Shown here: positions 1-58,096 of the stretch, one piece after another | Numbering within the stretch: position 1 is the first letter of the stretch | Layout of the letters: the number at the start of each line of letters is the position of its first letter | DNA from: a virus | Length of the DNA: 58,096 bases | IMG/VR virus record: IMGVR_UViG_3300027609_000006 | Span: 1-58,096 of that record | Direction: 5' to 3' (one strand) | Position numbers and translations under genes: made by a program | The notes under the pieces: model-generated | What the model was told of the DNA's origin: nothing | What the model saw: the letters and a program-made list of their open reading frames with translations, nothing else | Databases searched by the model: none

Positions 1-99
1 ATCTCTTCCCCGCCTACTTTCTCGGTGACAAAGTGGTACCCGTCGATTTCGACCACGCGGTTATTTCGGGTGGAGTAGCGGCCGCGTGCCATGGGTGCC
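1..99. repeat. Terminal direct repeat, left copy (identical to 57998..58096)
   Basis: 99/99 nt identical to the window end. This implies a circular or terminally redundant genome of about 57,997 bp. Confidence 0.95.
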
Positions 100-186
100 G
101 GTTTGCCGTTTGAGAAAGTGAGTGCTAGGGCCATAATTTGGAAGTGTACAGGATATTGGTTTGCGTTTACAAGTACTGATTATGTG

Positions 187-240
187 TTGGCCTCGCCGCT
201 AACCGTTCTTCGCGTCGGACCGGGTGCGCTCGACATGGGC
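187..240 (-). repeat. SAR arm, R-form (variant CATGTCGAGCGCAC..GGCGAGGCCAA)
   Basis: Minus strand reads GCCCATGTCGAGCGCAC..GCGGCGAGGCCAACA. Lies in the 3' end of the GT2 ORF. Atypically 95 nt upstream of the next ATG (92 = 58089). Confidence 0.7.
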
Positions 241-897
241 AAGCAGCCTGCCCATTTGATAACGCTGTCTGATCAGGGTTCCGATTCCGTTTCTGTGGAC
301 TTCCTTGACCATCGATAGATCCTCCTTGATTCCGGCCATGAGACCGCGCTTTGTGCTTTTCGTAGGATTGCGGACGCCCGGCCATGGCACAACCCGAATC
401 GAGCAGCGCGCGCCGATGATCGCGCGGTTAATGGCGACCTCCATCCCCATCGATGGACAGAGTTCCAAATGGCATCCGAGCAGCATCCCGATTGGAAGGA
501 CTCGTTCTCCCGACAACACATCGAGCTCCATGCGGAAAACGCCGTAGGAGCGGCGCGAACTGATCGAGACATCCACTTCGCGATCCCGGACGGGGCGAAC
601 CAGCGCTTCTAAATCGGTTGGCGTTAGACCCTCCAGGTCCGCATCGAGCAGACAGACGGTATCGATGGACCACAGCAGTTTCGGCAACGCCCGAGCAACG
701 GCGGCGCTCTTGCCGCATCTCGGCAGCCTCAGCAGCTCTATGCCGGGGAAAGCCTGCACGGATTGCGCCGTTCCATCTTCCGATCCATCGTCCGAAACAA
801 CAATTCGGCTGAACAGGCTGGAGCCGACGGCAGCATCAAGCACTGCGGCGATTCTCGTTTCCTCGTTGTGGGCCGGGATGACGCATCCTATTTTCAT
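199..897 (-). CDS. Glycosyltransferase family 2-like
   Basis: ORF 199..1038 trimmed to MKIGCVIPAHNEE. Motifs: VSDDGSEDGT, LLDADL (DxD). The C-terminal tail is encoded by a SAR arm. Confidence 0.75.
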   Translation of the reverse strand: MKIGCVIPAHNEETRIAAVLDAAVGSSLFSRIVVSDDGSEDGTAQSVQAFPGIELLRLPRCGKSAAVARALPKLLWSIDTVCLLDADLEGLTPTDLEALVRPVRDREVDVSISSRRSYGVFRMELDVLSGERVLPIGMLLGCHLELCPSMGMEVAINRAIIGARCSIRVVPWPGVRNPTKSTKRGLMAGIKEDLSMVKEVHRNGIGTLIRQRYQMGRLLAHVERTRSDAKNG

Positions 898-1045
898 TTT
901 GTTCCGATATGAAAACGTGAAAGCCATGACTTGACGATGGGCACAGCGGAAGCTACAACCGCCTTCCGCGCGTCCCATCCTGCCGCAGCCAAGAATGGAA
1001 GATGGCTGAGTAACTTCGTGCGCAATGACGACAGCCACATATTTC

Positions 1046-1321
1046 TCATTCGACTAAGAGAGGGTTTTGATCCTTCGACAGGGATTCTGCCGCTTCCTCC
1101 ACCAATTGCCGCAAGCCGCCGATTAGCATATTCGTGGTCACGATTCCGCCGTTGCTTTCGAACTGGACTGACAAGTGCTCCCCGTCGTGACTGAATCGCA
1201 CGAATCCCATCGGGTGATCTGCCGTTCCGCGTTCCATGTCCACCGTGGCGCCGAATCCGCGCAATTGATCAGCGATCAGGGGAAGCGCGGCGGCGGGGCA
1301 TGGGAACATCACGGTCTTCAT
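1046..1321 (-). CDS. Hypothetical protein
   Basis: ORF 1046..1381 trimmed to MKTVMF. The ATG lies 8 nt after AGGGAG at the end of F-form arm 1328..1384. Confidence 0.45.
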   Translation of the reverse strand: MKTVMFPCPAAALPLIADQLRGFGATVDMERGTADHPMGFVRFSHDGEHLSVQFESNGGIVTTNMLIGGLRQLVEEAAESLSKDQNPLLVE

Positions 1322-1327
1322 CGATAT

Positions 1328-1384
1328 CTCCCTGTCGAACGGGAAAGGCCCCACCGAAGCATTTAACCACGATGAGGCCAAGCC
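1328..1384 (-). repeat. SAR arm, F-form
   Basis: Minus strand reads TTGGCCTCATCG..CCGTTCGACAGGGAG. Confidence 0.75.
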
Positions 1385-1385
1385 A

Positions 1386-1808
1386 TCAGGCAGCAGGTGC
1401 GCTGAAGTACAGAATATTCACGAACACCGGCAAGTACCCGCCAACCACGGGTCCAACGAAGTCTTGATCATTTACCGGCCCTCCAGACTGCGTTCCCTTC
1501 CCGACAGGCTCCCTGGTGTAGCCGTAGATCGTCACCCGTTCGTACATCGTTTCGTACGGATCTTCGCCCTGATAATCGATCTCTTCATCGTACGGGACGC
1601 CGGCTGCGGTGAGGCTGTTCGCGAGCGCGTCCCGCTGGTCTTGGGTAAGCTCGGTTCCGGTCTCGCCACCCGGGCGGTTATAGAAAAACGGTTGGAGCTG
1701 TGCGGAACGGCTCTGGTAATACGCTGTGTTGAATGCGGTCTGGTAATCGCTATTCGGAGGCCCCGGCGGAGGTGGGGGAGTGGGCATGGTGATTTGAGTA
1801 GGATTCAT
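1386..1808 (-). CDS. Hypothetical Pro-rich protein
   Basis: ORF 1386..1901 trimmed to MNPTQITMPTPPPPPG, downstream of an R-form arm. Confidence 0.6.
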   Translation of the reverse strand: MNPTQITMPTPPPPPGPPNSDYQTAFNTAYYQSRSAQLQPFFYNRPGGETGTELTQDQRDALANSLTAAGVPYDEEIDYQGEDPYETMYERVTIYGYTREPVGKGTQSGGPVNDQDFVGPVVGGYLPVFVNILYFSAPAA

Positions 1809-1823
1809 AGGTTTTCTTCTTTC

Positions 1824-1880
1824 TTTGGCCTCATTCGGCCTGAGTTTGCAAATCGGTTTCGGTGCGTTCGACAGTCGGAG
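1824..1880 (-). repeat. SAR arm, R-form
   Basis: Plus strand TTTGGCCTCATTCGG..GCGTTCGACAGTCGGAGG. GAGGCCAAAG sits 16 nt before ATG 1808. Confidence 0.8.
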
Positions 1881-2232
1881 GTTCGGACCCGCAATCGACA
1901 AAGGCCCAGACTACAGCCTTGAAGAGATGGTCTTTGATCCGCTGTTCTACCGGCAGCGCGTCGTATGGCACCATGCACGGATGTTCCTTTTTGTCGGGAT
2001 CCTTGATAGGCGCGAACTTCCATCCATCCCTGGTTTTGTCCGCCAACCATGCGTCATGCTGAGCAGAGGCCTCGGCTCCCGGATTGTCGATAGCGAACTT
2101 GACACCATTGATCGCGGAATCGCGCTGCCATTGGTCGGCAATCTCCCACGGCTTCTGTGAAAAGTCTCCGATGGATTCACAATATGCGCGATTCGTTTCG
2201 TGACACACCATAGCGATTTGTCGAACATCCAT
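1831..2232 (-). CDS. RyR-domain protein
   Basis: MVCHETNRAYCESIGD..PWEIADQWQRDSAINGV matches the phage RyR-domain pattern. Start lies 8 nt after the GGGAGGG of an F-form arm. Confidence 0.7.
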   Translation of the reverse strand: MDVRQIAMVCHETNRAYCESIGDFSQKPWEIADQWQRDSAINGVKFAIDNPGAEASAQHDAWLADKTRDGWKFAPIKDPDKKEHPCMVPYDALPVEQRIKDHLFKAVVWAFVDCGSEPPTVERTETDLQTQAE

Positions 2233-2240
2233 CACAAAAC

Positions 2241-2298
2241 CCTCCCATGTCGAACCCACAGCCTTAGACGCGAAGCGCTAGGCTCGGGTAGGCCAAAA
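2241..2298 (-). repeat. SAR arm, F-form
   Basis: Minus strand TTTTGGCCTACCC..GTGGGTTCGACATGGGAGGG, then TTTTGTG and ATG 2232. Confidence 0.8.
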
Positions 2299-2307
2299 CA
2301 AAAATCT

Positions 2308-2652
2308 TCAGTTCGTGATCAACCCCGAACCCTGACTCTTCAACTCCTCCAGCATCGCCTGCCGGATCGCGACTTCGCTTTTCAACTCTGCAATCGTAAC
2401 CTCGATCACAGCCCGCTCCGCCTTCTCCTGCTGCTGGTGCGTCGTGTTCCACAGCTTCACAGGTTCCGGTGTCACATCGGGCGAAGAGTGCGTGATGTAC
2501 CGCGCCAGGTAGGTCACCAGCCGCCGGGTCATGTCTGAGTGCTTCGTCAACGCCGCGAGCTTCTCCTGCTGCATACCGATCTTAGCTTCGAGCAGCTTGA
2601 TGGCGTTTTCTACTTGCAAGGGGTTTATGGGGATGGAGCGCGAAGGGTTCAT
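2308..2652 (-). CDS. Hypothetical coiled-coil protein
   Basis: ORF track. ATG is preceded by GAGGCCAAACC. Confidence 0.65.
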   Translation of the reverse strand: MNPSRSIPINPLQVENAIKLLEAKIGMQQEKLAALTKHSDMTRRLVTYLARYITHSSPDVTPEPVKLWNTTHQQQEKAERAVIEVTIAELKSEVAIRQAMLEELKSQGSGLITN

Positions 2653-2840
2653 GGTTTGGCCTCGCCGGGATTTGCGGCTCGGATTGGTACTGAAGGCTCG
2701 ACAGGGGAAACTACCTTTCGGATAAACGGATTGCGCATCGCAGGAAGAACACTATCTTTGCTTCTTTTTAAACATTTCCGCCAATTGCGCAAGAACGCCA
2801 AGTATTCCGGAGAATAGTTCGTGACGTAGATTTTGGTCAA
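2649..2840 (-). CDS. Small cassette ORF (start uncertain)
   Basis: Lies between an F-form arm (2845..2903) and an R-form arm (2653..2708). TTG start follows GGAGGGG. Ends ..NPGEAKP with an ATGA overlap. Confidence 0.35.
   Translation of the reverse strand: MTKIYVTNYSPEYLAFLRNWRKCLKRSKDSVLPAMRNPFIRKVVSPVEPSVPIRAANPGEAKP
2653..2708 (-). repeat. SAR arm, R-form
   Basis: Minus strand CCCCTGTCGAGCC..CGGCGAGGCCAAACC, then ATG 2652. Confidence 0.85.
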
Positions 2841-2844
2841 AATC

Positions 2845-2903
2845 CCCTCCTGGTCGTACGCACGATCGCACCCCGAAGCCACGGTGCCCTAAAAGGCCAA
2901 ACC
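2845..2903 (-). repeat. SAR arm, F-form
   Basis: Minus strand TGGTTTGGCCTTTTAGG..GCGTACGACCAGGAGGGG. Begins at the TGATG stop/start overlap. Confidence 0.7.
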
Positions 2904-2904
2904 A

Positions 2905-3429
2905 TCATCGCCTCCAAAACTCAAACCATCTCGGCTTAGCCCGAAGCATGATCCCCTGAGCCATCTCGAAAATGGTTGAGTTCCGCGCTTCCGCATCTGC
3001 GACATCTTCCTCGAAATGCTCTTTCATGAAGCTTCGGAACTGCGCCTGCTTCCGCTGATTCTCGATATGCGCGCGTCCGATGTCGGCCTGAATTGCGAGG
3101 GCGAGCTTGTTTGAAAACTCCGTCGAATATCCTAGCGCCAGTTCGCGGACCTGAAGGCGCACGATGCGGAATGGCTCAAGCGGTAACGCAGCGAGATCGG
3201 CAGCATGGTCTGCGGACCAATCGTCCAGTTCCTTTTCGAGGAAGTTGACTTTGTCGGCGACTTCGCCGGCGGGGAGTCCCATCACCGCCGCTGCTGCTTT
3301 CGTATCAACGTAGGAGAAGTTGTTTGATGTCATCTCCTCTTTTCCTCTCTGACCAGGTGGGAGTGAGTGCTTTTCCGGTTCGAACGGGATGCCGTCCTGG
3401 TTGGATGCTTTGGTGGTTTCTGTGCTCAT
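2905..3429 (-). CDS. Hypothetical protein
   Basis: ORF track, 174 aa. ATG preceded by GAGGCCAAACC. Confidence 0.7.
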   Translation of the reverse strand: MSTETTKASNQDGIPFEPEKHSLPPGQRGKEEMTSNNFSYVDTKAAAAVMGLPAGEVADKVNFLEKELDDWSADHAADLAALPLEPFRIVRLQVRELALGYSTEFSNKLALAIQADIGRAHIENQRKQAQFRSFMKEHFEEDVADAEARNSTIFEMAQGIMLRAKPRWFEFWRR

Positions 3430-3647
3430 GGTTTGGCCTCGGTCGGTATCGCGGTGCTGTCGAATTGCGTGCCCTCGACATGGGCAAACTGTGGACGCTC
3501 GGCGTAAAGAAATTTCCTAAGCTCCTCGGCGCACTTCGGGCACAAGTCGAGAAACTCTCCCGGTTGCCCTTCGGGCTGCAGTTTTACTGTAGTCCAAGGG
3601 CCGTCCTTGGTGGCCATGAAAGTCTTACACCAGTCGCAAGCCATCAT
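3426..3647 (-). CDS. Small zinc-ribbon protein
   Basis: MMACDWCKTF..CPKCAEEL. Ends ..IPTEAKP inside an R-form arm. Confidence 0.6.
   Translation of the reverse strand: MMACDWCKTFMATKDGPWTTVKLQPEGQPGEFLDLCPKCAEELRKFLYAERPQFAHVEGTQFDSTAIPTEAKP
3430..3486 (-). repeat. SAR arm, R-form
   Basis: Minus strand GCCCATGTCGAGGGCAC..CCGAGGCCAAACC, then ATG 3429. Confidence 0.85.
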
Positions 3648-3979
3648 ATGATCTTCTCTCCCCACCAAGCCCCACCACCCGAAACAATCATCCCGCCCGT
3701 ACCTCTCGCCACCCCTATTCGATAATGCAGCCGCACCTTATCCCCCAGTGAGAGTTCCGCTTTCTTCGGCGTATCCTGCGGGAGTTCCATGAGGACATAT
3801 GCACCATACGCGATGAGAAGGAAACAAGCCGCGAGCACCCCGAAGTACCATCCCCAGTGCCGGTCATAAACGCCGAACTGCAAGTCCCAGAACGCATAGA
3901 AAGAAACAATCAGTCCAACAGCGACCGCGAGCACCGCCTCCGATTGTGGAGAAACGATCAATTTTTCGATAAGAGACAT
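3644..3979 (-). CDS. Membrane protein with shared C-terminal module
   Basis: Two hydrophobic segments. C-terminus GDKVRLHYRIGVARGTGGMIVSGGGAWWGEKII is shared with 4059..4469. Confidence 0.6.
   Translation of the reverse strand: MSLIEKLIVSPQSEAVLAVAVGLIVSFYAFWDLQFGVYDRHWGWYFGVLAACFLLIAYGAYVLMELPQDTPKKAELSLGDKVRLHYRIGVARGTGGMIVSGGGAWWGEKII
3648..3737. repeat. Direct repeat copy 1 (~90 bp, about 88% identical to 4063..4152)
   Basis: ATGATCTTCTCTCCCCACCAAGC..GATAATGCAGCCG. Encodes the shared C-terminal module. Confidence 0.85.
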
Positions 3980-3997
3980 GTCGGGAGGAATCACAAA

Positions 3998-4056
3998 CCC
4001 TCCCTGTCGAGCGCACACCGACCGACGCGAAGATCGATTAGCGGCGAGGCCAAAGA
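3998..4056 (-). repeat. SAR arm, F-form
   Basis: Minus strand TCTTTGGCCTCGCCGCTAATCG..GCGCTCGACAGGGAGGG. Begins at the TGATG overlap with the stop of 4059..4469. Confidence 0.8.
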
Positions 4057-4058
4057 CA

Positions 4059-4469
4059 TCAAATGATCTTCTCTCCCCACCAAGCTCCACCACCCGAAAC
4101 AATCATGCCGCCCGTACCTCGCTCCACTCCAACCCGATAATGCAGCCGGACCCGGTCACCCAGTTGCAGCGCCCAGAGTCCCTGCATGCAATGCGGACAA
4201 GCTCCCCGTGATTTCTGACGTTCCATTTCCCATACCGATGTTTTGCAGCGCGGACACCAGTAGATGTAAGTTTCCCCGATCAGCCGCATGTGCCCGTGGT
4301 CGGCGACCTGACCGATTTCTTTCGAGTCCGTTTTGATCAGGATCGAGTATTCCGTAACTTGCTCGACTCTGCCGAAGACAAAGATGGGTTTACCCCAGGG
4401 GTCCAGTTGCGTGGCTTTCCCTGGCAGGTGGCGGGTGAGTCCGATTTTGGGGTAGATCACTTCGCCCAT
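4059..4469 (-). CDS. Zinc-ribbon protein with shared C-terminal module
   Basis: CPRCKTS..CPHCMQ, plus the C-terminus shared with 3644..3979. Confidence 0.65.
   Translation of the reverse strand: MGEVIYPKIGLTRHLPGKATQLDPWGKPIFVFGRVEQVTEYSILIKTDSKEIGQVADHGHMRLIGETYIYWCPRCKTSVWEMERQKSRGACPHCMQGLWALQLGDRVRLHYRVGVERGTGGMIVSGGGAWWGEKII
4063..4152. repeat. Direct repeat copy 2
   Basis: See 3648..3737. Confidence 0.85.
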
Positions 4470-4798
4470 TTTTTGGCCTCTTTCGGCAGTTCGCTGCGCA
4501 TCGGCGGTTCTCGTTCCACATTCGTAGGTTGGATCGACTGCCGGCGGAACTCTTCGACCATTTGCAAGGCTTGAATCCAGGAGATGCTCTGTCGGATCGA
4601 GCCGGGGATATCGTTCTCGCTCGGCAGAACGATGGCCAGCCGGTTATCGTCGCAATAAACCATGCGAACGATTCCGGCTTTGCGCATCTCGATCAGACCG
4701 GTGATGATCGTCATTCGCGATTCGAAAGCGTCGAACTCCATCTGTCCCGATGGCGGGCGCCGGAGCCTTCCCAACTCGCAAATGAGATCCGCATTCAC
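4457..4798 (-). CDS. Hypothetical protein
   Basis: GTG start 9 nt after AGGAGG. GTGA overlap with the upstream ORF. Confidence 0.6.
   Translation of the reverse strand: MNADLICELGRLRRPPSGQMEFDAFESRMTIITGLIEMRKAGIVRMVYCDDNRLAIVLPSENDIPGSIRQSISWIQALQMVEEFRRQSIQPTNVEREPPMRSELPKEAKKWAK
4470..4528 (-). repeat. SAR arm, R-form, degenerate
   Basis: Plus strand TTTTGGCCTCTTTCGG..GTTCCACATTCGTAGG. AGAGGCCAAAAA then ATG 4469. Confidence 0.55.
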
Positions 4799-4965
4799 CG
4801 GCTTCTTGCCTCCTGGATTACCCTACGTATCTCCGTCTCAAATGCGTCCATGTACCCCATAATCCTCGCCGTGGGAAGCATGACGGGACCAAGGAACTCC
4901 TCGAAACGTTTAATGGAGGCGGCGACAAGTTTTTCTAGTTCGGGAGCGAGTCGGACGGCGGGCAT
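4795..4965 (-). CDS. Small hypothetical protein (56 aa, below the ORF-track cutoff)
   Basis: Hand translation MPAVRLAPELEKLV..QEARSR. Fills the gap, with stop/start overlaps on both sides. Confidence 0.4.
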   Translation of the reverse strand: MPAVRLAPELEKLVAASIKRFEEFLGPVMLPTARIMGYMDAFETEIRRVIQEARSR

Positions 4966-4968
4966 GTT

Positions 4969-5226
4969 TTATCCGAGCACGTTCCCATCTTCGTCTTTGA
5001 TCTCTTCGGCCGGCTTCAGAATCGTTCCGACCTTGACGAGCTGGTAGACCGAGTTCTGCTGAAGGCCTTCAAGATCCGCGCCTTCGAGAACAACGACGTA
5101 GCAGCCGCCCGAGTGGTGGAGCATCATCGATTCGTCTGAGTCGTTGATTTCTTCGGTCCAGGATAAGCTTCCTACTTTTACTTCAAGGGCGGTGTGGTTG
5201 GGATTATAACGGAGTGTGGAGGACAT
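4969..5226 (-). CDS. Hypothetical protein
   Basis: ORF track, 85 aa. Confidence 0.6.
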   Translation of the reverse strand: MSSTLRYNPNHTALEVKVGSLSWTEEINDSDESMMLHHSGGCYVVVLEGADLEGLQQNSVYQLVKVGTILKPAEEIKDEDGNVLG

Positions 5227-5239
5227 AGGGGTTCCTTTT

Positions 5240-5300
5240 TCTTTAGCCTCAGTCGAATTTGGTTTGCACTTCAGGTTCAGAGCGTTCGACCAGGAGTGGT
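5240..5300 (-). repeat. SAR arm, R-form
   Basis: Minus strand CCACTCCTGGTCGAACGCTC..GACTGAGGCTAAAG, 15 nt before ATG 5226. Confidence 0.8.
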
Positions 5301-5317
5301 TTTGGAGCGTTCACAGG

Positions 5318-5536
5318 CTATCCTCGTGAATTTTGCGCATCAATCAGCCGCTTCTCGCATTCCCAATCCTCAACCCCCAGAGTCACCAGCCAAGCCGGAG
5401 CCTGCCCGGAAGCGACATCGGGGCGATTCAGGATTTCGGCTTGTTCCCGCGCGCAACGCTCCACCGCTTCGCCTGGTCGAACGGGCAACCGGGCGGGCGT
5501 CAGATCGGTGCTCGATGAGGCTAATTCCAAATCCAT
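5318..5536 (-). CDS. Small cassette ORF (start uncertain)
   Basis: MDLELASSS..LPVRPGE is F-form arm translation. The body contains WECEKRL. Confidence 0.35.
   Translation of the reverse strand: MDLELASSSTDLTPARLPVRPGEAVERCAREQAEILNRPDVASGQAPAWLVTLGVEDWECEKRLIDAQNSRG
5467..5528 (-). repeat. SAR arm, F-form
   Basis: Minus strand GGAATTAGCCTCATCGAGC..CCCGTTCGACCAGGCGAAG. Confidence 0.7.
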
Positions 5537-5631
5537 ACGAAGTGTCAACCCTAGCAAATCCCTCCGTAATCGTCAATACAGTACTACCGTCTCACGAGTA
5601 CCATAACCCGGCATGGACCCCTAGAAAACCG

Positions 5632-5678
5632 CTAAGGCGAACCTGCAACCAAATCGGTACCTCCGCTCTATTTCCGCA
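5632..5678 (+). promoter_or_regulatory. Bipartite conserved intergenic motif, copy A
   Basis: CTAAGGCGAA-N14-GGTACCTCCGCTCTATTTCCGCA. Same two boxes and same spacing as 9228..9274. Upstream of a small membrane-protein gene. Confidence 0.5.
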
Positions 5679-5724
5679 CACTCCAGTCGGGCGTACGATG
5701 GTTCTATTGAAAGGAGCAAATTCG

Positions 5725-5862
5725 ATGCTTAAACTCTTCCTGATGGCTTGGCCGTTCTGCTTTTTGTTCATCGATTTCGTCTATTGGCAGGAAATGAAGG
5801 TGGTCCGGTTCGAGCAACTCCGCGCCCGCATCCTGACGGCACTAGGGGATCGCGATGTTTGA
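5725..5862 (+). CDS. Small membrane protein
   Basis: AAGGAG 8 nt before the ATG. Sequence MLKLFLMAWPFCFLFIDFVYW. Confidence 0.45.
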   Translation: MLKLFLMAWPFCFLFIDFVYWQEMKVVRFEQLRARILTALGDRDV

Positions 5863-6097
5863 TCTTTTTTTGCAGTTCTTTCCCGCTTGCGCGCTGCTGG
5901 TGACGTGGTTCTTTATCATGGCGGATAATCAGTTGCAGGAGGATCGAAAGATTCGCCGGCTGCTGCATGGACGGCTCATTGAGATCGATGGCAAATTTCG
6001 AATTTTACAAGAAGACGGCAACCATCTTTGCGATGTGGATATCGCCACGTACTTTGATGAGCTTCCTTGTGTGAGATGGGATGGGAGGAGAGAGTAG
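5855..6097 (+). CDS. Small membrane protein
   Basis: ORF track. Overlaps the upstream stop. Confidence 0.55.
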   Translation: MFDLFLQFFPACALLVTWFFIMADNQLQEDRKIRRLLHGRLIEIDGKFRILQEDGNHLCDVDIATYFDELPCVRWDGRRE

Positions 6098-6099
6098 GT

Positions 6100-6543
6100 A
6101 TGCGCAATATTTTGGCCTCATTCGGAATGTGGCTGACGCGTCGGTTCGGAATCGTTCGACCAGGAGAGGCACCGATTCCCCGCGTCCTAGTTCCAGCAGG
6201 ATCTACGATCATGGTCGATATTGGCGGGTCACCATACGAATACAGGGATTCCGACTTCTTTCGTGATGAACTGGCTATGGCGTACTGGCGCACAGGTCCG
6301 GAATGTTCGATGCGCATGGAGCACAGCATGTTCATTCCCCTGACGCCCTGGAATCCAGATCGGTTGTTTGCCTGCAAAAACTGTCACAAGGGTTTTAGTG
6401 CGATAGGTCCAGATGCCAAACCGATCGGGCTTCCCAAAGGGCAATTCCCGGCCTTTCGCATGGAGGAGTTTCGAGAGCCACCCTTAGCGCGAACGGAGGG
6501 GCAGACGGCCAAACCGAACGCCGAGGGGAGCGCCAAACCATGA
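6100..6543 (+). CDS. Cassette ORF, zinc-finger protein (paralog of 7804..8076)
   Basis: N-terminus MRNILAS..IVRPGE is F-form arm translation. Contains CKNCHKGF. C-terminus PLARTEGQTAKP..EGSAKP is a d-type R arm. Confidence 0.5.
   Translation: MRNILASFGMWLTRRFGIVRPGEAPIPRVLVPAGSTIMVDIGGSPYEYRDSDFFRDELAMAYWRTGPECSMRMEHSMFIPLTPWNPDRLFACKNCHKGFSAIGPDAKPIGLPKGQFPAFRMEEFREPPLARTEGQTAKPNAEGSAKP
6108..6169 (+). repeat. SAR arm, F-form
   Basis: TATTTTGGCCTCATTCGG..ATCGTTCGACCAGGAGAGG. Confidence 0.85.
6481..6539 (+). repeat. SAR arm, R-form, d-type
   Basis: CCCTTAGCGCGAACGGAGG..GAGGGGAGCGCCAAACC, then ATG 6540 (ATGA). Confidence 0.8.
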
Positions 6544-7022
6544 GTCCCTACGAGCTCGAAGTAGCAGCCTACGTAGCAGCTCACAAAATCTATGCTGGGC
6601 TTCCAACGCCAGATCGTCCATGTCCCGGAGGATACCGGTCACGAATGATTGATGAGATTGCGGAAGCGATCAAACAAGCATTTTCGGTGCATTTTTCTTT
6701 GGCCTCATCGGAATCGAGTCCTTCACCTGAAGTTGAGAGCGTTCGACATTCGGAGCTTTCTATTCCGGCGGTCTATGTCGCAAATGACCGCGAGTTCTGG
6801 GATGGCATGCATGCTCTTGAACAAACCCGACACTGGCGCACCCTGCGACACGCGTTAGACATGGGCGGCGGACACGGAATCACGGATCGACCCTGCCTCA
6901 AATGCGGAATGCCGGATCGTTTCACGATGCATTTTTCGCCCACCGGTGAACCGCTCCAACCTGCCCATGTCGAACCCACAATCTCCGACGAAGCCGCGAT
7001 CCCCGGTGAGGCCAAACCATGA
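6540..7022 (+). CDS. Hypothetical protein with an in-frame internal SAR arm
   Basis: ORF track, 160 aa. F-form arm 6696..6756 is read in frame with no stop. Contains CLKCGMPDRF. Ends ..IPGEAKP. Confidence 0.55.
   Translation: MSPYELEVAAYVAAHKIYAGLPTPDRPCPGGYRSRMIDEIAEAIKQAFSVHFSLASSESSPSPEVESVRHSELSIPAVYVANDREFWDGMHALEQTRHWRTLRHALDMGGGHGITDRPCLKCGMPDRFTMHFSPTGEPLQPAHVEPTISDEAAIPGEAKP
6696..6756 (+). repeat. SAR arm, F-form (inside an ORF)
   Basis: CTTTGGCCTCATCGG..GAGCGTTCGACATTCGGAGC. Confidence 0.85.
6964..7018 (+). repeat. SAR arm, R-form
   Basis: CCCATGTCGAACCCAC..CCGGTGAGGCCAAACC, then ATG 7019 (ATGA). Confidence 0.9.
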
Positions 7023-7294
7023 AAACCTTCTCCGAAGCCTGCGAATCCACCTTCATGCGAACAGTTCCGGTAGGTTCGGCAGACCACAAAAGCACTATGG
7101 AAGCCATCGATACACGCATAGGCCCGTTCATTTCAATGGTGGATGAAATCCAGAATGCGCCAGAAACCCACGCCTTTGCGGCCGTGCTGCTCGAAATGGC
7201 AAGCGGAGAAGATTTGAACATGGCCGAGGTTATCAAAATCGCCTTCTCCCACGGCGTGATGGTGGGAGTGGAAATGGAGAAGCCCGATGCTTAG
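7019..7294 (+). CDS. Hypothetical protein
   Basis: ORF track. Confidence 0.6.
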   Translation: MKTFSEACESTFMRTVPVGSADHKSTMEAIDTRIGPFISMVDEIQNAPETHAFAAVLLEMASGEDLNMAEVIKIAFSHGVMVGVEMEKPDA

Positions 7295-7598
7295 CGTCAT
7301 GTGCTGCGGCTGCTTGCGGCTACTGGGAAAAGACAACCAGATGCTCGGCGAGCGCGACAATATGGGCGGTGCCATTGATCTCGCTGAATTGGCTAACAGA
7401 TTCCGATTCATGCGCGAAATGGCGCTATCCTTCCCGACCAAACAGGAATGCGATAAAGCCGCACTCGGCGCTGGCTGGACAGTCGCGGATCCGGATGGAA
7501 CGCCGAACCACAGATGCCCCAACTGCCGACTGCCGGATTCGTGGACCCCGGGCGGATTCGAAAGGCGGGGAGCGTACATCGATTGGGGAGAGAATTGA
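7287..7598 (+). CDS. Hypothetical Cys-containing protein
   Basis: ORF track. Contains CPNCRLPDSW. Confidence 0.6.
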   Translation: MLSVMCCGCLRLLGKDNQMLGERDNMGGAIDLAELANRFRFMREMALSFPTKQECDKAALGAGWTVADPDGTPNHRCPNCRLPDSWTPGGFERRGAYIDWGEN

Positions 7599-7807
7599 TG
7601 GCGACAATCACGATAATGCTGTCTGTCCAGGATTGCGGAGACAATGAGTATCTAGTGCGCGCGGTGGAGACTGGCGGGACGTTTTCAACTAAAATGGCGC
7701 GAGGTTTCGATGGGGCTATATCGGTCGCCGTCGACACGGTTGCTTTGCTTATGGAGGCCGAAAGAAGCACCTGGCGGGAGATCAATAATCTCGGGACTTC
7801 CGAATGA
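7598..7807 (+). CDS. Hypothetical protein
   Basis: ATG overlaps the upstream TGA (TGATG). Sequence MATITIMLSVQDCG. Confidence 0.5.
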   Translation: MATITIMLSVQDCGDNEYLVRAVETGGTFSTKMARGFDGAISVAVDTVALLMEAERSTWREINNLGTSE

Positions 7808-8076
7808 TCCGGCCTGTGGAATTGAAGCGGCTGTCTATTTGTCCATGCGGTTTTAGTACGTTGCGCGATGATATTTCGATCGGTAAAATCTACAATCTTG
7901 AAACATCCAGTTTGAACCGGGCGTTGTACGTATGCGGCGGGTGCCATCGCGGATTCAAGGTTGATGTGATCCAAGCCGACAATGGTCTCTGGCTTCCGCG
8001 CGATCTATTTACGCCCCTAGCGCGAACGGAAGAGCAGTCGGCAAAACCGGGATCCGAGGAGAGCGCCAACCCATGA
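7804..8076 (+). CDS. Zinc-finger protein (paralog of 6100..6543)
   Basis: Contains CGGCHRGF. C-terminus PLARTEEQSAKP..EESANP is a d-type R arm. Confidence 0.55.
   Translation: MIRPVELKRLSICPCGFSTLRDDISIGKIYNLETSSLNRALYVCGGCHRGFKVDVIQADNGLWLPRDLFTPLARTEEQSAKPGSEESANP
8014..8072 (+). repeat. SAR arm, R-form, d-type
   Basis: CCCCTAGCGCGAACGGAAG..GAGGAGAGCGCCAACCC, then ATG 8073. Confidence 0.8.
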
Positions 8077-8459
8077 TCGCTCGCCGCACCTACCTCAAAC
8101 GCTCCTGGCTCAAGCGCAAGCCGCGCCGCCACGTCGTGCCGCCGGAGATTCTCGCCTATTGGGACTGGATCAGAACCCAGCCGTGTGCGGTGTGCGGATG
8201 TCGACGGGTCATCGAAGTAGCCCATGTCGGGATGCGCGGACTCGGACAACTCTGCAACGGGTGGGAGGTCCTGCCGTTCTGTAAAATCCACCATGAGCGA
8301 GGTTATCCGACTTCGCATCACGATCTCGGAAAACGATTCTGGGTTTTTCACAATCTGGACAGGTACGAGCTGATTCGAAGGTATCGGTTACGATATTTCG
8401 GCCTCACCGGGATTTCGTCTGCGATAGAAGGCTGCTCGTTCGACAGGGAGGCAGCGTGA
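8073..8459 (+). CDS. HNH/DUF968-like putative nuclease
   Basis: CAVCG..EVAHV..LPFCKIHHERG pattern. C-terminal tail is encoded by an F-form arm. Confidence 0.45.
   Translation: MIARRTYLKRSWLKRKPRRHVVPPEILAYWDWIRTQPCAVCGCRRVIEVAHVGMRGLGQLCNGWEVLPFCKIHHERGYPTSHHDLGKRFWVFHNLDRYELIRRYRLRYFGLTGISSAIEGCSFDREAA
8396..8451 (+). repeat. SAR arm, F-form
   Basis: TTTCGGCCTCACCGG..CTCGTTCGACAGGGAGG, 4 nt before GTG 8456. Confidence 0.8.
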
Positions 8460-9220
8460 GCACTGATCCTAGCCTAATCTGGAGCTGTGGTGGTGGAACT
8501 CAAAGCGGGGCGATTGCGGCGCTCATCAAGAGGGGGAAACTGGCCCGTCCCGACATCGCGTTCATGATAAATACGGGGCGGGAACGGTCTTCGACGTGGC
8601 CTTTTGTCGACGGATTCATACGCCCGGCGCTCGCCGAAGTCGGATTGGAATTGCAAATCGTGAACAAGTCCGATTTCGCGACCGTTGATCTGTTCAGCCA
8701 TAAGGGATCTGTCTTGATGCCCGGCTTTACGAACATCAACGGTACAGTCGGCAAGTTGGACCCATACTGTTCCGGCGAGTGGAAACGCGAAGTTGGGATG
8801 CGCTGGTTGCGGTCCATCGGCGTTCAAAAAGCCACGATGTGGATCGGGATTTCCATAGACGAAGCCAGCCGCATCAGAAATCAGCGCGTCAAATGGCTTT
8901 CGCTTTTCTACCCCCTCATCTTCACGATTCCGACCCGGCGCTACCAGTGTGTCGATATGATTCGTGCGGAAGGTTGGACGGGCCATATTCCGCATTCTGC
9001 CTGCTTCATGTGTCCGAACCTGAGCGATGCGGAATGGATCGACATGAAGATGAACTGGCCGGAAGATTTCGCGCTTGCGTGCTCCCTCGAAACCGAAGTG
9101 CGAATCAAAGATGCGAACTTCTTTTTGCATCCCTCCTGCGTTCCGCTTGCGGAAGTCGACTTCTTCGCGCAGTCCACAATGTTTCCCGAACGCGGCTGCA
9201 CGCAAGGATGTTTCACTTAG
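8456..9220 (+). CDS. PAPS-reductase/PP-loop ATP-pyrophosphatase-like protein
   Basis: N-terminal WSCGGGTQS resembles the SGGKDS PP-loop. Size and layout are typical of phage PAPS-reductase-family proteins. Confidence 0.5.
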   Translation: MSTDPSLIWSCGGGTQSGAIAALIKRGKLARPDIAFMINTGRERSSTWPFVDGFIRPALAEVGLELQIVNKSDFATVDLFSHKGSVLMPGFTNINGTVGKLDPYCSGEWKREVGMRWLRSIGVQKATMWIGISIDEASRIRNQRVKWLSLFYPLIFTIPTRRYQCVDMIRAEGWTGHIPHSACFMCPNLSDAEWIDMKMNWPEDFALACSLETEVRIKDANFFLHPSCVPLAEVDFFAQSTMFPERGCTQGCFT

Positions 9221-9227
9221 CCTGAAC

Positions 9228-9274
9228 CTAAGGCGAAATCCGCCACAAAACAGTACTCCCGCTCTATTTGCGCA
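9228..9274 (+). promoter_or_regulatory. Bipartite conserved intergenic motif, copy B
   Basis: CTAAGGCGAA-N14-AGTACTCCCGCTCTATTTGCGCA, 28 nt before ATG 9302. Confidence 0.5.
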
Positions 9275-9301
9275 GCATCCGACCAGCCGCATAATCGAAG
9301 C

Positions 9302-9712
9302 ATGAAACACGCACTTTGCTTTCTCGCTGGCACGGTCTTAACGACAATCGCAGTGGTCCTCAACGGCGGCCACGTCCTCGGCTTCGCGATTCTCGGCTTC
9401 CTGGTCGCCTGCTCGCTCCTCACCGCAATTCTCTACTTCGCAGGCCTCCGCCGCACGGCGCGGTTTTTGAATGCGCTCATGGACGCGCTGGAGGGCACGA
9501 AGGCGGCTAGCCCGGCGCGCGTTACCGATCGCTCGGGCTACGTGAAGCCGTCCCGGAAGAATCAGATTCAGATAGTCGCGGATACGATCGAAGAGTACAA
9601 GGCCCGGCAGTCGGAGCGGCACGTGGGACGCGAGATTGACCCGGTGACGGCGGCGGTGCTCCGCGATCCTGAATTGTTCGGTGAGAATGAGAGCAAAGGG
9701 AAGGTGGCGTGA
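9302..9712 (+). CDS. Membrane protein
   Basis: Two N-terminal hydrophobic helices. Confidence 0.6.
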   Translation: MKHALCFLAGTVLTTIAVVLNGGHVLGFAILGFLVACSLLTAILYFAGLRRTARFLNALMDALEGTKAASPARVTDRSGYVKPSRKNQIQIVADTIEEYKARQSERHVGREIDPVTAAVLRDPELFGENESKGKVA

Positions 9713-9924
9713 ACGATCCGCGCGGGCCAATCCGAGAGATCGTCTCCATCGAAGAACGATCAGATGCCACAATGATCACAATGAGCTGCGGACATACCGG
9801 AAGATTCAATCAGATTTTCCACTACAAGATCGGTGCAAGTGTGCATTGTTTTCAGTGCGGCCAATTGGAAAAGTACTCCTCCTGGTCGGGCGATCCAGTA
9901 CTGAGGCCGAAGGACCGGACTTGA
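9709..9924 (+). CDS. Small Cys protein
   Basis: GTGA overlap with the upstream ORF. Contains SCGH..CFQCG. Confidence 0.5.
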   Translation: MNDPRGPIREIVSIEERSDATMITMSCGHTGRFNQIFHYKIGASVHCFQCGQLEKYSSWSGDPVLRPKDRT

Positions 9925-9936
9925 CGGAGGCCAAAT
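9876..9936 (+). repeat. SAR arm, R-form (orphan at operon end)
   Basis: CTCCTCCTGGTCGGGCG..TTGACGGAGGCCAAATAA. No gene follows. Confidence 0.8.
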
Positions 9937-9992
9937 AATCATCTACAATATCCCCGTTTGTATCCTCCGATGTGAAACTCGCCTCACGGCAA

Positions 9993-10019
9993 CCGGGTCA
10001 GAAATGGCCCGGTATTTTT
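9993..10019 (+). terminator. Rho-independent-type terminator between convergent genes
   Basis: CCGGGTC-AGAAAT-GGCCCGG followed by TATTTTT. Confidence 0.6.
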
Positions 10020-10377
10020 ACGCTCCGATAAAATTCCACATAGGCACGGTCGCATCTGGGACAGATGCCCATTTCATCACGTCCGCGATGTAGGCCGAGT
10101 CGTTATTGTGGTCCGCTCCCGGTGCGAAACCCGCGTAAATGTTGGGCGCCCCGGCGATGAACTGGGTTAGCGTGTTCCCCTCGGCGATGTGCAGGGCCAC
10201 CAGGTGCGCAAGGCCGGCCACTCCTTCAGCGCGTGATGATGGTTTCCAGAATCCCGAGACGATCACGGGTCCATCAAGCCATGGGGCGCCGCGCAAATTT
10301 CCAGGATTATCCGCGAGTGCCGGCTCACCTTCCTGCCGGATGATTGCGTTTACGATGCGCTCGATGAGGTCGTTCAT
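10018..10377 (-). CDS. Conserved-domain protein (EG..NPGNL family, paralog of 56450..57058)
   Basis: IRQEGEPALADNPGNLRG..TLTQFIAG..YAGFAP aligns with 56450..57058. Function unknown, possibly cell-wall related. Confidence 0.55.
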   Translation of the reverse strand: MNDLIERIVNAIIRQEGEPALADNPGNLRGAPWLDGPVIVSGFWKPSSRAEGVAGLAHLVALHIAEGNTLTQFIAGAPNIYAGFAPGADHNNDSAYIADVMKWASVPDATVPMWNFIGA

Positions 10378-10388
10378 AGGTGCTGAGA

Positions 10389-10447
10389 TTTTAGCCTCAT
10401 TGTAGTTCGGTTTGCAACCGGATTCGAGAGCGTTCGACCACGTCGGG
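10389..10447 (-). repeat. SAR arm, R-form
   Basis: Minus strand CCCGACGTGGTCGAACGCTC..CAATGAGGCTAAAATC, 12 nt before ATG 10377. Confidence 0.8.
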
Positions 10448-10472
10448 TTGTTTCGAGTACGGAAAACCAAAC

Positions 10473-10516
10473 TTGACAACTTAGGATCTTTCGGAGTATC
10501 TTTTCTGTGCTACAAT
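10473..10516 (+). promoter_or_regulatory. Candidate sigma70-type promoters for the replication operon
   Basis: TTGACA (10473) N18 TATCTT, then extended -10 TGCTACAAT (10508..10516). Confidence 0.4.
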
Positions 10517-10606
10517 TTCGAAGACGGAAATAAGCTCCCCGTCTAGTCCGCTCGCGGGGCCGGTGCCACGAACGCCGGCTCCAACCTTTTTCGTGGAAAG
10601 GCTGGG

Positions 10607-11422
10607 ATGTCTATTTATCGAATATGCAATTGGAATCACCGTTTCGAAAACTCCTCCAGTAGAAAATTAAAACGCCTTGATTGGGTAGCTCTTCCGAATG
10701 CGATGGATATCGAGGGCTACATCGTCCTTGTCGATCACCCCAACGGAGCCGCTCATTTTGGTGCGTGGATCGCTATCGTCCAGATCGCTTCGAAGCAAGA
10801 TCCGCGTGGCACTCTGCCAAATGGGAAAACTTCCCAGTCGCTTGGCGGAATCTGCCAATCACTCGGCAGAATCTCCCGGTTGCCCGCCGGTTTATTCGAA
10901 GAAGTTCTACCTCGTCTAATAGAGATAGGATTTTTGGAAATATCGGCAGAATCTCCCGGTACGTCGGCAGATTCTCCCGGTACGTCGGCAGATTCTCCCG
11001 GTACGTCGGCAAAATCCGCCGATACAGACATACATACAGGGAAGACAGACAAACAGACAGAACAGAGAAAGACTGTTGAAACTAGTAGTTCTATTTCAAA
11101 CCAGAAAATACATGCGCATATGCAAAACGAAAATGGCGCGCACGGCTGGGCCGAATTCGCGGAAGCCTACATCGCAACCGGACGGGAAACAACAGCAGCC
11201 GATCTCGCCAACTCGAAACCGGTCTGGACAAAACTCAGTTTGGGAGATCAGGTCGCCTGCCTCAGCGGGATTCGCCGCGACATCGAGCACCATAAATATT
11301 CCGAGCCGGCATTCTGGCCAAAACCCAAAAAATACCTTCTCGAACGGGAATGGACGCGAGGTCCGCAGGCGCCAAAGAAAAATTCAAAACGAAATTTACT
11401 GGAGGGAGTTTTCGATGCTTAA
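10607..11422 (+). CDS. Replisome-organizer-like replication initiator (carries internal iterons)
   Basis: N-terminus W.ALPN..G..FGAWIAIVQIASK..RGTL..LPRLIEIGFLE fits the Phage_rep_org_N pattern. The middle holds SPGTSAD x3, encoded by 21-bp iterons. Confidence 0.5.
   Translation: MSIYRICNWNHRFENSSSRKLKRLDWVALPNAMDIEGYIVLVDHPNGAAHFGAWIAIVQIASKQDPRGTLPNGKTSQSLGGICQSLGRISRLPAGLFEEVLPRLIEIGFLEISAESPGTSADSPGTSADSPGTSAKSADTDIHTGKTDKQTEQRKTVETSSSISNQKIHAHMQNENGAHGWAEFAEAYIATGRETTAADLANSKPVWTKLSLGDQVACLSGIRRDIEHHKYSEPAFWPKPKKYLLEREWTRGPQAPKKNSKRNLLEGVFDA
10842..10883. repeat. Two degenerate 21-bp iteron copies
   Basis: TTGGCGGAATCTGCCAATCAC and TCGGCAGAATCTCCCGGTTGC. Confidence 0.6.
10943..11005. 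repeat. Three tandem 21-bp iterons, TCGGCAGA(A/T)TCTCCCGGTACG
   Basis: Copies at 10943, 10964 and 10985, plus a degenerate fourth to 11026. Followed by an A-rich ACAGAC-repeat tract to about 11130. Confidence 0.85.
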
Positions 11423-11957
11423 ATATTTAATCGGCGCGACCGATCCGGTGTGGGGCGAACTCATGAAACAGATCACCCGGCTCGAGCAACTCGATAAGTT
11501 TCCGTTTGGTCCGGAGGCCAAGAAAGATTTGGGCGCCGCGCTCGCGAACGCGGAATCGCTTGACGAAGCTCGGTTCACGATCGATGAATTCGTGCAGGGC
11601 GCCAGAGCTGGCGAAAAGTGTCCACTGTCGGGCGACATTGTGGCGTTGATCCAACAGCGGCATGCGCGCTCGCATCCGGTACTTGTGATGCCGGCCGCAG
11701 AAACACAGGCGCCGAAGAGCACGCATTGCGGCAAGTGCCAGGGCTTCGGATATTTCGGCGGCTACATCGGCGGCGGCCGGCACGCGCCGTGGGAATGGTG
11801 CGATTGCAGGAACGCGCAGCGAGCTTGCTACGAATCACCGGACCTGGTCGATGAAGCGAATCGCGTTCGCGAAAAACTGATCAAGCGTTTCGCCGGCCGG
11901 TTGTCATCGATGGTCACCACCGACGGATTACGCGACGAATCTCGCGGAGACTTCTGA
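11415..11957 (+). CDS. Hypothetical protein (replication module)
   Basis: GGAGGGAG lies 6 nt before the ATG. Contains CGKCQGFGYFGG. Confidence 0.6.
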   Translation: MLKYLIGATDPVWGELMKQITRLEQLDKFPFGPEAKKDLGAALANAESLDEARFTIDEFVQGARAGEKCPLSGDIVALIQQRHARSHPVLVMPAAETQAPKSTHCGKCQGFGYFGGYIGGGRHAPWEWCDCRNAQRACYESPDLVDEANRVREKLIKRFAGRLSSMVTTDGLRDESRGDF

Positions 11958-11962
11958 TCGCG

Positions 11963-12172
11963 ATGGAACCGACGCGCACCTCGCGTGATTTAAAAATTCT
12001 CCGGAGCGAAGATCGACTCCGCGCCGTGCTCAATCTTCCGCCGCGCCAGCCAATCACGATTCACGGACCCGGTAAACGATCGCCAGAGGAAACCGCCCGT
12101 CTGATCGCCGATCTGGAGGCGAAAACCGGGATCAAACACGATTTTGCCACCGGCAACCCGCCAAAGTCTTAA
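11963..12172 (+). CDS. Hypothetical protein
   Basis: ORF track. Confidence 0.5.
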   Translation: MEPTRTSRDLKILRSEDRLRAVLNLPPRQPITIHGPGKRSPEETARLIADLEAKTGIKHDFATGNPPKS

Positions 12173-12182
12173 TACAATCCAT

Positions 12183-12210
12183 GCGTGGACGCTTGTAGAT
12201 GCGTCCACGC
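12183..12210 (+). promoter_or_regulatory. Perfect 10-bp-stem hairpin (attenuator, operator or terminator)
   Basis: GCGTGGACGC-TTGTAGAT-GCGTCCACGC. TAGAAT follows at 12217. Confidence 0.45.
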
Positions 12211-12230
12211 AAGGTGTAGAATGTTTTTGG

Positions 12231-12698
12231 ATGCCAAGTACCAGACAGTCCTTAAAAACGCGTCTGACGACGCCGGGAGCCGAAACGCTCAAGCGAAAAA
12301 AGAGGCCAAAACCGCCCGCCGCGCCAGTCGCCAAAAAGAAGTGGCCGAAACGCAGATGTGACAACTGCGGCGATTGGTTCGACAAAAAACGAAAGACGCA
12401 AAAATTCTGCCCTAAAAACAACGGCGCATGCCGAAAAGAATTTTTCCGTTACGGAGCTGCATTTGGTCCACTGAAACTCGGTTTAGAAAAAACCATCGAG
12501 AAAAAATGCGCCGGCCTCCGTGCTCAGGTTGCCGAGCAGTTGAGAATCGCCGCCGATGTAATCGCGAAGTTGGAAACGCGAATAGCTCGCATTGAACAAC
12601 TCTGCGAGGGCGTCCAAAAACAAGAAGCGTACGAGCGCGAGTTCAGCCTCGCGAATGTCGAACGCTCAGAAAGACGCGCGAAGCAGAATGCCGGATGA
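12231..12698 (+). CDS. Basic zinc-ribbon plus coiled-coil protein
   Basis: KKKWPKRRCDNCGDWF..FCPKNNGACRKEFF. Confidence 0.6.
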   Translation: MPSTRQSLKTRLTTPGAETLKRKKRPKPPAAPVAKKKWPKRRCDNCGDWFDKKRKTQKFCPKNNGACRKEFFRYGAAFGPLKLGLEKTIEKKCAGLRAQVAEQLRIAADVIAKLETRIARIEQLCEGVQKQEAYEREFSLANVERSERRAKQNAG

Positions 12699-12707
12699 GG
12701 CCAAACC
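12653..12707 (+). repeat. SAR arm, R-form
   Basis: GAATGTCGAACGCTC..CCGGATGAGGCCAAACC. Confidence 0.8.
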
Positions 12708-12711
12708 ATCA

Positions 12712-12900
12712 TTGGTTCCTGTTGAGCAAAATCTCGATGCTCTACAAAAATGGTTTGGTCCCAAATGGACATGGACGCAGATGGCCGAATGGATTGAGGC
12801 ACGGGCTAGGAGTTCTGAGATGCCCAGATTCGCGGTCAATTGGAGTGGTGAGTTTTTGAGGATGAGAAGAGAGCAGGAGAAGATGTGGAAGGGTGAGTAG
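12712..12900 (+). CDS. Small hypothetical protein (TTG start, uncertain)
   Basis: First in-frame start after GAGGCCAAACCATCA. Confidence 0.35.
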   Translation: MVPVEQNLDALQKWFGPKWTWTQMAEWIEARARSSEMPRFAVNWSGEFLRMRREQEKMWKGE

Positions 12901-12908
12901 GTGATGAT

Positions 12909-12965
12909 GGTTTGGCCTCACCGCTATTGAGATCGGGCGTCGGGGCCGTGGGTTCGACATGGAGG
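12909..12965 (+). repeat. SAR arm, F-form
   Basis: GGTTTGGCCTCACCGC..GTGGGTTCGACATGGAGG, 3 nt before ATG 12969. Confidence 0.85.
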
Positions 12966-12968
12966 TTT

Positions 12969-13469
12969 ATGGATTGGCGCGAAAATGATAGAATCTGCTC
13001 CGCTGTTTTGTTCGGACGACCGTTCGAGGGAAAACCAAAATTGGAACAACCTCCACCACAAATCGAACATCGGGACCGCATTGTCGAAGCGCCGCCGCCA
13101 ATTTCGAAAATAGAAATAATCCACGCCGTGGAAGAGGACCTCCGCCAAGAGATATCGGTCCTTCGCCATGATATGCAGGAGTTGAGGGATCACGAACGGA
13201 TCGCCAAATTGGAAGGGGAAGAATTACGGGACAGAATCGCTCGCGAAGCAGAGGATCGCGAACGCAATATCTCAATCGATGTCGTTAGGCATCAACTCCA
13301 AAACCACGGCGGGCGATTCCTCTCGGTTCGGGACCTTTTGCTCGAAGGAACCCTCTCGAAGAGCGCAATCGAATACGCGATTTCAGAACTCGATAAAACT
13401 GGCGCTCTTGTGTGGGAGCGACAGGGAAGCGAGAAGATTTATCAGCTGAGCCAGCGGAGAATTTTATGA
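12969..13469 (+). CDS. Coiled-coil protein with C-terminal winged-helix-like domain
   Basis: LSVRDLLLEGTLSKSAIEYAISELDKTGALVWERQG. Confidence 0.5.
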   Translation: MDWRENDRICSAVLFGRPFEGKPKLEQPPPQIEHRDRIVEAPPPISKIEIIHAVEEDLRQEISVLRHDMQELRDHERIAKLEGEELRDRIAREAEDRERNISIDVVRHQLQNHGGRFLSVRDLLLEGTLSKSAIEYAISELDKTGALVWERQGSEKIYQLSQRRIL

Positions 13470-13885
13470 GCGATGGATGCGGTGTCTGTATTAGCGGGTC
13501 CGATTACGATGAGGGACCAGAGTTCTACGAAGCGATTGAGGTGAAAGCGAGAAAGCCCCATGTATGCGGCGAATGCCATCGCGCGATTCCAAAGGGAACC
13601 ATCTATGAGCGCGTCACGGGAAAATGGGAAGGTGATGTTAAGACAATTAAAACTTGCCTCGATTGCATGAATATTCGTGATGGGCTTTCATGTGATGGCG
13701 GATTCACCCACGGTACCCTTTGGGAAAGTATCCGCGAGGTTTTCGATCAGATGAATACAGGATGTCTCGCTAAAATAGAGACTGCATCCGCAAAGGCATA
13801 TCTCGTTTCGCGCTGGAGAAAATGGAAAGGGCTAGACAAGATCACCCATGTCGAGCCCGCACAACCTGACGTGAAAACGGATTAG
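13466..13885 (+). CDS. Cys-rich hypothetical protein
   Basis: ATGA overlap with the upstream ORF. Contains CGVC..CGECH..CLDC. Confidence 0.6.
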   Translation: MSDGCGVCISGSDYDEGPEFYEAIEVKARKPHVCGECHRAIPKGTIYERVTGKWEGDVKTIKTCLDCMNIRDGLSCDGGFTHGTLWESIREVFDQMNTGCLAKIETASAKAYLVSRWRKWKGLDKITHVEPAQPDVKTD

Positions 13886-13890
13886 CGGTG
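13845..13890 (+). repeat. SAR arm, R-form, 3'-truncated
   Basis: CCCATGTCGAGCCCGCACAACCTGACGTGAAAACGGATTAGCGGTG. It shares an identical 27-nt core with arm 56382..56438 but lacks the AGGCCAAA end. The accessory island starts here. Confidence 0.7.
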
Positions 13891-13929
13891 TTATGAAGCC
13901 ACGCCAGCGCAGAGGAAAACGAAAAAGTG

Positions 13930-14799
13930 TTACCGCTGGGAGGCTATGAGTCTTTCGGTAAATGCTTCCAGTTCGCGCCGTTTCCAATCATGAGTAAAGG
14001 TTCTGACTTGCATAAGCCTTGTCATATTGTCGTCTACCGTACCATCCTCGTAATATCGCCGATGATGCCAACAAAGAACATCAGCCATCTGGAGGGGGTT
14101 GCGCGTGATCGGATCAACAGGCAGTACGTCGCCAATCAAGCCAGGTTCAGGCCAGCGCTTGTGCAGATCATCTACATAGGTCTTGTAGTGACCCGTTATT
14201 TTCCCGTTTCTAGACACTACAAAATCGATCTTTTCAGTATCGGGGAACAATGTTCGCGTGAAATTCAGAACAGTTTCCGCGTAAGCGAAGAAACATAGAT
14301 AATCAGGTAGATCCATGGTTCCACTGGGGACACGAATGCCTTGACTCTCAAGAAGTAGTAGCATGTCCCAGAGATCTGATCTTTGAATCACCGAAAGTAC
14401 AGAGTGTATGACTGGCGAACCAGGATGAGCACCAGCGGCGATCTCAGAGAGAAGTTCCGTTGCCAGAGAGACCTTTTCGTCTGCTTGGGCGGAAGTCAGT
14501 TTATTTTCTTTTTGGAACTCTTCGCGGCGGATCTCTCTCATGTGAAGATGTTTTATTTTTGGAGATGATGAGAGAATCCGGTTATTCCAGAGATCGGCAT
14601 ATTGTCCCCAGTAACTTTCCTTAGCGACGAACCCACCGACTAGAAATACACCTTCGATGTCGCCCGTGCCGCTCTCATCGGAAAATGCTACAAAAACCGC
14701 CAATCTTCTCTCCTGATTCAGACCGCAGAATAGCGAACGTACGAGGGACCCGGCCAATCCCGACATGCAACAATTGTTCTCTGTAGTGACCATCACCAA
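13930..14799 (-). CDS. DUF3800-like protein
   Basis: FSDESGTGD near the N-terminus and LQMADVLCW near the C-terminus, as in DUF3800. GC is visibly lower. Confidence 0.5.
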   Translation of the reverse strand: MVMVTTENNCCMSGLAGSLVRSLFCGLNQERRLAVFVAFSDESGTGDIEGVFLVGGFVAKESYWGQYADLWNNRILSSSPKIKHLHMREIRREEFQKENKLTSAQADEKVSLATELLSEIAAGAHPGSPVIHSVLSVIQRSDLWDMLLLLESQGIRVPSGTMDLPDYLCFFAYAETVLNFTRTLFPDTEKIDFVVSRNGKITGHYKTYVDDLHKRWPEPGLIGDVLPVDPITRNPLQMADVLCWHHRRYYEDGTVDDNMTRLMQVRTFTHDWKRRELEAFTERLIASQR

Positions 14800-14836
14800 A
14801 AGCCTACTTTCGTAAGCTTACAGAGTACACCCGATG

Positions 14837-15004
14837 TCAACGCAAAGACTTAAATACTATAGAACCGATCAACGGAACCAATGCGACAAACAACTGCCAT
14901 CCCTTATCCGTTGGCTCCGACATGTTCACGGTTTCGGCGTTCACATTCACCTGAATATAGTTCTGTTCAGGCAATAGTTGATCGGGTCTAAGATACTCTT
15001 TCAT
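14837..15004 (-). CDS. Small tail-anchored membrane protein
   Basis: GAGG lies 6 nt before the ATG. C-terminus WQLFVALVPLIGSIVF. Confidence 0.35.
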   Translation of the reverse strand: MKEYLRPDQLLPEQNYIQVNVNAETVNMSEPTDKGWQLFVALVPLIGSIVFKSLR

Positions 15005-15126
15005 TGGAGACCTCGCGAGGCGCACTGTTACAGCGCATGACGTGATCCGAACGAACGAGTATGGTAGGATTGCTTTGGGAAATCCCCATCTCATCCGTGC
15101 TCGAATCACGGATCGGATGAAAAGAT

Positions 15127-15152
15127 CGGGGCAGCCCCCTAAGGCTGCCCCG
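15127..15152 (-). terminator. 10-bp-stem GC hairpin
   Basis: CGGGGCAGCC-CCCTAA-GGCTGCCCCG. On the minus strand it is followed by ATCTTTTC. Confidence 0.4.
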
Positions 15153-15160
15153 TCTCAAAA

Positions 15161-15379
15161 ATGTTTCCCCTCGATTATACGCCTTTTGCGGAGTATGATG
15201 GGTTCAACATGAGACCGCTACCGCCCGCCCCAAATGTCCCTGGAAGTACGGACGCGGAACGCATGAGCAACGCTCTGAACATGGTTCTGAAGGTATCTAA
15301 AGCAGACCTGTTGAAAGAGGAAGCTCGGATCAAGGCCGCGAACGAAAAGAAGCGAGTTCCGAAGAAACCCGCTTCCTGA
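15161..15379 (+). CDS. Small protein, paralog of 43168..43329
   Basis: PPAPNVPGSTDAERM..VSKADLLKEEA versus PAPAPNVPGDTEQERM..VSKEDVVKEEA. The true start may be ATG 15209. Confidence 0.45.
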   Translation: MFPLDYTPFAEYDGFNMRPLPPAPNVPGSTDAERMSNALNMVLKVSKADLLKEEARIKAANEKKRVPKKPAS

Positions 15380-15451
15380 AATTCCACCAGCCTGTCATGT
15401 CGTAGTCTACGATAGCGGTCTGCGGCATGAGTTGTCAACTATATTCTTGCC

Positions 15452-17032
15452 TTAATTCGGCGCCACCTGCTCATCGTAATTTAAAAACTCACTAAGGAAC
15501 AGTTGGTACTTCGGAAGATTCTGTTCGATCACTCTCCACATCGGTTCGTAGGATCGAATCAACGGATCGAGCCCACATTGATTCGATCCAGGTTTAAATC
15601 CGAAATGCTGTTTGATCCAGTTGTAGTTCGACCGCCCGGCGACCGTTTCAATCCCCGTCCCTTCGGTCACGATTTGATTCGCAAACGTGAACCCGTTCGA
15701 ATCCGGTGATACCAGGTGTCCCATAAACATCGGCTCAATGCGTTTCAAAAACACAATACCGGGAGGATCTGCGGGGGGAGGTGGCTGCTGCGGTGGTGCT
15801 TGCTGCATTGGTTGCTGGGGTTGCTGGCCGTTCGCGATGGGCGGCGCTCCATTGGCAGTCCCCGTCAACTTGATCGTAATCGCCTGCATCAGAGGTCCCA
15901 GGATCGTCATACCCATCTGGATGATAGGACCCCATTCTTCCATCACGGATTTCGCTGGAGTTGCGTTCGCGGCTCCTCCATTGCGCGAGTATCCGAGCAG
16001 TTCCGCGTTCGTCTTCATTTCGAGAAGTTGCTCGCCAACGGATTTCTGAGTCGTTAGCGCTGTTGATGGCTGGTTTCGCATCGCATTGAGGTCCGCACGA
16101 AGCGCCGCAATCTGGTTATCCTGCATTGCAGCGAGTCGCGCGTTCGCCTGATCCAGCGAACTCATCAGCGCCGTGAGCGCGGTATTATCCGGCTTCGGCA
16201 GGATATTCAAAATTTCGGTCGCGACCTTCACGGGGTCTGGTGGATCGTAGCGAGCTCCCGCGTGGCTCATGACGGAATCCACGACTTTACTCGCCGATGA
16301 CATCGCTAGGTCGATCGCACCATTGACCGCATGTTGAGCCGGATTAGAACCATTTGGCTGTGTCTGTTCCCGCAATCGCGCAGCTTCATCTTTAGCTCGG
16401 TCTGCGTCTTTCTGCGCATTATCGATTTGTTTATCCGCGAGTCCTAGGAATCCCTGGACCAACACGGCGGCCGTTGCATTTGAATTGGGATTCGGTTTCC
16501 CGGTCGAGCCTTCCATAAAAAAATCATCTCCTTCGTTTGGTGCCGGTTCAGATCCAGCGACCGGATCGCCGCGGCGAAATCGCCAGTCAATATAATCTTT
16601 CGCGGCTGGCTTATCGACGCACAACGTTCGGTCATCGATCTTCGGCGGGAAGCCTTCGCGGTCGGGAAGTGTGAACCAGATATCGCAAACCCGGCCGCTC
16701 AGTCCCTGCTCCTCGACGATCACCTTATATGCTCCAGCCCCGTATTTGTGATAAAACGCAGTTTCGTATTCTTCCGCCTTGAACGCCAGCGGTCCTTCCC
16801 AAATATCGATCGTGGTCGACGTCTCGCCGATTTTCTTCATGTCGATGGGAGGATCGAGCCGGTAGACCCGGCATCGAAGGATCGCGGACAGTTCAACCGG
16901 CAGCGTTTCGCAATATTCGAAGCCCAGTATCGCATCCTGCGACCGTTTCCCATCACGAAATGACGTTTTCGATGGGACCGGGAACGAACATTTAGATTTC
17001 AGTTGAGGGTGATCAAGGTACTGTTTGGCCAT
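15452..17032 (-). CDS. Large hypothetical protein (526 aa), central coiled coil and Q/P-rich linker
   Basis: ORF track. No motif I can name. Confidence 0.75.
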   Translation of the reverse strand: MAKQYLDHPQLKSKCSFPVPSKTSFRDGKRSQDAILGFEYCETLPVELSAILRCRVYRLDPPIDMKKIGETSTTIDIWEGPLAFKAEEYETAFYHKYGAGAYKVIVEEQGLSGRVCDIWFTLPDREGFPPKIDDRTLCVDKPAAKDYIDWRFRRGDPVAGSEPAPNEGDDFFMEGSTGKPNPNSNATAAVLVQGFLGLADKQIDNAQKDADRAKDEAARLREQTQPNGSNPAQHAVNGAIDLAMSSASKVVDSVMSHAGARYDPPDPVKVATEILNILPKPDNTALTALMSSLDQANARLAAMQDNQIAALRADLNAMRNQPSTALTTQKSVGEQLLEMKTNAELLGYSRNGGAANATPAKSVMEEWGPIIQMGMTILGPLMQAITIKLTGTANGAPPIANGQQPQQPMQQAPPQQPPPPADPPGIVFLKRIEPMFMGHLVSPDSNGFTFANQIVTEGTGIETVAGRSNYNWIKQHFGFKPGSNQCGLDPLIRSYEPMWRVIEQNLPKYQLFLSEFLNYDEQVAPN

Positions 17033-17069
17033 CAGACAGGGCTCCGAGGGGGGCGGTTAATTGTAAGTA

Positions 17070-17098
17070 TATATATAGAGCCGGTTGACACGTGTCAA
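17070..17098. promoter_or_regulatory. Divergent promoter core: palindrome TTGACACGTGTCAA plus a minus-strand -10 TATATA
   Basis: Palindrome at 17085..17098 places TTGACA on both strands. On the minus strand a 17-nt spacer leads to TATATA (17070..17075). Confidence 0.55.
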
Positions 17099-17140
17099 AA
17101 TTCTAGTGCAAACTAGTACCCAACGCAAGTACCGGTACTA

Positions 17141-17824
17141 ATGAACACGGCGTACCATCCCGACTTCGGCGTCAAAGTGGCGTACCACTTCGACCGCATG
17201 TCCGAGGACCCGGACGCTCAGGTCCGTCAATCAGTTGCGAAGGCAATCTGCTACATTCGGCAGGACGCATCATCCGCCCCGATCCGCCAGGACGCCGCCC
17301 GCGCGGCCCAAGGAGGTGATCCGATCTCCGGGGTCTGGAAGCTTATCAAGCCGTCCATGAAGTTCAAGCAGGATGTCGACATCGCCCGCGAACTGGACGT
17401 AGACGATCCGCGTAAAGAGGACATCGTCGAGGTTTTCATCCGGCCTGTAGATCAGTCGATGCTGATTGGGTTGCGAGGCGTCGGGGTCGAGGACTGCGAC
17501 GGGTTCACGATGTACGGCGCGTGCCTGCTCACTGCGTTGGGGATTCCATGCGAGCTGGTCACGGTCGCAGCGGATGACAAGCGGCCTCGGGAGTACACGC
17601 ACATCTACGTTGCGGCTTATCCGAATGGACCGGGAACACATCCGAGAATTCCGCTTGATTTTTCACACGGTGAATATCCGGGCTGGGAATGTCCGTCAAC
17701 TCGATTGCGGGAATGGCCGGTGTATGAGACGGCGATGGAGAAGATTACTTTGGCCGCTACTCCTTTGGTCATTGCCGGTGCGGTTTATGGGTTGGTCCGG
17801 TGGATGAATGGGGGGAGCCGTTGA
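17141..17824 (+). CDS. Transglutaminase-like cysteine peptidase-fold protein, C-terminal TM
   Basis: EDCDGFTMYGACLLTALGIPCELV..THIYV..LDFSHG (Cys-His-Asp layout). Confidence 0.55.
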   Translation: MNTAYHPDFGVKVAYHFDRMSEDPDAQVRQSVAKAICYIRQDASSAPIRQDAARAAQGGDPISGVWKLIKPSMKFKQDVDIARELDVDDPRKEDIVEVFIRPVDQSMLIGLRGVGVEDCDGFTMYGACLLTALGIPCELVTVAADDKRPREYTHIYVAAYPNGPGTHPRIPLDFSHGEYPGWECPSTRLREWPVYETAMEKITLAATPLVIAGAVYGLVRWMNGGSR

Positions 17825-17969
17825 ATATTTTAGCCTCATCGAACATTTCCGCTTCGCCCGCGTCCGTGAGCGTTCGACCACGTCAGGTTTTATCGGGCAC
17901 CGGCCAAAAACCCCACCTGGTCGGGCGCTCACAAATCGACGGGGCAAAAAATCGGACGGAGGCCAAATC
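17825..17969 (+). repeat. Complete SAR hairpin (F-form plus R-form) filling the intergenic gap
   Basis: F: TTTTAGCCTCATCGAAC..GAGCGTTCGACCACGTCAGG. R: CCCCACCTGGTCGGGCGCTC..GACGGAGGCCAAATC. Open 50-codon micro-ORF 17821..17973 (TTGA overlap in, GTGA overlap out). Confidence 0.9.
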
Positions 17970-18719
17970 GTGAGCATCATAAATGTAGGATCAGAATACC
18001 CGCCAGGCTACACCGGAAACCCCTACAGCGCCCTGGACATCTCCGTGTTCTTCGATATGAACTGGCCGGATCATGCGGGAATCATGGCGCAAGGATCACC
18101 GGCTTATTCGTCAGGCCTCGGCAGATTGGGACAAGCCGGATGCGCTACCGCGACATGTGACGACTATGCAGATGATGGCGTCACATGTTTGGAATATGAC
18201 AATTCGAGTTGTACCAACGTTACGATCCCCGTTGCTGGCAACACGGCGGTTCCGATCCCCGCGGCGCCGGGATGTGCCACCAGCACTTGTATCGTAATGA
18301 ATCAAGGCGTTTGCACGGGTTACGACGATTCGAGTTGTTCGGCCTCGGTGAATGCAACGACCGCCGCGGCCCTCAATAATCAACTTATAGCTTCAGGGCT
18401 CCCTCAGACAGTGAATCTTAGCGCGACACAAACGGCGGCCCTCACCGCGAGCTTGACACCCGCTCAGCAAGCACAACTGATAGCCGCGGCGGGCAATTCC
18501 GCAGTCAGTCTCATTCGCACGGCTGAAGGTGGACCCTACACGGTCGCCGGAACGAACCTCGTTTACAATCCAGCCACCGGACAACTGACGACCGCCGCCG
18601 CGACGAATGCGACCGCAACCCTCACGGCCGGCCTCTCGGCAATTCAGCCCTACATTCCGATGATTCTACTTGCGGTCGCGGCCATCATCATAGTCCCGAT
18701 GATCACGGGTAAAAAATAA
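17970..18719 (+). CDS. Tail-anchored Cys/Thr/Ala-rich membrane protein
   Basis: GTG start after GGAGGCCAAATC. C-terminus IPMILLAVAAIIIVPMITGKK. Confidence 0.65.
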   Translation: MSIINVGSEYPPGYTGNPYSALDISVFFDMNWPDHAGIMAQGSPAYSSGLGRLGQAGCATATCDDYADDGVTCLEYDNSSCTNVTIPVAGNTAVPIPAAPGCATSTCIVMNQGVCTGYDDSSCSASVNATTAAALNNQLIASGLPQTVNLSATQTAALTASLTPAQQAQLIAAAGNSAVSLIRTAEGGPYTVAGTNLVYNPATGQLTTAAATNATATLTAGLSAIQPYIPMILLAVAAIIIVPMITGKK

Positions 18720-18955
18720 TGCGGGAACTCCGCGTCGTCAAAGTCACGCCAGGCAAATTGGTCGATGGCAGATTTGTGCCCAACCCGGAAAAGATCACGC
18801 GCGCCGGAAAAAAGGCGAAGCGCAAGAGACTGGCTGAGATGATCGCGGCGGCGAAGAACCCGGCATCGAAGAAACTGCCAACCGGGAAATTCGTCAAGGT
18901 CCATGCGATGCGCGTGAAGAAAAACGGGACGGTCGATGTGGTGGTGACTCGATGA
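18719..18955 (+). CDS. Small highly basic protein
   Basis: TAATG overlap with the upstream ORF. K/R-rich: KKAKRKRLAEMIAAAKNPASKK. Confidence 0.6.
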   Translation: MRELRVVKVTPGKLVDGRFVPNPEKITRAGKKAKRKRLAEMIAAAKNPASKKLPTGKFVKVHAMRVKKNGTVDVVVTR

Positions 18956-19725
18956 CCCCATACTGCCCCATCCCGCGAAATCCCGCGCACTACATCCCAC
19001 GGAATCCGTATGTCGATTGGGGTACGGGGATGGGGCAGGTGGTTCCCACATCGGTATCGACCGCAGCTTCAATCGCAGCGACCGGCATCACGACAACGAC
19101 CTCGATCTTGGGGGCGCTGGGTTCCACAATGACCGTCTTAGGATTGGCTCTGCCAGTCGTCGGAACGGCTATAGCCGCACTGGTGGCCATCGGAATTGCG
19201 GTTGCAAATCTATTCAAGGGTTGCGGAGTCACCTGCACCGAAGCGACGACGCTGGCGAATCAGGCGGACGGGATCATGGTCCAGAATGTGACCGCGTACA
19301 CGTCTTCGTCGATTCGCTACGTGTCGATGCAGCAGGCAGCGCTCAATACTTTCGACACGACCTGGGCAGCTTTGCAGCAGGCCTGTGGGCAGTCGGCGCT
19401 TGGAGCCGCCGGCCAGCGGTGCATCACGGATCGGCAGGAAGGCGCATGCACCTGGAAAGCATCGCAGGGAGGTTGGAATTCGGATGGAACCTACACCCCT
19501 TGGGGCGCGGCCGGCTCGGGAGATGTCTGCTGGAACTGGTTTGTCGGCATGCGTGATCCGATCGCGAATGATCCTTTCGTCCAACCGGACCCAACGTCTT
19601 CGAGTGTTGCATCTTCGTCTGTGGGATCGACGGCGGCGACATCAGGCACACCAGCGACTACGGCGACCGATTATTCCGGGTTGCTGATTGCGGCGGCTAT
19701 TGTTGCTGCGGTGGTGCTGCTGTGA
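18952..19725 (+). CDS. Membrane protein (central and C-terminal TM segments)
   Basis: ORF track, ATGA overlap with the upstream ORF. Confidence 0.7.
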   Translation: MTPYCPIPRNPAHYIPRNPYVDWGTGMGQVVPTSVSTAASIAATGITTTTSILGALGSTMTVLGLALPVVGTAIAALVAIGIAVANLFKGCGVTCTEATTLANQADGIMVQNVTAYTSSSIRYVSMQQAALNTFDTTWAALQQACGQSALGAAGQRCITDRQEGACTWKASQGGWNSDGTYTPWGAAGSGDVCWNWFVGMRDPIANDPFVQPDPTSSSVASSSVGSTAATSGTPATTATDYSGLLIAAAIVAAVVLL

Positions 19726-20024
19726 ATATTTTGGCCTCAGTTAGCATGTGGCTTGCGCGCCTCCTTTTGAGCGTTCGACCAGGAGGGGCCGTGGAGCTTC
19801 CCTGGCCAAACACCGCGACCTTCCGATTGTTCTTTGTTTCGAGAAAAGATCCGAAATGGGCGATGGTGGTTCACCAATTTCCCGACGGGACGATGTACGG
19901 GCTGGGTTGCAATATCCCTTTCGTGCAGTCGGCCGATTGGGATCTGAAATGGATCAAACGTCGCCCTGTCGAGGTTGCTCAATCCGAAGGCTCGGAAAAG
20001 CAGAGCGAGGCCAAACCATGCTAA
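19722..20024 (+). CDS. Cassette ORF between F and R arms (start uncertain)
   Basis: MNILAS..SVRPGG is F-arm translation and ..QSEAKPC is R-arm translation. Confidence 0.4.
   Translation: MNILASVSMWLARLLLSVRPGGAVELPWPNTATFRLFFVSRKDPKWAMVVHQFPDGTMYGLGCNIPFVQSADWDLKWIKRRPVEVAQSEGSEKQSEAKPC
19727..19788 (+). repeat. SAR arm, F-form
   Basis: TATTTTGGCCTCAGTTAGC..GAGCGTTCGACCAGGAGGGG. Confidence 0.9.
19962..20017 (+). repeat. SAR arm, R-form
   Basis: CGCCCTGTCGAGGTTGC..AGAGCGAGGCCAAACC, then ATG 20018. Confidence 0.85.
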
Positions 20025-20755
20025 TGGGAATGGGCCTCACCTGTCCCGAAGGTCAGCAGCCGACCAATACACCGAACGGAATGCAATGCTGCGGAGTGCC
20101 GGGCACCTCCTGCGAAGCAGATCCTTGCTCTTATTGCAATACCCCGCAGTACATCGCAACCCAGACCGCCGCTGCCGCCGCTGCGCTACAACCGGGAGGT
20201 GCCGGTCCGCTCGGAGCTTCGATTCTCGAATCCATCGCCAGCTATCCGCAAAATATCCAATCGGACGCGATCGACTGCGTGAGCAACCCAGGTTTGACCT
20301 TTACTGACGAAGAAGGAATTTCGGTCACCTGCCCGCAAGCCTACACGATGGACAATGGGATTCCGGTTTCGATTTACACTGCGGCGCAACTCGCGCAGAT
20401 GTTGTCTGCGGCAGCCACTCCAACCACGGAAACACCCATCAACGTAATCGGCACTTCCATTCCAGCCGCCGCAATCAATGTCACCACGCCGAATCTGCCA
20501 GCCGTCACGTCGGGAACTGTCGCTGCACCGGTTTCAACTACAGCCGCAGGATCGACCTCATCCAGTTCCCCATCGGGCAGTTCGTCAAGTTCATCCACTT
20601 CAACATCGGGCGCATCTTCGACTTCGGGAACTTCGACGCTTGATCTCTCGTTTCTGACGGACGATTCCCTGATTTCGGGAGTGCCTAACTGGGGCGTTGC
20701 GGTCGCAGCGATCGTGGCCTTGATGCTGCTGCCAAAACTGATCGGAGGCAGATAA
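20018..20755 (+). CDS. Tail-anchored Cys-rich, Ser/Thr-rich membrane protein
   Basis: N-terminus MLMGMGLTC, poly-Ser tract, C-terminus WGVAVAAIVALMLLPKLIGGR. Confidence 0.7.
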   Translation: MLMGMGLTCPEGQQPTNTPNGMQCCGVPGTSCEADPCSYCNTPQYIATQTAAAAAALQPGGAGPLGASILESIASYPQNIQSDAIDCVSNPGLTFTDEEGISVTCPQAYTMDNGIPVSIYTAAQLAQMLSAAATPTTETPINVIGTSIPAAAINVTTPNLPAVTSGTVAAPVSTTAAGSTSSSSPSGSSSSSSTSTSGASSTSGTSTLDLSFLTDDSLISGVPNWGVAVAAIVALMLLPKLIGGR

Positions 20756-20756
20756 A

Positions 20757-21236
20757 ATGGGGCTCGGACAATACGCAGGAGCCGCTTCGATCACGCTTTA
20801 TGACGGGACGGTTATTTCGGATCCCGCCAACACGCAGGCTACCCAAGCGCAATGCCTCCCATTCGAATGCGGAGTCGATCCGACCAATTCCGATGTCCGC
20901 TACTGGTGCGGATTCTGGGGACAAATCCAGACTCCTTCGTGCGTCGATCCGGAGTGCGCACCGTATCGGTCTGCGTCTCCCGGCTGTAATGTAGTCGCTC
21001 CCACGCCGCAGATTCCGAACCCGCCGCAACCCGCCGTTGCTCCGGTGATGCTGACGCCTCAGAATATCGTGCAGCCGATGCCGAATATCACGCAGGCGAA
21101 TGCGCCGGTACCGCTTCCGGTTTCCGATGGTTCGTGCTGGTGCGCAGTAAATCAGTGGATCGATCAGAATCCGATTCTTGCGGCTCTTGTTCTTGTGGGT
21201 TTTGGATTGGCTGTTTTGCCCGGGAGAAGCAGATGA
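20757..21236 (+). CDS. Tail-anchored Cys-rich membrane protein
   Basis: N-terminus MGLGQY, C-terminus PILAALVLVGFGLAVLPGRSR. Confidence 0.7.
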   Translation: MGLGQYAGAASITLYDGTVISDPANTQATQAQCLPFECGVDPTNSDVRYWCGFWGQIQTPSCVDPECAPYRSASPGCNVVAPTPQIPNPPQPAVAPVMLTPQNIVQPMPNITQANAPVPLPVSDGSCWCAVNQWIDQNPILAALVLVGFGLAVLPGRSR

Positions 21237-21240
21237 ACAA

Positions 21241-21387
21241 TATTTTGGCCTCATCGAACATCGATCTTCGCCCGCCTGTCCGCACGTTCGACCAGGATAA
21301 GTTGTTGGACTGCGCGGGTCCGAGCAACCACTCCTGGTCGGGCGCGTTCAATCCGCACGAAGCCTCAAATCCGACGGAGGCCAAATA
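21241..21387 (+). repeat. Complete SAR hairpin (F-form plus R-form)
   Basis: F: TATTTTGGCCTCATCGAAC..GCACGTTCGACCAGGA. R: CCACTCCTGGTCGGGCGCG..CCGACGGAGGCCAAATA. Micro-ORF 21233..21388, 51 aa (ATGA overlap in, TAATG overlap out). Confidence 0.95.
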
Positions 21388-22041
21388 ATGGACGAAGACA
21401 CCAAGCAATTAATCAAGTGGGGCGCCATCGGACTCGCGGGCTACTTCGTCTATCAGTGGCTCCAGAGCTCCGGCCTATGGGCGCAGTGGTTCGGAACGTC
21501 CACCGCTTCGAACTCGTTCAACACTTCGACCACCCTTCTCACCTACTGCCAGGCGAACCCCAACGGGACAGCGATTTACGTGGACCCCACGACGGGCGCG
21601 AGTTCGACCGCGACCTGTGCGCAATGGATCGCTTCGAATTCCAACGCCGCACTCCCGGTGACATCGGCCGCTTCCGGACTTGCCCCGAATTATCAGCAGG
21701 CAATTTCGCTGATGCAGCAAGCTGCCGGCAACGATTCGCAGACCGTCAATAACTGGTCCTACTATTGGCAGAACGGCACGATGTTCGATGGCGGGCCTCC
21801 TGGATTCGGAGTGCAGGGCTCAATTTCCCCGGCCCAGTTCAATCAGATTCTTGGATTGAACGCGAATGACGACACGGACCCGGTCACCTCAGAGCAATTC
21901 GTGGCGTGGCTCGTTCAAACCAGTTCCGATCCCAGCTCGGCTGGTGTAGCGACTCCCGCCGGCGTGATGGTGACCGGCGGAACTGGCGCGGGAATGCAGG
22001 GCTACGATTTCAATAGCGATTACAGCGGGTGGGTAAACTGA
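21388..22041 (+). CDS. Membrane protein (N-terminal TM)
   Basis: ORF track. N-terminus WGAIGLAGYFVYQWL. Confidence 0.7.
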   Translation: MDEDTKQLIKWGAIGLAGYFVYQWLQSSGLWAQWFGTSTASNSFNTSTTLLTYCQANPNGTAIYVDPTTGASSTATCAQWIASNSNAALPVTSAASGLAPNYQQAISLMQQAAGNDSQTVNNWSYYWQNGTMFDGGPPGFGVQGSISPAQFNQILGLNANDDTDPVTSEQFVAWLVQTSSDPSSAGVATPAGVMVTGGTGAGMQGYDFNSDYSGWVN

Positions 22042-22646
22042 TGGCGAAAGACGATTACACTTCGATCATTGCTCTCGCCGCAATCGGCGGGATCGCGTGG
22101 TACGGCTATGAACAGGGCTGGTTTTCCAGCCTGTTCGGAACTGCGGCAGCGGCGACCACTGGAACGCCGGCAGCCGCGATCAATTGTCCGTCTCCAAATA
22201 CGCTGGTTGCCGGCGTCTGTACCGCGCCAGTGACGTGCCCATCTCCGAACACAATTATCAACGGAGTATGCACCGCTCCCGTAGTGGCCGCAGCCGGCGG
22301 TTCGTCATCGACTACAGTGGCTCCGCAGGCGATCCCGACGGCCAGCGTCAGCGTCACCGATCAACCGTGGTATGACCAGGTCGCCGCGCTGGCATCGACC
22401 AATTCGCTCGATATGGACCAATGGGATTATTACTACAACCAGATTTTCTCCAGTGCCCCGATCACCGGAACGCAGGTCAACGCGATGCTCGCGGCGCTTA
22501 CCAATCTGGGCCAGACGCGAAGTACGCCGATGACGATGCCGCAGTGGTATTGGCTGCTGACGGCGGGCGGCGGGGGAGTCAGCGGACTGGGCATGTTTGG
22601 AAATTATTTTGGAATCCCGGCTAGCGCGATTCATGGAGGGTGGTAG
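22041..22646 (+). CDS. Membrane protein (N-terminal TM)
   Basis: TGATG overlap with the upstream ORF. Contains IIALAAIGGIAWYGY and repeated CPSPNT..GVCTAPV. Confidence 0.7.
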   Translation: MAKDDYTSIIALAAIGGIAWYGYEQGWFSSLFGTAAAATTGTPAAAINCPSPNTLVAGVCTAPVTCPSPNTIINGVCTAPVVAAAGGSSSTTVAPQAIPTASVSVTDQPWYDQVAALASTNSLDMDQWDYYYNQIFSSAPITGTQVNAMLAALTNLGQTRSTPMTMPQWYWLLTAGGGGVSGLGMFGNYFGIPASAIHGGW

Positions 22647-23171
22647 ATGCTGGTAGGACTCGCCCAAACCACGCCAATTCCGGTTCCGCTGACAACTAGC
22701 GGGGAAACTCTCGCTCAATCGTGCGCGGCGGAACTCGCGGCCAGTGGCGGGCAACCATTGGCGACCAATCCCTATATCCTAAACATGGCACTCGAAGGCA
22801 GTGGGATGGAAGGTCAGAATTTGACGGGATGCCCTCCGGGATACACACTGACGCAGGCGGGTCCGCCGAACGTGAATCAGCCATGCGGATATTACCAATG
22901 CCTGAATGCCGCTGGTCAAAACGTCTCGACGGCCGTCGTTGGTCCAGGGTCCACAAATCCATGTACGGGCTTTAAGGCAATCCCCACAGAGTCGTGGGTT
23001 ATCGGTGGTGCCGGACTGGTCATGTTCCTTTTGTTGGGAGGATGGCTCAAGATTCTCGCGATTCCGGTAGTTGGTTTCGCTGTGCTGAACGTGGCGCTGA
23101 CGAATCTCGGCCCGCAGGTGAATTTGCAAACCGGGCAGATCGAATGCGTGGCACAAGGATTGGAGATGTGA
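22647..23171 (+). CDS. Membrane protein
   Basis: N-terminus MLVGLAQT, two C-terminal TM segments. Confidence 0.7.
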   Translation: MLVGLAQTTPIPVPLTTSGETLAQSCAAELAASGGQPLATNPYILNMALEGSGMEGQNLTGCPPGYTLTQAGPPNVNQPCGYYQCLNAAGQNVSTAVVGPGSTNPCTGFKAIPTESWVIGGAGLVMFLLLGGWLKILAIPVVGFAVLNVALTNLGPQVNLQTGQIECVAQGLEM

Positions 23172-23329
23172 TGGGCGATCTTTCAAGCTGCTACTCCTGG
23201 GAAGCGACCTTCTCACCCCAAGTGTCTTGCGGAACTTCAAACCTGACCCAGAGCGTTTGTCCAGATGCGACGTGGTTTTGGGTGATCGCGGCCGGTATCA
23301 GCTTGGTTGCCATTTTTAAAAAGAAGTGA
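23171..23329 (+). CDS. Small tail-anchored membrane protein
   Basis: TGATG overlap with the upstream ORF. C-terminus WFWVIAAGISLVAIFKKK. Confidence 0.5.
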   Translation: MGDLSSCYSWEATFSPQVSCGTSNLTQSVCPDATWFWVIAAGISLVAIFKKK

Positions 23330-23727
23330 TGATCACAGCACAACATCTCGGAATGGGAAGCGTAACGCGCCTGACGTGTGCCTTCAATCGCAACCGCGGC
23401 GTGATGCTGGCAACCAGGGTGCGAACCGCCGAAACCTTTTCCGATCGCTGTATCGGGCTCTTGGAGCGCGATCATTTCCGGGTGGGCGAAGGCCTTCACA
23501 TCGTGCCGTGCTCCTCCATTCACACCGTCGGTATGAAATTCTCGATCGATGTTGCGTTTCTGGACGAAAATGGCGTGGTGCTCGAAACCTTCAAAGATTT
23601 GCAGCCGGGCCATCGCCGCATCGAATGTTTTAACGCGGTCTCCGCACTGGAATTGCCGTGTTGTGTATTGCGCGCGACCGGAACGCAGCCGGGTGACATT
23701 CTCGAATTCGCGGAGGTCTCATGCTGA
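23329..23727 (+). CDS. DUF192-like protein
   Basis: GLL..GEGLHIVPCSSIHTVGMKFSIDVAFLDENGVV is the DUF192 pattern. Confidence 0.6.
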   Translation: MITAQHLGMGSVTRLTCAFNRNRGVMLATRVRTAETFSDRCIGLLERDHFRVGEGLHIVPCSSIHTVGMKFSIDVAFLDENGVVLETFKDLQPGHRRIECFNAVSALELPCCVLRATGTQPGDILEFAEVSC

Positions 23728-24035
23728 TCGGAATGGGCCAAACCTGCGCGGACGGCACGGCATATGTTGCGAATTTCGGTTGTGACGATGGCAGCACCCC
23801 GACTTGCCCATCTGGATATACGCTGAGCACAGCTTCCGGGCAATATAGTTGCGTCAGCAGTTCAGGTGCAGCTCCGCTGATTGGCGTCACGGCACCAACT
23901 GCAACAACATCCACTTGTCCGGTTGGTTCGACCTGTTCAATAGTCGCGGGAATCTCGAACACGAATATCTATCTGGCCGTAGGCGCCGTTGTCTCGATGT
24001 TCTTGTTGGCATCGGTATTCGGGGGCAAAAGATGA
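23721..24035 (+). CDS. Tail-anchored Cys-rich membrane protein
   Basis: N-terminus MLIGMGQTC, C-terminus IYLAVGAVVSMFLLASVFGGKR. Confidence 0.65.
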   Translation: MLIGMGQTCADGTAYVANFGCDDGSTPTCPSGYTLSTASGQYSCVSSSGAAPLIGVTAPTATTSTCPVGSTCSIVAGISNTNIYLAVGAVVSMFLLASVFGGKR

Positions 24036-24445
24036 CGCCTTACGACATCTTGCAAGTCTCTCACTCCGCGCCGCAAGAAGTGATCCGCGCCGCGTGGTCC
24101 GCGCTCATCCGCCAGTGCCATCCGGACAGCCCGCATGCCGACGAAAAGCGAACGCGCCATTTGAACGAAGCTTACGCGATCCTGAAGGATCCGAAGAAAC
24201 GCGCGGCGCTTGATGCGCACATCAAGGCACGCGCGCAAAGTGGAAGGGAACGGGTTCGCCAGGCGGCACGATCCACCGCGCCCGATCCGCACTCGGCGGA
24301 AATGGCCTATCCACAAGCATATGAGGGATTCTCTCCGGAACGCATCGACGAAGCGATTGAGGAACTGACGCGCGCCGCGGGAGCGCCTCCGATCGTCGGA
24401 GAGTTCATGCAGTTTCTTCACCAGCAAGCGAGGAAAAAGAAATGA
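24032..24445 (+). CDS. J-domain (DnaJ-like) protein
   Basis: TPYDILQVS..AWSALIRQCHPD..LNEAYAILKDPKKRAALD, with the HPD motif. Confidence 0.85.
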   Translation: MTPYDILQVSHSAPQEVIRAAWSALIRQCHPDSPHADEKRTRHLNEAYAILKDPKKRAALDAHIKARAQSGRERVRQAARSTAPDPHSAEMAYPQAYEGFSPERIDEAIEELTRAAGAPPIVGEFMQFLHQQARKKK

Positions 24446-25041
24446 GTCTGATCGGTCTGTCGGCACTCGCCCAAGCATGTTCCTCATCGCTGAGTCCCAG
24501 CAACTGTGGCACAGCCGGCGGAAGTTACGACGGAGACAACGAAGTGTGCGTGTGTGCTGCGGACAGCAGCGGTTTCACCTTGGCACAGCAGCAAGCCCTA
24601 TGTACCTCGGCGGGCGCTGATACGACTTGGGATGCCACAACGAACACATGCGTTCCAATTGGCTCGGCACCCGCGCCAGCTAGTAGTGGCGCATCGTGTC
24701 CAAACAACACGCTCCCGGGCACGCCATCGGATGTGAATTGCCCATGGTGGTGCAACTTCATCGCGTTTCAATCTACTTCCTGTACCCCGTGTACGCAGGT
24801 CTGCCCCACCGGAATGCAATGGGACACCACGAATAATGTGTGCTCGGCGAATCCGGCGTCCAACAATTGCAGCGGTGCCGGAACGGGATCGCCCTGTCCG
24901 AGTTATTGCAACGTTCCTTTGATCGGCGGGTTATTTTCGGCCTGTGCGCCATGCGCCGGGAACACGAGCGCCAGTTCAATCCTTGCCGCATTGGGAGCGG
25001 TTGCCGTTCTCTACCTTGGATACAAGTTGGTGAAAAAATGA
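24442..25041 (+). CDS. Tail-anchored Cys-rich membrane protein
   Basis: Many CxxC-type Cys residues. C-terminus ILAALGAVAVLYLGYKLVKK. Confidence 0.7.
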   Translation: MSLIGLSALAQACSSSLSPSNCGTAGGSYDGDNEVCVCAADSSGFTLAQQQALCTSAGADTTWDATTNTCVPIGSAPAPASSGASCPNNTLPGTPSDVNCPWWCNFIAFQSTSCTPCTQVCPTGMQWDTTNNVCSANPASNNCSGAGTGSPCPSYCNVPLIGGLFSACAPCAGNTSASSILAALGAVAVLYLGYKLVKK

Positions 25042-25355
25042 TCATCTCGGAGCCGATGACATACGGTCTTGGAGACCTAGGCCAGCTCACGATTTCGAGC
25101 GATGTCACGCAGTGGGGATTCGGACAATGGACCGCCGTGATCGTCGGTTCGTATCTGGCTTACAAGTTGATTCTGGACACGAAAACTGTGGGCGGGAAAG
25201 CTTTGAAACACACGAAAAAGGCCCGGCGTAAGATCGCAAAGGCGGCGGTGGGTAACACGAGTAAAATTGGCACGGTCGTAACGGTGGGAGCTCTCGCGGC
25301 AGCCGGTTTTGTGGCTTACGAAGCCTATTCCCAATCTCAGGCGGTGACGCAATGA
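25038..25355 (+). CDS. Membrane protein
   Basis: ATGA overlap with the upstream ORF. Contains GLGDLGQLT and one TM segment. Confidence 0.6.
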   Translation: MIISEPMTYGLGDLGQLTISSDVTQWGFGQWTAVIVGSYLAYKLILDTKTVGGKALKHTKKARRKIAKAAVGNTSKIGTVVTVGALAAAGFVAYEAYSQSQAVTQ

Positions 25356-25365
25356 AAGGATTTTT

Positions 25366-25836
25366 ATGCTACTAGGAATGAATTCTCTGCGCGATTTCGT
25401 ACCGGCGAAGGTGGTTCCCGGATCGCTTCTGACGACAGGAATGAGCGGCCGCCGGGGTGTGGCGGATTTCGTCAACGGCCAGGTGGTGCCCGGCTATTTG
25501 CTTTCAACAGGCATGAGCGCGTTGACTCCCAGCTCTCCCACCGGAATGACGATCCCAAACAATTCAGTCATGACCGCGTGGCAGGGTGCCGGGATGTCGG
25601 GGTGTGACGACGGGTGCGGGTGCGGGGGCAAATGTGGCGGCGGTGGAGGATGCGGCTCGGGCATGGGTCAGTTGTCCCTCAGCTCGATCACGGCTCCGTT
25701 CTCGCAGGCATGGACCGACATTCAGGCCGCGATTTCGGCGGGGTCCATCACTCCTTTGACGGGTGAAGATTGGTTAGTGATTGCTGGTACTGCCGCTGCT
25801 GCGTGGTGGATGTTCGGGAAGAAGGGGAGACGGTAG
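25366..25836 (+). CDS. Tail-anchored Gly/Cys-rich membrane protein
   Basis: N-terminus MLLGMNS, repeated VVPG.LL.TGMS, GCGCGGKCGGGGGCG, C-terminal TM. Confidence 0.65.
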   Translation: MLLGMNSLRDFVPAKVVPGSLLTTGMSGRRGVADFVNGQVVPGYLLSTGMSALTPSSPTGMTIPNNSVMTAWQGAGMSGCDDGCGCGGKCGGGGGCGSGMGQLSLSSITAPFSQAWTDIQAAISAGSITPLTGEDWLVIAGTAAAAWWMFGKKGRR

Positions 25837-25847
25837 GAATTCTTTTT

Positions 25848-25904
25848 ATGTCGGCCTGGCCGCACATTTCGGAGACGCGAACATTGGATGCTCGACGGGG
25901 CAGG
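25848..25904 (+). repeat. SAR arm, F-form, degenerate
   Basis: ATGTCGGCCTGGCCGC..GATGCTCGACGGGGCAGG. The upstream TAGGAATTCTTTTTATGTCGGCC resembles the junction at 46230. Confidence 0.5.
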
Positions 25905-26324
25905 ATCATCCGACACTTCGGAACCCTCATGACTAATCTCCATATCATCGCGACCGATCGCGCCGGGAACATTTGGGATTGCGGCCCCACCCCGAGTCAC
26001 GATTGGGCAAAGGTGCGCGCGAGTCTCGAATCTTCCGTTGGTACGCCATTCTTCGGAATGCCAGGAAAGACGCCATTGCGAAAAGGTTGGCATCCGGAGT
26101 ATGACGAAATTGTGGGACGGACAGAACACGGCTTAGATATCCCGCGAATCACCCTTGAAACGGTTTTCAATGATTGGGACACGCTCAATCGAGATCACGG
26201 CGCTGGAACTTTCGAATCTGTTGCAAACTTCGATGAGATGGCGGTTTTAAAAGTCGCTCTCGAAGCCTATAAGCACCTCCTGGTCGAACGCGAAAAAGGG
26301 CGCGCGAAGAGGGGTGTGCAATGA
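25848..26324 (+). CDS. Hypothetical protein (between F and R arms)
   Basis: ORF 25770..26324 trimmed to ATG 25848. Confidence 0.55.
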   Translation: MSAWPHISETRTLDARRGRIIRHFGTLMTNLHIIATDRAGNIWDCGPTPSHDWAKVRASLESSVGTPFFGMPGKTPLRKGWHPEYDEIVGRTEHGLDIPRITLETVFNDWDTLNRDHGAGTFESVANFDEMAVLKVALEAYKHLLVEREKGRAKRGVQ

Positions 26325-26333
26325 GGCCAAAAC
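26274..26333 (+). repeat. SAR arm, R-form
   Basis: CACCTCCTGGTCGAACGCG..GTGCAATGAGGCCAAAAC. ATG 26321 lies inside the arm terminus. Confidence 0.8.
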
Positions 26334-27079
26334 ATAATCCCGCCAAATTCGACCGTTGCGTAAAGGACGTGAAGCGTTCCAAATCCGCCCGTAGCGCCTA
26401 CGCTATCTGCACAGCAGCCGGAACCCGCAACCCCGGTACCGGAGCCATGGTCGCCTCAGCACTCAGCCACTCCGCCGCCGGCCGCAAAGCACAAGTTGCG
26501 ATTAAAAAGCTTTTCTCGAAGGCAAAGAACCCGCAGGACGCCTCTGAGCAGATGTTCGAAATCTTCCACGGCATGGCGCCGAATGAAATCCTGCACATCG
26601 TGGAGCGCGTTCACGTGCACGCGAACCTGTGGACGGCCGGCACACTCACATCAATGGTGATCCAAACAGAGTATGGCTATCAGTTCGATTTAAACGCGCC
26701 GGACCCGGACACCGCGAAGCCGAAGGATGTGGTGTACGTCACCTTCAACGAAGCCGGAAACCAGATCTACTTCCGCGGCGGCAATCAGGAAATCCCGAGA
26801 TCGTGGCTCGAAAAAGCCGGGCTCAAATCCGACGACTTCCGGGAGCACATGATTATCGGCGCGGTGGTCGAACTGACATACCGGACGAAAAAGAAATTCG
26901 AGAAGGGCGGAAAAGAACTAGTGGACTTCTATCACGGCTTGGGAAAAGAGCACTCGCGCGGAGTTTTGCCGATGCTGGTTTACAAGCCGCGTGATCCGAG
27001 CATGGCGCTCTACGGAGGGCGATATAAAGTGTTGCCCAAGAGGGCGGATTTGGGCGCGAGTCCGGGAATCGGCGGATGA
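26321..27079 (+). CDS. Hypothetical (possibly virion) protein
   Basis: NPAKFDRCVKDVKRS..SAYAICTAAG. Confidence 0.7.
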   Translation: MRPKHNPAKFDRCVKDVKRSKSARSAYAICTAAGTRNPGTGAMVASALSHSAAGRKAQVAIKKLFSKAKNPQDASEQMFEIFHGMAPNEILHIVERVHVHANLWTAGTLTSMVIQTEYGYQFDLNAPDPDTAKPKDVVYVTFNEAGNQIYFRGGNQEIPRSWLEKAGLKSDDFREHMIIGAVVELTYRTKKKFEKGGKELVDFYHGLGKEHSRGVLPMLVYKPRDPSMALYGGRYKVLPKRADLGASPGIGG

Positions 27080-27282
27080 GAATGATGCATTTCAAGTACT
27101 GGGACAACGGAACGCCGTGGCGCAATTTCAACGAGAGAAAGCTACTGTTCGAAGTGGCGGCAGAGAATATTTTCAAAGCCGATGAATGCTACCAGAGAGC
27201 GACGGGCGATGATCCTACCAAACAACCGTACGTCGGCAGGGAAATACGATTGATGGAGAATGGGGAGGCGCGGGACTGCTGA
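27076..27282 (+). CDS. Hypothetical protein
   Basis: ORF track, ATGA overlap with the upstream ORF. Confidence 0.55.
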   Translation: MRMMHFKYWDNGTPWRNFNERKLLFEVAAENIFKADECYQRATGDDPTKQPYVGREIRLMENGEARDC

Positions 27283-27536
27283 TGAACGAACTGATTCAGT
27301 ACGCGCAAACGGTGCCTTACTTCCCCGCGAACTCGTGCGCATGGGGACACGCTGCGCTTGGGTTCGGAACGAGCATCTACCTCACGGATCCGTGGGCGCA
27401 AGCCGCCGCCGCGGTGGCGTTCATTATGTACGAGGTTTGGCGCGAGAAGCCCACCAATGAAAAGGTCGGAGCGGTCGCCGAGTTTGCAACGGGATATTTA
27501 GCGGGAAAGGTTGTCGGGGGGATGAATACGAAATGA
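27282..27536 (+). CDS. Small membrane protein
   Basis: ORF track. C-terminus GYLAGKVVGGMNTK is duplicated at 27800..27843. Confidence 0.6.
   Translation: MNELIQYAQTVPYFPANSCAWGHAALGFGTSIYLTDPWAQAAAAVAFIMYEVWREKPTNEKVGAVAEFATGYLAGKVVGGMNTK
27493..27536 (+). repeat. Gene-end duplication, copy 1 (about 31/43 nt versus 27800..27843)
   Basis: Both copies encode YLAGKVVGGM..K followed by an ATGA junction. Confidence 0.65.
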
Positions 27537-27844
27537 ATAATGTTTTGGCCTCATCGGGCGTTGAGACACGTAAAGCGCAGAACGTTCGACAGTCGAAGTG
27601 CCTGCATTGCCCCAATGAGGCGGTGGATGGCTCGATTTTCTGTCAAGTTCACATCGACATTGATGCAGCATTCCACCTTCGCATCAGAGAAGGCCGGAAG
27701 CAGTGCGCGATATGGCCGGGCGCAGGGATGCTGCAATGCGCTTGGCCCACGTGCGGATGTCCTTCCGATGTGGAACAGGCACGAAGGCAGGCGGAATCCT
27801 TATATCTGGCAGGCAAGGTAGTTGGAGGGATGAGCAGCAAATGA
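27533..27844 (+). CDS. Cassette ORF, Cys/His-rich protein
   Basis: MNNVLAS is F-arm translation. Contains CLHCPNEAVDGSIFCQVH. Ends with a duplicate of the upstream gene's C-terminus. Confidence 0.5.
   Translation: MNNVLASSGVETRKAQNVRQSKCLHCPNEAVDGSIFCQVHIDIDAAFHLRIREGRKQCAIWPGAGMLQCAWPTCGCPSDVEQARRQAESLYLAGKVVGGMSSK
27541..27598 (+). repeat. SAR arm, F-form
   Basis: TGTTTTGGCCTCATCGGGCG..GAACGTTCGACAGTCGAAG. Confidence 0.85.
27800..27843 (+). repeat. Gene-end duplication, copy 2
   Basis: See 27493..27536. Confidence 0.65.
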
Positions 27845-28053
27845 ATGAGCGGATGTTGAAATACACGCTGAAGGAAGCGGAGACGGGAATTCGGATGATG
27901 GCGCGCAACAAATCCCCGATGCACTTCTTTGACTGGGGAACCGACACCGCCGGAACAAAGCATGTATTTGTAATGGCAATCCTGCCCGAGGATGCCGTAG
28001 CTGCCTTCGAATCGCAAATGAACCCGTCAGAACCGGTGGAGTCCAACGCATGA
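27841..28053 (+). CDS. Hypothetical protein
   Basis: ATGA overlap with the upstream ORF. N-terminus MNERMLKYTLKEAE. Confidence 0.55.
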   Translation: MNERMLKYTLKEAETGIRMMARNKSPMHFFDWGTDTAGTKHVFVMAILPEDAVAAFESQMNPSEPVESNA

Positions 28054-29177
28054 ACTTCATCTTCCTGAGCGTTCCAACATTCGAGCCGTGGGACTGGACC
28101 AACCCGGATACCGTGGGAATCGGCGGCTCCGAAACCTCGCACATCGAGATGAGCAACCGGCTCTCAGACCGCGGCCACAGCGTCTATTCGTACGGCCCCA
28201 CGCCGTTCAAGGAGCCGACCGTCAACCCGCACGGCGTGACCTGGGAGCGCTGCGACAACGATCAGAATATCTGGCGCCGCGAGGGCGTCTGGGTCATCTA
28301 TCGCGATCCGCAGTCTATTGACGATGTGCACCCGGACCAACCTGCATGGTTGATCTGCCAGGATGTGGATTATCCGCAGCTCACTGAGGAGCGCGCCCGC
28401 AAGTTCACCCGCATCGTGACCCTCTGCGAAACACACGCGTTCTATATGCGCCTTCGCTTTCCGCATCTCGCGGATCGGATTTGCGTTTCGTCGAATGGCA
28501 TCAAGTCGGAGCTAATCGAAGCTGCGCTGAAGAATCCGCCCACGCGCAACCCCAAGCGGCTGATGTACGCATCGAGCCCCGACCGGGGACTGATCCACCT
28601 AGCGACGGTTTTCAGCCGGGCGCGCGAAGTGATCTCCGATCTGGAATTACACGTGTACTACGGCTTCAATAATATCGACAAGGTCGTAGAGAAAAGCCAG
28701 CACGTCCGCAGAATCACGAACGACATCCGCCGGCAGCTCGACCAGCCGGGCATCGAGTGGCACGGCCGCACCGCGCAACCGGAGTTGATTCAGGAGTGGC
28801 TCAAGGCGGGCATCTGGTGCCACCCATCGAGCTTTACGGAAACCTCCTGCATCACCTGCATGGACGCGCAGGCGCTGGGGGCGATCCCGATCACAACTCC
28901 CACCTGGGCCATCGGCGACAACGTCAAGCACGGCGTGTTCATCGAAGGCGATCCGTACAACGATAATCTGACGCGGGCGCGGTACACGCTGGAGTTGATC
29001 CGCCTCGCGAGCGATGAAAAACGGCAGGCCGAAATTCGCGCGGAGATGATGCCCTGGGCGCAAGGCTTTTTCGGCTGGGAGAAGTTCGTGGACCAGTGGG
29101 AAGAGTGGGCGCGGGAAGATCTGAGCCAATCCCAGATTCGGCTTGTCCCGCGAGTCCTTCAGGAGGCAGTGGCGTGA
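28050..29177 (+). CDS. Glycosyltransferase, GT-B (group 1/GT4-like)
   Basis: GIGGSETSHIEMSNRLSDRGHSV and a C-terminal E..E region (FTETSCITCMDAQALGAIPI). Confidence 0.7.
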   Translation: MNFIFLSVPTFEPWDWTNPDTVGIGGSETSHIEMSNRLSDRGHSVYSYGPTPFKEPTVNPHGVTWERCDNDQNIWRREGVWVIYRDPQSIDDVHPDQPAWLICQDVDYPQLTEERARKFTRIVTLCETHAFYMRLRFPHLADRICVSSNGIKSELIEAALKNPPTRNPKRLMYASSPDRGLIHLATVFSRAREVISDLELHVYYGFNNIDKVVEKSQHVRRITNDIRRQLDQPGIEWHGRTAQPELIQEWLKAGIWCHPSSFTETSCITCMDAQALGAIPITTPTWAIGDNVKHGVFIEGDPYNDNLTRARYTLELIRLASDEKRQAEIRAEMMPWAQGFFGWEKFVDQWEEWAREDLSQSQIRLVPRVLQEAVA

Positions 29178-29725
29178 ACGACTCCATTAAAGATCCCATG
29201 ATCTACCAGGGCCAGTTCGGTTTTCAGGCGCGTTACGCAACCGGGAAGGTGCTCAACGTCGGCTGCAACAGCGATGGGGCCAAGTTCCGCGAGCGCGGCG
29301 GGGTCAATATCGACCTGTTCCGAAAGGACGATCACACGGGCTGGGATCTGCCGGTGGACGTGCAAGCCGACGCGCGGCGGTTGCCGTTCGGTCCGAACTC
29401 TTTCGATTCCGTTGTGCTCGGAGAAATTCTAGAACACATGCAGACCCACGACGCCGTTGCATCGCTGATCGAAGCGAAAACGGTGTTAAAGTCGGGCGGG
29501 CGCGTGGTGGCAACGATCCCGCACGATGACCGCGGCGGGCCGGATCACATACCGGAATATGCACCAGGAATCGCGGCCTATCACTACCGAGAAATCACGC
29601 GCGTTGAGTTTTTCGATTGGATCCGCGCGGCAGGCCTGAAAATTCAGGCGTGGGCGAAGATCGTGCATGTGTGGGGGAAAACGGGGACGGGGATTATGGC
29701 TGTTCCCAGGGAAGGGGGCCTGTGA
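29174..29725 (+). CDS. Class I SAM-dependent methyltransferase
   Basis: VLNVGCN, DSVVLGEILEHM, LKSGGRVV. Confidence 0.7.
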   Translation: MNDSIKDPMIYQGQFGFQARYATGKVLNVGCNSDGAKFRERGGVNIDLFRKDDHTGWDLPVDVQADARRLPFGPNSFDSVVLGEILEHMQTHDAVASLIEAKTVLKSGGRVVATIPHDDRGGPDHIPEYAPGIAAYHYREITRVEFFDWIRAAGLKIQAWAKIVHVWGKTGTGIMAVPREGGL

Positions 29726-30009
29726 CGCTTCCCACGATAGGCCGAGGCCCGATCATGAGCATACAAAATGCAGAGCGGAGCATCGCCGCAGACAGTGATC
29801 CGGTCTGTCATCAGCGATGGGGCAGGTTGGCGTTGATCGATATCGGGGACAGTGTTTATATCGCAAAGGAGCGCCCTGACGGCGGTCGCGACATCATCGC
29901 AATCATAACTCTCGATGATAGATGGACGCCATACACACGAACGGGCGCTGTTGAGCGATCAGGCTCTCTCCAAGTCGCAGTTCAGAACGAGGCCAAAACG
30001 TCATGCTGA
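29722..30009 (+). CDS. Hypothetical protein
   Basis: GTGA overlap with the upstream ORF. Ends ..NEAKTSC in a degenerate R arm. Confidence 0.45.
   Translation: MTLPTIGRGPIMSIQNAERSIAADSDPVCHQRWGRLALIDIGDSVYIAKERPDGGRDIIAIITLDDRWTPYTRTGAVERSGSLQVAVQNEAKTSC
29947..30002 (+). repeat. SAR arm, R-form, degenerate
   Basis: GCTGTTGAGCGATC..CAGAACGAGGCCAAAACGTC, then ATG 30003. Confidence 0.55.
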
Positions 30010-30710
30010 CGCGAAAGAAAACCATCGGGACGGTCGGATACATGGGCGGCGTCATGGCCCTGCCGGAGCCCTTCGTCTACTCCTGGACGCAGATGATCGA
30101 ATTCAATCAGGACGCGCTCTGCCAGGAGGATCAGCAGATCCATTACACGCGAACGCAGTACAGCTTGCATTCGGCGGCGCGTAACGACCTGGTCGAGCGG
30201 ATGCGCGGCGACTGGCTGTTGCAGCTCGACACCGATATCGTGTTCGATCCCGACTTCTGCGCACGCCTGGTGCGGGTGATGGAAGTTTATAATCTCGATA
30301 TCGTCACGGGCGTCTACCCGTACAAAAGCAACCCCGGCGTTCCGACGCTCTATCGCCACAATTCCGAAATTGGCCGGCATGATCCAATCGCGGTTCCTGA
30401 AGAAGCGATGGGCATGGAAGTTTTCGAAGTGGATTCCGCCGGCGGCGGCTGCTTGCTGGTAAAGCGCTCCGTCTTCGCGCGAATCCTCAACGAGCTGAAG
30501 CAACATCCCTTCGAGATGATTCCCCCGATGGGGGAAGACCACTCGTTTTTCGCGCGCGCCCGCAAATTGGCAATCAAAGCCCATTGCGCCTGGCAAGTGC
30601 AGGCCGCGCACCTCGGATTTAAACAGGTCGTGTACCAGCACAATCCCGACCTGCCAATTTTGAACCAATACGCGGCGACCGCCGCCAGAAAAGGAGAACT
30701 ACACGCATGA
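30003..30710 (+). CDS. Glycosyltransferase family 2-like
   Basis: LQLDTDIVF (DxD), GGGCLLVKRSVF, GEDHSFF. Confidence 0.65.
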   Translation: MLTRKKTIGTVGYMGGVMALPEPFVYSWTQMIEFNQDALCQEDQQIHYTRTQYSLHSAARNDLVERMRGDWLLQLDTDIVFDPDFCARLVRVMEVYNLDIVTGVYPYKSNPGVPTLYRHNSEIGRHDPIAVPEEAMGMEVFEVDSAGGGCLLVKRSVFARILNELKQHPFEMIPPMGEDHSFFARARKLAIKAHCAWQVQAAHLGFKQVVYQHNPDLPILNQYAATAARKGELHA

Positions 30711-31054
30711 TCGTAAACTACCTGAACGCAGGCGGGCCGGGCAACGTCGCTCCGACAGTGGCTCAAGCGCTCACGTTCAATACGCTGAACGTGTCGCTGA
30801 GTCCGTCATCGACTCTCGACACATCGCAGGCCATCACCACCAACTGGGGACTCCCGCCCTCGGATATTTCCGCCGGTTGGCCGTTCATCCACATTCAACC
30901 GATGGATTTCACGGCTGGATCTTCGGGATGGTACAACATCAGCCAGGCTCCGAGTTTTGTGATTGTCGGTCGCGTCGGAACCACGGCGGGAATCGATACC
31001 GCGAACGCTCAGGTGATTGTCTCAATCGCACGTCCGATTTCGTTAGTTCGATAA
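30707..31054 (+). CDS. Hypothetical beta-rich protein
   Basis: ORF track. Confidence 0.6.
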   Translation: MIVNYLNAGGPGNVAPTVAQALTFNTLNVSLSPSSTLDTSQAITTNWGLPPSDISAGWPFIHIQPMDFTAGSSGWYNISQAPSFVIVGRVGTTAGIDTANAQVIVSIARPISLVR

Positions 31055-31055
31055 T

Positions 31056-31201
31056 ATGTCGGCCTCAGTCAAATCCGGTCTGCGCATCAACGCTCTATCG
31101 TTCGGCCAGGAGAGGGTTTCGCCCTTCGCGGGTCCAAAACACTTCTCCTGGTCGGGCGCTCCGGAACCAACCGAAGCCACTCCGTCGAAGGAGGCCAAAA
31201 C
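31056..31201 (+). repeat. Complete SAR hairpin (F-form plus R-form)
   Basis: F: ATGTCGGCCTCAGTC..ATCGTTCGGCCAGGAGAGG. R: CTTCTCCTGGTCGGGCGCTC..GAAGGAGGCCAAAAC. Micro-ORF 31056..31220, 54 aa. Confidence 0.9.
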
Positions 31202-31357
31202 ATGTTCATCACCCGAGTAACGAAGGTCGTCAATCCGCATCATGCATCTGCTCACCGGAGCAGGTCCGTAGCGGAATCAGGGGGAAGTCCGTCTTTCTCG
31301 AACCCAGCGGCTCACATGCTGACGCTGGGATTTATCAATCCCAAAGGGAGGGTCTTA

Positions 31358-31891
31358 ATGGCAAAAAGCAAAGCCAGCAGACCGCGTCACGCGTCTGCCA
31401 AAGGTTCGCATCATCACAAGAGCTCGAATCCGCATAAGAAGCGGCGAAAAAATCCTCAGTTTCTCGGCACCGCAGTAAAGCCGATGAAAATGGTGGAACT
31501 GGTCGCCGGAGGTCTGGTCGGACTCGGGGTTAACAACCTCGCCATGGCCGCGCTTCCGACGGCGCTGACGGGTAATGCCTTCGGTGCAGTCGCCGGATCG
31601 GTGGTTATCGCGCTCGCGTCCGGCTGGGCCGGCGCGTTCGTCGATAAGGAATTCGGCGCGGCGATCGCGTTCGGCGGGCTCATGGCCGCCGGTCAGATCG
31701 CGATCAACCAATGGATTCCGTCCGTTGGTTCGACGATCGGACTGTCGGGCCGCGGCACGGGTGATTTCGTCGGCGGAAAAGTGGTACCGGGCGGGTTGCT
31801 CAGCTCGGGCATCACCATGAACGCAGGCGGCAATTCAATGGGTGGTGGTCCTACGAGCGCATATCCGGCTCCGTACGCCATCGCAGCGTAG
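31358..31891 (+). CDS. Basic N-terminus plus Gly/Ala-rich membrane protein (alternative start 31202)
   Basis: GGGAGGG lies 6 nt before ATG 31358. KKRRKNPQ, then hydrophobic segments. Carries the same VVPGGLLSSG motif as 25366..25836. Confidence 0.55.
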   Translation: MAKSKASRPRHASAKGSHHHKSSNPHKKRRKNPQFLGTAVKPMKMVELVAGGLVGLGVNNLAMAALPTALTGNAFGAVAGSVVIALASGWAGAFVDKEFGAAIAFGGLMAAGQIAINQWIPSVGSTIGLSGRGTGDFVGGKVVPGGLLSSGITMNAGGNSMGGGPTSAYPAPYAIAA

Positions 31892-31947
31892 CAGTGTTTG
31901 GGTCAACTGACTCCGAATAAAAAGAAAGGAAATCAGGAGAAACTATC

Positions 31948-32646
31948 ATGTCCATGTCCGCAGCAATGGCCCAGCAGGCCACGCAAACGGCGATTAACAA
32001 TGTGTCTGCCAATATGCAGGCCAACGCAGTCGCCGCCATCACCGCGCAACAGCAGTTCATTATCAATTCGTTCCGCGGTCAGATTTACATTTCAAACCAG
32101 CTTGACGTCGAGGACACCCCGCTGTACGACACGATCACGTACACCGCGGGCCAGTCGATCACCGGCAACCAGGGAGGCAATTCGTCCTGGTTCACCAACG
32201 TCGAAAATAGCTCCGGAAAGACGCTCGCTCAGACCAATATGACGCAGAACGGGAAACTGGACGCGCCCAAGGCGTTCTCGGTTTTCGGTATCCGGCTCAA
32301 CTGGTCCGAGGGGATTCTGCGCTCGGATCTGCAAACGCTGCTCGATAGTTGGGCTTTCGACTTCTGGCTGGGCGATAAGTCGTACCAGCGCGGAAATATC
32401 CGCCACTTCTCTTCGGGGATGGGGATTTCCGGCTACACCACCAAGACTGCGGAATCGTTCTACACCAACGGCCTGCCCGGCCGTCAGTCGATGAACATGC
32501 TGTCGGTGAAACTGGTGATCGCGAATCAGATGAGCTTCCAGGCTTATCTGACCGGCTCGAACACTGCGCAGGTGCTGTCGTCTTCAGGCGCCGGGCTGAT
32601 CTTCCTGTGCGAATTAGTGGGTCTGTTCGCTCGCGGCGTGCAGTAG
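31948..32646 (+). CDS. Candidate major virion (jelly-roll-like) protein
   Basis: Strong AGGAG 8 nt before the ATG, followed by a 136-nt non-coding gap. Beta-rich composition. Function is inferred only. Confidence 0.6.
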   Translation: MSMSAAMAQQATQTAINNVSANMQANAVAAITAQQQFIINSFRGQIYISNQLDVEDTPLYDTITYTAGQSITGNQGGNSSWFTNVENSSGKTLAQTNMTQNGKLDAPKAFSVFGIRLNWSEGILRSDLQTLLDSWAFDFWLGDKSYQRGNIRHFSSGMGISGYTTKTAESFYTNGLPGRQSMNMLSVKLVIANQMSFQAYLTGSNTAQVLSSSGAGLIFLCELVGLFARGVQ

Positions 32647-32782
32647 AATTGATCTGAGAGGTGGGAGCGGTAGTTCTGGGAGGAACGTTTCCACTTTTTG
32701 ATCTTCCCTCGGGTTCGCTTGGGGGATTTGAAAGAGAGGGTGGGGTGACATCACCTCCGAGTGTTACTCCGCCTTCTTTTTG

Positions 32783-32840
32783 TTTTGGCCTCACCGCTAA
32801 TCGATCTTTCGCATCAAGGCGGTGGGTTCGACATGGGAGG
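32783..32840 (+). repeat. SAR arm, F-form
   Basis: TTTTGGCCTCACCGCTAATCG..GGTGGGTTCGACATGGGAGG, 4 nt before GTG 32845. Confidence 0.9.
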
Positions 32841-32844
32841 TTCT

Positions 32845-33021
32845 GTGAACAGAACAGAGCAAATTCGGCAGTGGTTGAGCGTGGTTCTCGGACCCACCGC
32901 GCGGGTCGAAGCTTATTCACCGGAGTACGTCTGGCAGCGGTTCCGGGACATGTGGGGATTTTACGGCGTTGAGATCATGAGCGCGTGGGGCGCTCCGCCG
33001 TTGCACTTTACGATATTCTGA
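32845..33021 (+). CDS. Small hypothetical protein
   Basis: GTG start after GGGAGG. Sequence MNRTEQIRQWLS. Confidence 0.4.
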   Translation: MNRTEQIRQWLSVVLGPTARVEAYSPEYVWQRFRDMWGFYGVEIMSAWGAPPLHFTIF

Positions 33022-33035
33022 CGGGGAGAAAAAAC

Positions 33036-33218
33036 ATGGCACTCAAATTTGGTTCGCCCGCGTGGCGCAAGAAGTACGCACCTAAGAAGAAAAAGCGATC
33101 CGCGAACAAGAAGCGCAAACCGGCGAAACGGAAGACCGCCAAGAAAAAGCGGACACCGAATCCGTGGAAGCGGCCGAAGCAGGTGCGCGTCCGCAAGGGC
33201 AAATTGGAAGTTCGGTAA
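33036..33218 (+). CDS. Very basic 60-aa protein (DNA-condensing candidate)
   Basis: KKYAPKKKKRSANKKRKPAKRKTAKKKRTPNPWKRPK. Confidence 0.55.
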   Translation: MALKFGSPAWRKKYAPKKKKRSANKKRKPAKRKTAKKKRTPNPWKRPKQVRVRKGKLEVR

Positions 33219-33228
33219 CGATCCAGCG

Positions 33229-33284
33229 GGCGGTGTCGAGTAATCAAAACTTGGCCCTGCCGCGATTCAGAACGAGGCCAAATT
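33229..33284 (+). repeat. SAR arm, R-form
   Basis: GGCGGTGTCGAGTAATC..CAGAACGAGGCCAAATT, then ATG 33285. Confidence 0.75.
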
Positions 33285-33740
33285 ATGAGCACATATCCCA
33301 TCAACCAATTCGCACCAGACTATTTCCAGGGCCTCGCACTGGACCCGAACGCGTCTGTCGATCCCAAACCCTTCAACTACGTCTACAACCCGCCGAACGG
33401 CCAACTTACCGCAGATCAGGAGATCGACGGCGACACGGTCTCGATTCAAACGGACGCGGATTTCTACGCCTTCGGCTGGTACATCTCACTGTTCACTGGC
33501 GCGTTTCAGATCCGCCTCGCGGATTCGACCGGCTACCAGTTGCAAAGCGGCTTCATTAATTCGGGCGCGCTTTCGCAATCTTCAAACCAACCCACGGTGT
33601 TTTCGCCGGCGCATCTGTTCCCGGCTGGATCGAAGATCCTGATCGACATCGAAGATTTGTCGGATGCAACCAATCCGTTGCAAATCGTGTTTCCCGGTGT
33701 CAAGTTGTATAAGATCATTGGAAGGGCGGGGAAGGGGTAG
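33285..33740 (+). CDS. Beta-rich virion-protein candidate
   Basis: ORF track. FYAFGWYISLFTGAFQIRLADSTGYQL resembles the N-terminal half of 37227..38378. Confidence 0.65.
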   Translation: MSTYPINQFAPDYFQGLALDPNASVDPKPFNYVYNPPNGQLTADQEIDGDTVSIQTDADFYAFGWYISLFTGAFQIRLADSTGYQLQSGFINSGALSQSSNQPTVFSPAHLFPAGSKILIDIEDLSDATNPLQIVFPGVKLYKIIGRAGKG

Positions 33741-33750
33741 GAAGGTGTTT

Positions 33751-33808
33751 ATGTTGGCCTCATTCGAAACTGCGGACCTTCAAATCTCTCCCGTTCGACC
33801 AGGAGAGG
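33751..33808 (+). repeat. SAR arm, F-form (translated as an N-terminus)
   Basis: ATGTTGGCCTCATTCGAAAC..CCCGTTCGACCAGGAGAGG. GGAAGGTG lies 3 nt before the ATG. Confidence 0.85.
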
Positions 33809-33996
33809 TTATCCGGCTTGTAGCGGACGCAAGTTACAACGCAGGCAGCTCGGATGCGTGGTTTGTAGCAGCTTGGATCATGGCGGCGGGCGCGGCGTTC
33901 GCGATGTTCAATGCGGACAAACAGACCACGGCATTCATGGTCGGAGCGGCATTCGGATCGATGTGGAACGCGTACGACGCGGCAAGGAGTTCGTGA
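33751..33996 (+). CDS. Small membrane protein
   Basis: MLASFETADLQISPVRPGE.., then two TM segments. Confidence 0.55.
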   Translation: MLASFETADLQISPVRPGEVIRLVADASYNAGSSDAWFVAAWIMAAGAAFAMFNADKQTTAFMVGAAFGSMWNAYDAARSS

Positions 33997-34488
33997 GTGA
34001 GCACCGCACCCTATCCAATTCTCGACGGCTTCCGGCTCAATACGCTGCTGCGTTGCGATCTGACGTTCGGATCCATGGCCATCGATCAATACAACGCCTT
34101 GCGCCGCGTGCGCGCCTTTAGGTCCAAAGGCTGGTGCATCCCGAACGACACGCAATCGGAACTCATTCCCGCCTTCGACTCCTACGAGTATCAGGTCCAC
34201 ATGAAGCCTGGCTCCGCGATCTGGGGCTATACGTTCACTGGGGATTCGAGTGGCACGGATTCGTTTCAGGTGCGGGAGACGTGCACGGATGTCCCGTTGT
34301 TTTCCGAGGTTCTGACGAAGCAGCCGGAGACTGCGCCATTACTCGGAGAGGCATCCTGGGCTCAGCAGCAGATGCTTCCCAGTTTGTTGGTTGTTCCGGC
34401 GCCGGGCCTTTTGCACGTCGAGATTGCGACCACCAGCAGCACGCCCAGGGCGATTCAGCTTATTCTGTGGGGAGGGGAGCCTGCGTAA
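33997..34488 (+). CDS. Beta-rich virion-protein candidate
   Basis: ORF track, GTG start. Confidence 0.65.
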   Translation: MSTAPYPILDGFRLNTLLRCDLTFGSMAIDQYNALRRVRAFRSKGWCIPNDTQSELIPAFDSYEYQVHMKPGSAIWGYTFTGDSSGTDSFQVRETCTDVPLFSEVLTKQPETAPLLGEASWAQQQMLPSLLVVPAPGLLHVEIATTSSTPRAIQLILWGGEPA

Positions 34489-34832
34489 TGCTCACAGATA
34501 ACATTGATGTTTTGGCCTCGCCGGAATCAGGTGCTTCGCGTCCGGTTGAGAATGCTCGACAAGGGGAATTTCCTGACGCCCGTTATCAAGAGCGGTTTCA
34601 CCCTTTCGCCGGCGAATCAGAAAAACCATGCCTGATCTGCGGTGGAGAGCGAAAGCATAAATCTCACTACGATAAAAACGGATTTTTCGGCTATACAACG
34701 CTTGATGCAGCGCTGAATTCCACGGGCAGATGGGTATTCGAGACTAAGAAATATCCAGGACGGCCAAAAAGGGAGACTGTCGAACCCACGGCCTCCGACG
34801 AAGCTGGGGTTACCGGTGAGGCCAAACAATGA
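34488..34832 (+). CDS. Cassette ORF, zinc-ribbon protein
   Basis: TAATG overlap in. F arm near the N-terminus, CLICGGERKHKSH, R arm at the C-terminus (..TGEAKQ, ATGA overlap out). Confidence 0.5.
   Translation: MLTDNIDVLASPESGASRPVENARQGEFPDARYQERFHPFAGESEKPCLICGGERKHKSHYDKNGFFGYTTLDAALNSTGRWVFETKKYPGRPKRETVEPTASDEAGVTGEAKQ
34510..34567 (+). repeat. SAR arm, F-form
   Basis: TTTTGGCCTCGCCGGAATC..GAGAATGCTCGACAAGGGG. Confidence 0.8.
34774..34828 (+). repeat. SAR arm, R-form
   Basis: AGACTGTCGAACCCAC..CCGGTGAGGCCAAACA, then ATG 34829. Confidence 0.9.
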
Positions 34833-35152
34833 GATCGACCCACACCTACGTCACCCTCGAAATCAGCGCCGCCGGATACGATGAGATCGCGAAAAAGCTC
34901 CGAGACGCCGACTACGGCCACTGCTTCAACGCTGCGGGTGAAATCGACATGACAGGAATCGCAGTGATCCGCGCGGCCTGCGTTCGTGGCTGCGCGTTCT
35001 GTTCCTCGGCCGCGACATTCCCCGATGTTGATCTCTGCGATAAGTGCGCCGCCAAGTTCGCCGCCAAATTGAAGTCTCTCCCTGATTGGCCCTTAGCGCG
35101 AACGCAAGGGCAGTCGGCAGAGCACCACACTGAGGGGAGCGCCAAGCCATGA
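34829..35152 (+). CDS. Cys-containing hypothetical protein
   Basis: Contains CAFCSS..CDKCAAKF. C-terminus PLARTQGQSAE..EGSAKP is a d-type R arm. Confidence 0.55.
   Translation: MRSTHTYVTLEISAAGYDEIAKKLRDADYGHCFNAAGEIDMTGIAVIRAACVRGCAFCSSAATFPDVDLCDKCAAKFAAKLKSLPDWPLARTQGQSAEHHTEGSAKP
35090..35148 (+). repeat. SAR arm, R-form, d-type
   Basis: CCCTTAGCGCGAACGCAAG..GAGGGGAGCGCCAAGCC, then ATG 35149. Confidence 0.8.
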
Positions 35153-35376
35153 GTGATTCTGAGGCGGTTCGAACGCTGGAGCGACGTCAAAAGCATTTGA
35201 TCTCTCTTCTTGAGCCAAAACGCGGGTACGATGTGAATTCGCTACATTTCATTCGAGCCGAAGTTGCAGCGTTGTCAGTCGCTCTTTCGGCAATCGAGGA
35301 CCGTCGAAAACTTCTCCTGGTCGGACGCTTTACGCCGCACGAAGCCGCGCTGCCGACGGAGGCCAAAACATCATGA
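35149..35376 (+). CDS. Small hypothetical protein
   Basis: ORF track. Ends ..LLLVGRFTPHEAALPTEAKTS (R arm). Confidence 0.5.
   Translation: MSDSEAVRTLERRQKHLISLLEPKRGYDVNSLHFIRAEVAALSVALSAIEDRRKLLLVGRFTPHEAALPTEAKTS
35311..35372 (+). repeat. SAR arm, R-form (type specimen)
   Basis: CTTCTCCTGGTCGGACGCTTTACGCCGCACGAAGCCGCGCTGCCGACGGAGGCCAAAACATC, then ATG 35373. Confidence 0.95.
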
Positions 35377-36317
35377 GCCGCGGACTCGCAGACATCGTAC
35401 CCCTGAACATCCCCCCAGGAGCCGTAACCACACAAGCAGCGGGATGGTTAAACGGACCGGATGGAAACTGGTACTGGACAGGCTCCACTCCTCCCCCTTT
35501 GAATATCCCCATCACTTCCGGGCCGGGCATACCCTCAAACGCAGGTTGGGTCATTGCACCCAACGGACAACTGGTATGGACCGGCCCCGGCACTCAGCCG
35601 ACGATTCTTCCCGCGTCCGTGACGCCGCCGGGCAGCGTGATCTCCGTGCCTTCTGGTGCGCAAGGGCCGATCCTGAACTGGACGCCCCAGCCGCTGCTAC
35701 CCGATTCGATCCTTCCGCCGCCGCTACAGCGTTCGAACCCGCTGGCCGCACCTGCACAGTGGATTCCCAACAAATACGACTTCCAGATCATCGGAAGGGC
35801 CAAGAAATGGCAATGGGTCGCCGCGCACGGAGGCCTGAAGTCGTGCTGCCGTATCCCGGAGCTCGGCGCGCCAATTTACGATCTGCCGCCGTGGGAAAAG
35901 ATGCCGTCGAACAGCTTCGAATTCCAGGAAATGAATGGTTTGCCGATCGCAGATTTTCAGAGCGGTGGAATTTTCACAGGCGACGATGTCCTTATCCTAT
36001 CAATCCAGGTGCCTTCAGGTTACGACGGCGTCATCAACCGGTTCGTGGCCGGAACGACGGGAGTAACGGGCTACGCGGATTTCACGGATTCGATCAACTG
36101 GCGCCTGAAATACGGCATCCGCTATGCAAAGAACCTGGGCGATGTCGATAATACATTCGGATCGTTCAACAACGCTATCCAGGTTCCCCAGACGTATATT
36201 TGCCGGGTGATTTCCGGGCAAACAATCGAAGTTTACGCGAACGTGCCGGTGGGTTCCCCAATCGCGGGAGGCTCAATCAACGCCGGCGTTTTCGGATGGT
36301 TTTATCCGCGGCGGTAA
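35373..36317 (+). CDS. Beta-rich virion-protein candidate (314 aa)
   Basis: ORF track. Pro-rich N-terminus, then a beta-rich domain. Confidence 0.7.
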   Translation: MSRGLADIVPLNIPPGAVTTQAAGWLNGPDGNWYWTGSTPPPLNIPITSGPGIPSNAGWVIAPNGQLVWTGPGTQPTILPASVTPPGSVISVPSGAQGPILNWTPQPLLPDSILPPPLQRSNPLAAPAQWIPNKYDFQIIGRAKKWQWVAAHGGLKSCCRIPELGAPIYDLPPWEKMPSNSFEFQEMNGLPIADFQSGGIFTGDDVLILSIQVPSGYDGVINRFVAGTTGVTGYADFTDSINWRLKYGIRYAKNLGDVDNTFGSFNNAIQVPQTYICRVISGQTIEVYANVPVGSPIAGGSINAGVFGWFYPRR

Positions 36318-36343
36318 GGCCGCAAAGGAATAATGTTTATTTT

Positions 36344-36604
36344 ATGGCTATGCCCACTGACCAGCAAGTGAACAAGCTTTTCGATTTCCGGTTCAACATC
36401 ACCACCGTACTCTCCGTTTTCGCGATGCTCTGGGCGGCCGCGATGGGTATGGCGAAAATGGAGACGCAGGAAAGCCACGATAGGGACGTGAAGCGGATCG
36501 AATCCGACTACGTGCGGCGCGACGTGAACGACCTGACCGACCGCGAGCTACGGGAATGGCTTATCCGCATCGAGAAAAAGCTGGATGAGCGAAACCGAAG
36601 ATGA
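36344..36604 (+). CDS. Single-TM plus coiled-coil protein (holin- or spanin-like, speculative)
   Basis: ITTVLSVFAMLWAAAMGMA, then a charged helix. Confidence 0.5.
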   Translation: MAMPTDQQVNKLFDFRFNITTVLSVFAMLWAAAMGMAKMETQESHDRDVKRIESDYVRRDVNDLTDRELREWLIRIEKKLDERNRR

Positions 36605-36843
36605 CAGATGCCGTTCAAATTGAACTGATCCGCGCACTCGCTATCATCCCCGGATCGATTGGCGGAATTATAGCCGCATGGTTTTCATATAAGGCCGCGA
36701 CCCACGCTAAGGAAGCTGTGGATGTGGCGAAAAACGTCGAGAACAACACGAACGGCATGTCCCATGCGTTGAATGATCTCACGGCTAAGTCTTCATACGC
36801 GGCTGGGAGGCTGGATGAAAAAAACGAGGCCAACCAATTATGA
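36601..36843 (+). CDS. Small TM protein (holin-like, speculative)
   Basis: ATGA overlap with the upstream ORF. Contains ALAIIPGSIGGIIAAWFSY. Ends at GAGGCCAACCAATTATGA. Confidence 0.5.
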   Translation: MTDAVQIELIRALAIIPGSIGGIIAAWFSYKAATHAKEAVDVAKNVENNTNGMSHALNDLTAKSSYAAGRLDEKNEANQL

Positions 36844-36974
36844 GACGCATCTTTTTCGGATGCCTCTTCCTTTCTCTCTGCTGGTGCGGACGTGACGGCG
36901 TTCGCAGACAAGAGGGCGCTGTCGAGAAGTCACGAATTGACCAAGCCAAAAATCAGAGCGAGGCCAAAAAATAG
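36840..36974 (+). CDS. 44-aa putative lipoprotein (o-spanin-like, speculative)
   Basis: Hand translation MRRIFFGCLFLSLCWCGRDG..SEAKK. The stop TAG is formed at the junction with the TIR element. Confidence 0.3.
   Translation: MRRIFFGCLFLSLCWCGRDGVRRQEGAVEKSRIDQAKNQSEAKK
36915..36973 (+). repeat. SAR arm, R-form
   Basis: GGCGCTGTCGAGAAG..CAGAGCGAGGCCAAAAAATA. Its A-rich tail is the target of the TIR insertion. Confidence 0.75.
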
Positions 36975-37218
36975 GGAGTTATATATGAGTACAGGAAGGA
37001 TTAAAAATGACAAAAGAACAAATTAATAAAGCTGTGATCGGGGCTGCAAAACGCCTTTCAACTGGCAATAATGAGTACGATACCTATGGGATGGACGTTG
37101 AAATCCTACGAAAACACGCACTAGATAAGGACTTTTCATTTGTGGCTCATGCCGTGCAGCGAAAGATTCACCAAAAAAGGGCAGCGTAATCTTCCACTTA
37201 CTCATGTATATAGCTCCC
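36974..37218. mobile_element. 245-bp TIR element with 8-bp target-site duplication
   Basis: Ends are GGGAGTTATATATGAGTA and (reverse complement) GGGAGCTATATACATGAGTA. Flanked by AAAAAATA at 36966..36973 and 37219..37226. AT-rich interior. Confidence 0.75.
37007..37189 (+). CDS. 60-aa ORF carried by the TIR element
   Basis: ORF track. Function unknown. Confidence 0.4.
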   Translation: MTKEQINKAVIGAAKRLSTGNNEYDTYGMDVEILRKHALDKDFSFVAHAVQRKIHQKRAA

Positions 37219-37226
37219 AAAAAATA

Positions 37227-38378
37227 ATGCCAAGTTCCCGACTCTACACCCCGCCCCCAGGCTTCTACGATTTACCATACACCTACGCCTTCGACGCATC
37301 AACCTTGGTGAACGGGAACAGTTATCCCAACCAGCAGGTGTACATTCAGGGAGGATATGGAGACTTCGCAGTTCGGCGAGTAGTGGGGTTGAACCGGATC
37401 CTAGCCGGTAACGGAACCGGCACTTTCCAGCTAATGCGCGCCTCGCAAGGCGTCTACCAGTCCTCGAACCCGGTTCAAGCGCCGAACGCGCCCGAGCTCG
37501 CGATTGTTCCCGAAGAGTGGTATCCCGAAACCGGCCAAATCGGCTTTGACCTGTTCGGCATCGCCCTCCCATCTAACACAGCTACCGCGCAGATCGCATT
37601 CCAAGGCTCCAGAAGGCTCCCGGGCACCAGCCCCCTCATTGGATACAAGGCGGACCCCAGGACCTACACCTACATCGCGGAAGGCAACCTCACACAGGTC
37701 GCCTCACAGAACGCCCGGGTGGTCACCTACACACCCATCGACAATTACGACTTTCTGCTGTACCAACTTATGATATTTCAGGAGGCACCCGCATCGCTGG
37801 AGATCGATCAGAGCGATTCAGGATATAACATCACCCTGGTAGCGGTCGAACCTGGTCCGGCGGGCAACCAGATCAGTTTCGAAGTCACCGGAATCGGTAC
37901 CCCCAATTTGCCACTCGTGATCACAGTCGCCGGCAGCGCGATCTCCGTACAGCCGCAGACGAACGGATCCGGTTTGCCTGTTGCTTTGATGTCGGGGTTG
38001 GTCGCGCAGTTGAACGCCAATCCCGCAGTTGCCGCGCTGGTCACGATAACGACCACGACTCCGGCTGGATCCCCCTTCCTGGTATCCCCGGCTGAATTTC
38101 TCACCGGCGGCGGATTGAGTCCGATCACATCCCCGGTGTGCTCGATACAGGTCTTCGATCAGAATCAGGTGGGCATTTCAAACATACCTATTCTGGACAT
38201 CTTCTATAACGGAGCGCCCGGTACGCCTTACGAGAACGGGGCAGTGGTACCGCCGCTGATGTTCCGGCGAAACACGCTGGTGGAGATTGACTTTTACTCC
38301 CAGATCACAAACCCCGCTCTGTTGCCGCTGGGAATCGTCGTCTATCTGATCGGCCGCAAACTATATCCCTGTGGGTGA
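37227..38378 (+). CDS. Large beta-rich virion-protein candidate (383 aa, possibly two jelly-roll-like halves)
   Basis: ORF 37140..38378 trimmed to the ATG after the duplicated AAAAAATA. Function is inferred. Confidence 0.7.
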   Translation: MPSSRLYTPPPGFYDLPYTYAFDASTLVNGNSYPNQQVYIQGGYGDFAVRRVVGLNRILAGNGTGTFQLMRASQGVYQSSNPVQAPNAPELAIVPEEWYPETGQIGFDLFGIALPSNTATAQIAFQGSRRLPGTSPLIGYKADPRTYTYIAEGNLTQVASQNARVVTYTPIDNYDFLLYQLMIFQEAPASLEIDQSDSGYNITLVAVEPGPAGNQISFEVTGIGTPNLPLVITVAGSAISVQPQTNGSGLPVALMSGLVAQLNANPAVAALVTITTTTPAGSPFLVSPAEFLTGGGLSPITSPVCSIQVFDQNQVGISNIPILDIFYNGAPGTPYENGAVVPPLMFRRNTLVEIDFYSQITNPALLPLGIVVYLIGRKLYPCG

Positions 38379-38433
38379 GAAACAAATTTGCACACTGCTG
38401 GATCTAACCAGCGTTTACGAAAGGGATTTTCCG

Positions 38434-38637
38434 ATGTTTCCTCCATTTCTGATCAGTTTAATTGTCGGCTTGGTGGTGGTGGGGTTGGTCTTATGGGTGT
38501 TGGGTCAGATTCCGATTGATCCGGCGATTCAGCGCATTATCCGGGTGGTGATTATCGTTTGCGTTGTTCTTTGGCTGCTGTCGGTTTTGTTGGGATGGGG
38601 TGGGGGATTGGCGTATCCGGCGTATCCGCATCGATAG
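38434..38637 (+). CDS. Small two-TM membrane protein
   Basis: MFPPFLISLIVGLVVVGLVLWVLG..VVIIVCVVLWLLSVLLGW. Confidence 0.55.
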   Translation: MFPPFLISLIVGLVVVGLVLWVLGQIPIDPAIQRIIRVVIIVCVVLWLLSVLLGWGGGLAYPAYPHR

Positions 38638-38801
38638 GTTGGCGCTCCTCACGGATTATCGTTTTGGGCCGACTGCTCATCCGTTCGCGCTAAGGATTCT
38701 CCGCAGTAGAACCGTAAACGCCACGCCAGCTTGGAGCGGAACAACTCCTGGTCGGGCGCTCAAAAGCAGAGCGAAGCCACGCTGCTGACGGAGGCCAAAT
38801 C
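38637..38801 (+). repeat. Chimeric double arm: d-type F-form plus standard R-form, at the convergence point
   Basis: GGTTGGCGCTCCTCACGG..CCGTTCGCGCTAAGGATTC, then CAACTCCTGGTCGGGCGCTC..GACGGAGGCCAAATC. No gene follows. Confidence 0.75.
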
Positions 38802-38809
38802 ATAATCGT

Positions 38810-39079
38810 TCAACCACAGGACTGCCCCGAAGACTTCGGCATATTCGAAGTGCGGACCATTTCCATGAGGTCCAGATTGTAAGCCGTGAGCTTACCCAAC
38901 CGGACATCAATGCATATTCCCGTCGCATCAAATGGATATTCGAAACCGTTCTCCAAAACACCGATTATGACTAGTTCCTCAGCCAGCGGAGGAACGCCCT
39001 TGATCCGAACCAATTCCTTCCCGCCCCGCGTCCTATACACGCATCCGATTGAGGATTCCCACGCTTTTCGATCAAGCAT
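38810..39079 (-). CDS. Hypothetical protein
   Basis: ATG follows GGAGGCCGAAGAAA. Confidence 0.55.
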   Translation of the reverse strand: MLDRKAWESSIGCVYRTRGGKELVRIKGVPPLAEELVIIGVLENGFEYPFDATGICIDVRLGKLTAYNLDLMEMVRTSNMPKSSGQSCG

Positions 39080-40133
39080 TTTCTTCGGCCTCCTTGGGAT
39101 TGAGTTTTGCAACCCGAGACTTTTCCGCCCGACCAGGAGGAGTACTGGATTGCAACCGCTGTTTAATTGTCTCCAGATCCAACATCGAATGCGGCCTCAT
39201 CGCCGGCAACTTCGTAATCTGTCGGCTAACACCATCCGGAGCCTTGCTGGAATCGTACGTCGTAATGCGCGGGAACCTTCCAGACTCCAAAACTCCCAGT
39301 TCGGGCGCCCAAATCCATCCTTCACCGGTTCGGAGGGAAGCCAGCGATCGCAGCATTTCCCTGCCCTCGTGCGGTTGTGCCCATTCCCCAATCCAATCCT
39401 CGATCGCGCGGCGGTCCTGGGGGGCGATCAGCCGCAATACGATCAGCGTTTCGGACTGAGTAATCGAATCTTTGTGGACTTTCGCCGGGCGTTGGGAAAT
39501 GAGGACAATTCGTAGGCCAATTCCACGGCCGAGACTAACCAGGTTGTTGGCAGCATCGAGCATCCGCACGCCGGCGGCATCCGATGGCCGGGCTTGCGGC
39601 ATGAACAGGTGCGCTTCGTCGATCATTAGCGTGAGTGGGCCGCGGTTCGTCCGCAGCAGAGTTTCCGCGAAATCCGCGAAGAACGTCGTGCGCTCCTTGA
39701 TGGTCATGATGCGGGTGTCTAGCACGGCGGACGTGTCGGTGGTCCCGATGATTTCGCCCAGCGCGGTGCCGTGATGGGGCAGCAGAAATACATCATCCGG
39801 CGGCCGCGCTATCGGATGAGGTAGGCCATGTTCTCGCCCAAACAGATAGATCGGGAATCCCGGCTTCTTTCCAGTCGAATCCGCTCGCAAGCCCCACCAG
39901 ACGCCCGTGGGATCGATCACGCAGAGGCGCCGGTGTTTTGCCAAGAGCAGTTCCGCGAAGCCTTTCGCTGCGTAACTTTTTCCCGAGCCAGTTTTCCCCA
40001 GAATCGCGATATGCTGCTCCAGTAGTTTCATGAACAGTGCGCGCCGCTGGATCGGATTGGCCGGATCTCCACCTTCGGTGAGTGTGGAGACGAGCTGCTG
40101 AGCTGCTCGGTGTAATGAGGAGAGGTCTTTCAT
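39072..40133 (-). CDS. FtsK/HerA-superfamily ATPase (candidate genome-packaging ATPase)
   Basis: Walker A ILGKTGSGKS. Walker B LTLMIDEAHLF. RIVLISQRP. Confidence 0.75.
   Translation of the reverse strand: MKDLSSLHRAAQQLVSTLTEGGDPANPIQRRALFMKLLEQHIAILGKTGSGKSYAAKGFAELLLAKHRRLCVIDPTGVWWGLRADSTGKKPGFPIYLFGREHGLPHPIARPPDDVFLLPHHGTALGEIIGTTDTSAVLDTRIMTIKERTTFFADFAETLLRTNRGPLTLMIDEAHLFMPQARPSDAAGVRMLDAANNLVSLGRGIGLRIVLISQRPAKVHKDSITQSETLIVLRLIAPQDRRAIEDWIGEWAQPHEGREMLRSLASLRTGEGWIWAPELGVLESGRFPRITTYDSSKAPDGVSRQITKLPAMRPHSMLDLETIKQRLQSSTPPGRAEKSRVAKLNPKEAEENA
39084..39142 (-). repeat. SAR arm, R-form
   Basis: Minus strand CTCCTCCTGGTCGGGCGG..CCAAGGAGGCCGAAG. Confidence 0.8.
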
Positions 40134-40136
40134 CCT

Positions 40137-40457
40137 TTATTTGGCCTCGCCGGAGGGTCGGGCTTCGTCGGAAGCTGCACGCTCGACATGGGCGACGATC
40201 TCCCTTTTGGCTATTTCCCGGATGAATCCTGCTTCGTCGCGCCAATGCCCCAATTCCTCACCACATCTAGCACATCGAACATCCACTTGGAATTTGTACC
40301 CGCGAAAGCGATCTACCAGAAGAGCGCCACGATGAAAACAAAAAACGGGCCATCTGAACTCTGAGCGCGCGGCGACAATTTGCACCCCGCCCCTGACGTA
40401 CCCAGCTTTAATATATTCCAAAAACTTGTCAACGGAAGGTTTCTCTGATTGGCTCAT
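40137..40457 (-). CDS. Zinc-ribbon protein inserted between the two ATPase copies
   Basis: GGGAGGA lies 3 nt before the ATG. Contains CARCGEELGH. Ends ..PSGEAK in an R arm. Confidence 0.55.
   Translation of the reverse strand: MSQSEKPSVDKFLEYIKAGYVRGGVQIVAARSEFRWPVFCFHRGALLVDRFRGYKFQVDVRCARCGEELGHWRDEAGFIREIAKREIVAHVERAASDEARPSGEAK
40138..40194 (-). repeat. SAR arm, R-form
   Basis: Minus strand GCCCATGTCGAGCGTGC..CGGCGAGGCCAAATAAAGG, then ATG 40133. Confidence 0.85.
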
Positions 40458-40825
40458 AAATCCTCCCAAGCTGCGACGAGGGTGGCCCACGCGTGCGGAT
40501 CAAGCGGAAGGTCCGCGTGCTCCCCGCCAAAAACGTAGATCGGGAAGGCTGGCCGCTTCCCGGTTTTGTCGGATCGGAGGCCCCACCAGACGCCCGTGGG
40601 GTCCAGGATGCAGACGCGCTGCTTTTTTGCGAGCAATAATTCGGCGAATCCCTTCGCAGTGAAGGTTTTCCCGCAACCTGTTTTTCCCAAAATTGCGATG
40701 TGCTGCTCCAGCAGCTTCATGAACAGCGCGCGCTGCGCGATCGGATTGGCCGGATCTCCACCTTCGGTGAGCGTGGAGACGAGCTGTTGAGCTGCTCGGT
40801 GTAATGAGGAGAGGTCGCCTTTCAT
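40454..40825 (-). CDS. Truncated paralog of the FtsK/HerA ATPase (N-terminal ~105 aa, Walker A only; possibly a pseudogene)
   Basis: MKGDLSSLHRAAQQLVSTLTEGGDPANPI..ILGKTGCGKT..DPTGVWWGL aligns with residues 1-105 of 39072..40133. The first ~90 nt are nearly identical. Confidence 0.6.
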   Translation of the reverse strand: MKGDLSSLHRAAQQLVSTLTEGGDPANPIAQRALFMKLLEQHIAILGKTGCGKTFTAKGFAELLLAKKQRVCILDPTGVWWGLRSDKTGKRPAFPIYVFGGEHADLPLDPHAWATLVAAWEDL

Positions 40826-41241
40826 GGTTTAGCCTCCGTCGGCTTGGGAGTCTTCGCGCGAGGCTTTCGCGCCCGACCAGGAGAGGTTTCTGTCTCCGTC
40901 ATCACTCCTGCCAGGAATCCATTGATCGCCCCGATCATGAACAAACAAGACGCTACTGTATGGATAATCTGAAATGTTTCACCCCACGCCTTTTCAAATC
41001 CCTCCGTCGTCAACTCCTCGCGCTCTGAGTCCACCCAGTCTACGATTATCTTGAGTACATCGTCTGCTGAGCCAATTATGTTTCGCCGGTAGTCCTTGTT
41101 TTTTTGAAGAAACTTCGCGATCCTCTTTACCACGTCTTCATCTAATTCCGCGCCGCAATAACCAGCGTCCCTTAAGGCTTGCTTGAATTCCGGCCTCTCC
41201 TCCACGACCAGGGCGAGTGGATTTCTCTGCGGTTTTTTCAC
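40822..41241 (-). CDS. Hypothetical protein (C-terminal TM)
   Basis: GTG start 3 nt after the AGGAGAAGG of an F arm. Ends ..KPTEAKP. Confidence 0.6.
   Translation of the reverse strand: MKKPQRNPLALVVEERPEFKQALRDAGYCGAELDEDVVKRIAKFLQKNKDYRRNIIGSADDVLKIIVDWVDSEREELTTEGFEKAWGETFQIIHTVASCLFMIGAINGFLAGVMTETETSPGRARKPRAKTPKPTEAKP
40826..40887 (-). repeat. SAR arm, R-form
   Basis: Minus strand CTCTCCTGGTCGGGCGCG..GCCGACGGAGGCTAAACC, then ATG 40825. Confidence 0.9.
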
Positions 41242-41900
41242 AGTCCTTCTCCTGGTCGAACGATCCCGCTCCCAGTTGCAGCACCACCCTGCGATGAGGC
41301 CAAATTACTAAGCCTTTGAATTACCAGCCACACCCCAGCCCTGGACCTCCCCATCATCTTCGCAATCTCCGTGTCTGAAAGCCCCTGGTTGTGCAGATCC
41401 ATAATCTTCAACTCCTCAATCGGCGGGCTAGACTTGGGCCTCCCTAGCCGCACACCCTTCCGCCGCGCGTTGTCCAGGCCGGCCCTGACACGCTCCACGA
41501 TCATTTCCCGCTCGAACTCCGCGAAGGCTCCAACAGTTTGAAAGAAGAACCGGCCCATCGGTGTGGTGGTGTCGATGTCCTGGGTTGCGGAGATGAAATC
41601 GATGCCCAGTGCGCGAAACAACTCCAGGGCTTCCATCAGAGATTGGAGTGATCGGGCGAACCGGTCGAACTTCCAGACCAGCACGACGTCGAAGCGCTTC
41701 TGTTTCGAATCAGCCATTAATCGCTGGTATGCGGGTGCCTGCCCGGCCTTTCGTTTGGAAACCACTCCGGTCACCTGGTCGACGTACTGATTGAAGACTT
41801 CGAAGTTGCGGCGCTGGGAGTAGTCGATCAGGGATGTGATTTGAGAATCCGCTGATTGGTCTGAGGTCGAGACGCGAGCGTAGATCGCCACTTTTTTCAT
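41238..41900 (-). CDS. Small serine recombinase (resolvase/invertase family)
   Basis: VAIYARVSTSDQ, VWKFDRFARS, C-terminal HTH GLSDTEIAKMMGRSRAGV. The last ~20 aa are F-arm translation. Confidence 0.9.
   Translation of the reverse strand: MKKVAIYARVSTSDQSADSQITSLIDYSQRRNFEVFNQYVDQVTGVVSKRKAGQAPAYQRLMADSKQKRFDVVLVWKFDRFARSLQSLMEALELFRALGIDFISATQDIDTTTPMGRFFFQTVGAFAEFEREMIVERVRAGLDNARRKGVRLGRPKSSPPIEELKIMDLHNQGLSDTEIAKMMGRSRAGVWLVIQRLSNLASSQGGAATGSGIVRPGEGL
41245..41306 (-). repeat. SAR arm, F-form
   Basis: Minus strand AATTTGGCCTCATCGCAGG..GATCGTTCGACCAGGAGAAGG. Confidence 0.9.
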
Positions 41901-42151
41901 TTGGCCTCAGTCGATTTCTGGGCGCTGTCGGCTTGCGTGCGCTCGACAGTCGGATCTGGTCTCGCCGCGATCGCTATCAAAGCTGAAATGGTACCGATCC
42001 CAATGTTCACAATGACCGCCTGCAATTGCTTCGCATCGGTTAGCGGACTGGAGATTGTCCCAAACAACATGAGTAAGATTATTGACCCAAAGGCCCACAG
42101 AAAACCGAGAAAGCGCAGCATTTCCGTAATCCATCTTGGCAACAACGTCAC
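41897..42151 (-). CDS. Small multi-TM membrane protein
   Basis: GTG start 3 nt after GGGAGGG. Ends ..KSTEAK. Confidence 0.55.
   Translation of the reverse strand: MTLLPRWITEMLRFLGFLWAFGSIILLMLFGTISSPLTDAKQLQAVIVNIGIGTISALIAIAARPDPTVERTQADSAQKSTEAK
41900..41958 (-). repeat. SAR arm, R-form
   Basis: Minus strand CCAGATCCGACTGTCGAGCGCAC..GACTGAGGCCAA, directly followed by ATG 41900. Confidence 0.85.
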
Positions 42152-42154
42152 AAA

Positions 42155-42180
42155 CCCTCCCTGTCGAGCGCACAGCCGAT
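42155..42180 (-). repeat. SAR arm, F-form, 5'-truncated
   Basis: Only GTGCGCTCGACAGGGAGGG is retained. Confidence 0.55.
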
Positions 42181-42882
42181 CTACTCACAACTGCATTCGT
42201 CTTCCGGCTCTTCCCTGTACGCGCTGTCGTACGAATCGAGCACGATCCGGCTTTTCTGCATATAGAGTCCGATCAACAGCCGTTCGAAACCGTGATTGCG
42301 TGAAAGGAAAAACTTCTTATCTAGCGACTCGCCGTTGATCGTGACCGAGTATATTGTCCCCTCTTTGTTGAGGAACAGGGACATGTCGCGATGCGCGTAG
42401 GTCGATTTGCTGCTGCCGTCCGGATTCAGCCGTATGGTGGTGTAGCCGTAATCGGTATTTTCCACCTTGACGGAAACTCGATCCGCCCGCTTGCGCTCAT
42501 AATCCTTTTCGAAGTGCTCAATGAATGCGGCGACCAGCTCCGACAGTTTCAACTCGGCAGGCACCGGCTTGTGGAGATCATCCAGCAGTTTGTCGAATTC
42601 AACGGCAAACTCCTGCGTCATCTTCTCTTCAATTCGCTTTTTGACGATGCTGCGGATAATCAGATGGTACCGTTGAATATCGAAGTCGGTGGGGTCGAAT
42701 GTCAGCGCATCTCCCACGGCTTTATCCAGCGCTTTCTTGAACGACGAATAGTGCCCGAACTGTTCGGCGAACGCCTTCGAGACCGCGCTGTTGACGTTGT
42801 CCGCTACCAGTTTCTCAATTATCCCGCCCTCCAGCGACTTCGCTAGCGCATCGTTCACCGTCGTCTGTAGATCAAACCCCAT
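42181..42882 (-). CDS. Hypothetical protein (233 aa)
   Basis: ATG 8 nt after the GGGAGGG of an F arm. Confidence 0.7.
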   Translation of the reverse strand: MGFDLQTTVNDALAKSLEGGIIEKLVADNVNSAVSKAFAEQFGHYSSFKKALDKAVGDALTFDPTDFDIQRYHLIIRSIVKKRIEEKMTQEFAVEFDKLLDDLHKPVPAELKLSELVAAFIEHFEKDYERKRADRVSVKVENTDYGYTTIRLNPDGSSKSTYAHRDMSLFLNKEGTIYSVTINGESLDKKFFLSRNHGFERLLIGLYMQKSRIVLDSYDSAYREEPEDECSCE

Positions 42883-42889
42883 GCTGTAT

Positions 42890-42951
42890 TCCCTCCCTGT
42901 CGAGCGCACATCCTTGGACGCCCCTCCCAAAATTCCGGCGAGGCCAAAACA
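42890..42951 (-). repeat. SAR arm, F-form
   Basis: Minus strand GTTTTGGCCTCGCCGGAAT..GTGCGCTCGACAGGGAGGG. Confidence 0.85.
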
Positions 42952-43167
42952 TAGTCTGCCACAAAACACCAGTTTTTCAAGGTACTAAAGTACTGTTATT
43001 AAGTACCATTGTTTTCAATCCCTGAAACCGCTAGGATGCAGAGAGGTTTTATAGCAGCCACCCAATGCCCCGAAAAGACCCCTACCGCGAGTTTCTCCGC
43101 AACAAAGGGTAATTATATAGTTGACAAACTTTCAGGAATTCGCTAACCTTGGTTTCGGCGTGACAGG

Positions 43168-43329
43168 TCAGGCGCGCTTCTTTGCCTTGGCTCTCTTCCG
43201 CGCCCGCGCCCGTTTCGCCTCTTCCTTGACCACATCCTCTTTCGAGACAGTGAACATCTTGCGGACGGCGTAGTCCATACGTTCCTGCTCTGTATCACCC
43301 GGAACGTTCGGTGCTGGCGCTGGCTTCAT
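43168..43329 (-). CDS. 53-aa basic protein, paralog of 15161..15379 (below the ORF-track cutoff)
   Basis: Hand translation MKPAPAPNVPGDTEQERMDYAVRKMFTVSKEDVVKEEAKRARARKRAKAKKRA. ATGA overlap with the PIN gene. Confidence 0.45.
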   Translation of the reverse strand: MKPAPAPNVPGDTEQERMDYAVRKMFTVSKEDVVKEEAKRARARKRAKAKKRA

Positions 43330-43841
43330 TCGTCGAAATCCTCCGGGGCAGGCCCAATGCGTTTCGGAGCCATGCCTTCAAATGTTGGCTGGTCCGACAT
43401 GAAGGAAGGCTCCTCTACGGTGATGCGATTAGCGACGCCACCGAAGTCTCGGTCCCATGCTTGCAGTGCGTCTATTTTCCACAAAATCGCGGAGGCCGCA
43501 TGGACGGCGTCCGCTGGTTGTAGCTCGTGGTCACGAGCGAGATCCGCAGCAAAGAAGGCAGTCCGAGGATCTAGCTCTATTGTTGTTAGAAACGGCCACC
43601 GAAACATCCCGTTAATCATTGTTATTTCGCCAGCCGTGAGCTTACGCGCGTTGGGTATGGACTTCTTCTTCGGTCTGATGACTTCCGCAATCGTGTAGGT
43701 TGAGGTGTACAATCGGATCTTTCCATCGGCGGCGTGCTGTAAAATGTCTTCGCAAATCCTTCGGCGCAATTCCTCGCCTATGCCCAGGAAGCATAGGAAA
43801 ATGGATGTATCCCAGTAAATTTGGCGGATTAACCTAGCCAT
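43326..43841 (-). CDS. PIN-domain (VapC-like) nuclease
   Basis: YWDTSIF, TIAEV, PADAVHAASA, AWDRDF give the acidic-residue pattern of PIN. Confidence 0.7.
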   Translation of the reverse strand: MARLIRQIYWDTSIFLCFLGIGEELRRRICEDILQHAADGKIRLYTSTYTIAEVIRPKKKSIPNARKLTAGEITMINGMFRWPFLTTIELDPRTAFFAADLARDHELQPADAVHAASAILWKIDALQAWDRDFGGVANRITVEEPSFMSDQPTFEGMAPKRIGPAPEDFDE

Positions 43842-44595
43842 TGCGCAGTTCGTCCATATGCTCTTTTAGGGACACGCCGCTATACAGATCGCTAAGCAGT
43901 CCAGACATCTCCTGAATGCCCGGAAACCCAATAGGCTTCAGCGCGGTGAACTCATGGACGTTTACGAGAAAGGGTTCGCCCTGGGCATTCCTGTGGACTT
44001 CTCCGAAGACTTCTACTTCCTGCTTGAGGTGCCTCGCCACCTGGGCCAGCATGGATTTCTTGAAGCGACAAGTCACAGCCTGCTTCGTCACCGCTGGCCA
44101 TATGCGAAATTCGTGACCATCGTGCACCGTTATAGCGTCAAGACTGCCACGGATTGAACCAAGGCTCACAGTGCCGGTTGCGATCAAATACTCGACGTTG
44201 TTGAATAGCCGCTGATCTACAAGAGACTGATGTGCTTCGGAATAGATGACCAGCCCTTTCACTTTCCTGGACTGCTCGGCTATATTTCTGGCGTTCTCAA
44301 GAGCGGAATACGAGTAGTTTTCTGGATGCTCGGGGCGTTCCGACAACCTGTCGAGACCATCCAAAATGGAGAATTGGACCTTCTCGGCGTAGTCCTTGGT
44401 TTTTGAGCGCAACACCGGCGCGTATTCAACAATTGCGGGACTGTTCTTACTCAACGCAGCCAAGTCCCAACCCAGGCTACCTCTGGATTGTTTTGAGACC
44501 GCTCTCTCAACGTCGTTGATTAGATCATAAAAATTGTTCAGACTCTTCGTGAATACGCCCGCAGAAACCTTTCCAGTGAATCGGATGCCGATCAT
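43834..44595 (-). CDS. Hypothetical protein co-transcribed with the PIN gene
   Basis: GGGAGG lies 4 nt before ATG 44595. 8-nt overlap with the PIN start. Confidence 0.6.
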   Translation of the reverse strand: MIGIRFTGKVSAGVFTKSLNNFYDLINDVERAVSKQSRGSLGWDLAALSKNSPAIVEYAPVLRSKTKDYAEKVQFSILDGLDRLSERPEHPENYSYSALENARNIAEQSRKVKGLVIYSEAHQSLVDQRLFNNVEYLIATGTVSLGSIRGSLDAITVHDGHEFRIWPAVTKQAVTCRFKKSMLAQVARHLKQEVEVFGEVHRNAQGEPFLVNVHEFTALKPIGFPGIQEMSGLLSDLYSGVSLKEHMDELRNG

Positions 44596-44739
44596 GCAAC
44601 CTCCCGGGATTCGCATTCACAGCTTCCCATTTTTTCGCCTTCCGCGTCCCTGCCTCTGTTGCGGACGCCAACGTTGGTCATGATCGTTGTTCCGCTGTTT
44701 CGGTCTTGCCCGTCAAAACCGATTCGTCAGCCGTTTTCA

Positions 44740-44968
44740 AAACCATCCTCCGCCACATCTGCCCATTGCAACTTCAGGTGACCGCGCGCGTCAAGCTGAA
44801 AGCGTCCGACCAGGAGAAGTTCTGAATCTTCACCGGAGGTTCTTGGGGGACTGTTGGCACCCGTCCTCCGGCGCGTTTGGTTCGGAGGACCGCGTCGGGA
44901 CCCGATCCAAAACTTTCTCCTGGTCGAACGCTCTGAACTCGATGGCTCACTCTTCCGAATGAGGCTAA
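44740..44968 (-). repeat. Complete SAR hairpin on the minus strand, with a ~95-nt apical insert
   Basis: Minus strand F: GGAATTAGCCTCATTCGG..GAGCGTTCGACCAGGAGAAAG. R: CTTCTCCTGGTCGGACGCTTTC.., with a degenerate 3' end GGCGGAGGATGG. Confidence 0.8.
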
Positions 44969-44971
44969 TTC

Positions 44972-45931
44972 CTACTTCAAAACCGCATTCCCGGTCAACT
45001 TCGCGTTTCCTGTGATGCTTCCAAGTGGGTTTGCCACTCCCAGCGGGATTACCGTCCCCTGCTTTGCCTGCGTTGCCGTGTTCGTCGTGAGGATCGGCGT
45101 TGTCCACGTTGCCCAATTGTCGGTTGAAACGCTGTAGAACAATTGCCCGCCCGAGATGCTGTCAAAATCGAGATCGAGGAAAAGCCTCCAGCTGCTGGTA
45201 CCCGTCCGGACCAGCGCCGGGCCTTCCACGCACCCCTGACTGACCAGCCCGGCCCAATTACCGGTTTTCACGTTGGTGTACGTCCCCAAAAGCGTGGCGC
45301 TGCTCGCATATTGGATGTTGCAGGAGCCGTCCTGGAGTTTGTACCAGAGGTAGTAGGTGCCGCTCAGATAGACCGGGAAAACGTCGATCAGCGTGCTGAC
45401 TCCGGTAACCGTGACGGCCTGCACATTCGACCATGTGGAGAAATCCGCTGCCGTCGGGTGAATCTCAAAAACCTGGAAGTTGCCGCCGCCGTTGGTGCTG
45501 ATCGTCAGAAACACGTGCACCGATGCGAGGCCGGAGCCGTTCGGGTCAATAAACCATTCGGGCGCCCACGCGAAAACGGCGTTTGGAATGCCCATCGTGG
45601 TCAGGTCCAGAGTGGCGTGGGGTGCCCAGTTGATTCCGTCCGTTGAGTGTGACCAGGCGATGACGTAGGAGTTGGGCGATGAGCAACTGTTCGTGTGGAT
45701 CAGATAGTAGAGCCCAGAGTACGTCATGATCGACGGGTCGCGTGGGCCGTTTGTTCCTGGAGGTGGAGTCAGGCAGTCATAGGTAGGGCTTTGGGAGGTC
45801 CAGTTTGTCAAATCCGTTGATGTGAATACTTCAAAGGTGACGTTGGTTCCGGAGTCGGCAAAGGAGACTAATTCGTAGGTCGTTTGGGCGAATAGGGGGA
45901 GTGTGAGGAGCAGCAGGAGGAGGCTTTTCAT
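44972..45931 (-). CDS. Secreted GH43-like five-bladed-propeller glycoside hydrolase
   Basis: Signal peptide MKSLLLLLLTLPLFAQT. GPRDPSIM, WAPEWF, CVEGPAL. Confidence 0.6.
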   Translation of the reverse strand: MKSLLLLLLTLPLFAQTTYELVSFADSGTNVTFEVFTSTDLTNWTSQSPTYDCLTPPPGTNGPRDPSIMTYSGLYYLIHTNSCSSPNSYVIAWSHSTDGINWAPHATLDLTTMGIPNAVFAWAPEWFIDPNGSGLASVHVFLTISTNGGGNFQVFEIHPTAADFSTWSNVQAVTVTGVSTLIDVFPVYLSGTYYLWYKLQDGSCNIQYASSATLLGTYTNVKTGNWAGLVSQGCVEGPALVRTGTSSWRLFLDLDFDSISGGQLFYSVSTDNWATWTTPILTTNTATQAKQGTVIPLGVANPLGSITGNAKLTGNAVLK

Positions 45932-46230
45932 GGTTTGGCCTCCATCGGTTGATCGGCTTCGTGCGGCGTGCCGCGTCCGACCAGGAGGGACTTCAGTAGG
46001 TTCTCGAAGGAAACAAAAGGATGATCACACCAGTAGTCGGCGTCGTGACCAGGCCACAGTTCGGCGCGAAGGCAGAACTTCCCGTATTCGCGTTCATACC
46101 AGAAGCACGGAGGGCCGCCGTTCCTCACCACCTGCCCCCAGTCGGCGGCCTTTGCGGCTACCAGAAGTTGAACGTCTCCTGGTCGAACGCTTTCAGGTGC
46201 GGGTGTCTCGCTGCTCGATGAGGCCGACAT
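45928..46230 (-). CDS. Cassette ORF (100 aa) bounded exactly by an F arm and an R arm
   Basis: GGGAGGA lies 6 nt before ATG 46230. MSASSSS..ESVRPGD is F-arm translation and ..LLVGRGTPHEADQPMEAKP is R-arm translation. Confidence 0.55.
   Translation of the reverse strand: MSASSSSETPAPESVRPGDVQLLVAAKAADWGQVVRNGGPPCFWYEREYGKFCLRAELWPGHDADYWCDHPFVSFENLLKSLLVGRGTPHEADQPMEAKP
45932..45990 (-). repeat. SAR arm, R-form
   Basis: Minus strand CCCTCCTGGTCGGACGCGG..CCGATGGAGGCCAAACC, then ATG 45931. Confidence 0.9.
46173..46230 (-). repeat. SAR arm, F-form (translated)
   Basis: Minus strand ATGTCGGCCTCATCGAGC..AAAGCGTTCGACCAGGAGACG. Confidence 0.9.
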
Positions 46231-46242
46231 AAAAATTCCTCC

Positions 46243-48312
46243 CTACGGATTGCTAATAGCCAAAGAATCCAGACGAAATTGAGACTGTGAAGCCCCACCG
46301 CCGAAGGTCACATGAAACCCGACGCCACTTTTCGACTCCGTTAAAAACGTCCCCGCCGCTTCCGAAAACACTGGAACGTAATCGACCCCATTGACCGAAT
46401 AGGAATAGGAGCGCGTCGTTGAGTTGTTTTTGATCTGAAGCCAGATGCTTTTCTGCGCCTGAAAGCTGGTCGGGCTAGCATAGGTGTTCGTGTTGAAACT
46501 GGTTGCATTGTTGAATTGGGCCACATTGAAGCCATTTCCGCCGTTGAAAACGTCGAACGTGATGAACTTCGTCCCGTCCCCGATTATTGCTGAACAGGCC
46601 GAACTAACTACCCCGTTCAAGCCGCACCAGATGTGCACCCGATATGTATACGGGATCGAAAGCGCCGTCCCGCTCATATACGCATCCGCGCAATCTCCCG
46701 TAGTCGTGCAACTGTTCGCCGTGTTCGCGATGATGTAATCCACATCGACCGCCGTCACTGTGGAGCCGTCCTGGTGCGTCCAGGTGTAGCCCGAGTTCGT
46801 GAAGCTGGTAAGCAAAACGCCCTGGCTGTCTCCGTTATAGGGGAGCCACGCCGAACCGCTATAGCCGAAGAGATGCGGTGAATTGTTCGCGAAAAAGAGG
46901 TCGCCAGCAGATGGAGTTCCGGGAAACGTGGGATACGTACCGAAGGTCACTTTGTTGCCGCCGCCAGGTCCACCGCCGCCGTACTCATACCCGATCTGGA
47001 CGTTTGGAGCCGCGACAACCGTGCCCGTGGTAGTGATCAAAATATCCAGCAAATCGCCCTGCGTAACGCTGAACGAATGCGTGAGGTCCGTGCATGTCTT
47101 CGCGCTTGCACCGGAGATTGTACAAGTCACGGCCTGTGAACTGCCGCCGTCCCGGAATGTGAAGCTGATCGAATTGCCGGTACCGATAGCCGTGCTGAGG
47201 TTTACGCCCAAGTCCGAAACGGTAGCGGTAACTGGAGCGGTCCATTGCACGTTAGCCTCAGTGGTGGACGGGAGCCCGCCGCCAACGGGAGGAATGAAGG
47301 TATTCCCCGCAGTCGGGAGCGTCACGGCTGGAGCCGAGTATCCATTCGAGGCCCCACCCGTCGCGGTCCCGGTTGAAGAAACCGTCAATGTATACGTTCC
47401 GCTGCCGGTTGGCACGAGGCTGATGTTCGACCCGGCCACAAAATTCAGAGTTGTCAGGCCGGTCAAGGGAGTTCCGTTCACCTGCACGCCGAATCCGCTG
47501 CCTCCGCTCGCGATCCACTGGAGTAGATGGCACGTCGTGGGATACCCGGCTGGCAGCGTCGGGCACGTGGTGGCGCCGCTGTCCGAGAGCACCTGCCCCG
47601 CTGTCCCATTGGTGGAGGGAAGGACGTACACAATGGCCGTTCCCGCGACATCCGCGACTGCCACGGTCACCCCGCCGGAGGTGAAGCCGTTCATCTGGAC
47701 GCTGCCGCTGAAAGCGCCATTCGCTGTGAATCCGGACGATGTCGTTACTCCCGGGAGCACGGGATTCGATGGGATGCTGATGTTGCAGGTGGCGGTCGAT
47801 CCAGTGGTGCACCCCGCGCCACTCGCGGTGATTTCGTTCGCTGTTCCGGTAATCGTCGGCCCGCCGCCTCCACCCCCCCCGCCGCCTTTGCTGATTACCG
47901 TCTGGGAGCCCTGGAGCACGCCATAAACCGTGCCCGATCCGGTTCCAGTGAAGACGACACGGAGCCATGGGGTTGCCACCGTCCCATTCGTAAAGGTGGC
48001 GACACCAGTTGTGGTGAGAGGGTTAGAGCCGGTCGCCGTCGTTCCCGTGTATGTGCCGAAGGTTCCCGGTGTGGAGGTCGTTGCCGCGAGCGCGCTTTGA
48101 AGCGTAACGGTGAAGGAACCGAAGCCCGCGTTGTAAACCGTCAACGTGAACTTGTCGCAACCAATTTGCTGGTTTGGCAGGTTCGCGCTGGTCAGATGTG
48201 TCGCGTCGAATGTGAAATTCAACGTACACGGTGGAATGATGGTGCTCTGGGTTGGTTGGGCGAAGCAGAGTGGGGCTATGAGCAGAGTAAGCAGTAGTTT
48301 CAGGGTCTGCAT
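46243..48312 (-). CDS. Secreted 689-aa Thr/Gly/Ser-rich beta protein (adhesin, spike or fibre-like)
   Basis: Signal peptide MQTLKLLLTLLIAPLCFAQP, poly-Gly tracts, no named domain. Confidence 0.8.
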   Translation of the reverse strand: MQTLKLLLTLLIAPLCFAQPTQSTIIPPCTLNFTFDATHLTSANLPNQQIGCDKFTLTVYNAGFGSFTVTLQSALAATTSTPGTFGTYTGTTATGSNPLTTTGVATFTNGTVATPWLRVVFTGTGSGTVYGVLQGSQTVISKGGGGGGGGGPTITGTANEITASGAGCTTGSTATCNISIPSNPVLPGVTTSSGFTANGAFSGSVQMNGFTSGGVTVAVADVAGTAIVYVLPSTNGTAGQVLSDSGATTCPTLPAGYPTTCHLLQWIASGGSGFGVQVNGTPLTGLTTLNFVAGSNISLVPTGSGTYTLTVSSTGTATGGASNGYSAPAVTLPTAGNTFIPPVGGGLPSTTEANVQWTAPVTATVSDLGVNLSTAIGTGNSISFTFRDGGSSQAVTCTISGASAKTCTDLTHSFSVTQGDLLDILITTTGTVVAAPNVQIGYEYGGGGPGGGNKVTFGTYPTFPGTPSAGDLFFANNSPHLFGYSGSAWLPYNGDSQGVLLTSFTNSGYTWTHQDGSTVTAVDVDYIIANTANSCTTTGDCADAYMSGTALSIPYTYRVHIWCGLNGVVSSACSAIIGDGTKFITFDVFNGGNGFNVAQFNNATSFNTNTYASPTSFQAQKSIWLQIKNNSTTRSYSYSVNGVDYVPVFSEAAGTFLTESKSGVGFHVTFGGGASQSQFRLDSLAISNP

Positions 48313-48328
48313 GGGGTGTATTTTACAT

Positions 48329-48389
48329 GATTTGGCCTCAAAGAGATAGGGGCTTCGCGCGGGGTTTGAAGCGTTCGACCAGGTGGGGT
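48329..48389 (-). repeat. SAR arm, R-form
   Basis: Minus strand CCCCACCTGGTCGAACGCTTC..CTTTGAGGCCAAATC, then ATGTAA. The real ATG 48312 lies 15 nt later. Confidence 0.8.
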
Positions 48390-48396
48390 TTTGCGG

Positions 48397-48903
48397 CTAA
48401 CAATAACACCGGAAGAAATATCTTCGTTCTTCGAGTTCCACATGTTTGCCTGTCACTTTCTCGAAATGGTACCAGAACTCTCCGGGCAAATCGAATCTGA
48501 TTTCGTTGTCTCCATCGAAAGCGCCGTCCAATAAATCGCTATAGGGCGTTTCTTGTTCCTTGGCAAAGTTCCGTAGATACGCCTCGGAAAGGGATATTTC
48601 ATCGCTCGTTCGGAATGCAGGATGAGCCCATTCGTGTCGAAGCGATGTAACTGTATTTGGATAAAGAAGCAGCCAGAAACAAGCTCCCTTCGGAATGGAT
48701 CTACGCAGGAAGGGATCAGCAATCCCGATGGGCTCCACTTGATCGCTGGACTTGTGGACGACATCGCACTTTCCAGTTTCAAATCCGATATGGTCTCCTG
48801 GCTTAATGTCCTCTCCTGCGATCACCGGGGCAATTGCCACATGAACCGCATCGCGATGCTCGGTACCTTTGATCATTTCGCCAATGTTTATCGAATTGCT
48901 CAT
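48397..48903 (-). CDS. Hypothetical protein
   Basis: ORF 48397..48954 trimmed to MSNSINIG. Confidence 0.6.
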   Translation of the reverse strand: MSNSINIGEMIKGTEHRDAVHVAIAPVIAGEDIKPGDHIGFETGKCDVVHKSSDQVEPIGIADPFLRRSIPKGACFWLLLYPNTVTSLRHEWAHPAFRTSDEISLSEAYLRNFAKEQETPYSDLLDGAFDGDNEIRFDLPGEFWYHFEKVTGKHVELEERRYFFRCYC

Positions 48904-48918
48904 AGATGATCTATGAAT

Positions 48919-48978
48919 CCTTAGCGCGAACGGAAGTGCAGTCGCCCAAAACACTCAGACCGAGAAGAGCGCCAACAA
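48919..48978 (-). repeat. SAR arm, F-form, d-type
   Basis: Minus strand TTGTTGGCGCTCTTCTCGG..CCGTTCGCGCTAAGGATTC. Its 5' part encodes the peptidase C-terminus. Confidence 0.75.
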
Positions 48979-50076
48979 ATCATCTCCATTCGGTGCTCCC
49001 AATCCTGAACACGCATCCGGTCCTCTTCGTGCCGAGTACGTCCCATTCTCTCCCCGCGTGATGTCCACAAAGCAATTGGGATTCAGAAACAGCTTCGGAG
49101 TCACAAATCCCAGTTTTTTTCCGAACGACGCGAACAACCCCGCATACAGTGGCGCAACCGCGCTCGTGCCCCCGATCACTTGTGACTGACCATAGACCAC
49201 GATTTGATACCCAGTATTGGGATCGGCGTTGGCCGTGACATCGGGAACCATCCGACCCAATCCCGCCGGCGGCTTCGGCGCGCCAATCTGAAAACTCTGC
49301 ACCGGGAAGAACGTTGAGAACCCGCCACCTGTCCCTTCGCCATTAGTCGTTCCCGGATTGTTGTTCCAAACCGTTTCGGAGTTCGTGACCTTCGTGGTTC
49401 CTCCGCAACCAACCACATGGGGACAGGAAGCCGGCGCATCGACGTTTGCCGCATTTGGTCCGCCATCCGAGGAGTCGTTATCCCCCGCCGCCGCGAACAC
49501 CGCCATGCCCGCAGTAACGGCCGCCAGAGCCGCGCTCTCCATCTGCTGGAGCCCTGCGTTGCCCCAATCCGCTTCGTCAGCTCCCCAGGAGATCGAGCAC
49601 ACGTCGCAGCCGTCGTTCATTGCCGCAGTGAGAGCTGGTGCGATGTCTTGCGCCCAGTAGACGCGGATGTTCGCCTGTTTGCCGGTGGCGTGCTGGTAGG
49701 CTGCTGCTGCTACCTGGATGTCCAGCGCCACTTCGAAGTCTGCATCGTTCTGCGGGTTTTGCAGGGAGTTCTGTGTCCCGTCGACGGAGACGTCGGTGAT
49801 GTTGGGGACGGGTTGGTTGATCGATGCGAAGAACGCGGCCATGTCGGATTGGACCCAGCCGCCGCCCAGTTCGATGATCGCGATGGTTGCGCCGCCTGGT
49901 GCTGTGCTCACTGGGAAGTGGTAGGAACCTAAGAGGGTGGGGAGTTTCCAGGGGCCAGTGTGCGGGTTGGTGATGAGACGCTGGACTGCCGCCCATGCGG
50001 AATTAACATGCGGGGCTCTCTTGAAGTATGGATGGCATTTGATCTGCCGTTGGGTGGGAGAGGATTGGGAGTTCAT
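48955..50076 (-). CDS. Sedolisin/kumamolisin-like S53 serine-carboxyl peptidase
   Basis: DFEVALDIQ, CSISWG, IGGTSAVAPLYAG. Confidence 0.75.
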   Translation of the reverse strand: MNSQSSPTQRQIKCHPYFKRAPHVNSAWAAVQRLITNPHTGPWKLPTLLGSYHFPVSTAPGGATIAIIELGGGWVQSDMAAFFASINQPVPNITDVSVDGTQNSLQNPQNDADFEVALDIQVAAAAYQHATGKQANIRVYWAQDIAPALTAAMNDGCDVCSISWGADEADWGNAGLQQMESAALAAVTAGMAVFAAAGDNDSSDGGPNAANVDAPASCPHVVGCGGTTKVTNSETVWNNNPGTTNGEGTGGGFSTFFPVQSFQIGAPKPPAGLGRMVPDVTANADPNTGYQIVVYGQSQVIGGTSAVAPLYAGLFASFGKKLGFVTPKLFLNPNCFVDITRGENGTYSARRGPDACSGLGAPNGDDLLALFSV

Positions 50077-50079
50077 TTT

Positions 50080-50140
50080 TGTTTTGGCCTCATCGGGATT
50101 CGGGATTCACGTCGGATTGGGAGCGTTCGACATTCAGGGT
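50080..50140 (-). repeat. SAR arm, R-form
   Basis: Minus strand CCCTGAATGTCGAACGCTC..CCGATGAGGCCAAAACAAAA, then ATG 50076. Confidence 0.85.
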
Positions 50141-50676
50141 TTGATCATCGATTTCGCTTTGATCGAAGTAGCAGCCAATTTCTTCTGAAGCCCTCCCAGC
50201 GCGTGCCGGTCACCCATCGATAAACTCAACGGCTTCGACCCTTCCACGCTGTGCGCCAACTTCACAGCCGTCGGCGAATTGATCTGAGACAGGAACAACT
50301 GCACCGCCGACGCGATCGCGTTCACTAGCGCCTGCACTTCCGGCCCCACGGTTGGACCCAGCGCGGGAACGGCGACATCCGCGAAGTAACCGATGATCTT
50401 CGTGTCCATCACGGAAACTGGATCTTTCGTCAGCAGCTCCGCGGCCGATTGAGATGCTGCCGTGCTCACGGCGCCCGTGTACGCCAGAATAATGTTGCCG
50501 ATTCCAGAGGGTAGAATTCCCGATGCTTCGACAATTGGGACGGCTACGGTTGCCGCAGTGCACGCGTCGGAAAGGACGGTCAAATCGGTGGAGAGTTGAG
50601 AAGTGGAGCAGGCTGAGAGGATCAGGACTGCTACGAAGATGAGGGAAAGCAGAAAGATCGTGATTGTGTTTTTCAT
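50134..50676 (-). CDS. Putative lipoprotein
   Basis: MKNTITIFLLSLIFVAVLILSAC (lipobox-like LSAC). Confidence 0.6.
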   Translation of the reverse strand: MKNTITIFLLSLIFVAVLILSACSTSQLSTDLTVLSDACTAATVAVPIVEASGILPSGIGNIILAYTGAVSTAASQSAAELLTKDPVSVMDTKIIGYFADVAVPALGPTVGPEVQALVNAIASAVQLFLSQINSPTAVKLAHSVEGSKPLSLSMGDRHALGGLQKKLAATSIKAKSMIKP

Positions 50677-50683
50677 TTGGTAA

Positions 50684-51712
50684 TTATATACATGAGTCCC
50701 GTGACATTGTGGTTTCAACGACTTCCCCTCTCAGTTCTGAAAATAACGAAGCGCGCAGGCAGTACGGGCTAAACCAGATTCTTTCCCGCGTCGAGTTCTC
50801 CCGCGCCGCGTTATCGCCCTGAGAGCCGTATCCGCCGCGCGCCTTCCACGGGATGCACTCCCAGGAAGTCGGCATGGCGTGCTCACCTTCGTAGCCGCAC
50901 AGCGCGATTCTGGCGCGGGAATCGTTACCCATTTCAATCGCCCACTCCCGGACGGCGTGTGCCACGTCTCCGCTGTCCTGCGAATAGAGGTCACTGGTCC
51001 GTTCGGCTTCGTCTGCGTAAGGCGGATCGAGGAAGACACCCGTAATGCCATGCTTGACCGTCACCGAAGGGCCGCACACCCGCTGCCAATCTCCGCAGCA
51101 TACCCTTACGCTCCGCAGCCGCTCGGCCAAGTCGCGCATATAGGCCAGCAATTGGCCGCGCCGCGTCCCCGAGGTGAGGTCGCTGGCGATGTCGCCCGTG
51201 CCCGCGTCCCCGAGGTGAGGTAGCTGGCGGTTTAGCCCTTTGCCCGCGTCCCCGAGGTGAGGTAGCTTACGATGTACGCCCGTGCCCGCGTTCCCGAGGT
51301 GAGGTAGCTGCTTCGCGCACCACCCGGCTCCGATCCAAATGCACTGTCCCCATACCCACCATCCTGCAATTTTGACATCATAAAACTCCGGGTCTACTTT
51401 CATTCGTTCGCGAAACTCAGCCTGCGAACAGAGCCATAAATGCCGGGCGTGTTGATCGGCTTCGTTCACCGGGTTGTCCGCGTGCTCTGCGACCGCCTCC
51501 GGTTCATGCTGGAGCGCCCGCCAGAAGTTCGCCACCAGACAATCGAGGTCGTTTATCGTCTCCGTGGACGGCGCGTGTGGACGATTCAGGAGCACCGCGC
51601 CGGAGCCAAAGAACGGCTCGACGTAGTTCTGAACATTGCCGAATCTCTCCCAGACCAATTCGGCAACACTCGACTTGCCCCCGAACCACGGAAATGGAGG
51701 TTTTAGGCTCAT
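50684..51712 (-). CDS. Dam-like (D12 class) N6-adenine DNA methyltransferase
   Basis: FPWFGGKS, EPFFGSGAV, FLDPPY. Has an internal 13-aa tandem repeat LPHLG(D/N)AG.G. The stop lies inside the left TIR. Confidence 0.85.
   Translation of the reverse strand: MSLKPPFPWFGGKSSVAELVWERFGNVQNYVEPFFGSGAVLLNRPHAPSTETINDLDCLVANFWRALQHEPEAVAEHADNPVNEADQHARHLWLCSQAEFRERMKVDPEFYDVKIAGWWVWGQCIWIGAGWCAKQLPHLGNAGTGVHRKLPHLGDAGKGLNRQLPHLGDAGTGDIASDLTSGTRRGQLLAYMRDLAERLRSVRVCCGDWQRVCGPSVTVKHGITGVFLDPPYADEAERTSDLYSQDSGDVAHAVREWAIEMGNDSRARIALCGYEGEHAMPTSWECIPWKARGGYGSQGDNAARENSTRERIWFSPYCLRASLFSELRGEVVETTMSRDSCI
51158..51312. repeat. 39-40-bp tandem repeat (3 good copies plus 1 degenerate) inside the MTase gene
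   Basis: Unit TGCCCGCGTCCCCGAGGTGAGGTAGCT plus a ~12-nt variable part. Confidence 0.75.
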
Positions 51713-51747
51713 TTTTTATCCACGGGACTCATGTATATAATTACCTT

Positions 51748-51966
51748 TCATTTTGAATCGGCCTCCGTCGGCTTTGTGGCTTCGTGCGGCGTGTCTCGCC
51801 CGACCATGAGGGAATCTTTTTGGGCTTTGAGGAAAGCCACTCCTTCCTCAGCAGTGTAGGGGCACCGGGTAGAGCCGAAGTGGATTCCTCCACAATTAGG
51901 ACAGTCCCCCACCTGGTGGAACGCATTCGACGCCGCGCGAAGAGTCGATCCCGATGAGGCCAACAT
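51748..51966 (-). CDS. Cassette ORF, zinc-ribbon protein
   Basis: MLASSGS..FHQVGD is F-arm translation. Contains CPNCGG..TRC. C-terminus ..MVGRDTPHEATKPTEADSK is R-arm translation. Confidence 0.5.
   Translation of the reverse strand: MLASSGSTLRAASNAFHQVGDCPNCGGIHFGSTRCPYTAEEGVAFLKAQKDSLMVGRDTPHEATKPTEADSK
51755..51815 (-). repeat. SAR arm, R-form
   Basis: Minus strand GATTCCCTCATGGTCGGGCGAG..GCCGACGGAGGCCGATTC. Its tail AAAATGAAA is the TIR target. Confidence 0.85.
51906..51966 (-). repeat. SAR arm, F-form (translated)
   Basis: Minus strand ATGTTGGCCTCATCGGGATCG..AATGCGTTCCACCAGGTGGGGG. Confidence 0.85.
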
Positions 51967-51971
51967 AAAAC

Positions 51972-52214
51972 CTAAGCCGCCATCACCAACGCCGAAATCT
52001 GCGCTGCCCAAGCGGAAGATGTCGGAGGAGCAAGATATCGATTCAGAACGATACCTAGCCCCTCCCACAATCCGCGCTCCCCTTCGGACGGCGTATACGC
52101 CGCACGCTTCAGCATCACCCGCAGCTCGGCCGCGAGCACCGTGTTGTTATCGCTGGCCGGGGCTGTGGCGAGGATGGCAAGAATTTGAGTCACGAGGTTA
52201 GAAAATTTGCTCAT
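51972..52214 (-). CDS. Hypothetical protein
   Basis: AAAGGAAAC lies before ATG 52214. Confidence 0.5.
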   Translation of the reverse strand: MSKFSNLVTQILAILATAPASDNNTVLAAELRVMLKRAAYTPSEGERGLWEGLGIVLNRYLAPPTSSAWAAQISALVMAA

Positions 52215-52225
52215 GGTGTTTCCTT

Positions 52226-53320
52226 TCAAACGAGTGGTCTTTCCGATCCGTAGAGGTTCGGATCGTCTTCCGTGCGGGACACGAAGTATTGGCGGATTTC
52301 ATCACGCAGCGCCGGTTTGTTCGGGGTCAACTGGAGAATACCCTGCGAATCCGGGAATACATCCGTGTACGGGGAATACTGATGCTTCGCGAGGATCTTG
52401 TCGCGCGATGAATACGCCCGCCGCGTCTTCGATCCGTGAAAGAAGTGGTTTGCGTGCCCATCCACATACCCAACGTTTTTCTTGATGACCTGTGCGCGCT
52501 CGCGCCAGCTCTCGACATAATGTTTGTAGTCGGGGTGGTAGTTCTGGGTATGGATATCAGGCGGTTGAATGCCTACCAGAGAATAGGCCACGTACCAATC
52601 AGCGTGTCCCAGGATGCAGCGATTCGGGAATCCTCCGACCGCATCGAATGCCGTTTTGCGAAATGCGATCGCGCCTCCGGTTGCTCCCACGCCGCGGCGG
52701 AACATCGCGCCCTCGTAACCGTCTTCATCCACGACACCATTCGGCACGTTCGAGTTATGGAAGACCGGAGAAACTTCGAAGCCGTTCTGGTGGTAGTTGA
52801 AAAAGAAACCGGAGTTGTAGTGCACCGGCAGATTTTTTTGGCCGTAGATGTTTCCGGAGAGGTCCGCATAGCTCGAAAAGCATTGGACGAAATCGTAATG
52901 CTGGAGCTGGTGGATGGTTTCGAGCGCCCAGTCGTGCCGGGTAAAATGGAAATCTGCGTCGATCATGGCGCCATACTTCCATCCCACATCGAAGTTTTGG
53001 ATCACCCGGTTGGCGATGTCCTCTTTGTGGAAGAGTTCGCAGGTGGTGCGCAGCGGGATGCTGACAATTGGTCGGACGAAGTGTCCAATGTCTTCCGCGA
53101 TCTCGAAGGGGCGGGCGCCGTACGCCAGTTCACCCACGTACACTTTCACGTTCGGACTGTTTCGCAGATGCCGGATGCAGTTGTTCGCCAACTCGCGCCG
53201 GGTTCTCCACCGGAAAGGGTTGGAGTAGCAGACGGCGACGTGGAGGGTTTGGTCTTCAGACCACTCGGACCAGGGCGAGTGGATATCGGGATGATTAAGG
53301 GAGTGGTTTACCGGGGGCAT
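52226..53320 (-). CDS. Putative GT-A-fold glycosyltransferase
   Basis: AMIDADFHF (DxD-like), GATGGAIAFRKTAFDAVGGF. Confidence 0.5.
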   Translation of the reverse strand: MPPVNHSLNHPDIHSPWSEWSEDQTLHVAVCYSNPFRWRTRRELANNCIRHLRNSPNVKVYVGELAYGARPFEIAEDIGHFVRPIVSIPLRTTCELFHKEDIANRVIQNFDVGWKYGAMIDADFHFTRHDWALETIHQLQHYDFVQCFSSYADLSGNIYGQKNLPVHYNSGFFFNYHQNGFEVSPVFHNSNVPNGVVDEDGYEGAMFRRGVGATGGAIAFRKTAFDAVGGFPNRCILGHADWYVAYSLVGIQPPDIHTQNYHPDYKHYVESWRERAQVIKKNVGYVDGHANHFFHGSKTRRAYSSRDKILAKHQYSPYTDVFPDSQGILQLTPNKPALRDEIRQYFVSRTEDDPNLYGSERPLV

Positions 53321-53526
53321 TATGGTTTGGCCTTTTTGGGGTTCGCGCCTTGGACGGATTCTGATCGGACGACACTCGCGGGTTGCGGCTCGGAGAGATA
53401 TAAATCAAGAGCATCCTCCACCACTTCTCTCATGGAGCGCTCATCCGCCCGGGCTCGCGATCTCAGTCGCTCATGAAGTTCGGGGGACAGATTGAACGTC
53501 GCCTGCACGGTGGGTTCTGCTGGCAT
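53320..53526 (-). CDS. Ribbon-helix-helix (CopG/Arc-like) DNA-binding protein
   Basis: TVQATFNLSPELHERLRSRARADERSMREVVEDAL. Confidence 0.6.
   Translation of the reverse strand: MPAEPTVQATFNLSPELHERLRSRARADERSMREVVEDALDLYLSEPQPASVVRSESVQGANPKKAKP
53324..53356 (-). repeat. SAR arm, R-form, short variant
   Basis: Plus strand GGTTTGGCCTTTTTGGGGTTCGCGCCTTGG. AAGGCCAAACCATAATG junction at 53320. Confidence 0.55.
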
Positions 53527-53795
53527 CAGGCGGTGGGCTCCTGGTAAGCTTTGGGATATGCGTTCTGATTTGCGGCCACCGAAGCATCGGCGATTTGCAA
53601 AGCGCGCGCGATGGTCTGGCACGTCGGACAAACGTCCAACCGATCGCCCATCACAACCAGATTGATCCATCCGGTCTTGACTAGATGAAGTAGCGCTTCG
53701 TCCGGATCAACCGGAACGCGCAAAACGGAGATGTTGCACAAATCGCAGGTTGCCCTCATGATTCGATCTGTCTCCGGTTCCGTTGCGTCCATCAT
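53526..53795 (-). CDS. Small Cys protein
   Basis: CDLCN..CPTCQ. TGATG overlap with the RHH gene. Confidence 0.5.
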   Translation of the reverse strand: MMDATEPETDRIMRATCDLCNISVLRVPVDPDEALLHLVKTGWINLVVMGDRLDVCPTCQTIARALQIADASVAANQNAYPKAYQEPTA

Positions 53796-53811
53796 CGGTA
53801 TCGCTCCAAAA

Positions 53812-53871
53812 CCCCACCTGGTCGAACGCCCTAAGTTGCGCGTAAAAACTCGATCCCGATGAGGCCAAATT
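53812..53871 (-). repeat. SAR arm, F-form
   Basis: Minus strand AATTTGGCCTCATCGGGATCG..GGGCGTTCGACCAGGTGGGG. Confidence 0.9.
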
Positions 53872-53887
53872 ATGCTCTTGCCTAAAT

Positions 53888-53904
53888 CTGTATACCTGTA
53901 TACC
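53888..53904. promoter_or_regulatory. Tandem CTGTATAC x2 (operator-like) in a divergent control region
   Basis: CTGTATACCTGTATACC, containing two GTATAC palindromes. Confidence 0.4.
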
Positions 53905-53932
53905 ATGGGAGTCATGAAAAAGTACACACTTA

Positions 53933-53993
53933 TTTTTTGGCCTCATTCGGCATGTGTTTTCACGCTGCCTTGCTCTCGTTCGACCAGGAGCGG
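53933..53993 (+). repeat. SAR arm, F-form
   Basis: TTTTTTGGCCTCATTCGGC..CTCGTTCGACCAGGAGCGG. Confidence 0.9.
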
Positions 53994-54020
53994 TTTGTGA
54001 TTCCAGGAGGAGTGTATCGT

Positions 54021-54629
54021 ATGATGCCCGGGCCACCGGTGCGCGACTTCGACGCTGACGAAGCGTCCCTGAAAGCGAACATCGCGCTGAACGAACGACT
54101 CGCGGATTCGATCTGGCGCATTCTCCCGGGGTTCGTGACCGACTCGGCAATCCAACGGATGGGCGGGATTGAAGGCATCGCGAATGTGTTGGAGGAATTC
54201 CACCGGACTTTTCGCGACTGGATGTGCCTAGGCCTTGAAGCAGAGCTCGAAACCCTGCGTGAAGAACGTGCCCGGCCGCCCCAAACATGGAAGCCTCCCA
54301 AGCCCACAATCGAGGAACTCGCATCCGCACAGATGAACGTGCAGCGGCTGGAAGACGCAATCGCGGCCATGGACAATTTGGGAGAGAAAGAAAGCTATGC
54401 GTTCGGAGCGTATGTCGCAATGATGCGCCCCATTCTTGAAGGCAGTGTGGATCAGGCCCGGAGTTATCTCAATTCTATGCAAGCGCGAATGGACGACACT
54501 GACGACGAAGCCATCGAAACCTCCGTGTCGAACGGACCAGTGGATGGCGAAGAGAAAAATCGCGATGAGGCCAAAATATGTGCAGCATGCGGACTATCGA
54601 CATCGGAGTGTACTTGCATTCCGTCCTAG
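54021..54629 (+). CDS. Hypothetical acidic protein
   Basis: AGGAGGAG lies 9 nt before ATG 54021. An R arm sits near its 3' end. Confidence 0.6.
   Translation: MMPGPPVRDFDADEASLKANIALNERLADSIWRILPGFVTDSAIQRMGGIEGIANVLEEFHRTFRDWMCLGLEAELETLREERARPPQTWKPPKPTIEELASAQMNVQRLEDAIAAMDNLGEKESYAFGAYVAMMRPILEGSVDQARSYLNSMQARMDDTDDEAIETSVSNGPVDGEEKNRDEAKICAACGLSTSECTCIPS
54521..54577 (+). repeat. SAR arm, R-form (inside the 3' end of an ORF)
   Basis: CTCCGTGTCGAACGGACC..CGCGATGAGGCCAAAAT, followed by an ATG at 54578. Confidence 0.75.
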
Positions 54630-54687
54630 TACTATTTCTAAGGTGTTTCTCCTTATATTTCAGTACTTCCGGTCCATTTCCACATCG

Positions 54688-54704
54688 TTATCCACTGTGG
54701 ATAA
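54688..54704. promoter_or_regulatory. Palindromic pair of DnaA-box-like 9-mers
   Basis: TTATCCACTGTGGATAA. The bottom strand reads TTATCCACA (perfect consensus) and the top strand TTATCCACT. Confidence 0.55.
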
Positions 54705-54711
54705 TCGATCC

Positions 54712-54882
54712 ATGGAACAATCCACCATCGACAAACTTGAAACAGCGCGGGAGATTGACGATCTGAACGACACGATCCACAGCCAGCGCTTAACTATCAC
54801 GTTTCAAGAGCAGCAACTTCGCTCGCTCCGCGTTCGCCTCAACCGGTACGAGGCCATTCTGGGAATGGAGGAAGCAGCGTGA
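54712..54882 (+). CDS. Small coiled-coil protein
   Basis: MEQSTIDKLETAREIDDLNDTIH. Confidence 0.45.
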   Translation: MEQSTIDKLETAREIDDLNDTIHSQRLTITFQEQQLRSLRVRLNRYEAILGMEEAA

Positions 54883-55346
54883 CCGCCTCAACTCCCTCGA
54901 ACATCCTGAAACTGGAGCCGAACGTTCAAACCGAAATAGCGCTGGTAACCAGCAGCGGTCTGGAAGTGCGCGGCAACTACGGCCCGCAGATGCTGTTCTC
55001 GCTCACCAGCAACCGCCGCCTCTACGTGCCGCTTGAAGTGGGCAAGGAAATCCAATCTCTCACTCTCACTCCCGGCCAGCCGTTCATCCTCACGAAGGCC
55101 ACGCGCGAGGGCCAGCGCGGTTTCGACTGGAAGGTGGAGCGGAAGCCCGTCGAGCAGATCGCAGCGCCGCACAGCCCGGCGAATCGCCCGCCTACCCAGC
55201 TTGAAACCGCACTGAAGACTGCGGTTCATGCCGCGAAGGAAGCGGAGCATTATGGATCTGCAATCGGCTACACGGTGCGGTTCAGCGAACAATCGATTAA
55301 GTCCATGGCTATCTCGCTGTTGATCGGCGTGCAGAGGGCGGCATGA
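54879..55346 (+). CDS. Hypothetical protein
   Basis: ORF track, GTGA overlap with the upstream ORF. Confidence 0.6.
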   Translation: MTASTPSNILKLEPNVQTEIALVTSSGLEVRGNYGPQMLFSLTSNRRLYVPLEVGKEIQSLTLTPGQPFILTKATREGQRGFDWKVERKPVEQIAAPHSPANRPPTQLETALKTAVHAAKEAEHYGSAIGYTVRFSEQSIKSMAISLLIGVQRAA

Positions 55347-56362
55347 AATTTGCAACCTTCGTAAACAAAGAAACGGGCGAGATCTTGATGGAAGCTTTCG
55401 GCCCGCCAAATGCGCGACTGGATGGAGATTCCCTCTCAGAGGCGATATATGCCCTTTCCGAAACCCTGATACGTGGCTGGAAACCGGAGAAGCGCGGTGG
55501 CTTTTTCGGTGGTGATTTCGGCTACGGTGTGGATTACGAAAACGATGTCTTCCTGATGCACCCAGACTACCAGGATTCCAAGTGCAAGTGCGGCCACGAT
55601 AGAGCCCGGCGCCGCATGGAAAAACAGCACATCCACTCAGAAGACTGCTTTACATCAATCGTTCAAAGAAAACTAGCGTTATGGCCAGAACCGTGTTTAA
55701 TTAACTGTTCGTCTCGGTGGGACCTTGAAGAAAAGATGGTTTTGAGATTGGGCGAGTCATTCGGCCTTCAAAAAGCCAATCAATGGGACTGCACATGCGG
55801 TGTTGACCAAAAGCGTAGGGCATGGTTCGACGAACATCCCCATGATTTTCGTTGCCCTATCGTTCTCCCCCAGTTCTGGTATAAGCCAACGAATTTAAAA
55901 GTGGACTGGTACAAATACATCGGTCGCGATATGGAGCCGAGTTCGCCCCTTAATTCCGATCAGTTTCGCGAGATCTTTTTAACCTGCTGGGAATCTATAC
56001 CAGAGGAAATCCGGGCCGCAGCGTTACGCGACGAAAAAGAGGAACAGGCAAATCGGCCCTCAGAGGAAGAACGCCGGGTGCTTGATGGCCACATGTTTGC
56101 CGTGATTGAACGCGTCATGCAATCGGATACCCTGTGTTGGCGCTGTTCCAAGGCAGGTCCGCTTGCCCGCATAGGCGGCATGTTTTCCAGTGGACCACAT
56201 GGTTGCGTAGCTAAGACATGCAAAGACAAAAGAGATCGGTGCAGGAATTGCGGCCGAGTCACCACGCCACTACAGGCCAGGATTTTGATGGAGCGTGAAA
56301 AGCGGAACAATGCGGGAATGTTCAAGGATCGGGTTTCGATCGGAGACAAGTTGCCGATTTAG
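55343..56362 (+). CDS. Cys/His-rich hypothetical protein (339 aa)
   Basis: ORF track, ATGA overlap with the upstream ORF. Confidence 0.7.
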   Translation: MKFATFVNKETGEILMEAFGPPNARLDGDSLSEAIYALSETLIRGWKPEKRGGFFGGDFGYGVDYENDVFLMHPDYQDSKCKCGHDRARRRMEKQHIHSEDCFTSIVQRKLALWPEPCLINCSSRWDLEEKMVLRLGESFGLQKANQWDCTCGVDQKRRAWFDEHPHDFRCPIVLPQFWYKPTNLKVDWYKYIGRDMEPSSPLNSDQFREIFLTCWESIPEEIRAAALRDEKEEQANRPSEEERRVLDGHMFAVIERVMQSDTLCWRCSKAGPLARIGGMFSSGPHGCVAKTCKDKRDRCRNCGRVTTPLQARILMEREKRNNAGMFKDRVSIGDKLPI

Positions 56363-56381
56363 CCATTCGCGGGATAGCCCC

Positions 56382-56438
56382 GCCATGTCGAACCCACCAA
56401 ACCTGACGTGAAAACGGATTAGCGGTGAGGCCAAACCA
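56382..56438. repeat. SAR arm at a convergent junction (R-form on the plus strand)
   Basis: CGCCATGTCGAACCCACC..AGCGGTGAGGCCAAACC. Confidence 0.85.
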
Positions 56439-56449
56439 TCCAAAAACGC

Positions 56450-57058
56450 CTACCTGGCAATCGCCCATCCACCCACCAACACGAGAGCCAACCCTCCGAC
56501 CAGCACTCCCCAGTCGGTGTCTGTGACTCCAGAGAAGTCTCCGGATGAGATTGCAGTTCCCAGATCGCTAAACGCCGTGTCCACCGAATCAAACACCCCC
56601 GACGTATCAACCGCCGGCACTCCCGCGGTTGCGTTTCCTGCCAGCGCATCGGCAATTGTGCTGTCTGGTGATACTCCGAGTGCGCTCGCGATCGTGTTGG
56701 CGTAGGCGGTGGGATCGTTCCCCGTCGGATTGCCGTTTGCGTCGGTTGCTGGCGCATACTTCGCCATCATCTGATTGATCGTCAGTCCCTGATTCGCGTA
56801 GGTTTGGATTTGGTTGACCAGCGCCTGTTCGCCGGCATCGTAGGTCGAAAAGGACGCGTAGTAGTATGGTGTACCCTTCATCGCAGGACCTTGTGTTGCT
56901 CCCGATTGCCCCATGTAGATCAGATTTCCCGGGTTGTTATTCGAATATGCCAGTGAGCCGGGATAGTAGCCTTCTACGGTTTGGATGGTCGAGGCGATGG
57001 TGGAGATGGCGGGTGATGTTTGTCCGAATCCTGAGAGGCCGATTAATCCGATGAGCAT
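56450..57058 (-). CDS. Tail-anchored protein with EG..NNPGNL domain (paralog of 10018..10377)
   Basis: N-terminus MLIGLIGLSGFGQT, then VEGYYPGSLAYSNNNPGNL, C-terminus WGVLVGGLALVLVGGWAIAR. Confidence 0.65.
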   Translation of the reverse strand: MLIGLIGLSGFGQTSPAISTIASTIQTVEGYYPGSLAYSNNNPGNLIYMGQSGATQGPAMKGTPYYYASFSTYDAGEQALVNQIQTYANQGLTINQMMAKYAPATDANGNPTGNDPTAYANTIASALGVSPDSTIADALAGNATAGVPAVDTSGVFDSVDTAFSDLGTAISSGDFSGVTDTDWGVLVGGLALVLVGGWAIAR

Positions 57059-57116
57059 GGTTTGGCCTCAGCGGGCAATGTGGCTTCGTGCGTCGTCTCG
57101 CGTTCGACATTCGAAG
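57059..57116 (-). repeat. SAR arm, R-form
   Basis: Minus strand CTTCGAATGTCGAACGCGAG..CCCGCTGAGGCCAAACC, then ATG 57058. It starts 3 nt after the tRNA 3' end. Confidence 0.9.
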
Positions 57117-57119
57117 TGT

Positions 57120-57194
57120 TGGAGCCTCTCCCGGGAATCGAACCCAGAACCTCCTGATTACGAATCAGGTGCTCTACCCTTGAGCTAGACAGGC
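57120..57194 (-). tRNA. trnT: tRNA-Thr (anticodon CGU), CCA encoded
   Basis: Minus strand GCCTGTC-TA-GCTC-AAGGGTA-GAGC-A-CCTGA-TTCGTAA-TCAGG-AGGTT-CTGGG-TTCGATT-CCCGG-GAGAGGC-T-CCA. Folds as a cloverleaf with one G-G mismatch in the acceptor stem. Confidence 0.9.
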
Positions 57195-57207
57195 CTTCTT
57201 CGAACGC

Positions 57208-57238
57208 ATTGTAACCAAACACTTTTATGGCATCGCAA
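57208..57238 (-). promoter_or_regulatory. Candidate promoter for the tRNA
   Basis: Minus strand TTGCGA-N19-TACAAT, with the -10 box 13 nt upstream of the tRNA 5' end. Confidence 0.35.
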
Positions 57239-57268
57239 ATAGGACACCAGCCGATAGGACACCAGCCG
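57239..57268. repeat. 15-bp perfect tandem duplication ATAGGACACCAGCCG x2
   Basis: Immediately upstream of the candidate tRNA promoter. Confidence 0.8.
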
Positions 57269-57458
57269 AAGGATGCTGGCATGGCGAGAACGAAACGTCT
57301 ATCCCGTATCAGTCGATTTACGACGCTCATCAGCCGATTGTGACGGGCACCTGGATTTCTATTCAACTGATCGCGGAATCGCTTGTCCCGTTTCTGGACC
57401 CCAACCAGTAGATAATGCTGGATGATGTGGCCTTTAGTGCAGAAGCGAAGCTTTATGC

Positions 57459-57516
57459 CGGCATGTCGAACGCTCCAAACTTCTGACGAAGCGCTCGACT
57501 GCGATGAGGCCGACAT
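57459..57516 (-). repeat. SAR arm, F-form
   Basis: Minus strand ATGTCGGCCTCATCGCAGTCG..GGAGCGTTCGACATGCCGGC. Confidence 0.9.
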
Positions 57517-57522
57517 AAAGAA

Positions 57523-58089
57523 TTAGGATTTGGCAGCTTCCGGAAGCGACGCGACCTGACGCTGTGCCGTGTCTCGTTCCTCGATGATCCGGGTGATTCC
57601 AGCGGTTGCGGTTTCGCCCTCTTTCAACTCGGGAACGAGCACTTCGCGGATGTGCCAAAGCAGCTCGGTTTGATCAGAGTGCGCGTCCCGTTCATCAAGA
57701 ACCCGAGTCAACGTATCCACCGGGGTTTCGTCGCCTTGCTTTTTGTCTTTCAGCAACTCGCACAGTGCCACACAGAGGATCTGGTTTTCGAGCACTGCCG
57801 AATTAGCTGTCGTGTCGATCGCGGCGGCCGGCGGCTCGGGATCCGGTTCGGCTTCCTGCGAAATCACGGTCGCCAGGTCGAACGAACTCCCCACACCTTC
57901 GTTATGCAGATAACGGCCGTCGTTGGACCAGGTCGCTTTGGACTCGATGTTGATACCGTTGGCTTCGTAGATGCACCCGTCCCAAATGCGCTTCTTGATC
58001 TCTTCCCCGCCTACTTTCTCGGTGACAAAGTGGTACCCGTCGATTTCGACCACGCGGTTATTTCGGGTGGAGTAGCGGCCGCGTGCCAT
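57523..58089 (-). CDS. Hypothetical protein (188 aa)
   Basis: ORF track. Its first 92 nt are repeated at 1..92 because of the terminal overlap. Confidence 0.65.
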   Translation of the reverse strand: MARGRYSTRNNRVVEIDGYHFVTEKVGGEEIKKRIWDGCIYEANGINIESKATWSNDGRYLHNEGVGSSFDLATVISQEAEPDPEPPAAAIDTTANSAVLENQILCVALCELLKDKKQGDETPVDTLTRVLDERDAHSDQTELLWHIREVLVPELKEGETATAGITRIIEERDTAQRQVASLPEAAKS

Positions 58090-58096
58090 GGGTGCC
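57998..58096. repeat. Terminal direct repeat, right copy
   Basis: Identical to 1..99. Confidence 0.95.

Follow-up and report, generated by a model that had tools for sequence, protein, structure and literature searches.

Genes and repeat elements of the membrane-protein block

A block of membrane-protein genes lies at 17141–25836 on the + strand of the window, by which is meant the whole stretch of 58,096 nucleotides that was analysed, and it opens a 21-kb rightward late operon. Hydrophobic segments were found in the products of 13 of its 16 credible genes, which are named here by their start positions. The preliminary description had delimited the block at 17970–25836 with at least 13 consecutive membrane-protein genes; the existence of the block holds, with its start moved further left, and with soluble proteins interspersed (18719, 78 aa and basic; 23326, DUF192; 24032, J-domain; and 25848) and two open reading frames falling within repeats. 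The features are:

17141–17824, + strand: first block gene, 227-aa protein, C-terminal transmembrane (TM) segment, tail ...GLVRWMNGGSR (Kyte-Doolittle)
17824–17972, unstranded: inverted repeat pair, fold -59.6 kcal/mol, z = -4.2
17970–18719, + strand: 249-aa tail-anchored protein, GTG start, end ...IIIVPMITGKK
18719–18955, + strand: 78-aa soluble, strongly basic protein (from its sequence)
18952–19725, + strand: 257-aa membrane protein, C-terminal TM segment without basic tail, internal hydrophobic stretch at about residues 51–95
19725–20021, unstranded: inverted repeat pair containing ORF 19722–20024
20018–20755, + strand: 245-aa tail-anchored protein, N-terminus MLMGMG, 8 Cys, Ser/Thr-rich linker, end ...LLPKLIGGR
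20757–21236, + strand: 159-aa tail-anchored protein, end ...AVLPGRSR
21238–21391, unstranded: inverted repeat pair, fold -63.3 kcal/mol, z = -5.2, containing the 51-aa ORF 21233–21388
21388–22646, + strand: two proteins of 217 and 201 aa (21388, 22041) with Thr/Ser/Ala-rich bodies
22647–23329, + strand: 174-aa protein and 52-aa tail-anchored protein (23171, end ...VAIFKKK)
23326–23727, + strand: soluble DUF192 protein (PF02643, precomputed Pfam), LGMG motif near the N-terminus
23721–24035, + strand: 104-aa tail-anchored protein, N-terminus MLIGMG, 6 Cys, end ...ASVFGGKR
24032–24445, + strand: J-domain (DnaJ) protein with HPD motif (Pfam PF00226)
24442–25355, + strand: 199-aa tail-anchored protein (24442, 18 Cys, end ...LGYKLVKK) and 105-aa protein (25038)
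25366–25836, + strand: 156-aa protein, weak C-terminal TM segment, tail KKGRR, Cys/Gly cluster

All proteins that had been listed for the block were reproduced by ORF calling and translation. Hydrophobic segments were called by a Kyte-Doolittle scan with a threshold, the same rule being applied to PRD1 and P23-77, and the scan agrees with the C-terminal segment and Lys/Arg tail previously assigned to 17970, 20018, 20757, 23171, 23721, 24442 and 25366, the segment of the last being weaker. The hydrophobic end of 18952 without a basic tail was likewise seen, together with the extra internal stretch. The two C-terminal TM segments ascribed to 22647 appear as a single long hydrophobic segment near the C-terminus (residues 116–152 or 116–155), which we read as two adjacent spans. 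N-terminal anchors on 21388 and 22041 are plausible, as their N-terminal stretches are moderately hydrophobic, though below the threshold, and 25038 has two hydrophobic segments in place of the single internal one formerly described.

A C-terminal TM segment followed by a tail with 1–4 Lys/Arg is carried by 9–10 of the 16 block genes versus 4 of about 91 elsewhere in the genome (Fisher p 2e-6 to 2e-7). The N-domains are acidic, Cys-rich and nearly devoid of Lys/Arg; in 8 of 9 proteins the 15 residues preceding the TM segment contain none, and the tails contain 1–4. The 17970 protein, for instance, has 8 Cys, a Thr/Ala-rich composition and an N-domain net charge of -11, and such Thr/Ala- or Ser/Thr-rich examples are in accord with the Cys/Thr/Ser/Ala-rich ectodomains noted earlier. 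No signal peptide was detected by the Kyte-Doolittle scan on the N-domains of the tail-anchored block proteins. The overlapping gene junctions also proved real, 14 of the 22 between 17141 and 29177 being overlaps of 1, 4 or 7 nt.

Five relatives of 50–62 kb (L018, L019, L035, L036 and L037) carry a syntenic block, with orthologues at 37–83% identity (BLASTP), and the anchor, tail and Cys counts are kept in all five even at about 40% ectodomain identity. The 17141 protein, among the most conserved of the block (82% identity to L018, 68% to L019), gave no Pfam, PHROG, NCBIfam or PDB match. The 18952 protein is 77–82% identical to its L018 and L019 counterparts by tblastn (79–80% by BLASTP), the 17970 orthologues in the same two genomes share its anchor and tail at 40–44% identity, and an alignment of the 20757 family shows six Cys unchanged in five genomes. 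The J-domain gene sits within the block in all related genomes examined. No paralogy was found among the block proteins, suggesting that their shared design was selected and not inherited through duplication. An N-terminal motif (M-x-x-G-x-G) is common to several block proteins in all genomes, and 25366, with two DFVxxxVVPGxLL motifs at its N-terminus, shares a DFV..VP motif with the basic membrane protein 31202 further downstream. Judged by eye, a 314-aa protein opens with a similar DFV..VP motif.

A 50-nt dispersed repeat occurs as inverted pairs at three block sites (17824–17969, 19722–20024 and 21233–21388). In the predicted RNA fold, the hairpin at 17824–17972 pairs the ribosome-binding site GGAGGCCAAA of gene 17970. 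ORF 19722–20024 has no orthologue match in the related genomes, and the translation of ORF 21233–21388 matches several places in L018 and L008 in the manner of a DNA repeat; both lie inside repeat elements, are probably not coding and were set aside as genes.

Genome context, candidate capsid proteins and ATPase

The window represents one complete circular genome, 57,997 bp long, with an identical 99 nt at both ends, and permuted contigs of equal length found in several assemblies support a circular and complete element. This 58-kb circular element comes from soil. About 85% of its genes are without a family assignment (Pfam, PHROGs, NCBIfam and precomputed Pfam). A bacterial host is indicated by the lytic transglycosylase, a GH25 lysozyme in L036, the J-domain protein and Shine-Dalgarno-type sites. 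The features of interest beyond the block are:

26321–27079, + strand: 252-aa highly conserved protein (alignment)
31202–31891, + strand: 229-aa protein, basic N-terminal region, hydrophobic segments, one C-terminal GDFVxGxVVPG motif
31948–32646, + strand: 232-aa protein, the lineage's most conserved, 92% identity to L018
33285–33740, + strand: 151-aa predicted single jelly-roll protein (AF2 pLDDT 82, pTM 0.73)
37227–38378, + strand: 383-aa protein, N-terminal jelly roll, variable middle, conserved C-terminal part
39072–40133, - strand: HerA/FtsK-superfamily ATPase (Pfam DUF87, PHROG 2666, PDB HerA)

The 26321 protein is probably structural; it has no PDB or Pfam match, and in relatives a long basic N-terminal extension is fused to its homologue. 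For the 232-aa protein, 211 homologues and 402 clusters were found, and its model of an N-terminal helix and a beta-sandwich (pLDDT 62) gave only weak Foldseek matches of jelly-roll type; a role in the capsid or the core is possible. Among the Lys/Arg-rich small proteins, 18719 (no family match in the profile search) is from its composition a candidate DNA-binding or core protein; together with the similarly rich 33036 and the basic-plus-TM protein 31202, which may connect DNA with membrane and capsid, it would fit a DNA-membrane core.

The fold of the 151-aa protein is predicted confidently as a jelly roll. Foldseek places it next to the capsid proteins of SPV1, SH1, HHIV-2 and CCMV, the best by TM-score being those of the membrane-containing SPV1, SH1 and HHIV-2, with E-values of only about 6e-3 and TM-scores of 0.43–0.48. 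Jelly rolls are also found in lectins and fibres. Homology to this jelly roll extends to the N-domain of the 383-aa protein (hhalign probability 87–91%, E about 1e-6). The conserved C-terminal part of the latter is weakly similar to its own N-part, and it may be a double jelly roll. The model of the smaller protein makes it a candidate penton or small capsid protein, and the larger might be a capsid or vertex protein of double jelly-roll type; the genes of about 380 and 150 aa are adjacent in L035 and L036.

The ATPase resembles tectivirus packaging ATPases at the sequence level (BLASTP: phiKo gp14, 2e-13; PRD1 P9, 7e-6; about 210 residues aligned) and is a candidate genome-packaging enzyme. 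It is encoded about 13 kb away from the block on the opposite strand. A relative in a Mesorhizobium prophage-like region adjoins a RecE-like exonuclease and an integrase, and since the family thus occurs in prophage recombination modules, the ATPase may instead be a recombination or replication enzyme.

The preliminary description had judged the locus unlike a tailed phage, a view that an HK97 capsid, a portal, a terminase or a tail protein would refute. None was found among the proteins of at least 230 aa with Pfam, PHROGs and NCBIfam, a search which also drew on precomputed Pfam matches covering about 90% of the genome.

Topology and role of the block proteins

The reading that we favour, at somewhat better than an even chance, is a new lineage of large tailless viruses with jelly-roll capsid proteins, in which the block specifies the membrane proteome of the virion. 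The earlier proposal of a lipid-membrane virus gains support from the jelly-roll proteins and the tectivirus-like ATPase, and from these genes we infer that a lipid membrane is probably part of the virion. The block proteins, which lack a signal peptide, would be synthesised in the cytoplasm, and the single C-terminal TM segment would lead to post-translational membrane insertion, with the block's J-domain protein recruiting host DnaK and thereby keeping the tail-anchored proteins insertion-competent. Targeting of Escherichia coli tail-anchored proteins is aided by DnaK/DnaJ (PMC6794478). The Lys/Arg tails would lie on one bilayer face, that of the DNA-facing lumen, and the acidic, Cys-rich and Thr/Ser-rich N-domains on the opposite face, towards the protein shell, where the N-terminal G-x-G(-D) and [GA]DFV..VP motifs may act as docking peptides tying membrane proteins to the shell. 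This topology, the roles of DnaK and the motifs, and the part of the jelly-roll proteins in the capsid are proposals. Counting against the favoured reading, known membrane-containing phages have mostly N-terminally anchored, Cys-poor proteins, and the 232-aa most conserved protein gave a low-confidence model with no convincing match.

A further objection is that the positive-inside rule puts basic C-tails in the cytoplasm and consequently the N-domains outside, contradicting a simple tail-anchor topology. In the corresponding type-I-like arrangement, which we consider unlikely, the proteins would be external-envelope spikes or infected-cell surface proteins, possibly glycosylated by the glycosyltransferases encoded downstream and exported through an unrecognised N-terminal signal such as M-x-x-G-x-G. 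Acidic N-domains with basic residues only C-terminal to the TM segment match that rule; the mostly even Cys counts, the six invariant Cys of the 20757 family and the Ser/Thr/Pro-rich linkers look extracytoplasmic; the same operon encodes, at 28–31 kb, a methyltransferase and glycosyltransferases of GT1/GT4-like and GT2 type; and the common N-terminal motif is found in all genomes. However, the block proteins have no hydrophobic N-terminal signal of the kind detected elsewhere in the genome on a GH43 protein (44972–45931) and the 689-aa protein, and domains of 100–230 residues would require post-translational export before the C-terminal anchor, for which we know of no bacterial route. There was also no match to C-terminal sorting-signal models among the block proteins, and jelly-roll shell proteins favour an icosahedral shell over a pleomorphic envelope. 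Small phage membrane proteins often serve in superinfection exclusion, lysis timing or assembly and replication sites, and the block proteins might accordingly remodel the host cytoplasmic membrane in such a way and be no part of the virion. The distance of about 6 kb from the block to the putative capsid genes downstream, with the glycosyltransferase genes between, is in line with this, as is the separate location of the C-terminally anchored lytic transglycosylase (56450–57058). Yet at least 10 such proteins in fixed order and translationally coupled exceed the needs of exclusion or lysis, they share a long operon with capsid-like genes and are conserved across divergent relatives, and the DFV..VP motif joins 25366 to the membrane protein adjoining the most conserved structural gene; we regard such a role as distinctly unlikely.

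That the genome belongs to a tailed phage so divergent that profiles missed its hallmark genes, the block being an accessory membrane module, seems very improbable to us. With some 85% of the genes lacking a family, absent hallmark matches are weak evidence; the IMG/VR relatives are labelled only as viral contigs, and the closest phage-database match of the ATPase is a 'HerA helicase' of a terminase- and portal-bearing tailed phage. Nevertheless, the sole proteins of terminase length, of 526 and 689 aa, show no ATPase or nuclease signature (one has the N-terminal signal and 13 Cys, the other a Gln/Pro-rich low-complexity region), the genome has no gene of tape-measure size, and the conserved structural cluster is made of jelly-roll proteins. 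We give hardly any credence to a plasmid or conjugative element in which the block would form a transfer machinery in the membrane, powered by the FtsK/HerA-like ATPase after the manner of TraB-type DNA transfer. The circular molecule, the 21-nt iterons at 10842–11025, the encoded resolvase, PIN protein, RHH protein and DNA methyltransferase, and the weak TrwB and FtsK Pfam matches of the ATPase would suit it. Against it, relaxase, VirB4 and pilin families were not detected with Pfam and PHROGs, the jelly-roll proteins have viral capsid neighbours, Lys/Arg-rich core-like proteins are encoded, lysozyme or transglycosylase genes are present within the family, and hundreds of metagenomic relatives show a narrow range of genome size and a very highly conserved structural cluster.

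Comparison with known systems

The preliminary description had likened the locus to PRD1, PM2 and sphaerolipovirus-like groups. The likeness holds in so far as the late operons of PRD1 and P23-77 encode 14–16 small membrane proteins (16 in PRD1 by the same rule); in anchor polarity, size and Cys content the block proteins depart from all of these groups. With Tectiviridae (PRD1, Bam35 and Thermus phage phiKo; Bamfordvirae) the genome shares an ATPase that aligns across the Walker A and B region with phiKo gp14 and PRD1 P9, a candidate pair of (double?) and single jelly-roll proteins of about 380 and 150 aa, a late operon rich in small membrane proteins and a lytic transglycosylase. Tectiviruses, however, are linear, of 11–15 kb, with a terminal protein and protein-primed polymerase, neither of which was detected in this circular genome of about 58 kb; the ATPase gene is here apart from the capsid genes, and the capsid-like proteins do not resemble P3, P31 or the phiKo MCP in sequence. 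The PRD1 membrane proteins, of 27–265 aa, are mostly N-terminally anchored and Cys-poor, whereas the anchors here are C-terminal, behind acidic, Cys-rich N-domains of about 30–230 residues.

The sphaerolipovirus-like viruses (Helvetiavirae: P23-77, SH1, HHIV-2 and HCIV-1) are defined by a core of two MCPs, a major membrane protein and a HerA/FtsK-like ATPase (PMC5332951). SH1 and HHIV-2 capsid chains are structurally near the 151-aa protein. P23-77 likewise has a circular genome, and the arrangement of its VP16/VP17 is like that of the two homologous jelly-roll proteins, one small and one larger, from neighbouring genes. The present genome is 2–3 times larger, its ATPase matches P23-77 ORF13 at Walker A only, its larger protein may have two jelly rolls and not one plus a tower, and, of 14 proteins from the P23-77 late region in which the same rule finds a hydrophobic segment, 9 have it at the N-terminus. 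The 151-aa jelly roll reached its highest TM-score with Sulfolobus polyhedral virus 1 (SPV1; Portogloboviridae; 6oj0_A, TMq 0.48), which also has a circular dsDNA genome. In the SPV1 core, lipid encloses a nucleoprotein made with basic proteins, a type which the several Lys/Arg-rich proteins here would fit. SPV1 is, however, a 20-kb archaeal virus, the host here being judged bacterial, and to our knowledge it has no packaging ATPase.

The E. coli tail-anchored proteins DjlC, Flk and SciP/TssL resemble the block proteins in their single C-terminal TM segment and lack of a signal peptide, and biogenesis of bacterial tail-anchored proteins involves DnaK/DnaJ, SRP and YidC (PMC6794478), to which the J-domain protein of the block forms a parallel. 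The cellular proteins are encoded by scattered single genes, unlike the at least 9 clustered in one viral operon here with Cys-rich and strongly acidic N-domains, whose insertion by such a route is a proposal. Overall, the window probably represents an undescribed, unusually large, membrane-containing bacterial virus.

Circular genome and tailed-phage hallmarks

The window is the complete circular genome of 57,997 bp, since its 99-nt ends (1-99 and 57998-58096) are identical and represent the assembly overlap of a circular molecule, 58.1-kb contigs starting at permuted positions were recovered in several independent soil assemblies, and a JGI contig of 116 kb is a dimer. At the sensitivity of profile HMMs, no match to a large terminase, portal or HK97-fold capsid was obtained from Pfam, PHROGs or NCBIfam among the proteins of at least 230 aa, and the same hallmarks were absent from the precomputed Pfam annotation covering ~90% of the genome. 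No significant family was found for tail genes (tape measure, tube, baseplate), Baseplate_J and PhageMin_Tail reaching E ~0.1, far below cut-offs; the sole PHROG matches labelled 'tail' or 'tape measure' fall on the lytic-transglycosylase domain of 56450-57058. The preliminary description had proposed a lipid-membrane virus and named HK97 capsid, portal, terminase and tail proteins as the findings that would speak against it; none was detected by these profile searches, and a divergent tailed phage is regarded as a less likely reading of the genome.

Several further features of the genome were recorded:

10842-11025, tandem array of about eight iterons of 21 nt (TCGGCAGAATCTCCCGGTAC), lying inside or beside genes 10681-11079 and 11076-11957; iterons and adjoining genes are a candidate replication origin and initiator
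44972-50076 (-), leftward operon encoding a GH43-like protein with signal peptide, a subtilisin-like (S8) peptidase and a protein of 689 aa that has 13 Cys and a hydrophobic segment at its N-terminus; the products may be enzymes that are secreted or associated with the virion, or the S8 peptidase may act as a protease in maturation
51158-51324, four 42-nt repeats in tandem, located within the gene for a D12-class adenine methyltransferase (50684-51712)
57120-57194 (-), tRNA-Thr (CGT), the only tRNA gene of the genome

Architecture and conservation of the membrane-protein block

A 21-kb rightward operon carries the membrane-protein block at its start and a cluster of very conserved genes at its end. 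The block spans 17141-25836 (+), beginning at 17141 and not at 17970 as was earlier supposed, and is a run of short genes mostly overlapping by 1, 4 or 7 nt, overlaps of this kind being found at 14 of the 22 junctions from 17141 to 29177. By Kyte-Doolittle scan, a single C-terminal hydrophobic segment is present in the products of genes 17141, 17970, 18952, 20018, 20757, 23171, 23721, 24442 and 25038 (genes are named by start coordinate), and a weaker one in that of 25366. Such anchors occur in 9-10 of the 16 block genes vs 4 of the ~91 in the rest of the genome (Fisher p 2e-6 to 2e-7), an enrichment that confirms the membrane-protein block of the preliminary description. In eight block proteins 1-4 Lys/Arg, without any acidic residue, come after the segment, while Lys/Arg are absent from the 15 residues preceding it in eight of nine proteins. 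The net charge of the N-domains lies between -1 and -14, Ser/Thr linkers are present, and Cys counts range from 3 to 18 and are mostly even. The run of membrane-protein genes is interspersed with soluble products:

18719 (+), 78-aa basic protein
23326 (+), DUF192 protein
24032 (+), J-domain protein with HPD motif
25848, soluble protein

Synteny of the block was observed in five related sequences, the last three being more distant:

L008 and L018, IMG/VR contig of 59.9 kb (IMGVR_UViG_3300043811_000165)
L019, a second IMG/VR contig
L035, NCBI MAG contig of 54.8 kb
L036, Logan contig of 50.4 kb
L037, JGI contig of 61.6 kb

Block orthologues share 37-83% identity by BLASTP, and the C-terminal anchor, basic tail and Cys counts are kept despite divergence of the ectodomains; the 20757 family retains six invariant Cys in five genomes, and the J-domain gene lies inside the block in all related genomes compared. 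All-against-all BLASTP of the block proteins returned one marginal pair only, which rules out a paralogous expansion and indicates that the common architecture reflects shared constraint and not recent duplication. Apart from DUF192 and DnaJ, the block proteins have no family match in Pfam, PHROG or NCBIfam, and no nucleotide similarity of the block to known phages was found. A transglutaminase-like fold considered for the 17141 protein from a C..H..D pattern seen by eye had no Pfam, NCBIfam or PDB support.

No N-terminal signal peptide was found on the C-terminally anchored block proteins, whose N-terminal peptides are too short and too polar for the purpose; two proteins elsewhere in the genome do carry one. 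With reference to C-terminal sorting signals (LPXTG, PEP-CTERM, GlyGly-CTERM and similar), no NCBIfam model matched ten block proteins, no common motif precedes their TM segments, and no sortase or exosortase gene is listed in the precomputed Pfam annotations of the genome. Sortase/PEP-CTERM-type signals and lipoprotein lipoboxes were dropped, there being no model match and no conserved motif.

The block has gaps at 17824-17972, 19725-20021 and 21238-21391, and an inverted pair of one dispersed element occupies each of them. This element, TG(G)TCGAACGC..CGAAG..GAGGCCAAA, is of fixed length (49-53 nt) and has 40 sites genome-wide on both strands and none in shuffled sequence; examples are 17918-17967(+), 21335-21385(+), 26281-26331(+), 31149-31199(+) and 45934-45983(-). 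The element usually stops 2-3 nt ahead of a start codon, so that its last 9 nt would serve as ribosome-binding site, and it could be a promoter or leader. The inverted pairs are predicted to fold into long RBS-sequestering hairpins (z -4.2 and -5.2). ORFs 19722-20024 and 21233-21388, formerly listed as genes, each lie inside such a pair and are probably not genes: the first has no orthologue match, and the second, once translated, matches related DNA at several places, the behaviour expected of a repeat. The element is apparently repeated in L018/L008 as well, where the translation of the ORF inside one copy matches several places.

Jelly-roll proteins and a putative packaging ATPase

Four further genes were considered in detail:

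26321-27079 (+), very conserved 252-aa protein
31948-32646 (+), 232-aa protein
33285-33740 (+), 151-aa protein
37227-38378 (+), 383-aa protein

The 151-aa protein yielded a confident eight-stranded jelly-roll model (pLDDT 82, pTM 0.73), whose best neighbours by TM-score are capsid chains of SPV1 (0.48), SH1 (0.44), HHIV-2 (0.43/0.47) and CCMV/BMV, with Foldseek probabilities of at least 0.96 but E-values of only ~6e-3; it has no sequence similarity to PRD1 P31. The N-terminal 130 residues of the 383-aa protein are homologous to it (hhalign probability 87-91%, E ~1e-6), and a jelly roll is predicted for this part from the model of its 151-aa homologue. The C-terminal part bears a weak likeness to the N-terminal part, in sensible register, one alignment giving a probability of 60-70% and another 22%, and the protein as a whole may have two jelly rolls; comparison with PRD1 P3 and the phiKo MCP showed no sequence similarity. 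Homologues keep both terminal parts and vary in the middle, giving short (~275 aa), standard (~380 aa) and long (610-670 aa) forms within an overall range of 275-670 aa. A Pfam FG-GAP_2 domain is present in two long homologues, P0143 (652 aa) and the 547-aa gene 12883-14526 of L037, and one genome holds two paralogues of 376 and 652 aa. This variation points to a domain that faces outward and can be swapped, perhaps serving in host recognition. Homology of the 163-aa and 314-aa proteins to the 151-aa jelly roll was considered and not supported.

In L035 and L036 the genes for proteins of 232 aa, ~155 aa and ~386 aa are all adjacent in this order. The 232-aa protein is 92% identical to its L018 counterpart and has 211 close homologues and, at 50% identity, 402 clusters, the contigs being mostly of 45-63 kb. 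The model obtained for it is poor (pLDDT 62), Foldseek gave just weak HA-head, C1q and SH1 matches by which it is not a recognisable capsid protein, its profile matched nothing in PDB or PHROG even with 70 diverse members, and hhalign found it unrelated to the other jelly-roll families. The 252-aa protein ends in ...GGRYK..P...L...SPGI.G, matches no known family and found no relative in the genome-collection scan; in relatives its counterpart forms the C-terminal domain of proteins of 494-583 aa, which have long N-terminal extensions rich in Lys/Arg (L035 5237-6721; L036 5266-7017; L037 2418-4043). Bar DUF192 and DnaJ, the structural and block families are absent from PHROGs, Pfam and the PDB sequence set.

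The genome encodes a single P-loop ATPase of the right kind, at 39072-40133 (-), which belongs to the HerA/FtsK superfamily and matches Pfam DUF87 and PHROG 2666, the family in which tectivirus ATPases carry the annotation 'terminase large subunit'. In the phage database its best match is one uncultured-phage HerA, followed by the tectivirus packaging ATPases of phiKo (E 2e-6), phiG2, GIL16c and Bam35. Pairwise BLASTP aligned ~210 residues, including Walker A and B, with phiKo gp14 (2e-13) and with PRD1 P9 (7e-6), while with P23-77 ORF13 Walker A alone aligns (E 4e-4, 33 aa). It also matches the HerA structure 4D2I at 9e-6, the template used for the SH1 and HHIV-2 ATPases (PMC5332951). By sequence comparison, the protein is placed in the FtsK/HerA packaging-ATPase family, its packaging role being putative. 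Close relatives were detected by genome-collection scan in prophage-like regions of Mesorhizobium and other bacteria, the rest of which is unshared with the window; in Mesorhizobium the relative adjoins a RecE-like exonuclease and an integrase. A separate 123-aa gene at 40454-40825 (-) is a second copy of the ATPase's N-terminal part with Walker A, with a 299-nt direct repeat of 79% identity to 39829-40127.

Affinities, topology and proposed assembly

Scanned with the same hydrophobicity rule as the window, the late regions of PRD1 and P23-77 contain 16 and 14 small proteins with a hydrophobic segment. A dense membrane-gene block is therefore a shared trait, in agreement with the earlier claim that such blocks are typical of lipid-containing viruses. 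The anchor is N-terminal in 12 of the 16 PRD1 and 9 of the 14 P23-77 proteins, which are mostly very short and usually have 0-2 Cys, and the C-terminal anchors of the window on long, acidic, Cys-rich domains are accordingly a distinctive variant.

With Bamfordvirae/Tectiliviricetes (PRD1-like) the window shares the FtsK/HerA packaging-ATPase family, its packaging function being putative; the eight-stranded 151-aa jelly roll with viral capsid neighbours may be a counterpart of the single jelly-roll penton, and the abundance of membrane proteins in the late operon would be in keeping with an internal lipid membrane. Helvetiavirae have small and large vertical single jelly-roll MCPs side by side. 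The 151-aa protein is homologous to the 383-aa protein, the two being neighbours in L035 and L036, and has SH1 and HHIV-2 chains among its best Foldseek matches; the 383-aa protein may instead be a double barrel, and of the Helvetiavirae ATPase clade (P23-77 ORF13, SH1 ORF17) ORF13 aligns at Walker A alone. Membership of the Tectiviridae or the sphaerolipovirus group is not established. Among cultured dsDNA viruses of bacteria, the tailless ones with a membrane are not known to have genomes outside ~10-20 kb, and databases hold few of them; no description of viruses such as these was found in the literature searched. Viruses that combine jelly-roll proteins, a HerA/FtsK ATPase and numerous membrane proteins are a known kind; that the element is a plasmid is considered less likely. 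New features are a genome 3-5 times the size of known bacterial examples, its circularity and iterons, a membrane proteome of tail-anchored, Cys-rich proteins, a J-protein encoded within the block, and peptide motifs common to several proteins.

One motif, [GA]DFVxGxFxVPQNP, occurs in two to three copies in the 25366 family and once in the family of 31202, a 229-aa basic membrane protein (31202-31891, +), the form in the window being DFVxxxVVPGxLL. A related RG[IL][GA]DIVP, noted by eye, opens the 314-aa protein, and many tail-anchored proteins start with a truncated form (MLMGMG, MLIGMG, MRIGMG, MRVGIGALGD or MFGLGD). The recurrence of the motif supports a putative link of the membrane proteins to the shell. 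In the 25366 and 31202 families, motif and basic segment lie at opposite polypeptide ends with the hydrophobic segment(s) between, which would fit a model in which the basic segments face the DNA and the motifs face the shell; the Lys/Arg-rich proteins 18719 and 33036 and the 31202 N-terminus would likewise fit a condensed DNA core. The adjacent small proteins 27282-27536 and 27533-27844 share the C-terminal end YLAGKVVGGM(N/S)(T/S)K, which resembles the GGKVVPGG motif of the 31202 protein and might be a processing or docking site.

A serious rival is that the block proteins are type-I-like and face outward, as an external envelope or a cell-surface display. By the positive-inside rule their basic C-tails would be cytoplasmic, the even Cys counts and the Ser/Thr linkers have an extracytoplasmic look, and downstream of the block lie glycosyltransferase genes; however, no export signal is visible. 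The block proteins may also not be virion components. In the assembly route we propose, they would be made without signal peptides and inserted post-translationally via the C-terminal segment, the J-protein of the block would recruit host DnaK, and the membrane patch bearing them would be incorporated into the particle. In E. coli, DnaK/DnaJ support the targeting of tail-anchored proteins (PMC6794478).

Overall, we put forward, tentatively and with more doubt than confidence, a joint reading in which these genomes represent a new lineage of jelly-roll viruses of bacteria, widely distributed (400 or more protein clusters at 50% identity, contigs mostly 45-63 kb, genomes 3-5 times those of any known tailless dsDNA phage). 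The virion membrane would carry post-translationally inserted, tail-anchored, disulfide- or metal-stabilised proteins, chaperoned by the viral J-protein with host DnaK and clamped to the shell by G-x-[GA]-D-F/I-V-P docking peptides. If true, the multi-protein machineries that large eukaryotic DNA viruses use for membrane entry and assembly would have a bacterial counterpart here. Since the families have no PHROGs, Pfam or PDB-sequence match, marker-based annotation would be unable to classify such genomes. With a 58-kb lineage that is common in soil metagenomes, the known range of genome size and gene content among tailless membrane viruses of bacteria would become much wider. The lineage would also give a model for how a virus selects its own proteins and inserts them into the membrane patch that ends up in the particle, a design whose C-terminal anchor with basic tail, acidic Cys-rich N-domain, block J-protein and short motifs suggest testable steps.

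Follow-up and report, generated by a model that had tools for sequence, protein, structure and literature searches.

The gap between two co-oriented genes of a phage-like genome is filled by a 150-nt hairpin whose arms are two inverted (head-to-head) copies of a ~65-nt unit, present in ~60 copies in the same circular ~58-kb contig, and a 51-codon open reading frame (ORF) traverses the entire hairpin from the upstream gene's stop codon to the downstream gene's start codon. The window analyzed comprises positions 1-58,096 of IMG/VR record IMGVR_UViG_3300027609_000006. The frame appears to be kept open only for the passage of ribosomes between the two genes, and on balance it is probable that the repeat doublet is tolerated or used in operons because this relay ORF restores termination-reinitiation coupling. 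The features of the junction and of two sister doublets are compiled in Table 1.

Table 1. Features of the 21233-21388 junction and of two further doublets in the window.
Feature	Position	Strand	Description	Basis
Upstream gene	20757-21236	+	159 aa; membrane-anchor-like C-terminal tail	ORF list
Initiation region now starting the micro-ORF	21222-21235	+	GGGAG 21222-21226, spacer 6 nt, ATG 21233-21235	
Bridging 'relay' micro-ORF	21233-21388	+	51 codons, MNNILASSNIDLRPPVRTFDQDKLLDCAGPSNHSWSGAFNPHEASNPTEAK	
F arm	21240-21303	-	antisense ~65-nt unit, 'AA' subtype, GGTCGAACG...CGATGAGGCCAAAATATT on - strand	nhmmer E = 6.6e-11; alignment of 56 units
Basal helix, 5' half	21244-21252	+	TTTGGCCTC; begins 8 nt past upstream stop codon	folds
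Central helix, 5' half	21285-21297	+	CGTTCGACCAGGA	fold; alignment of doublets
Doublet centre	21304-21325	+		alignment of 21 doublets; fold
R arm	21326-21389	+	sense unit, 'GG' subtype, CTCCTGGTCGGGCG...CGAAG...CGACGGAGGCCAAATAATG	nhmmer E = 2e-11
Central helix, 3' half	21332-21344	+	TCCTGGTCGGGCG; includes both G of the conserved U.G pairs	
Basal helix, 3' half	21377-21385	+	GAGGCCAAA, SD region of downstream gene	fold
Downstream gene	21388-22041	+	217 aa; MDEDTKQLIKW... start; membrane segment at N-terminus	ORF list
Sister doublet	17825-17969	+	between genes 17141-17824 and 17970-18719; bridging ORF, TTGA start overlap, GTGA end overlap	
Sister doublet	31054-31203	+	between genes 30707-31054 and 31202-31891; bridging ORF 31056-31220, 54 codons	

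The upstream gene closes with AGC AGA TGA. Its stop codon (TGA, 21234-21236) overlaps the ATG of the micro-ORF (21233-21235) as ATGA, and the TAA that ends the micro-ORF (21386-21388) overlaps the ATG of the downstream gene (21388-21390) as TAATG. A preliminary description of this DNA had reported a 51-codon frame joined to both neighbours by these overlaps, and its coordinates agree with the sequence. Both flanking ORFs are indicated to be real genes by homologues in many related contigs (L233, L234, L235, L238, L239, L241-L244 and L284 for 20757-21236; L238, L239, L241-L244, L284 and L253 for 21388-22041) and by an excess of third-position substitutions relative to L253, the closest relative (0.28/0.23/0.49 and 0.20/0.14/0.42 substitutions per codon position). 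Exact-peptide scans of IMG/VR with both flanking proteins, an exact-protein look-up and a blastn search of 20000-24000 against GenBank phages each gave no match.

The repeat to which the arms belong (56 units could be aligned, and nhmmer gives 61 hits across the window) makes up about 6-6.5% of the genome, and the unit occurs singly, outside doublets, about 50 times. The profile built from the 56 aligned copies reads CTCC-TGGTCGRRCG ... CGAAG ... GAGGCCAAA-NN-AT, a 5' CTCC-TGGTCG(A/G)(A/G)CG block being followed by an internal CGAAG and a 3' GAGGCCAAA-NN-ATG. The unit carries GAGG-CCAAA-NN-ATG, which is a Shine-Dalgarno (SD) sequence with a start codon, and in about half of the units the SD and ATG of a gene come from the unit at a fixed 2-nt spacing. 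Both arms of 21233-21388 match the genome-wide profile (E about 1e-11 each), and the element as a whole fits a doublet sub-family composed of an AA-type antisense unit, a ~20-nt conserved centre and a GG-type sense unit. The preliminary description, which knew the arms as 'F' and 'R', had missed that they are ordinary copies of a start-associated repeat. All doublets amenable to placement, which include 14 of the 15 first found and most of those added later, are situated between co-directional genes, with the F arm following the upstream stop by 0-17 nt and the R arm ending in the downstream start. At this junction the R arm provides both the SD GGAGG (21376-21380) and the present ATG of the downstream gene.

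Relatives were located through the conserved glycosyltransferase encoded at 28050-29177 and through DNA patterns of the repeat. This marker protein has roughly 650 relatives. The sister doublet at 31054-31203 has orthologous doublets in L235, L052 and L270, and distant relatives possess diverged unit families of their own in which the GCCAA(A)NCAT, CGAAG and GTCGAAC blocks are kept in diverged form. GTDB genomes scanned with the marker protein gave no match, and a doublet-pattern scan returned four matches in high-GC MAGs, none with units under the profile, which are attributed to chance.

Upstream of unit-associated starts across the genome, the +1 frame, to which ATGA-type stops belong, stays open over a median of 236 nt, compared with 87 and 100 nt in the other two frames (Wilcoxon p = 0.011 and 0.0014). 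The possibility that the unit is a promoter (sigma-70, ECF, sigma-54 or leaderless) was considered and rejected on sequence grounds, as half of the units lie antisense directly past stops and the +1 frame is preferentially open upstream of the starts. No promoter was found at the locus. Likewise, Rfam 15 yielded a tRNA as the only gathering-score hit in the window and nothing at E <= 1 in 21100-21500, and 20500-22000 holds 0 intrinsic terminator-like sites, the hairpin being followed by TAATGGACGAAG. The genome carries a tRNA-Thr gene.

That the 150 nt form a long hairpin, as first proposed from inspection, is confirmed by computational folding. The + strand RNA of the element reaches -63.8 kcal/mol (z = -3.5), and none of 200 shuffles folds as well. 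The element folds on either strand, the - strand giving an even lower energy (-76.3 kcal/mol, z = -4.8). Of the pairings originally drawn, the central helix of 13 positions, CGTTCGACCAGGA/TCCTGGTCGGGCG, is present with 11 Watson-Crick and 2 U.G pairs, while the basal helix, TTTGGCCTC/GAGGCCAAA, extends over 9 bp and its tenth position is an A/G mismatch. In the ensemble fold the SD region of 21388-22041 is paired with a probability of 0.74, and a G of this SD pairs with the base 14 nt past the upstream stop (p = 0.79). The other doublets behave similarly: the SD region is paired with a probability of 0.53-0.84 over the doublets as a whole, the partner of the SD lies 8-19 nt past the upstream stop in 9/10 of them, a long imperfect duplex of -51 to -76 kcal/mol is predicted in all, and their conserved centre (..GGTTTTG-yCyTTCGCGGGTAG-AAAAACC..) gives rise to an apical stem and loop. 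For single units, SD masking is not above that of ordinary genes (0.49 vs 0.54), and RNAalifold on all 56 single units returned no consensus structure.

The two wobble pairs had been taken as a sign that the structure acts in the RNA of the coding strand. The pairs themselves are real and fixed: 20 of 21 doublets have UG at both of these central-helix sites, the hallmark of pairing between an F arm of the AA type and an R arm of the GG type. The strand argument does not extend beyond them. Differences over the whole arms display no G.U strand bias (58 of G.U type, 66 of A.C type), and folding energy has no strand preference, with 7 of 14 doublets folding better on the opposite strand. The helices of the 21 doublets are invariant repeat blocks that lack covariation (covariation term 0.08); an apparent covariation of GTCG(AA/GG)C with (AT/CG)GAGG reflects subfamily structure, without clean base-pair covariation. 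Moreover, swapping arms between doublets does not weaken their pairing (cognate -55.7, non-cognate -55.4 kcal/mol; p = 0.38), which gives no sign of co-evolution within each hairpin or of a young perfect palindrome. The hairpin may function at the RNA level, a suggestion kept modest by the absence of covariation, of arm-specific co-evolution and of an overall G.U strand bias.

Comparison with related genomes supports the view, already held in the preliminary description, that the element was inserted precisely at the boundary of two cistrons. In at least nine relatives the flanking genes overlap directly, as ATGA, TGATG or TAATG, with no element between them (empty orthologous junctions in L234/L283, L235, L284, L238, L239, L241, L242, L243 and L244), and L233 has a solo unit at the orthologous position. 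Other relatives carry doublets at other junctions; the 20755/20757 junction, for instance, is empty in the window and filled in L235. At the empty sites, a purine-rich SD within the last codons of the upstream gene precedes the ATGA, TGATG or TAATG that opens the downstream gene. Because this same arrangement starts the downstream gene in those relatives, the SD and ATG at 21222-21235 are apparently where translation of that gene was initiated ancestrally, another point that had escaped earlier attention.

In-frame stops or lost overlaps in related hairpins had been named as observations that would speak against a coupled frame. Neither is seen in the orthologous doublet of L253, which retains both ATGA and TAATG and an open 50-codon frame at ~75% nucleotide identity, its micro-ORF differing in length by exactly 3 nt. 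Bridging ORFs are found in 12 of 14 doublets, against a mean of 3.95 and a maximum of 11 in 5000 shuffles that hold the conserved blocks and the start/stop contexts fixed. With one representative per junction, 13 of 17 independent sites in this virus clade are bridged, where ~5 would be expected (null mean ~4.5-5, maximum 10 in 4000), although this null may understate inherited openness because the copies share ancestry; the remaining four junctions (L256-5295, L235-14535, L257-1138 and L231) have no clean bridging ORF. Among the bridged sites are L235-6356 and L235-19154, and at the latter the stop falls in frame immediately ahead of the start. The conserved unit blocks contain almost no stop triplets in any frame. 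Bridging ORFs begin at starts of varied source (flanking ATGA or TTGA, or a within-unit ATG-TTGGCC), and the reading frame differs among doublet copies (LASS/WPH; FDQE/VRPG; SWSGA/LVGRS). These comparisons support maintenance of the frame through the hairpin, which thus withstands the refuting observations named beforehand. No purifying selection on the peptide is seen, since the frames are not conserved among copies and the micro-ORF has no third-position excess relative to L253 (0.24/0.29/0.22 substitutions per codon position), a lack of codon-position periodicity which indicates that the peptide is not under selection.

The doublet would have been gained in the common ancestor of this genome and L253, landing at a junction at which the stop of the one gene (20757-21236) and the start of the other (21388-22041) had originally overlapped. 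With its R arm the downstream gene would have received its present SD (GGAGG) and ATG, while the old SD and ATG (21222-21235) were left next to the upstream stop. In the polycistronic mRNA the arms would pair and hold the new SD in a helix, the opposite strand of which starts 8 nt past the upstream stop. Coupling drops steeply with the distance between stop and start (PMC12548453), and a gap of 151 nt would break it. Ribosomes ending the upstream gene would instead restart at the overlapping ATG, translate the 51-codon frame through the hairpin while melting its helices, stop at its TAA and, from the ATG overlapping this stop, begin again on the downstream gene. Translation of the micro-ORF, formation of the hairpin in vivo and selection for coupling are all inferred here; the peptide would be a by-product, and selection would act on an open frame that starts at the upstream stop and ends at the downstream start.

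Coupling might also be achieved by unfolding only. A ribosome ending at TGA 21234-21236 could cover or unwind the F half of the basal helix 8 nt downstream, exposing the SD and ATG, which lie 150 nt away, to a new ribosome, with the micro-ORF never meaningfully translated and its openness a by-product of stop-poor repeat blocks. Phage f1 genes VII/IX, MS2 coat/lysis and rpmI-rplT are established cases of unmasking over long range (PMC12548453), and both the short distance from stop to F arm in all doublets (0-17 nt) and the position of the SD partner (8-19 nt past the stop) suit it. It is nonetheless unlikely, as it leaves unexplained why starts at the upstream stop and stops at the downstream start occur far above block-preserving shuffles, why frame-shifted copies stay open and why the orthologs differ by exactly 3 nt; in addition, the 13-14 bp of the central helix would immediately re-form. 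That the frame encodes a functional small protein is scarcely credible, even though it is open, possesses a good SD (GGGAG, 6-nt spacing) with an ATG and has a codon-usage score per codon similar to that of the upstream gene. The third-position excess of both neighbours is absent from it, other copies are read in other frames, and the residues it has in common with them coincide with nucleotide-conserved repeat blocks. Half of the peptide is an antisense reading of the repeat in the other half, and the corresponding ORF in L283 carries no annotation in public gene calls.

Another account places the element at the DNA level, as a selfish or recombination-related element (of the type of REPIN or MITE doublets, or of a 'linker' that shuffles modules) whose hairpin and ORF are incidental and which has no role in the mRNA. 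The presence/absence polymorphism at orthologous junctions, the high copy number, the conservation of the composite doublet with its own centre, the lack of both covariation and strand bias, and the diverged unit families of distant relatives, reminiscent of the way REP families differ between species, all speak for it. However, a Pfam scan of the 74 predicted proteins of the viral genome detected no RAYT, Y1_Tnp or other transposase and no tyrosine recombinase, the only recombinase being a serine resolvase (a host-encoded enzyme could still act), and no parental or autonomous IS was found in the window. Filled and empty sites reveal no consistent direct repeat and no definable target-site duplication, the recurring ATG/CATG at both ends belonging to the unit. 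A DNA-level account also sits poorly with the fixed polarity of doublets relative to transcription, their fixed register relative to stop and start codons, the contribution of SD and ATG at 2-nt spacing by about half of the units, and the enrichment of bridging ORFs. As a full explanation it is improbable; it is compatible with the relay as an account of origin, not of why the copies persist. The duplex could, finally, be a site of RNA processing or stability. The intercistronic R sites of T7 are duplexes cut by RNase III. Here, RNase III or a phage nuclease would cut the ~60-bp imperfect duplex, separating the cistrons and leaving a protective 3' hairpin. The duplex is long, imperfect and predicted to be very stable in all doublets, the element is intercistronic and repeated, and RNase III cleavage of transcribed MITE hairpins, such as Correia elements, is documented (PMC10969869). 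Processing predicts neither bridging ORFs nor stop/start overlaps, and cleavage within the stem would remove the partner of the SD and destroy the relay. Although the two explanations are not mutually exclusive, processing seems very improbable as the main one.

The nearest parallel to the relay ORF is provided by the attC ORFs of integrons (and by ORF-11, ORF-17 and ORF-18 of attI1). Like the element described here, attC sites are imperfect palindromes of ~60-140 nt between co-oriented cistrons, and their mRNA stem-loops impede ribosomes, a barrier relieved by short ORFs through termination-reinitiation. Such an ORF runs from the preceding stop through the palindrome and restores the next cistron, while the sequence of its peptide is unimportant (PMC8876359). 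The same layout, with a restart at the preceding stop and an end at the next start, is found in the present element, and the resemblance is functional only. No integron integrase was detected among the 74 proteins, the termini are TTTGGCCTC/GAGGCCAAA rather than RYYYAAC/GTTRRRY, the arms are a unit that also stands alone and itself bears an SD and ATG, the replicon that hosts the element is phage-like, and the bridging ORF is the rule (13/17 junctions), whereas it is occasional in attC.

Several families of dispersed repeats share part of this architecture. REP, BIME and REPIN sequences are short imperfect palindromes that lie at gene boundaries in both orientations and form lineage-specific families, and in REPINs inverted doublets form a long hairpin and act as a unit, singlets outnumbering doublets (PMC3116915, PMC3337134). 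The doublet likewise consists of two inverted repeats and a short spacer that form one hairpin, but its unit is ~65 nt rather than 20-40 nt, no GTAG-type head is seen, the density is ~1 per kb in a 58-kb viral genome, and the units are tied to start codons (SD and ATG) and traversed by ORFs. MITEs such as Correia/NEMIS, ERIC and the Rickettsia palindromic elements (RPE) are palindromic repeats of ~100-150 nt with insertion polymorphism, which are transcribed along with genes and influence expression through hairpins in the mRNA (PMC10969869). The present family, too, is small, multicopy, bounded by terminal inverted repeats and polymorphic for presence or absence; its insertions, in contrast, always lie at stop/start junctions with fixed polarity. 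RPEs are compatible with translation through in-frame insertion (PMC10969869), yet their peptide is conserved inside host proteins, whereas the present ORF is a relay cistron of its own, with no conservation of the peptide.

Phage-specific repeats that include an SD and adjoin start codons are also known from Cluster K mycobacteriophages, in which the start-associated sequence (SAS; extended form, ESAS) lies immediately upstream of many starts, with a presumed translational role, and is preceded in about half of cases by an imperfect inverted repeat (PMC3203893). The SAS is the 13-bp GGGATAGGAGCCC, present in 11-19 copies in one orientation, 3-8 bp upstream of the starts of non-structural genes only (PMC3203893). 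The unit described here, by contrast, spans ~65 nt, occurs in ~60 copies in both orientations throughout the genome, and forms 150-nt doublets with bridging ORFs; it has no sequence similarity to the SAS and is not a member of that family. In classical hairpin coupling (f1 VII/IX, MS2/fr coat-lysis, Escherichia coli rpmI-rplT), NTGA-type overlaps join genes as they do here (PMC12548453). The masking structure in those systems is single and gene-specific rather than a mobile or repeated module, and the present junction adds a dedicated 50-codon relay ORF that links two overlaps, NTGA and TAATG.

A broader and distinctly more tentative proposal is that the units and doublets are phage-borne 'polarity-neutral' intercistronic elements, modules of ~65-150 nt that spread to stop/start junctions and persist as each carries or quickly acquires a relay ORF and its own SD and ATG, with operons translated as unbroken termination-reinitiation chains. 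In a stronger version, masked SDs may make the translation of almost every gene strictly dependent on the preceding gene, a genome-wide relay encoded by the repeat and possibly read by a phage factor that recognizes the GCCAA(A)NCAT / CGAAG / GTCGAAC blocks. For annotation, ~6% of the genome and many ORFs of 40-100 codons in this uncultivated virus group would be repeat-derived relay frames rather than genes, and start codons adjoining GAGGCCAAA-NN-ATG could be called with confidence. If the relay reading is true, the family constitutes a natural replicated experiment on translational coupling, in which one structured module has entered many overlapping gene junctions and nearly all surviving copies begin a frame at the old stop, keep it open through the hairpin and end it at the new start, the peptide meanwhile drifting freely. 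It would then be possible to test how far a relay cistron lets ribosomes carry coupling, how selfish or regulatory palindromes escape polar effects in densely coupled operons, and whether 'intergenic' phage repeats are translated.

The gene at 20757-21236 (+) ends in ..AGC AGA TGA, and its stop codon shares bases with an ATG at 21233 (ATGA). The frame opening there runs for 51 codons, MNNILASSNIDLRPPVRTFDQDKLLDCAGPSNHSWSGAFNPHEASNPTEAK, and its TAA (21386-21388) in turn shares bases with the ATG of the gene at 21388-22041 (TAATG). The preliminary description of 21233-21388, which comprised this frame, both overlaps, the helices and two U.G pairs, is borne out on re-inspection, and the long hairpin it proposed is also predicted by computational folding, at -63.8 kcal/mol (z = -3.5) on the + strand and, even more stably, at -76.3 kcal/mol (z = -4.8) on the - strand. 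No terminator-like site was found at the locus.

Both arms of the hairpin, F and R, are copies of a unit of ~65 nt, as shown alike by a repeat search, a motif scan, 56 aligned copies and 61 profile-search hits. Its consensus is aaaACCyCTCC-TGGTCG(A/G)(A/G)CG - N12 - CGCGAAGcc - N12 - CCGa(t/c)GAGGCCAAA-NN-AT(G). The repeat occupies about 6.5% of the ~58-kb genome, at a density close to one copy per kb. Roughly half of the copies place the ATG of a long ORF exactly 2 nt downstream of GGCCAAA, with GAGG or GGAGG serving as the Shine-Dalgarno (SD) sequence; the remaining copies are antisense and lie immediately 3' of a gene's stop codon. Tight doublets, in which an antisense copy, ~20 nt and a sense copy follow one another, occur three times in the window. 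Rfam holds no family matching the unit or the doublet, and a literature search that included the repeat's sequence strings returned no description of it.

Coordinates of the hairpin, its repeat units and other features (in the window unless a related contig, L plus number, is named)
Feature	Position	Details
F arm	21240-21303	antisense copy of the unit
R arm	21326-21389	sense copy of the unit
First pairing	21244-21252 with 21377-21385	TTTGGCCTC with GAGGCCAAA
Central helix	21285-21297 with 21332-21344	CGTTCGACCAGGA with TCCTGGTCGGGCG, including two U.G pairs
Tight doublet	17825-17969	between + strand genes
Tight doublet	21240-21389	between + strand genes
Tight doublet	31054-31203	between + strand genes
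Wide doublets	19726-20019, 2651-2905, 34507-34830, 51754-51967	antisense unit after a stop, 90-210-nt spacer, sense unit before the next start
Second start-associated family	6481-6545, 8014-8078, 35090-35154, 48918-48982	inverted copy at 38633-38699
Tail-to-tail unit pair	53810-53995; L025 3161-3346	sense on +, then sense on -, 58-nt spacer
Core-ATG starts	26321 (unit 26274-26335); L235 8447; L052 669	bridging ORF terminates at the TGA of the same ATGA
Diverged units	L238 14537-18660 and 21055-21098	
Diverged units	L242 1603-1655, 3123-3181, 5205-5257, 14440-14500, 19293-19354, 20174-20237	
GT4 glycosyltransferase	28050-29177	conserved
21-nt tandem array TCGGCAGAATCTCCCGGTACG	10943-11016 (wider array about 10842-11025)	3.5 near-perfect copies plus degenerate ones; between a - strand block ending near 10858 and + gene 11076-11957
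42-nt tandem repeat	51161-51310	3.6 copies, 86% matches; within ORF 50684-51712 (-)
299-nt direct repeat	39829-40127 and 40518-40816	79% identity; 5' parts of adjacent - strand genes, HerA/FtsK-like ATPase 39072-40133 and ORF 40454-40825
tRNA-Thr (anticodon CGU)	57120-57194 (-)	directly adjoins unit 57057-57115

A second, smaller start-associated family, CCCTTAGCGCGAACGG..GGCAG.CGGC....GAGGGGAGCGCCAAaCCATGA, likewise terminates in ..GCCAAACCATGA at the start codon, and repeats of the type of its 3' block (GAGCGCCAA) predominate in a distant relative, L238. The tail-to-tail pair, an arrangement that is the reverse of the hairpin doublets, is located where a - strand block meets a + strand block and is kept in the closest relative. 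In some units of the AA type, to which the F arm belongs, the core ATG (G-ATG-AGGCCAAA) is the best candidate for the downstream start (M-R-P-K..).

Nucleotides 1-99 of the record are identical to nucleotides 57998-58096, so the assembly is circular (or terminally redundant), with a length of 57,997 nt. Almost none of its proteins have PHROG or Pfam names, the exceptions being two HerA/FtsK-type ATPases, a serine resolvase, a D12 methyltransferase, a subtilase, several glycosyltransferases, and DnaJ and PIN domains; a Pfam search of the 74 predicted proteins found no transposase, RAYT or tyrosine recombinase. Because one relative carries a phage holin gene, the sequence most likely represents a bacteriophage of an uncultivated group. 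The 21-nt array, in a divergent intergenic region, resembles iterons and might serve as a replication origin or operator array. ORF 50684-51712 matches D12 N6-adenine methyltransferase at its N-terminus, and its 42-nt repeat would constitute an in-frame 14-residue protein repeat. The 299-nt direct repeat may be a partial gene duplication, and a repeat unit precedes each of the two genes. The tRNA-Thr gene is the sole Rfam or ARAGORN hit in the window.

Syntenic contigs were recovered using the GT4 glycosyltransferase as a marker (657 homologues, many on 40-63-kb contigs) together with DNA patterns of the repeat. The same unit family recurs, at 0.15-1.4 copies per kb, in contigs whose marker is at least about 70% identical. 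With the unit profile, more distant contigs score zero; they have diverged units of their own (..GAGAAGAGCGCCAACAT.. in L238; ..CGGGGAACGACC..GCGAAGCC..GTCGCCAAnCCAT.. in L242), which occur in both orientations and keep the layout of the window's unit, ..GAACGACC.. / GCGAAGCC or GTGAAACC / ..GTCGCCAAnCCAT. The element class therefore predates the GAGGCCAAA family and diverges with the virus lineage. Among 185,579 species-representative genomes, the doublet pattern gave chance hits only.

The empty sites anticipated for an insertion between cistrons exist. In L234/L283, L235, L284, L238, L239 and L241-L244 the orthologous junction lacks a repeat unit, and the stop of the upstream gene directly overlaps, as ATGA, TGATG or TAATG, the start of the next, which begins M-[KDN]-D..TK... 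In these relatives the upstream gene's final codons contain the purine-rich SD of the overlapping start. The window retains the same arrangement (GGGAG 21222-21226, a 6-nt spacer, ATG 21233), where it now serves the micro-ORF start, while gene 21388-22041 starts at the R-unit ATG, preceded by the unit's GGAGG. The closest relative, IMG/VR 3300043811_000165 (L253; about 70-77% nucleotide identity), shares the doublet at this junction, complete with ATGA and TAATG overlaps and an open 50-codon frame. L233/L140 have a solo antisense unit here and are missing the downstream gene; that gene and its neighbour 22029-22646 appear to be paralogues, the protein of the latter also having matches in L243 and L239, in the stretch orthologous to 21388-22041. 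Other relatives bear doublets at other junctions: 20755/20757 is empty in the window and filled in L235, and 31054/31202 has a doublet not only in the window but also in L235, L052 and L270, with a single sense unit there in L284, just a 20-nt remnant in L283 and nothing in L233. These states indicate that elements turn over on the divergence time-scale of these genomes.

Wherever both flanking genes are identifiable they are co-directional, with the F arm following the upstream stop by 0-17 nt and the R arm ending at the downstream start. When 14 doublets, and others added later, were read in all three frames, most proved to contain an ORF that starts -14 to +17 nt from the upstream stop, often at ATGA, TTGA or TAATG, and ends -9 to +16 nt from the downstream start, often at ATGA, TAATG or GTGA. 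When variable positions were randomised with conserved blocks and start/stop contexts fixed, such an ORF arose on average in 3.95 of 14 doublets (never more than 11 in 5000 rounds), whereas the real sequences have it in 12. With one representative per junction, which lessens the effect of shared ancestry, 13 of 17 junctions were bridged, where the null averaged about 4.5-5 (maximum 10 in 4000), simulated on 15 junctions, the other two being junctions without a bridging ORF. The exceptions are L256-5295 (two open frames, no start codon), L235-14535 (a chain of short ORFs), L257-1138 (no adjacent downstream gene) and L231 (an in-frame extension of the downstream gene). Together with the empty junctions and the L253 overlaps, this leaves the initial proposal of an insertion with a coupling-preserving frame largely right.

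What the copies share is openness rather than a peptide. Start codons come from flanking sequence or from ATG-TTGGCC at the unit edge, and block reading frames vary (LASS/WPH, FDQE/VRPG, SWSGA/LVGRS). Relative to its L253 ortholog, from which it differs in length by exactly 3 nt, the micro-ORF shows differences of 0.24/0.29/0.22 at codon positions 1/2/3, whereas the flanking genes show the third-position excess (0.28/0.23/0.49 and 0.20/0.14/0.42); a functional micro-protein is rejected on this comparison. Genome-wide, the +1 frame upstream of unit-associated starts has a median open length of 236 nt, versus 87 and 100 nt in the other two frames (p = 0.011 and 0.0014), and single units are also usually crossed by an ORF ending in ATGA at the next start. 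The wide doublets inspected contain one spanning ORF of ~77-106 codons, ending at or within ~40 nt of the next start; that at 19722-20024 has a GTGA start overlap and a stop 4 nt after ATG 20018, and at this junction L284 carries a tight doublet with an ATGA...ATGA 51-codon ORF.

Predicted fold energies across doublets range from -51 to -76 kcal/mol, and the consensus structure combines an 8-bp basal helix and a 14-bp central helix made of invariant repeat blocks. The U.G pairs had been taken as a sign of structure in the coding-strand RNA. They are real, and the fold is predicted to be stable, but the argument does not hold as given: over whole arms, transitions giving G.U on the coding strand number 58 against 66 giving A.C. 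Nor do the doublets display covariation (a consensus term of 0.08 kcal/mol), cognate pairing (-55.7 kcal/mol with a doublet's own R arm vs -55.4 with those of others, p = 0.38) or strand preference (the + strand folds better in 7, the - strand in 7). Both U.G pairs are fixed in 20/21 doublets because doublet polarity is fixed: the F arm is an AA-type unit (GTCGAAC..CGATGAGG) and the R arm a GG-type unit (GTCGGGC..CGACGGAGG), a subtype with a strong SD that is found almost exclusively in sense orientation ahead of genes. This polarity, together with the register to stop and start codons, speaks for a role on mRNA; an RNA function of the modelled hairpin is unproven.

Translational coupling has two established models, RNA unfolding and reinitiation by the same ribosome, and reinitiation coupling decays over about 20 nt of extra spacing (PMC12548453). 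On that basis, a structured 151-nt insertion in an NTGA junction would be expected to disrupt coupling. The present anatomy instead has two restored NTGA/TAATG junctions joined by an open frame, which leads us to favour, at somewhat better than even odds, a relay by termination-reinitiation through the micro-ORF. A ribosome would terminate at 21236, at the end of the upstream gene, restart at 21233, translate through the hairpin while melting its helix, terminate at 21388 and restart there on the downstream gene.

The main rival, which we consider improbable, holds that the terminating ribosome by itself unmasks the distal SD. The SD region in doublets has a predicted pairing probability of 0.53-0.84, and its partner lies 8-19 nt past the upstream stop codon in 9/10 doublets; masking by single units is no greater than in control genes (0.49 vs 0.54). 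Either the relay or the unmasking model would fit with the element having arisen as selfish or recombinational DNA, but such an origin alone leaves the enrichment of bridging ORFs unexplained. RNase III processing of the element is a further candidate reading.

The closest functional precedent for the relay is found in integrons, where the attC stem-loops that lie between cassettes obstruct ribosomes and a short ORF within attC lifts the obstruction by termination-reinitiation; ORF-11, ORF-17 and ORF-18 of attI act likewise, whatever the peptide sequence (PMC8876359). The element itself is excluded as an attC site, having neither IntI nor GTTRRRY cores. Structurally it resembles REP/REPIN doublets (PMC3116915) and MITEs such as Correia, ERIC and the translated Rickettsia palindromic elements (PMC10969869). 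No RAYT, IS or TSD turned up in the present analysis. The SAS/ESAS of Cluster K mycobacteriophages (PMC3203893) are also phage repeats tied to start codons, but differ from the unit in size, orientation, copy number and sequence. The element is thus one instance of a family-wide phenomenon involving kinds already known, namely repetitive palindromic intergenic elements and relay ORFs through intercistronic stem-loops; unusual for a phage genome are the density of the elements, their fixed stop/start-codon register and their consistent bridging ORFs.
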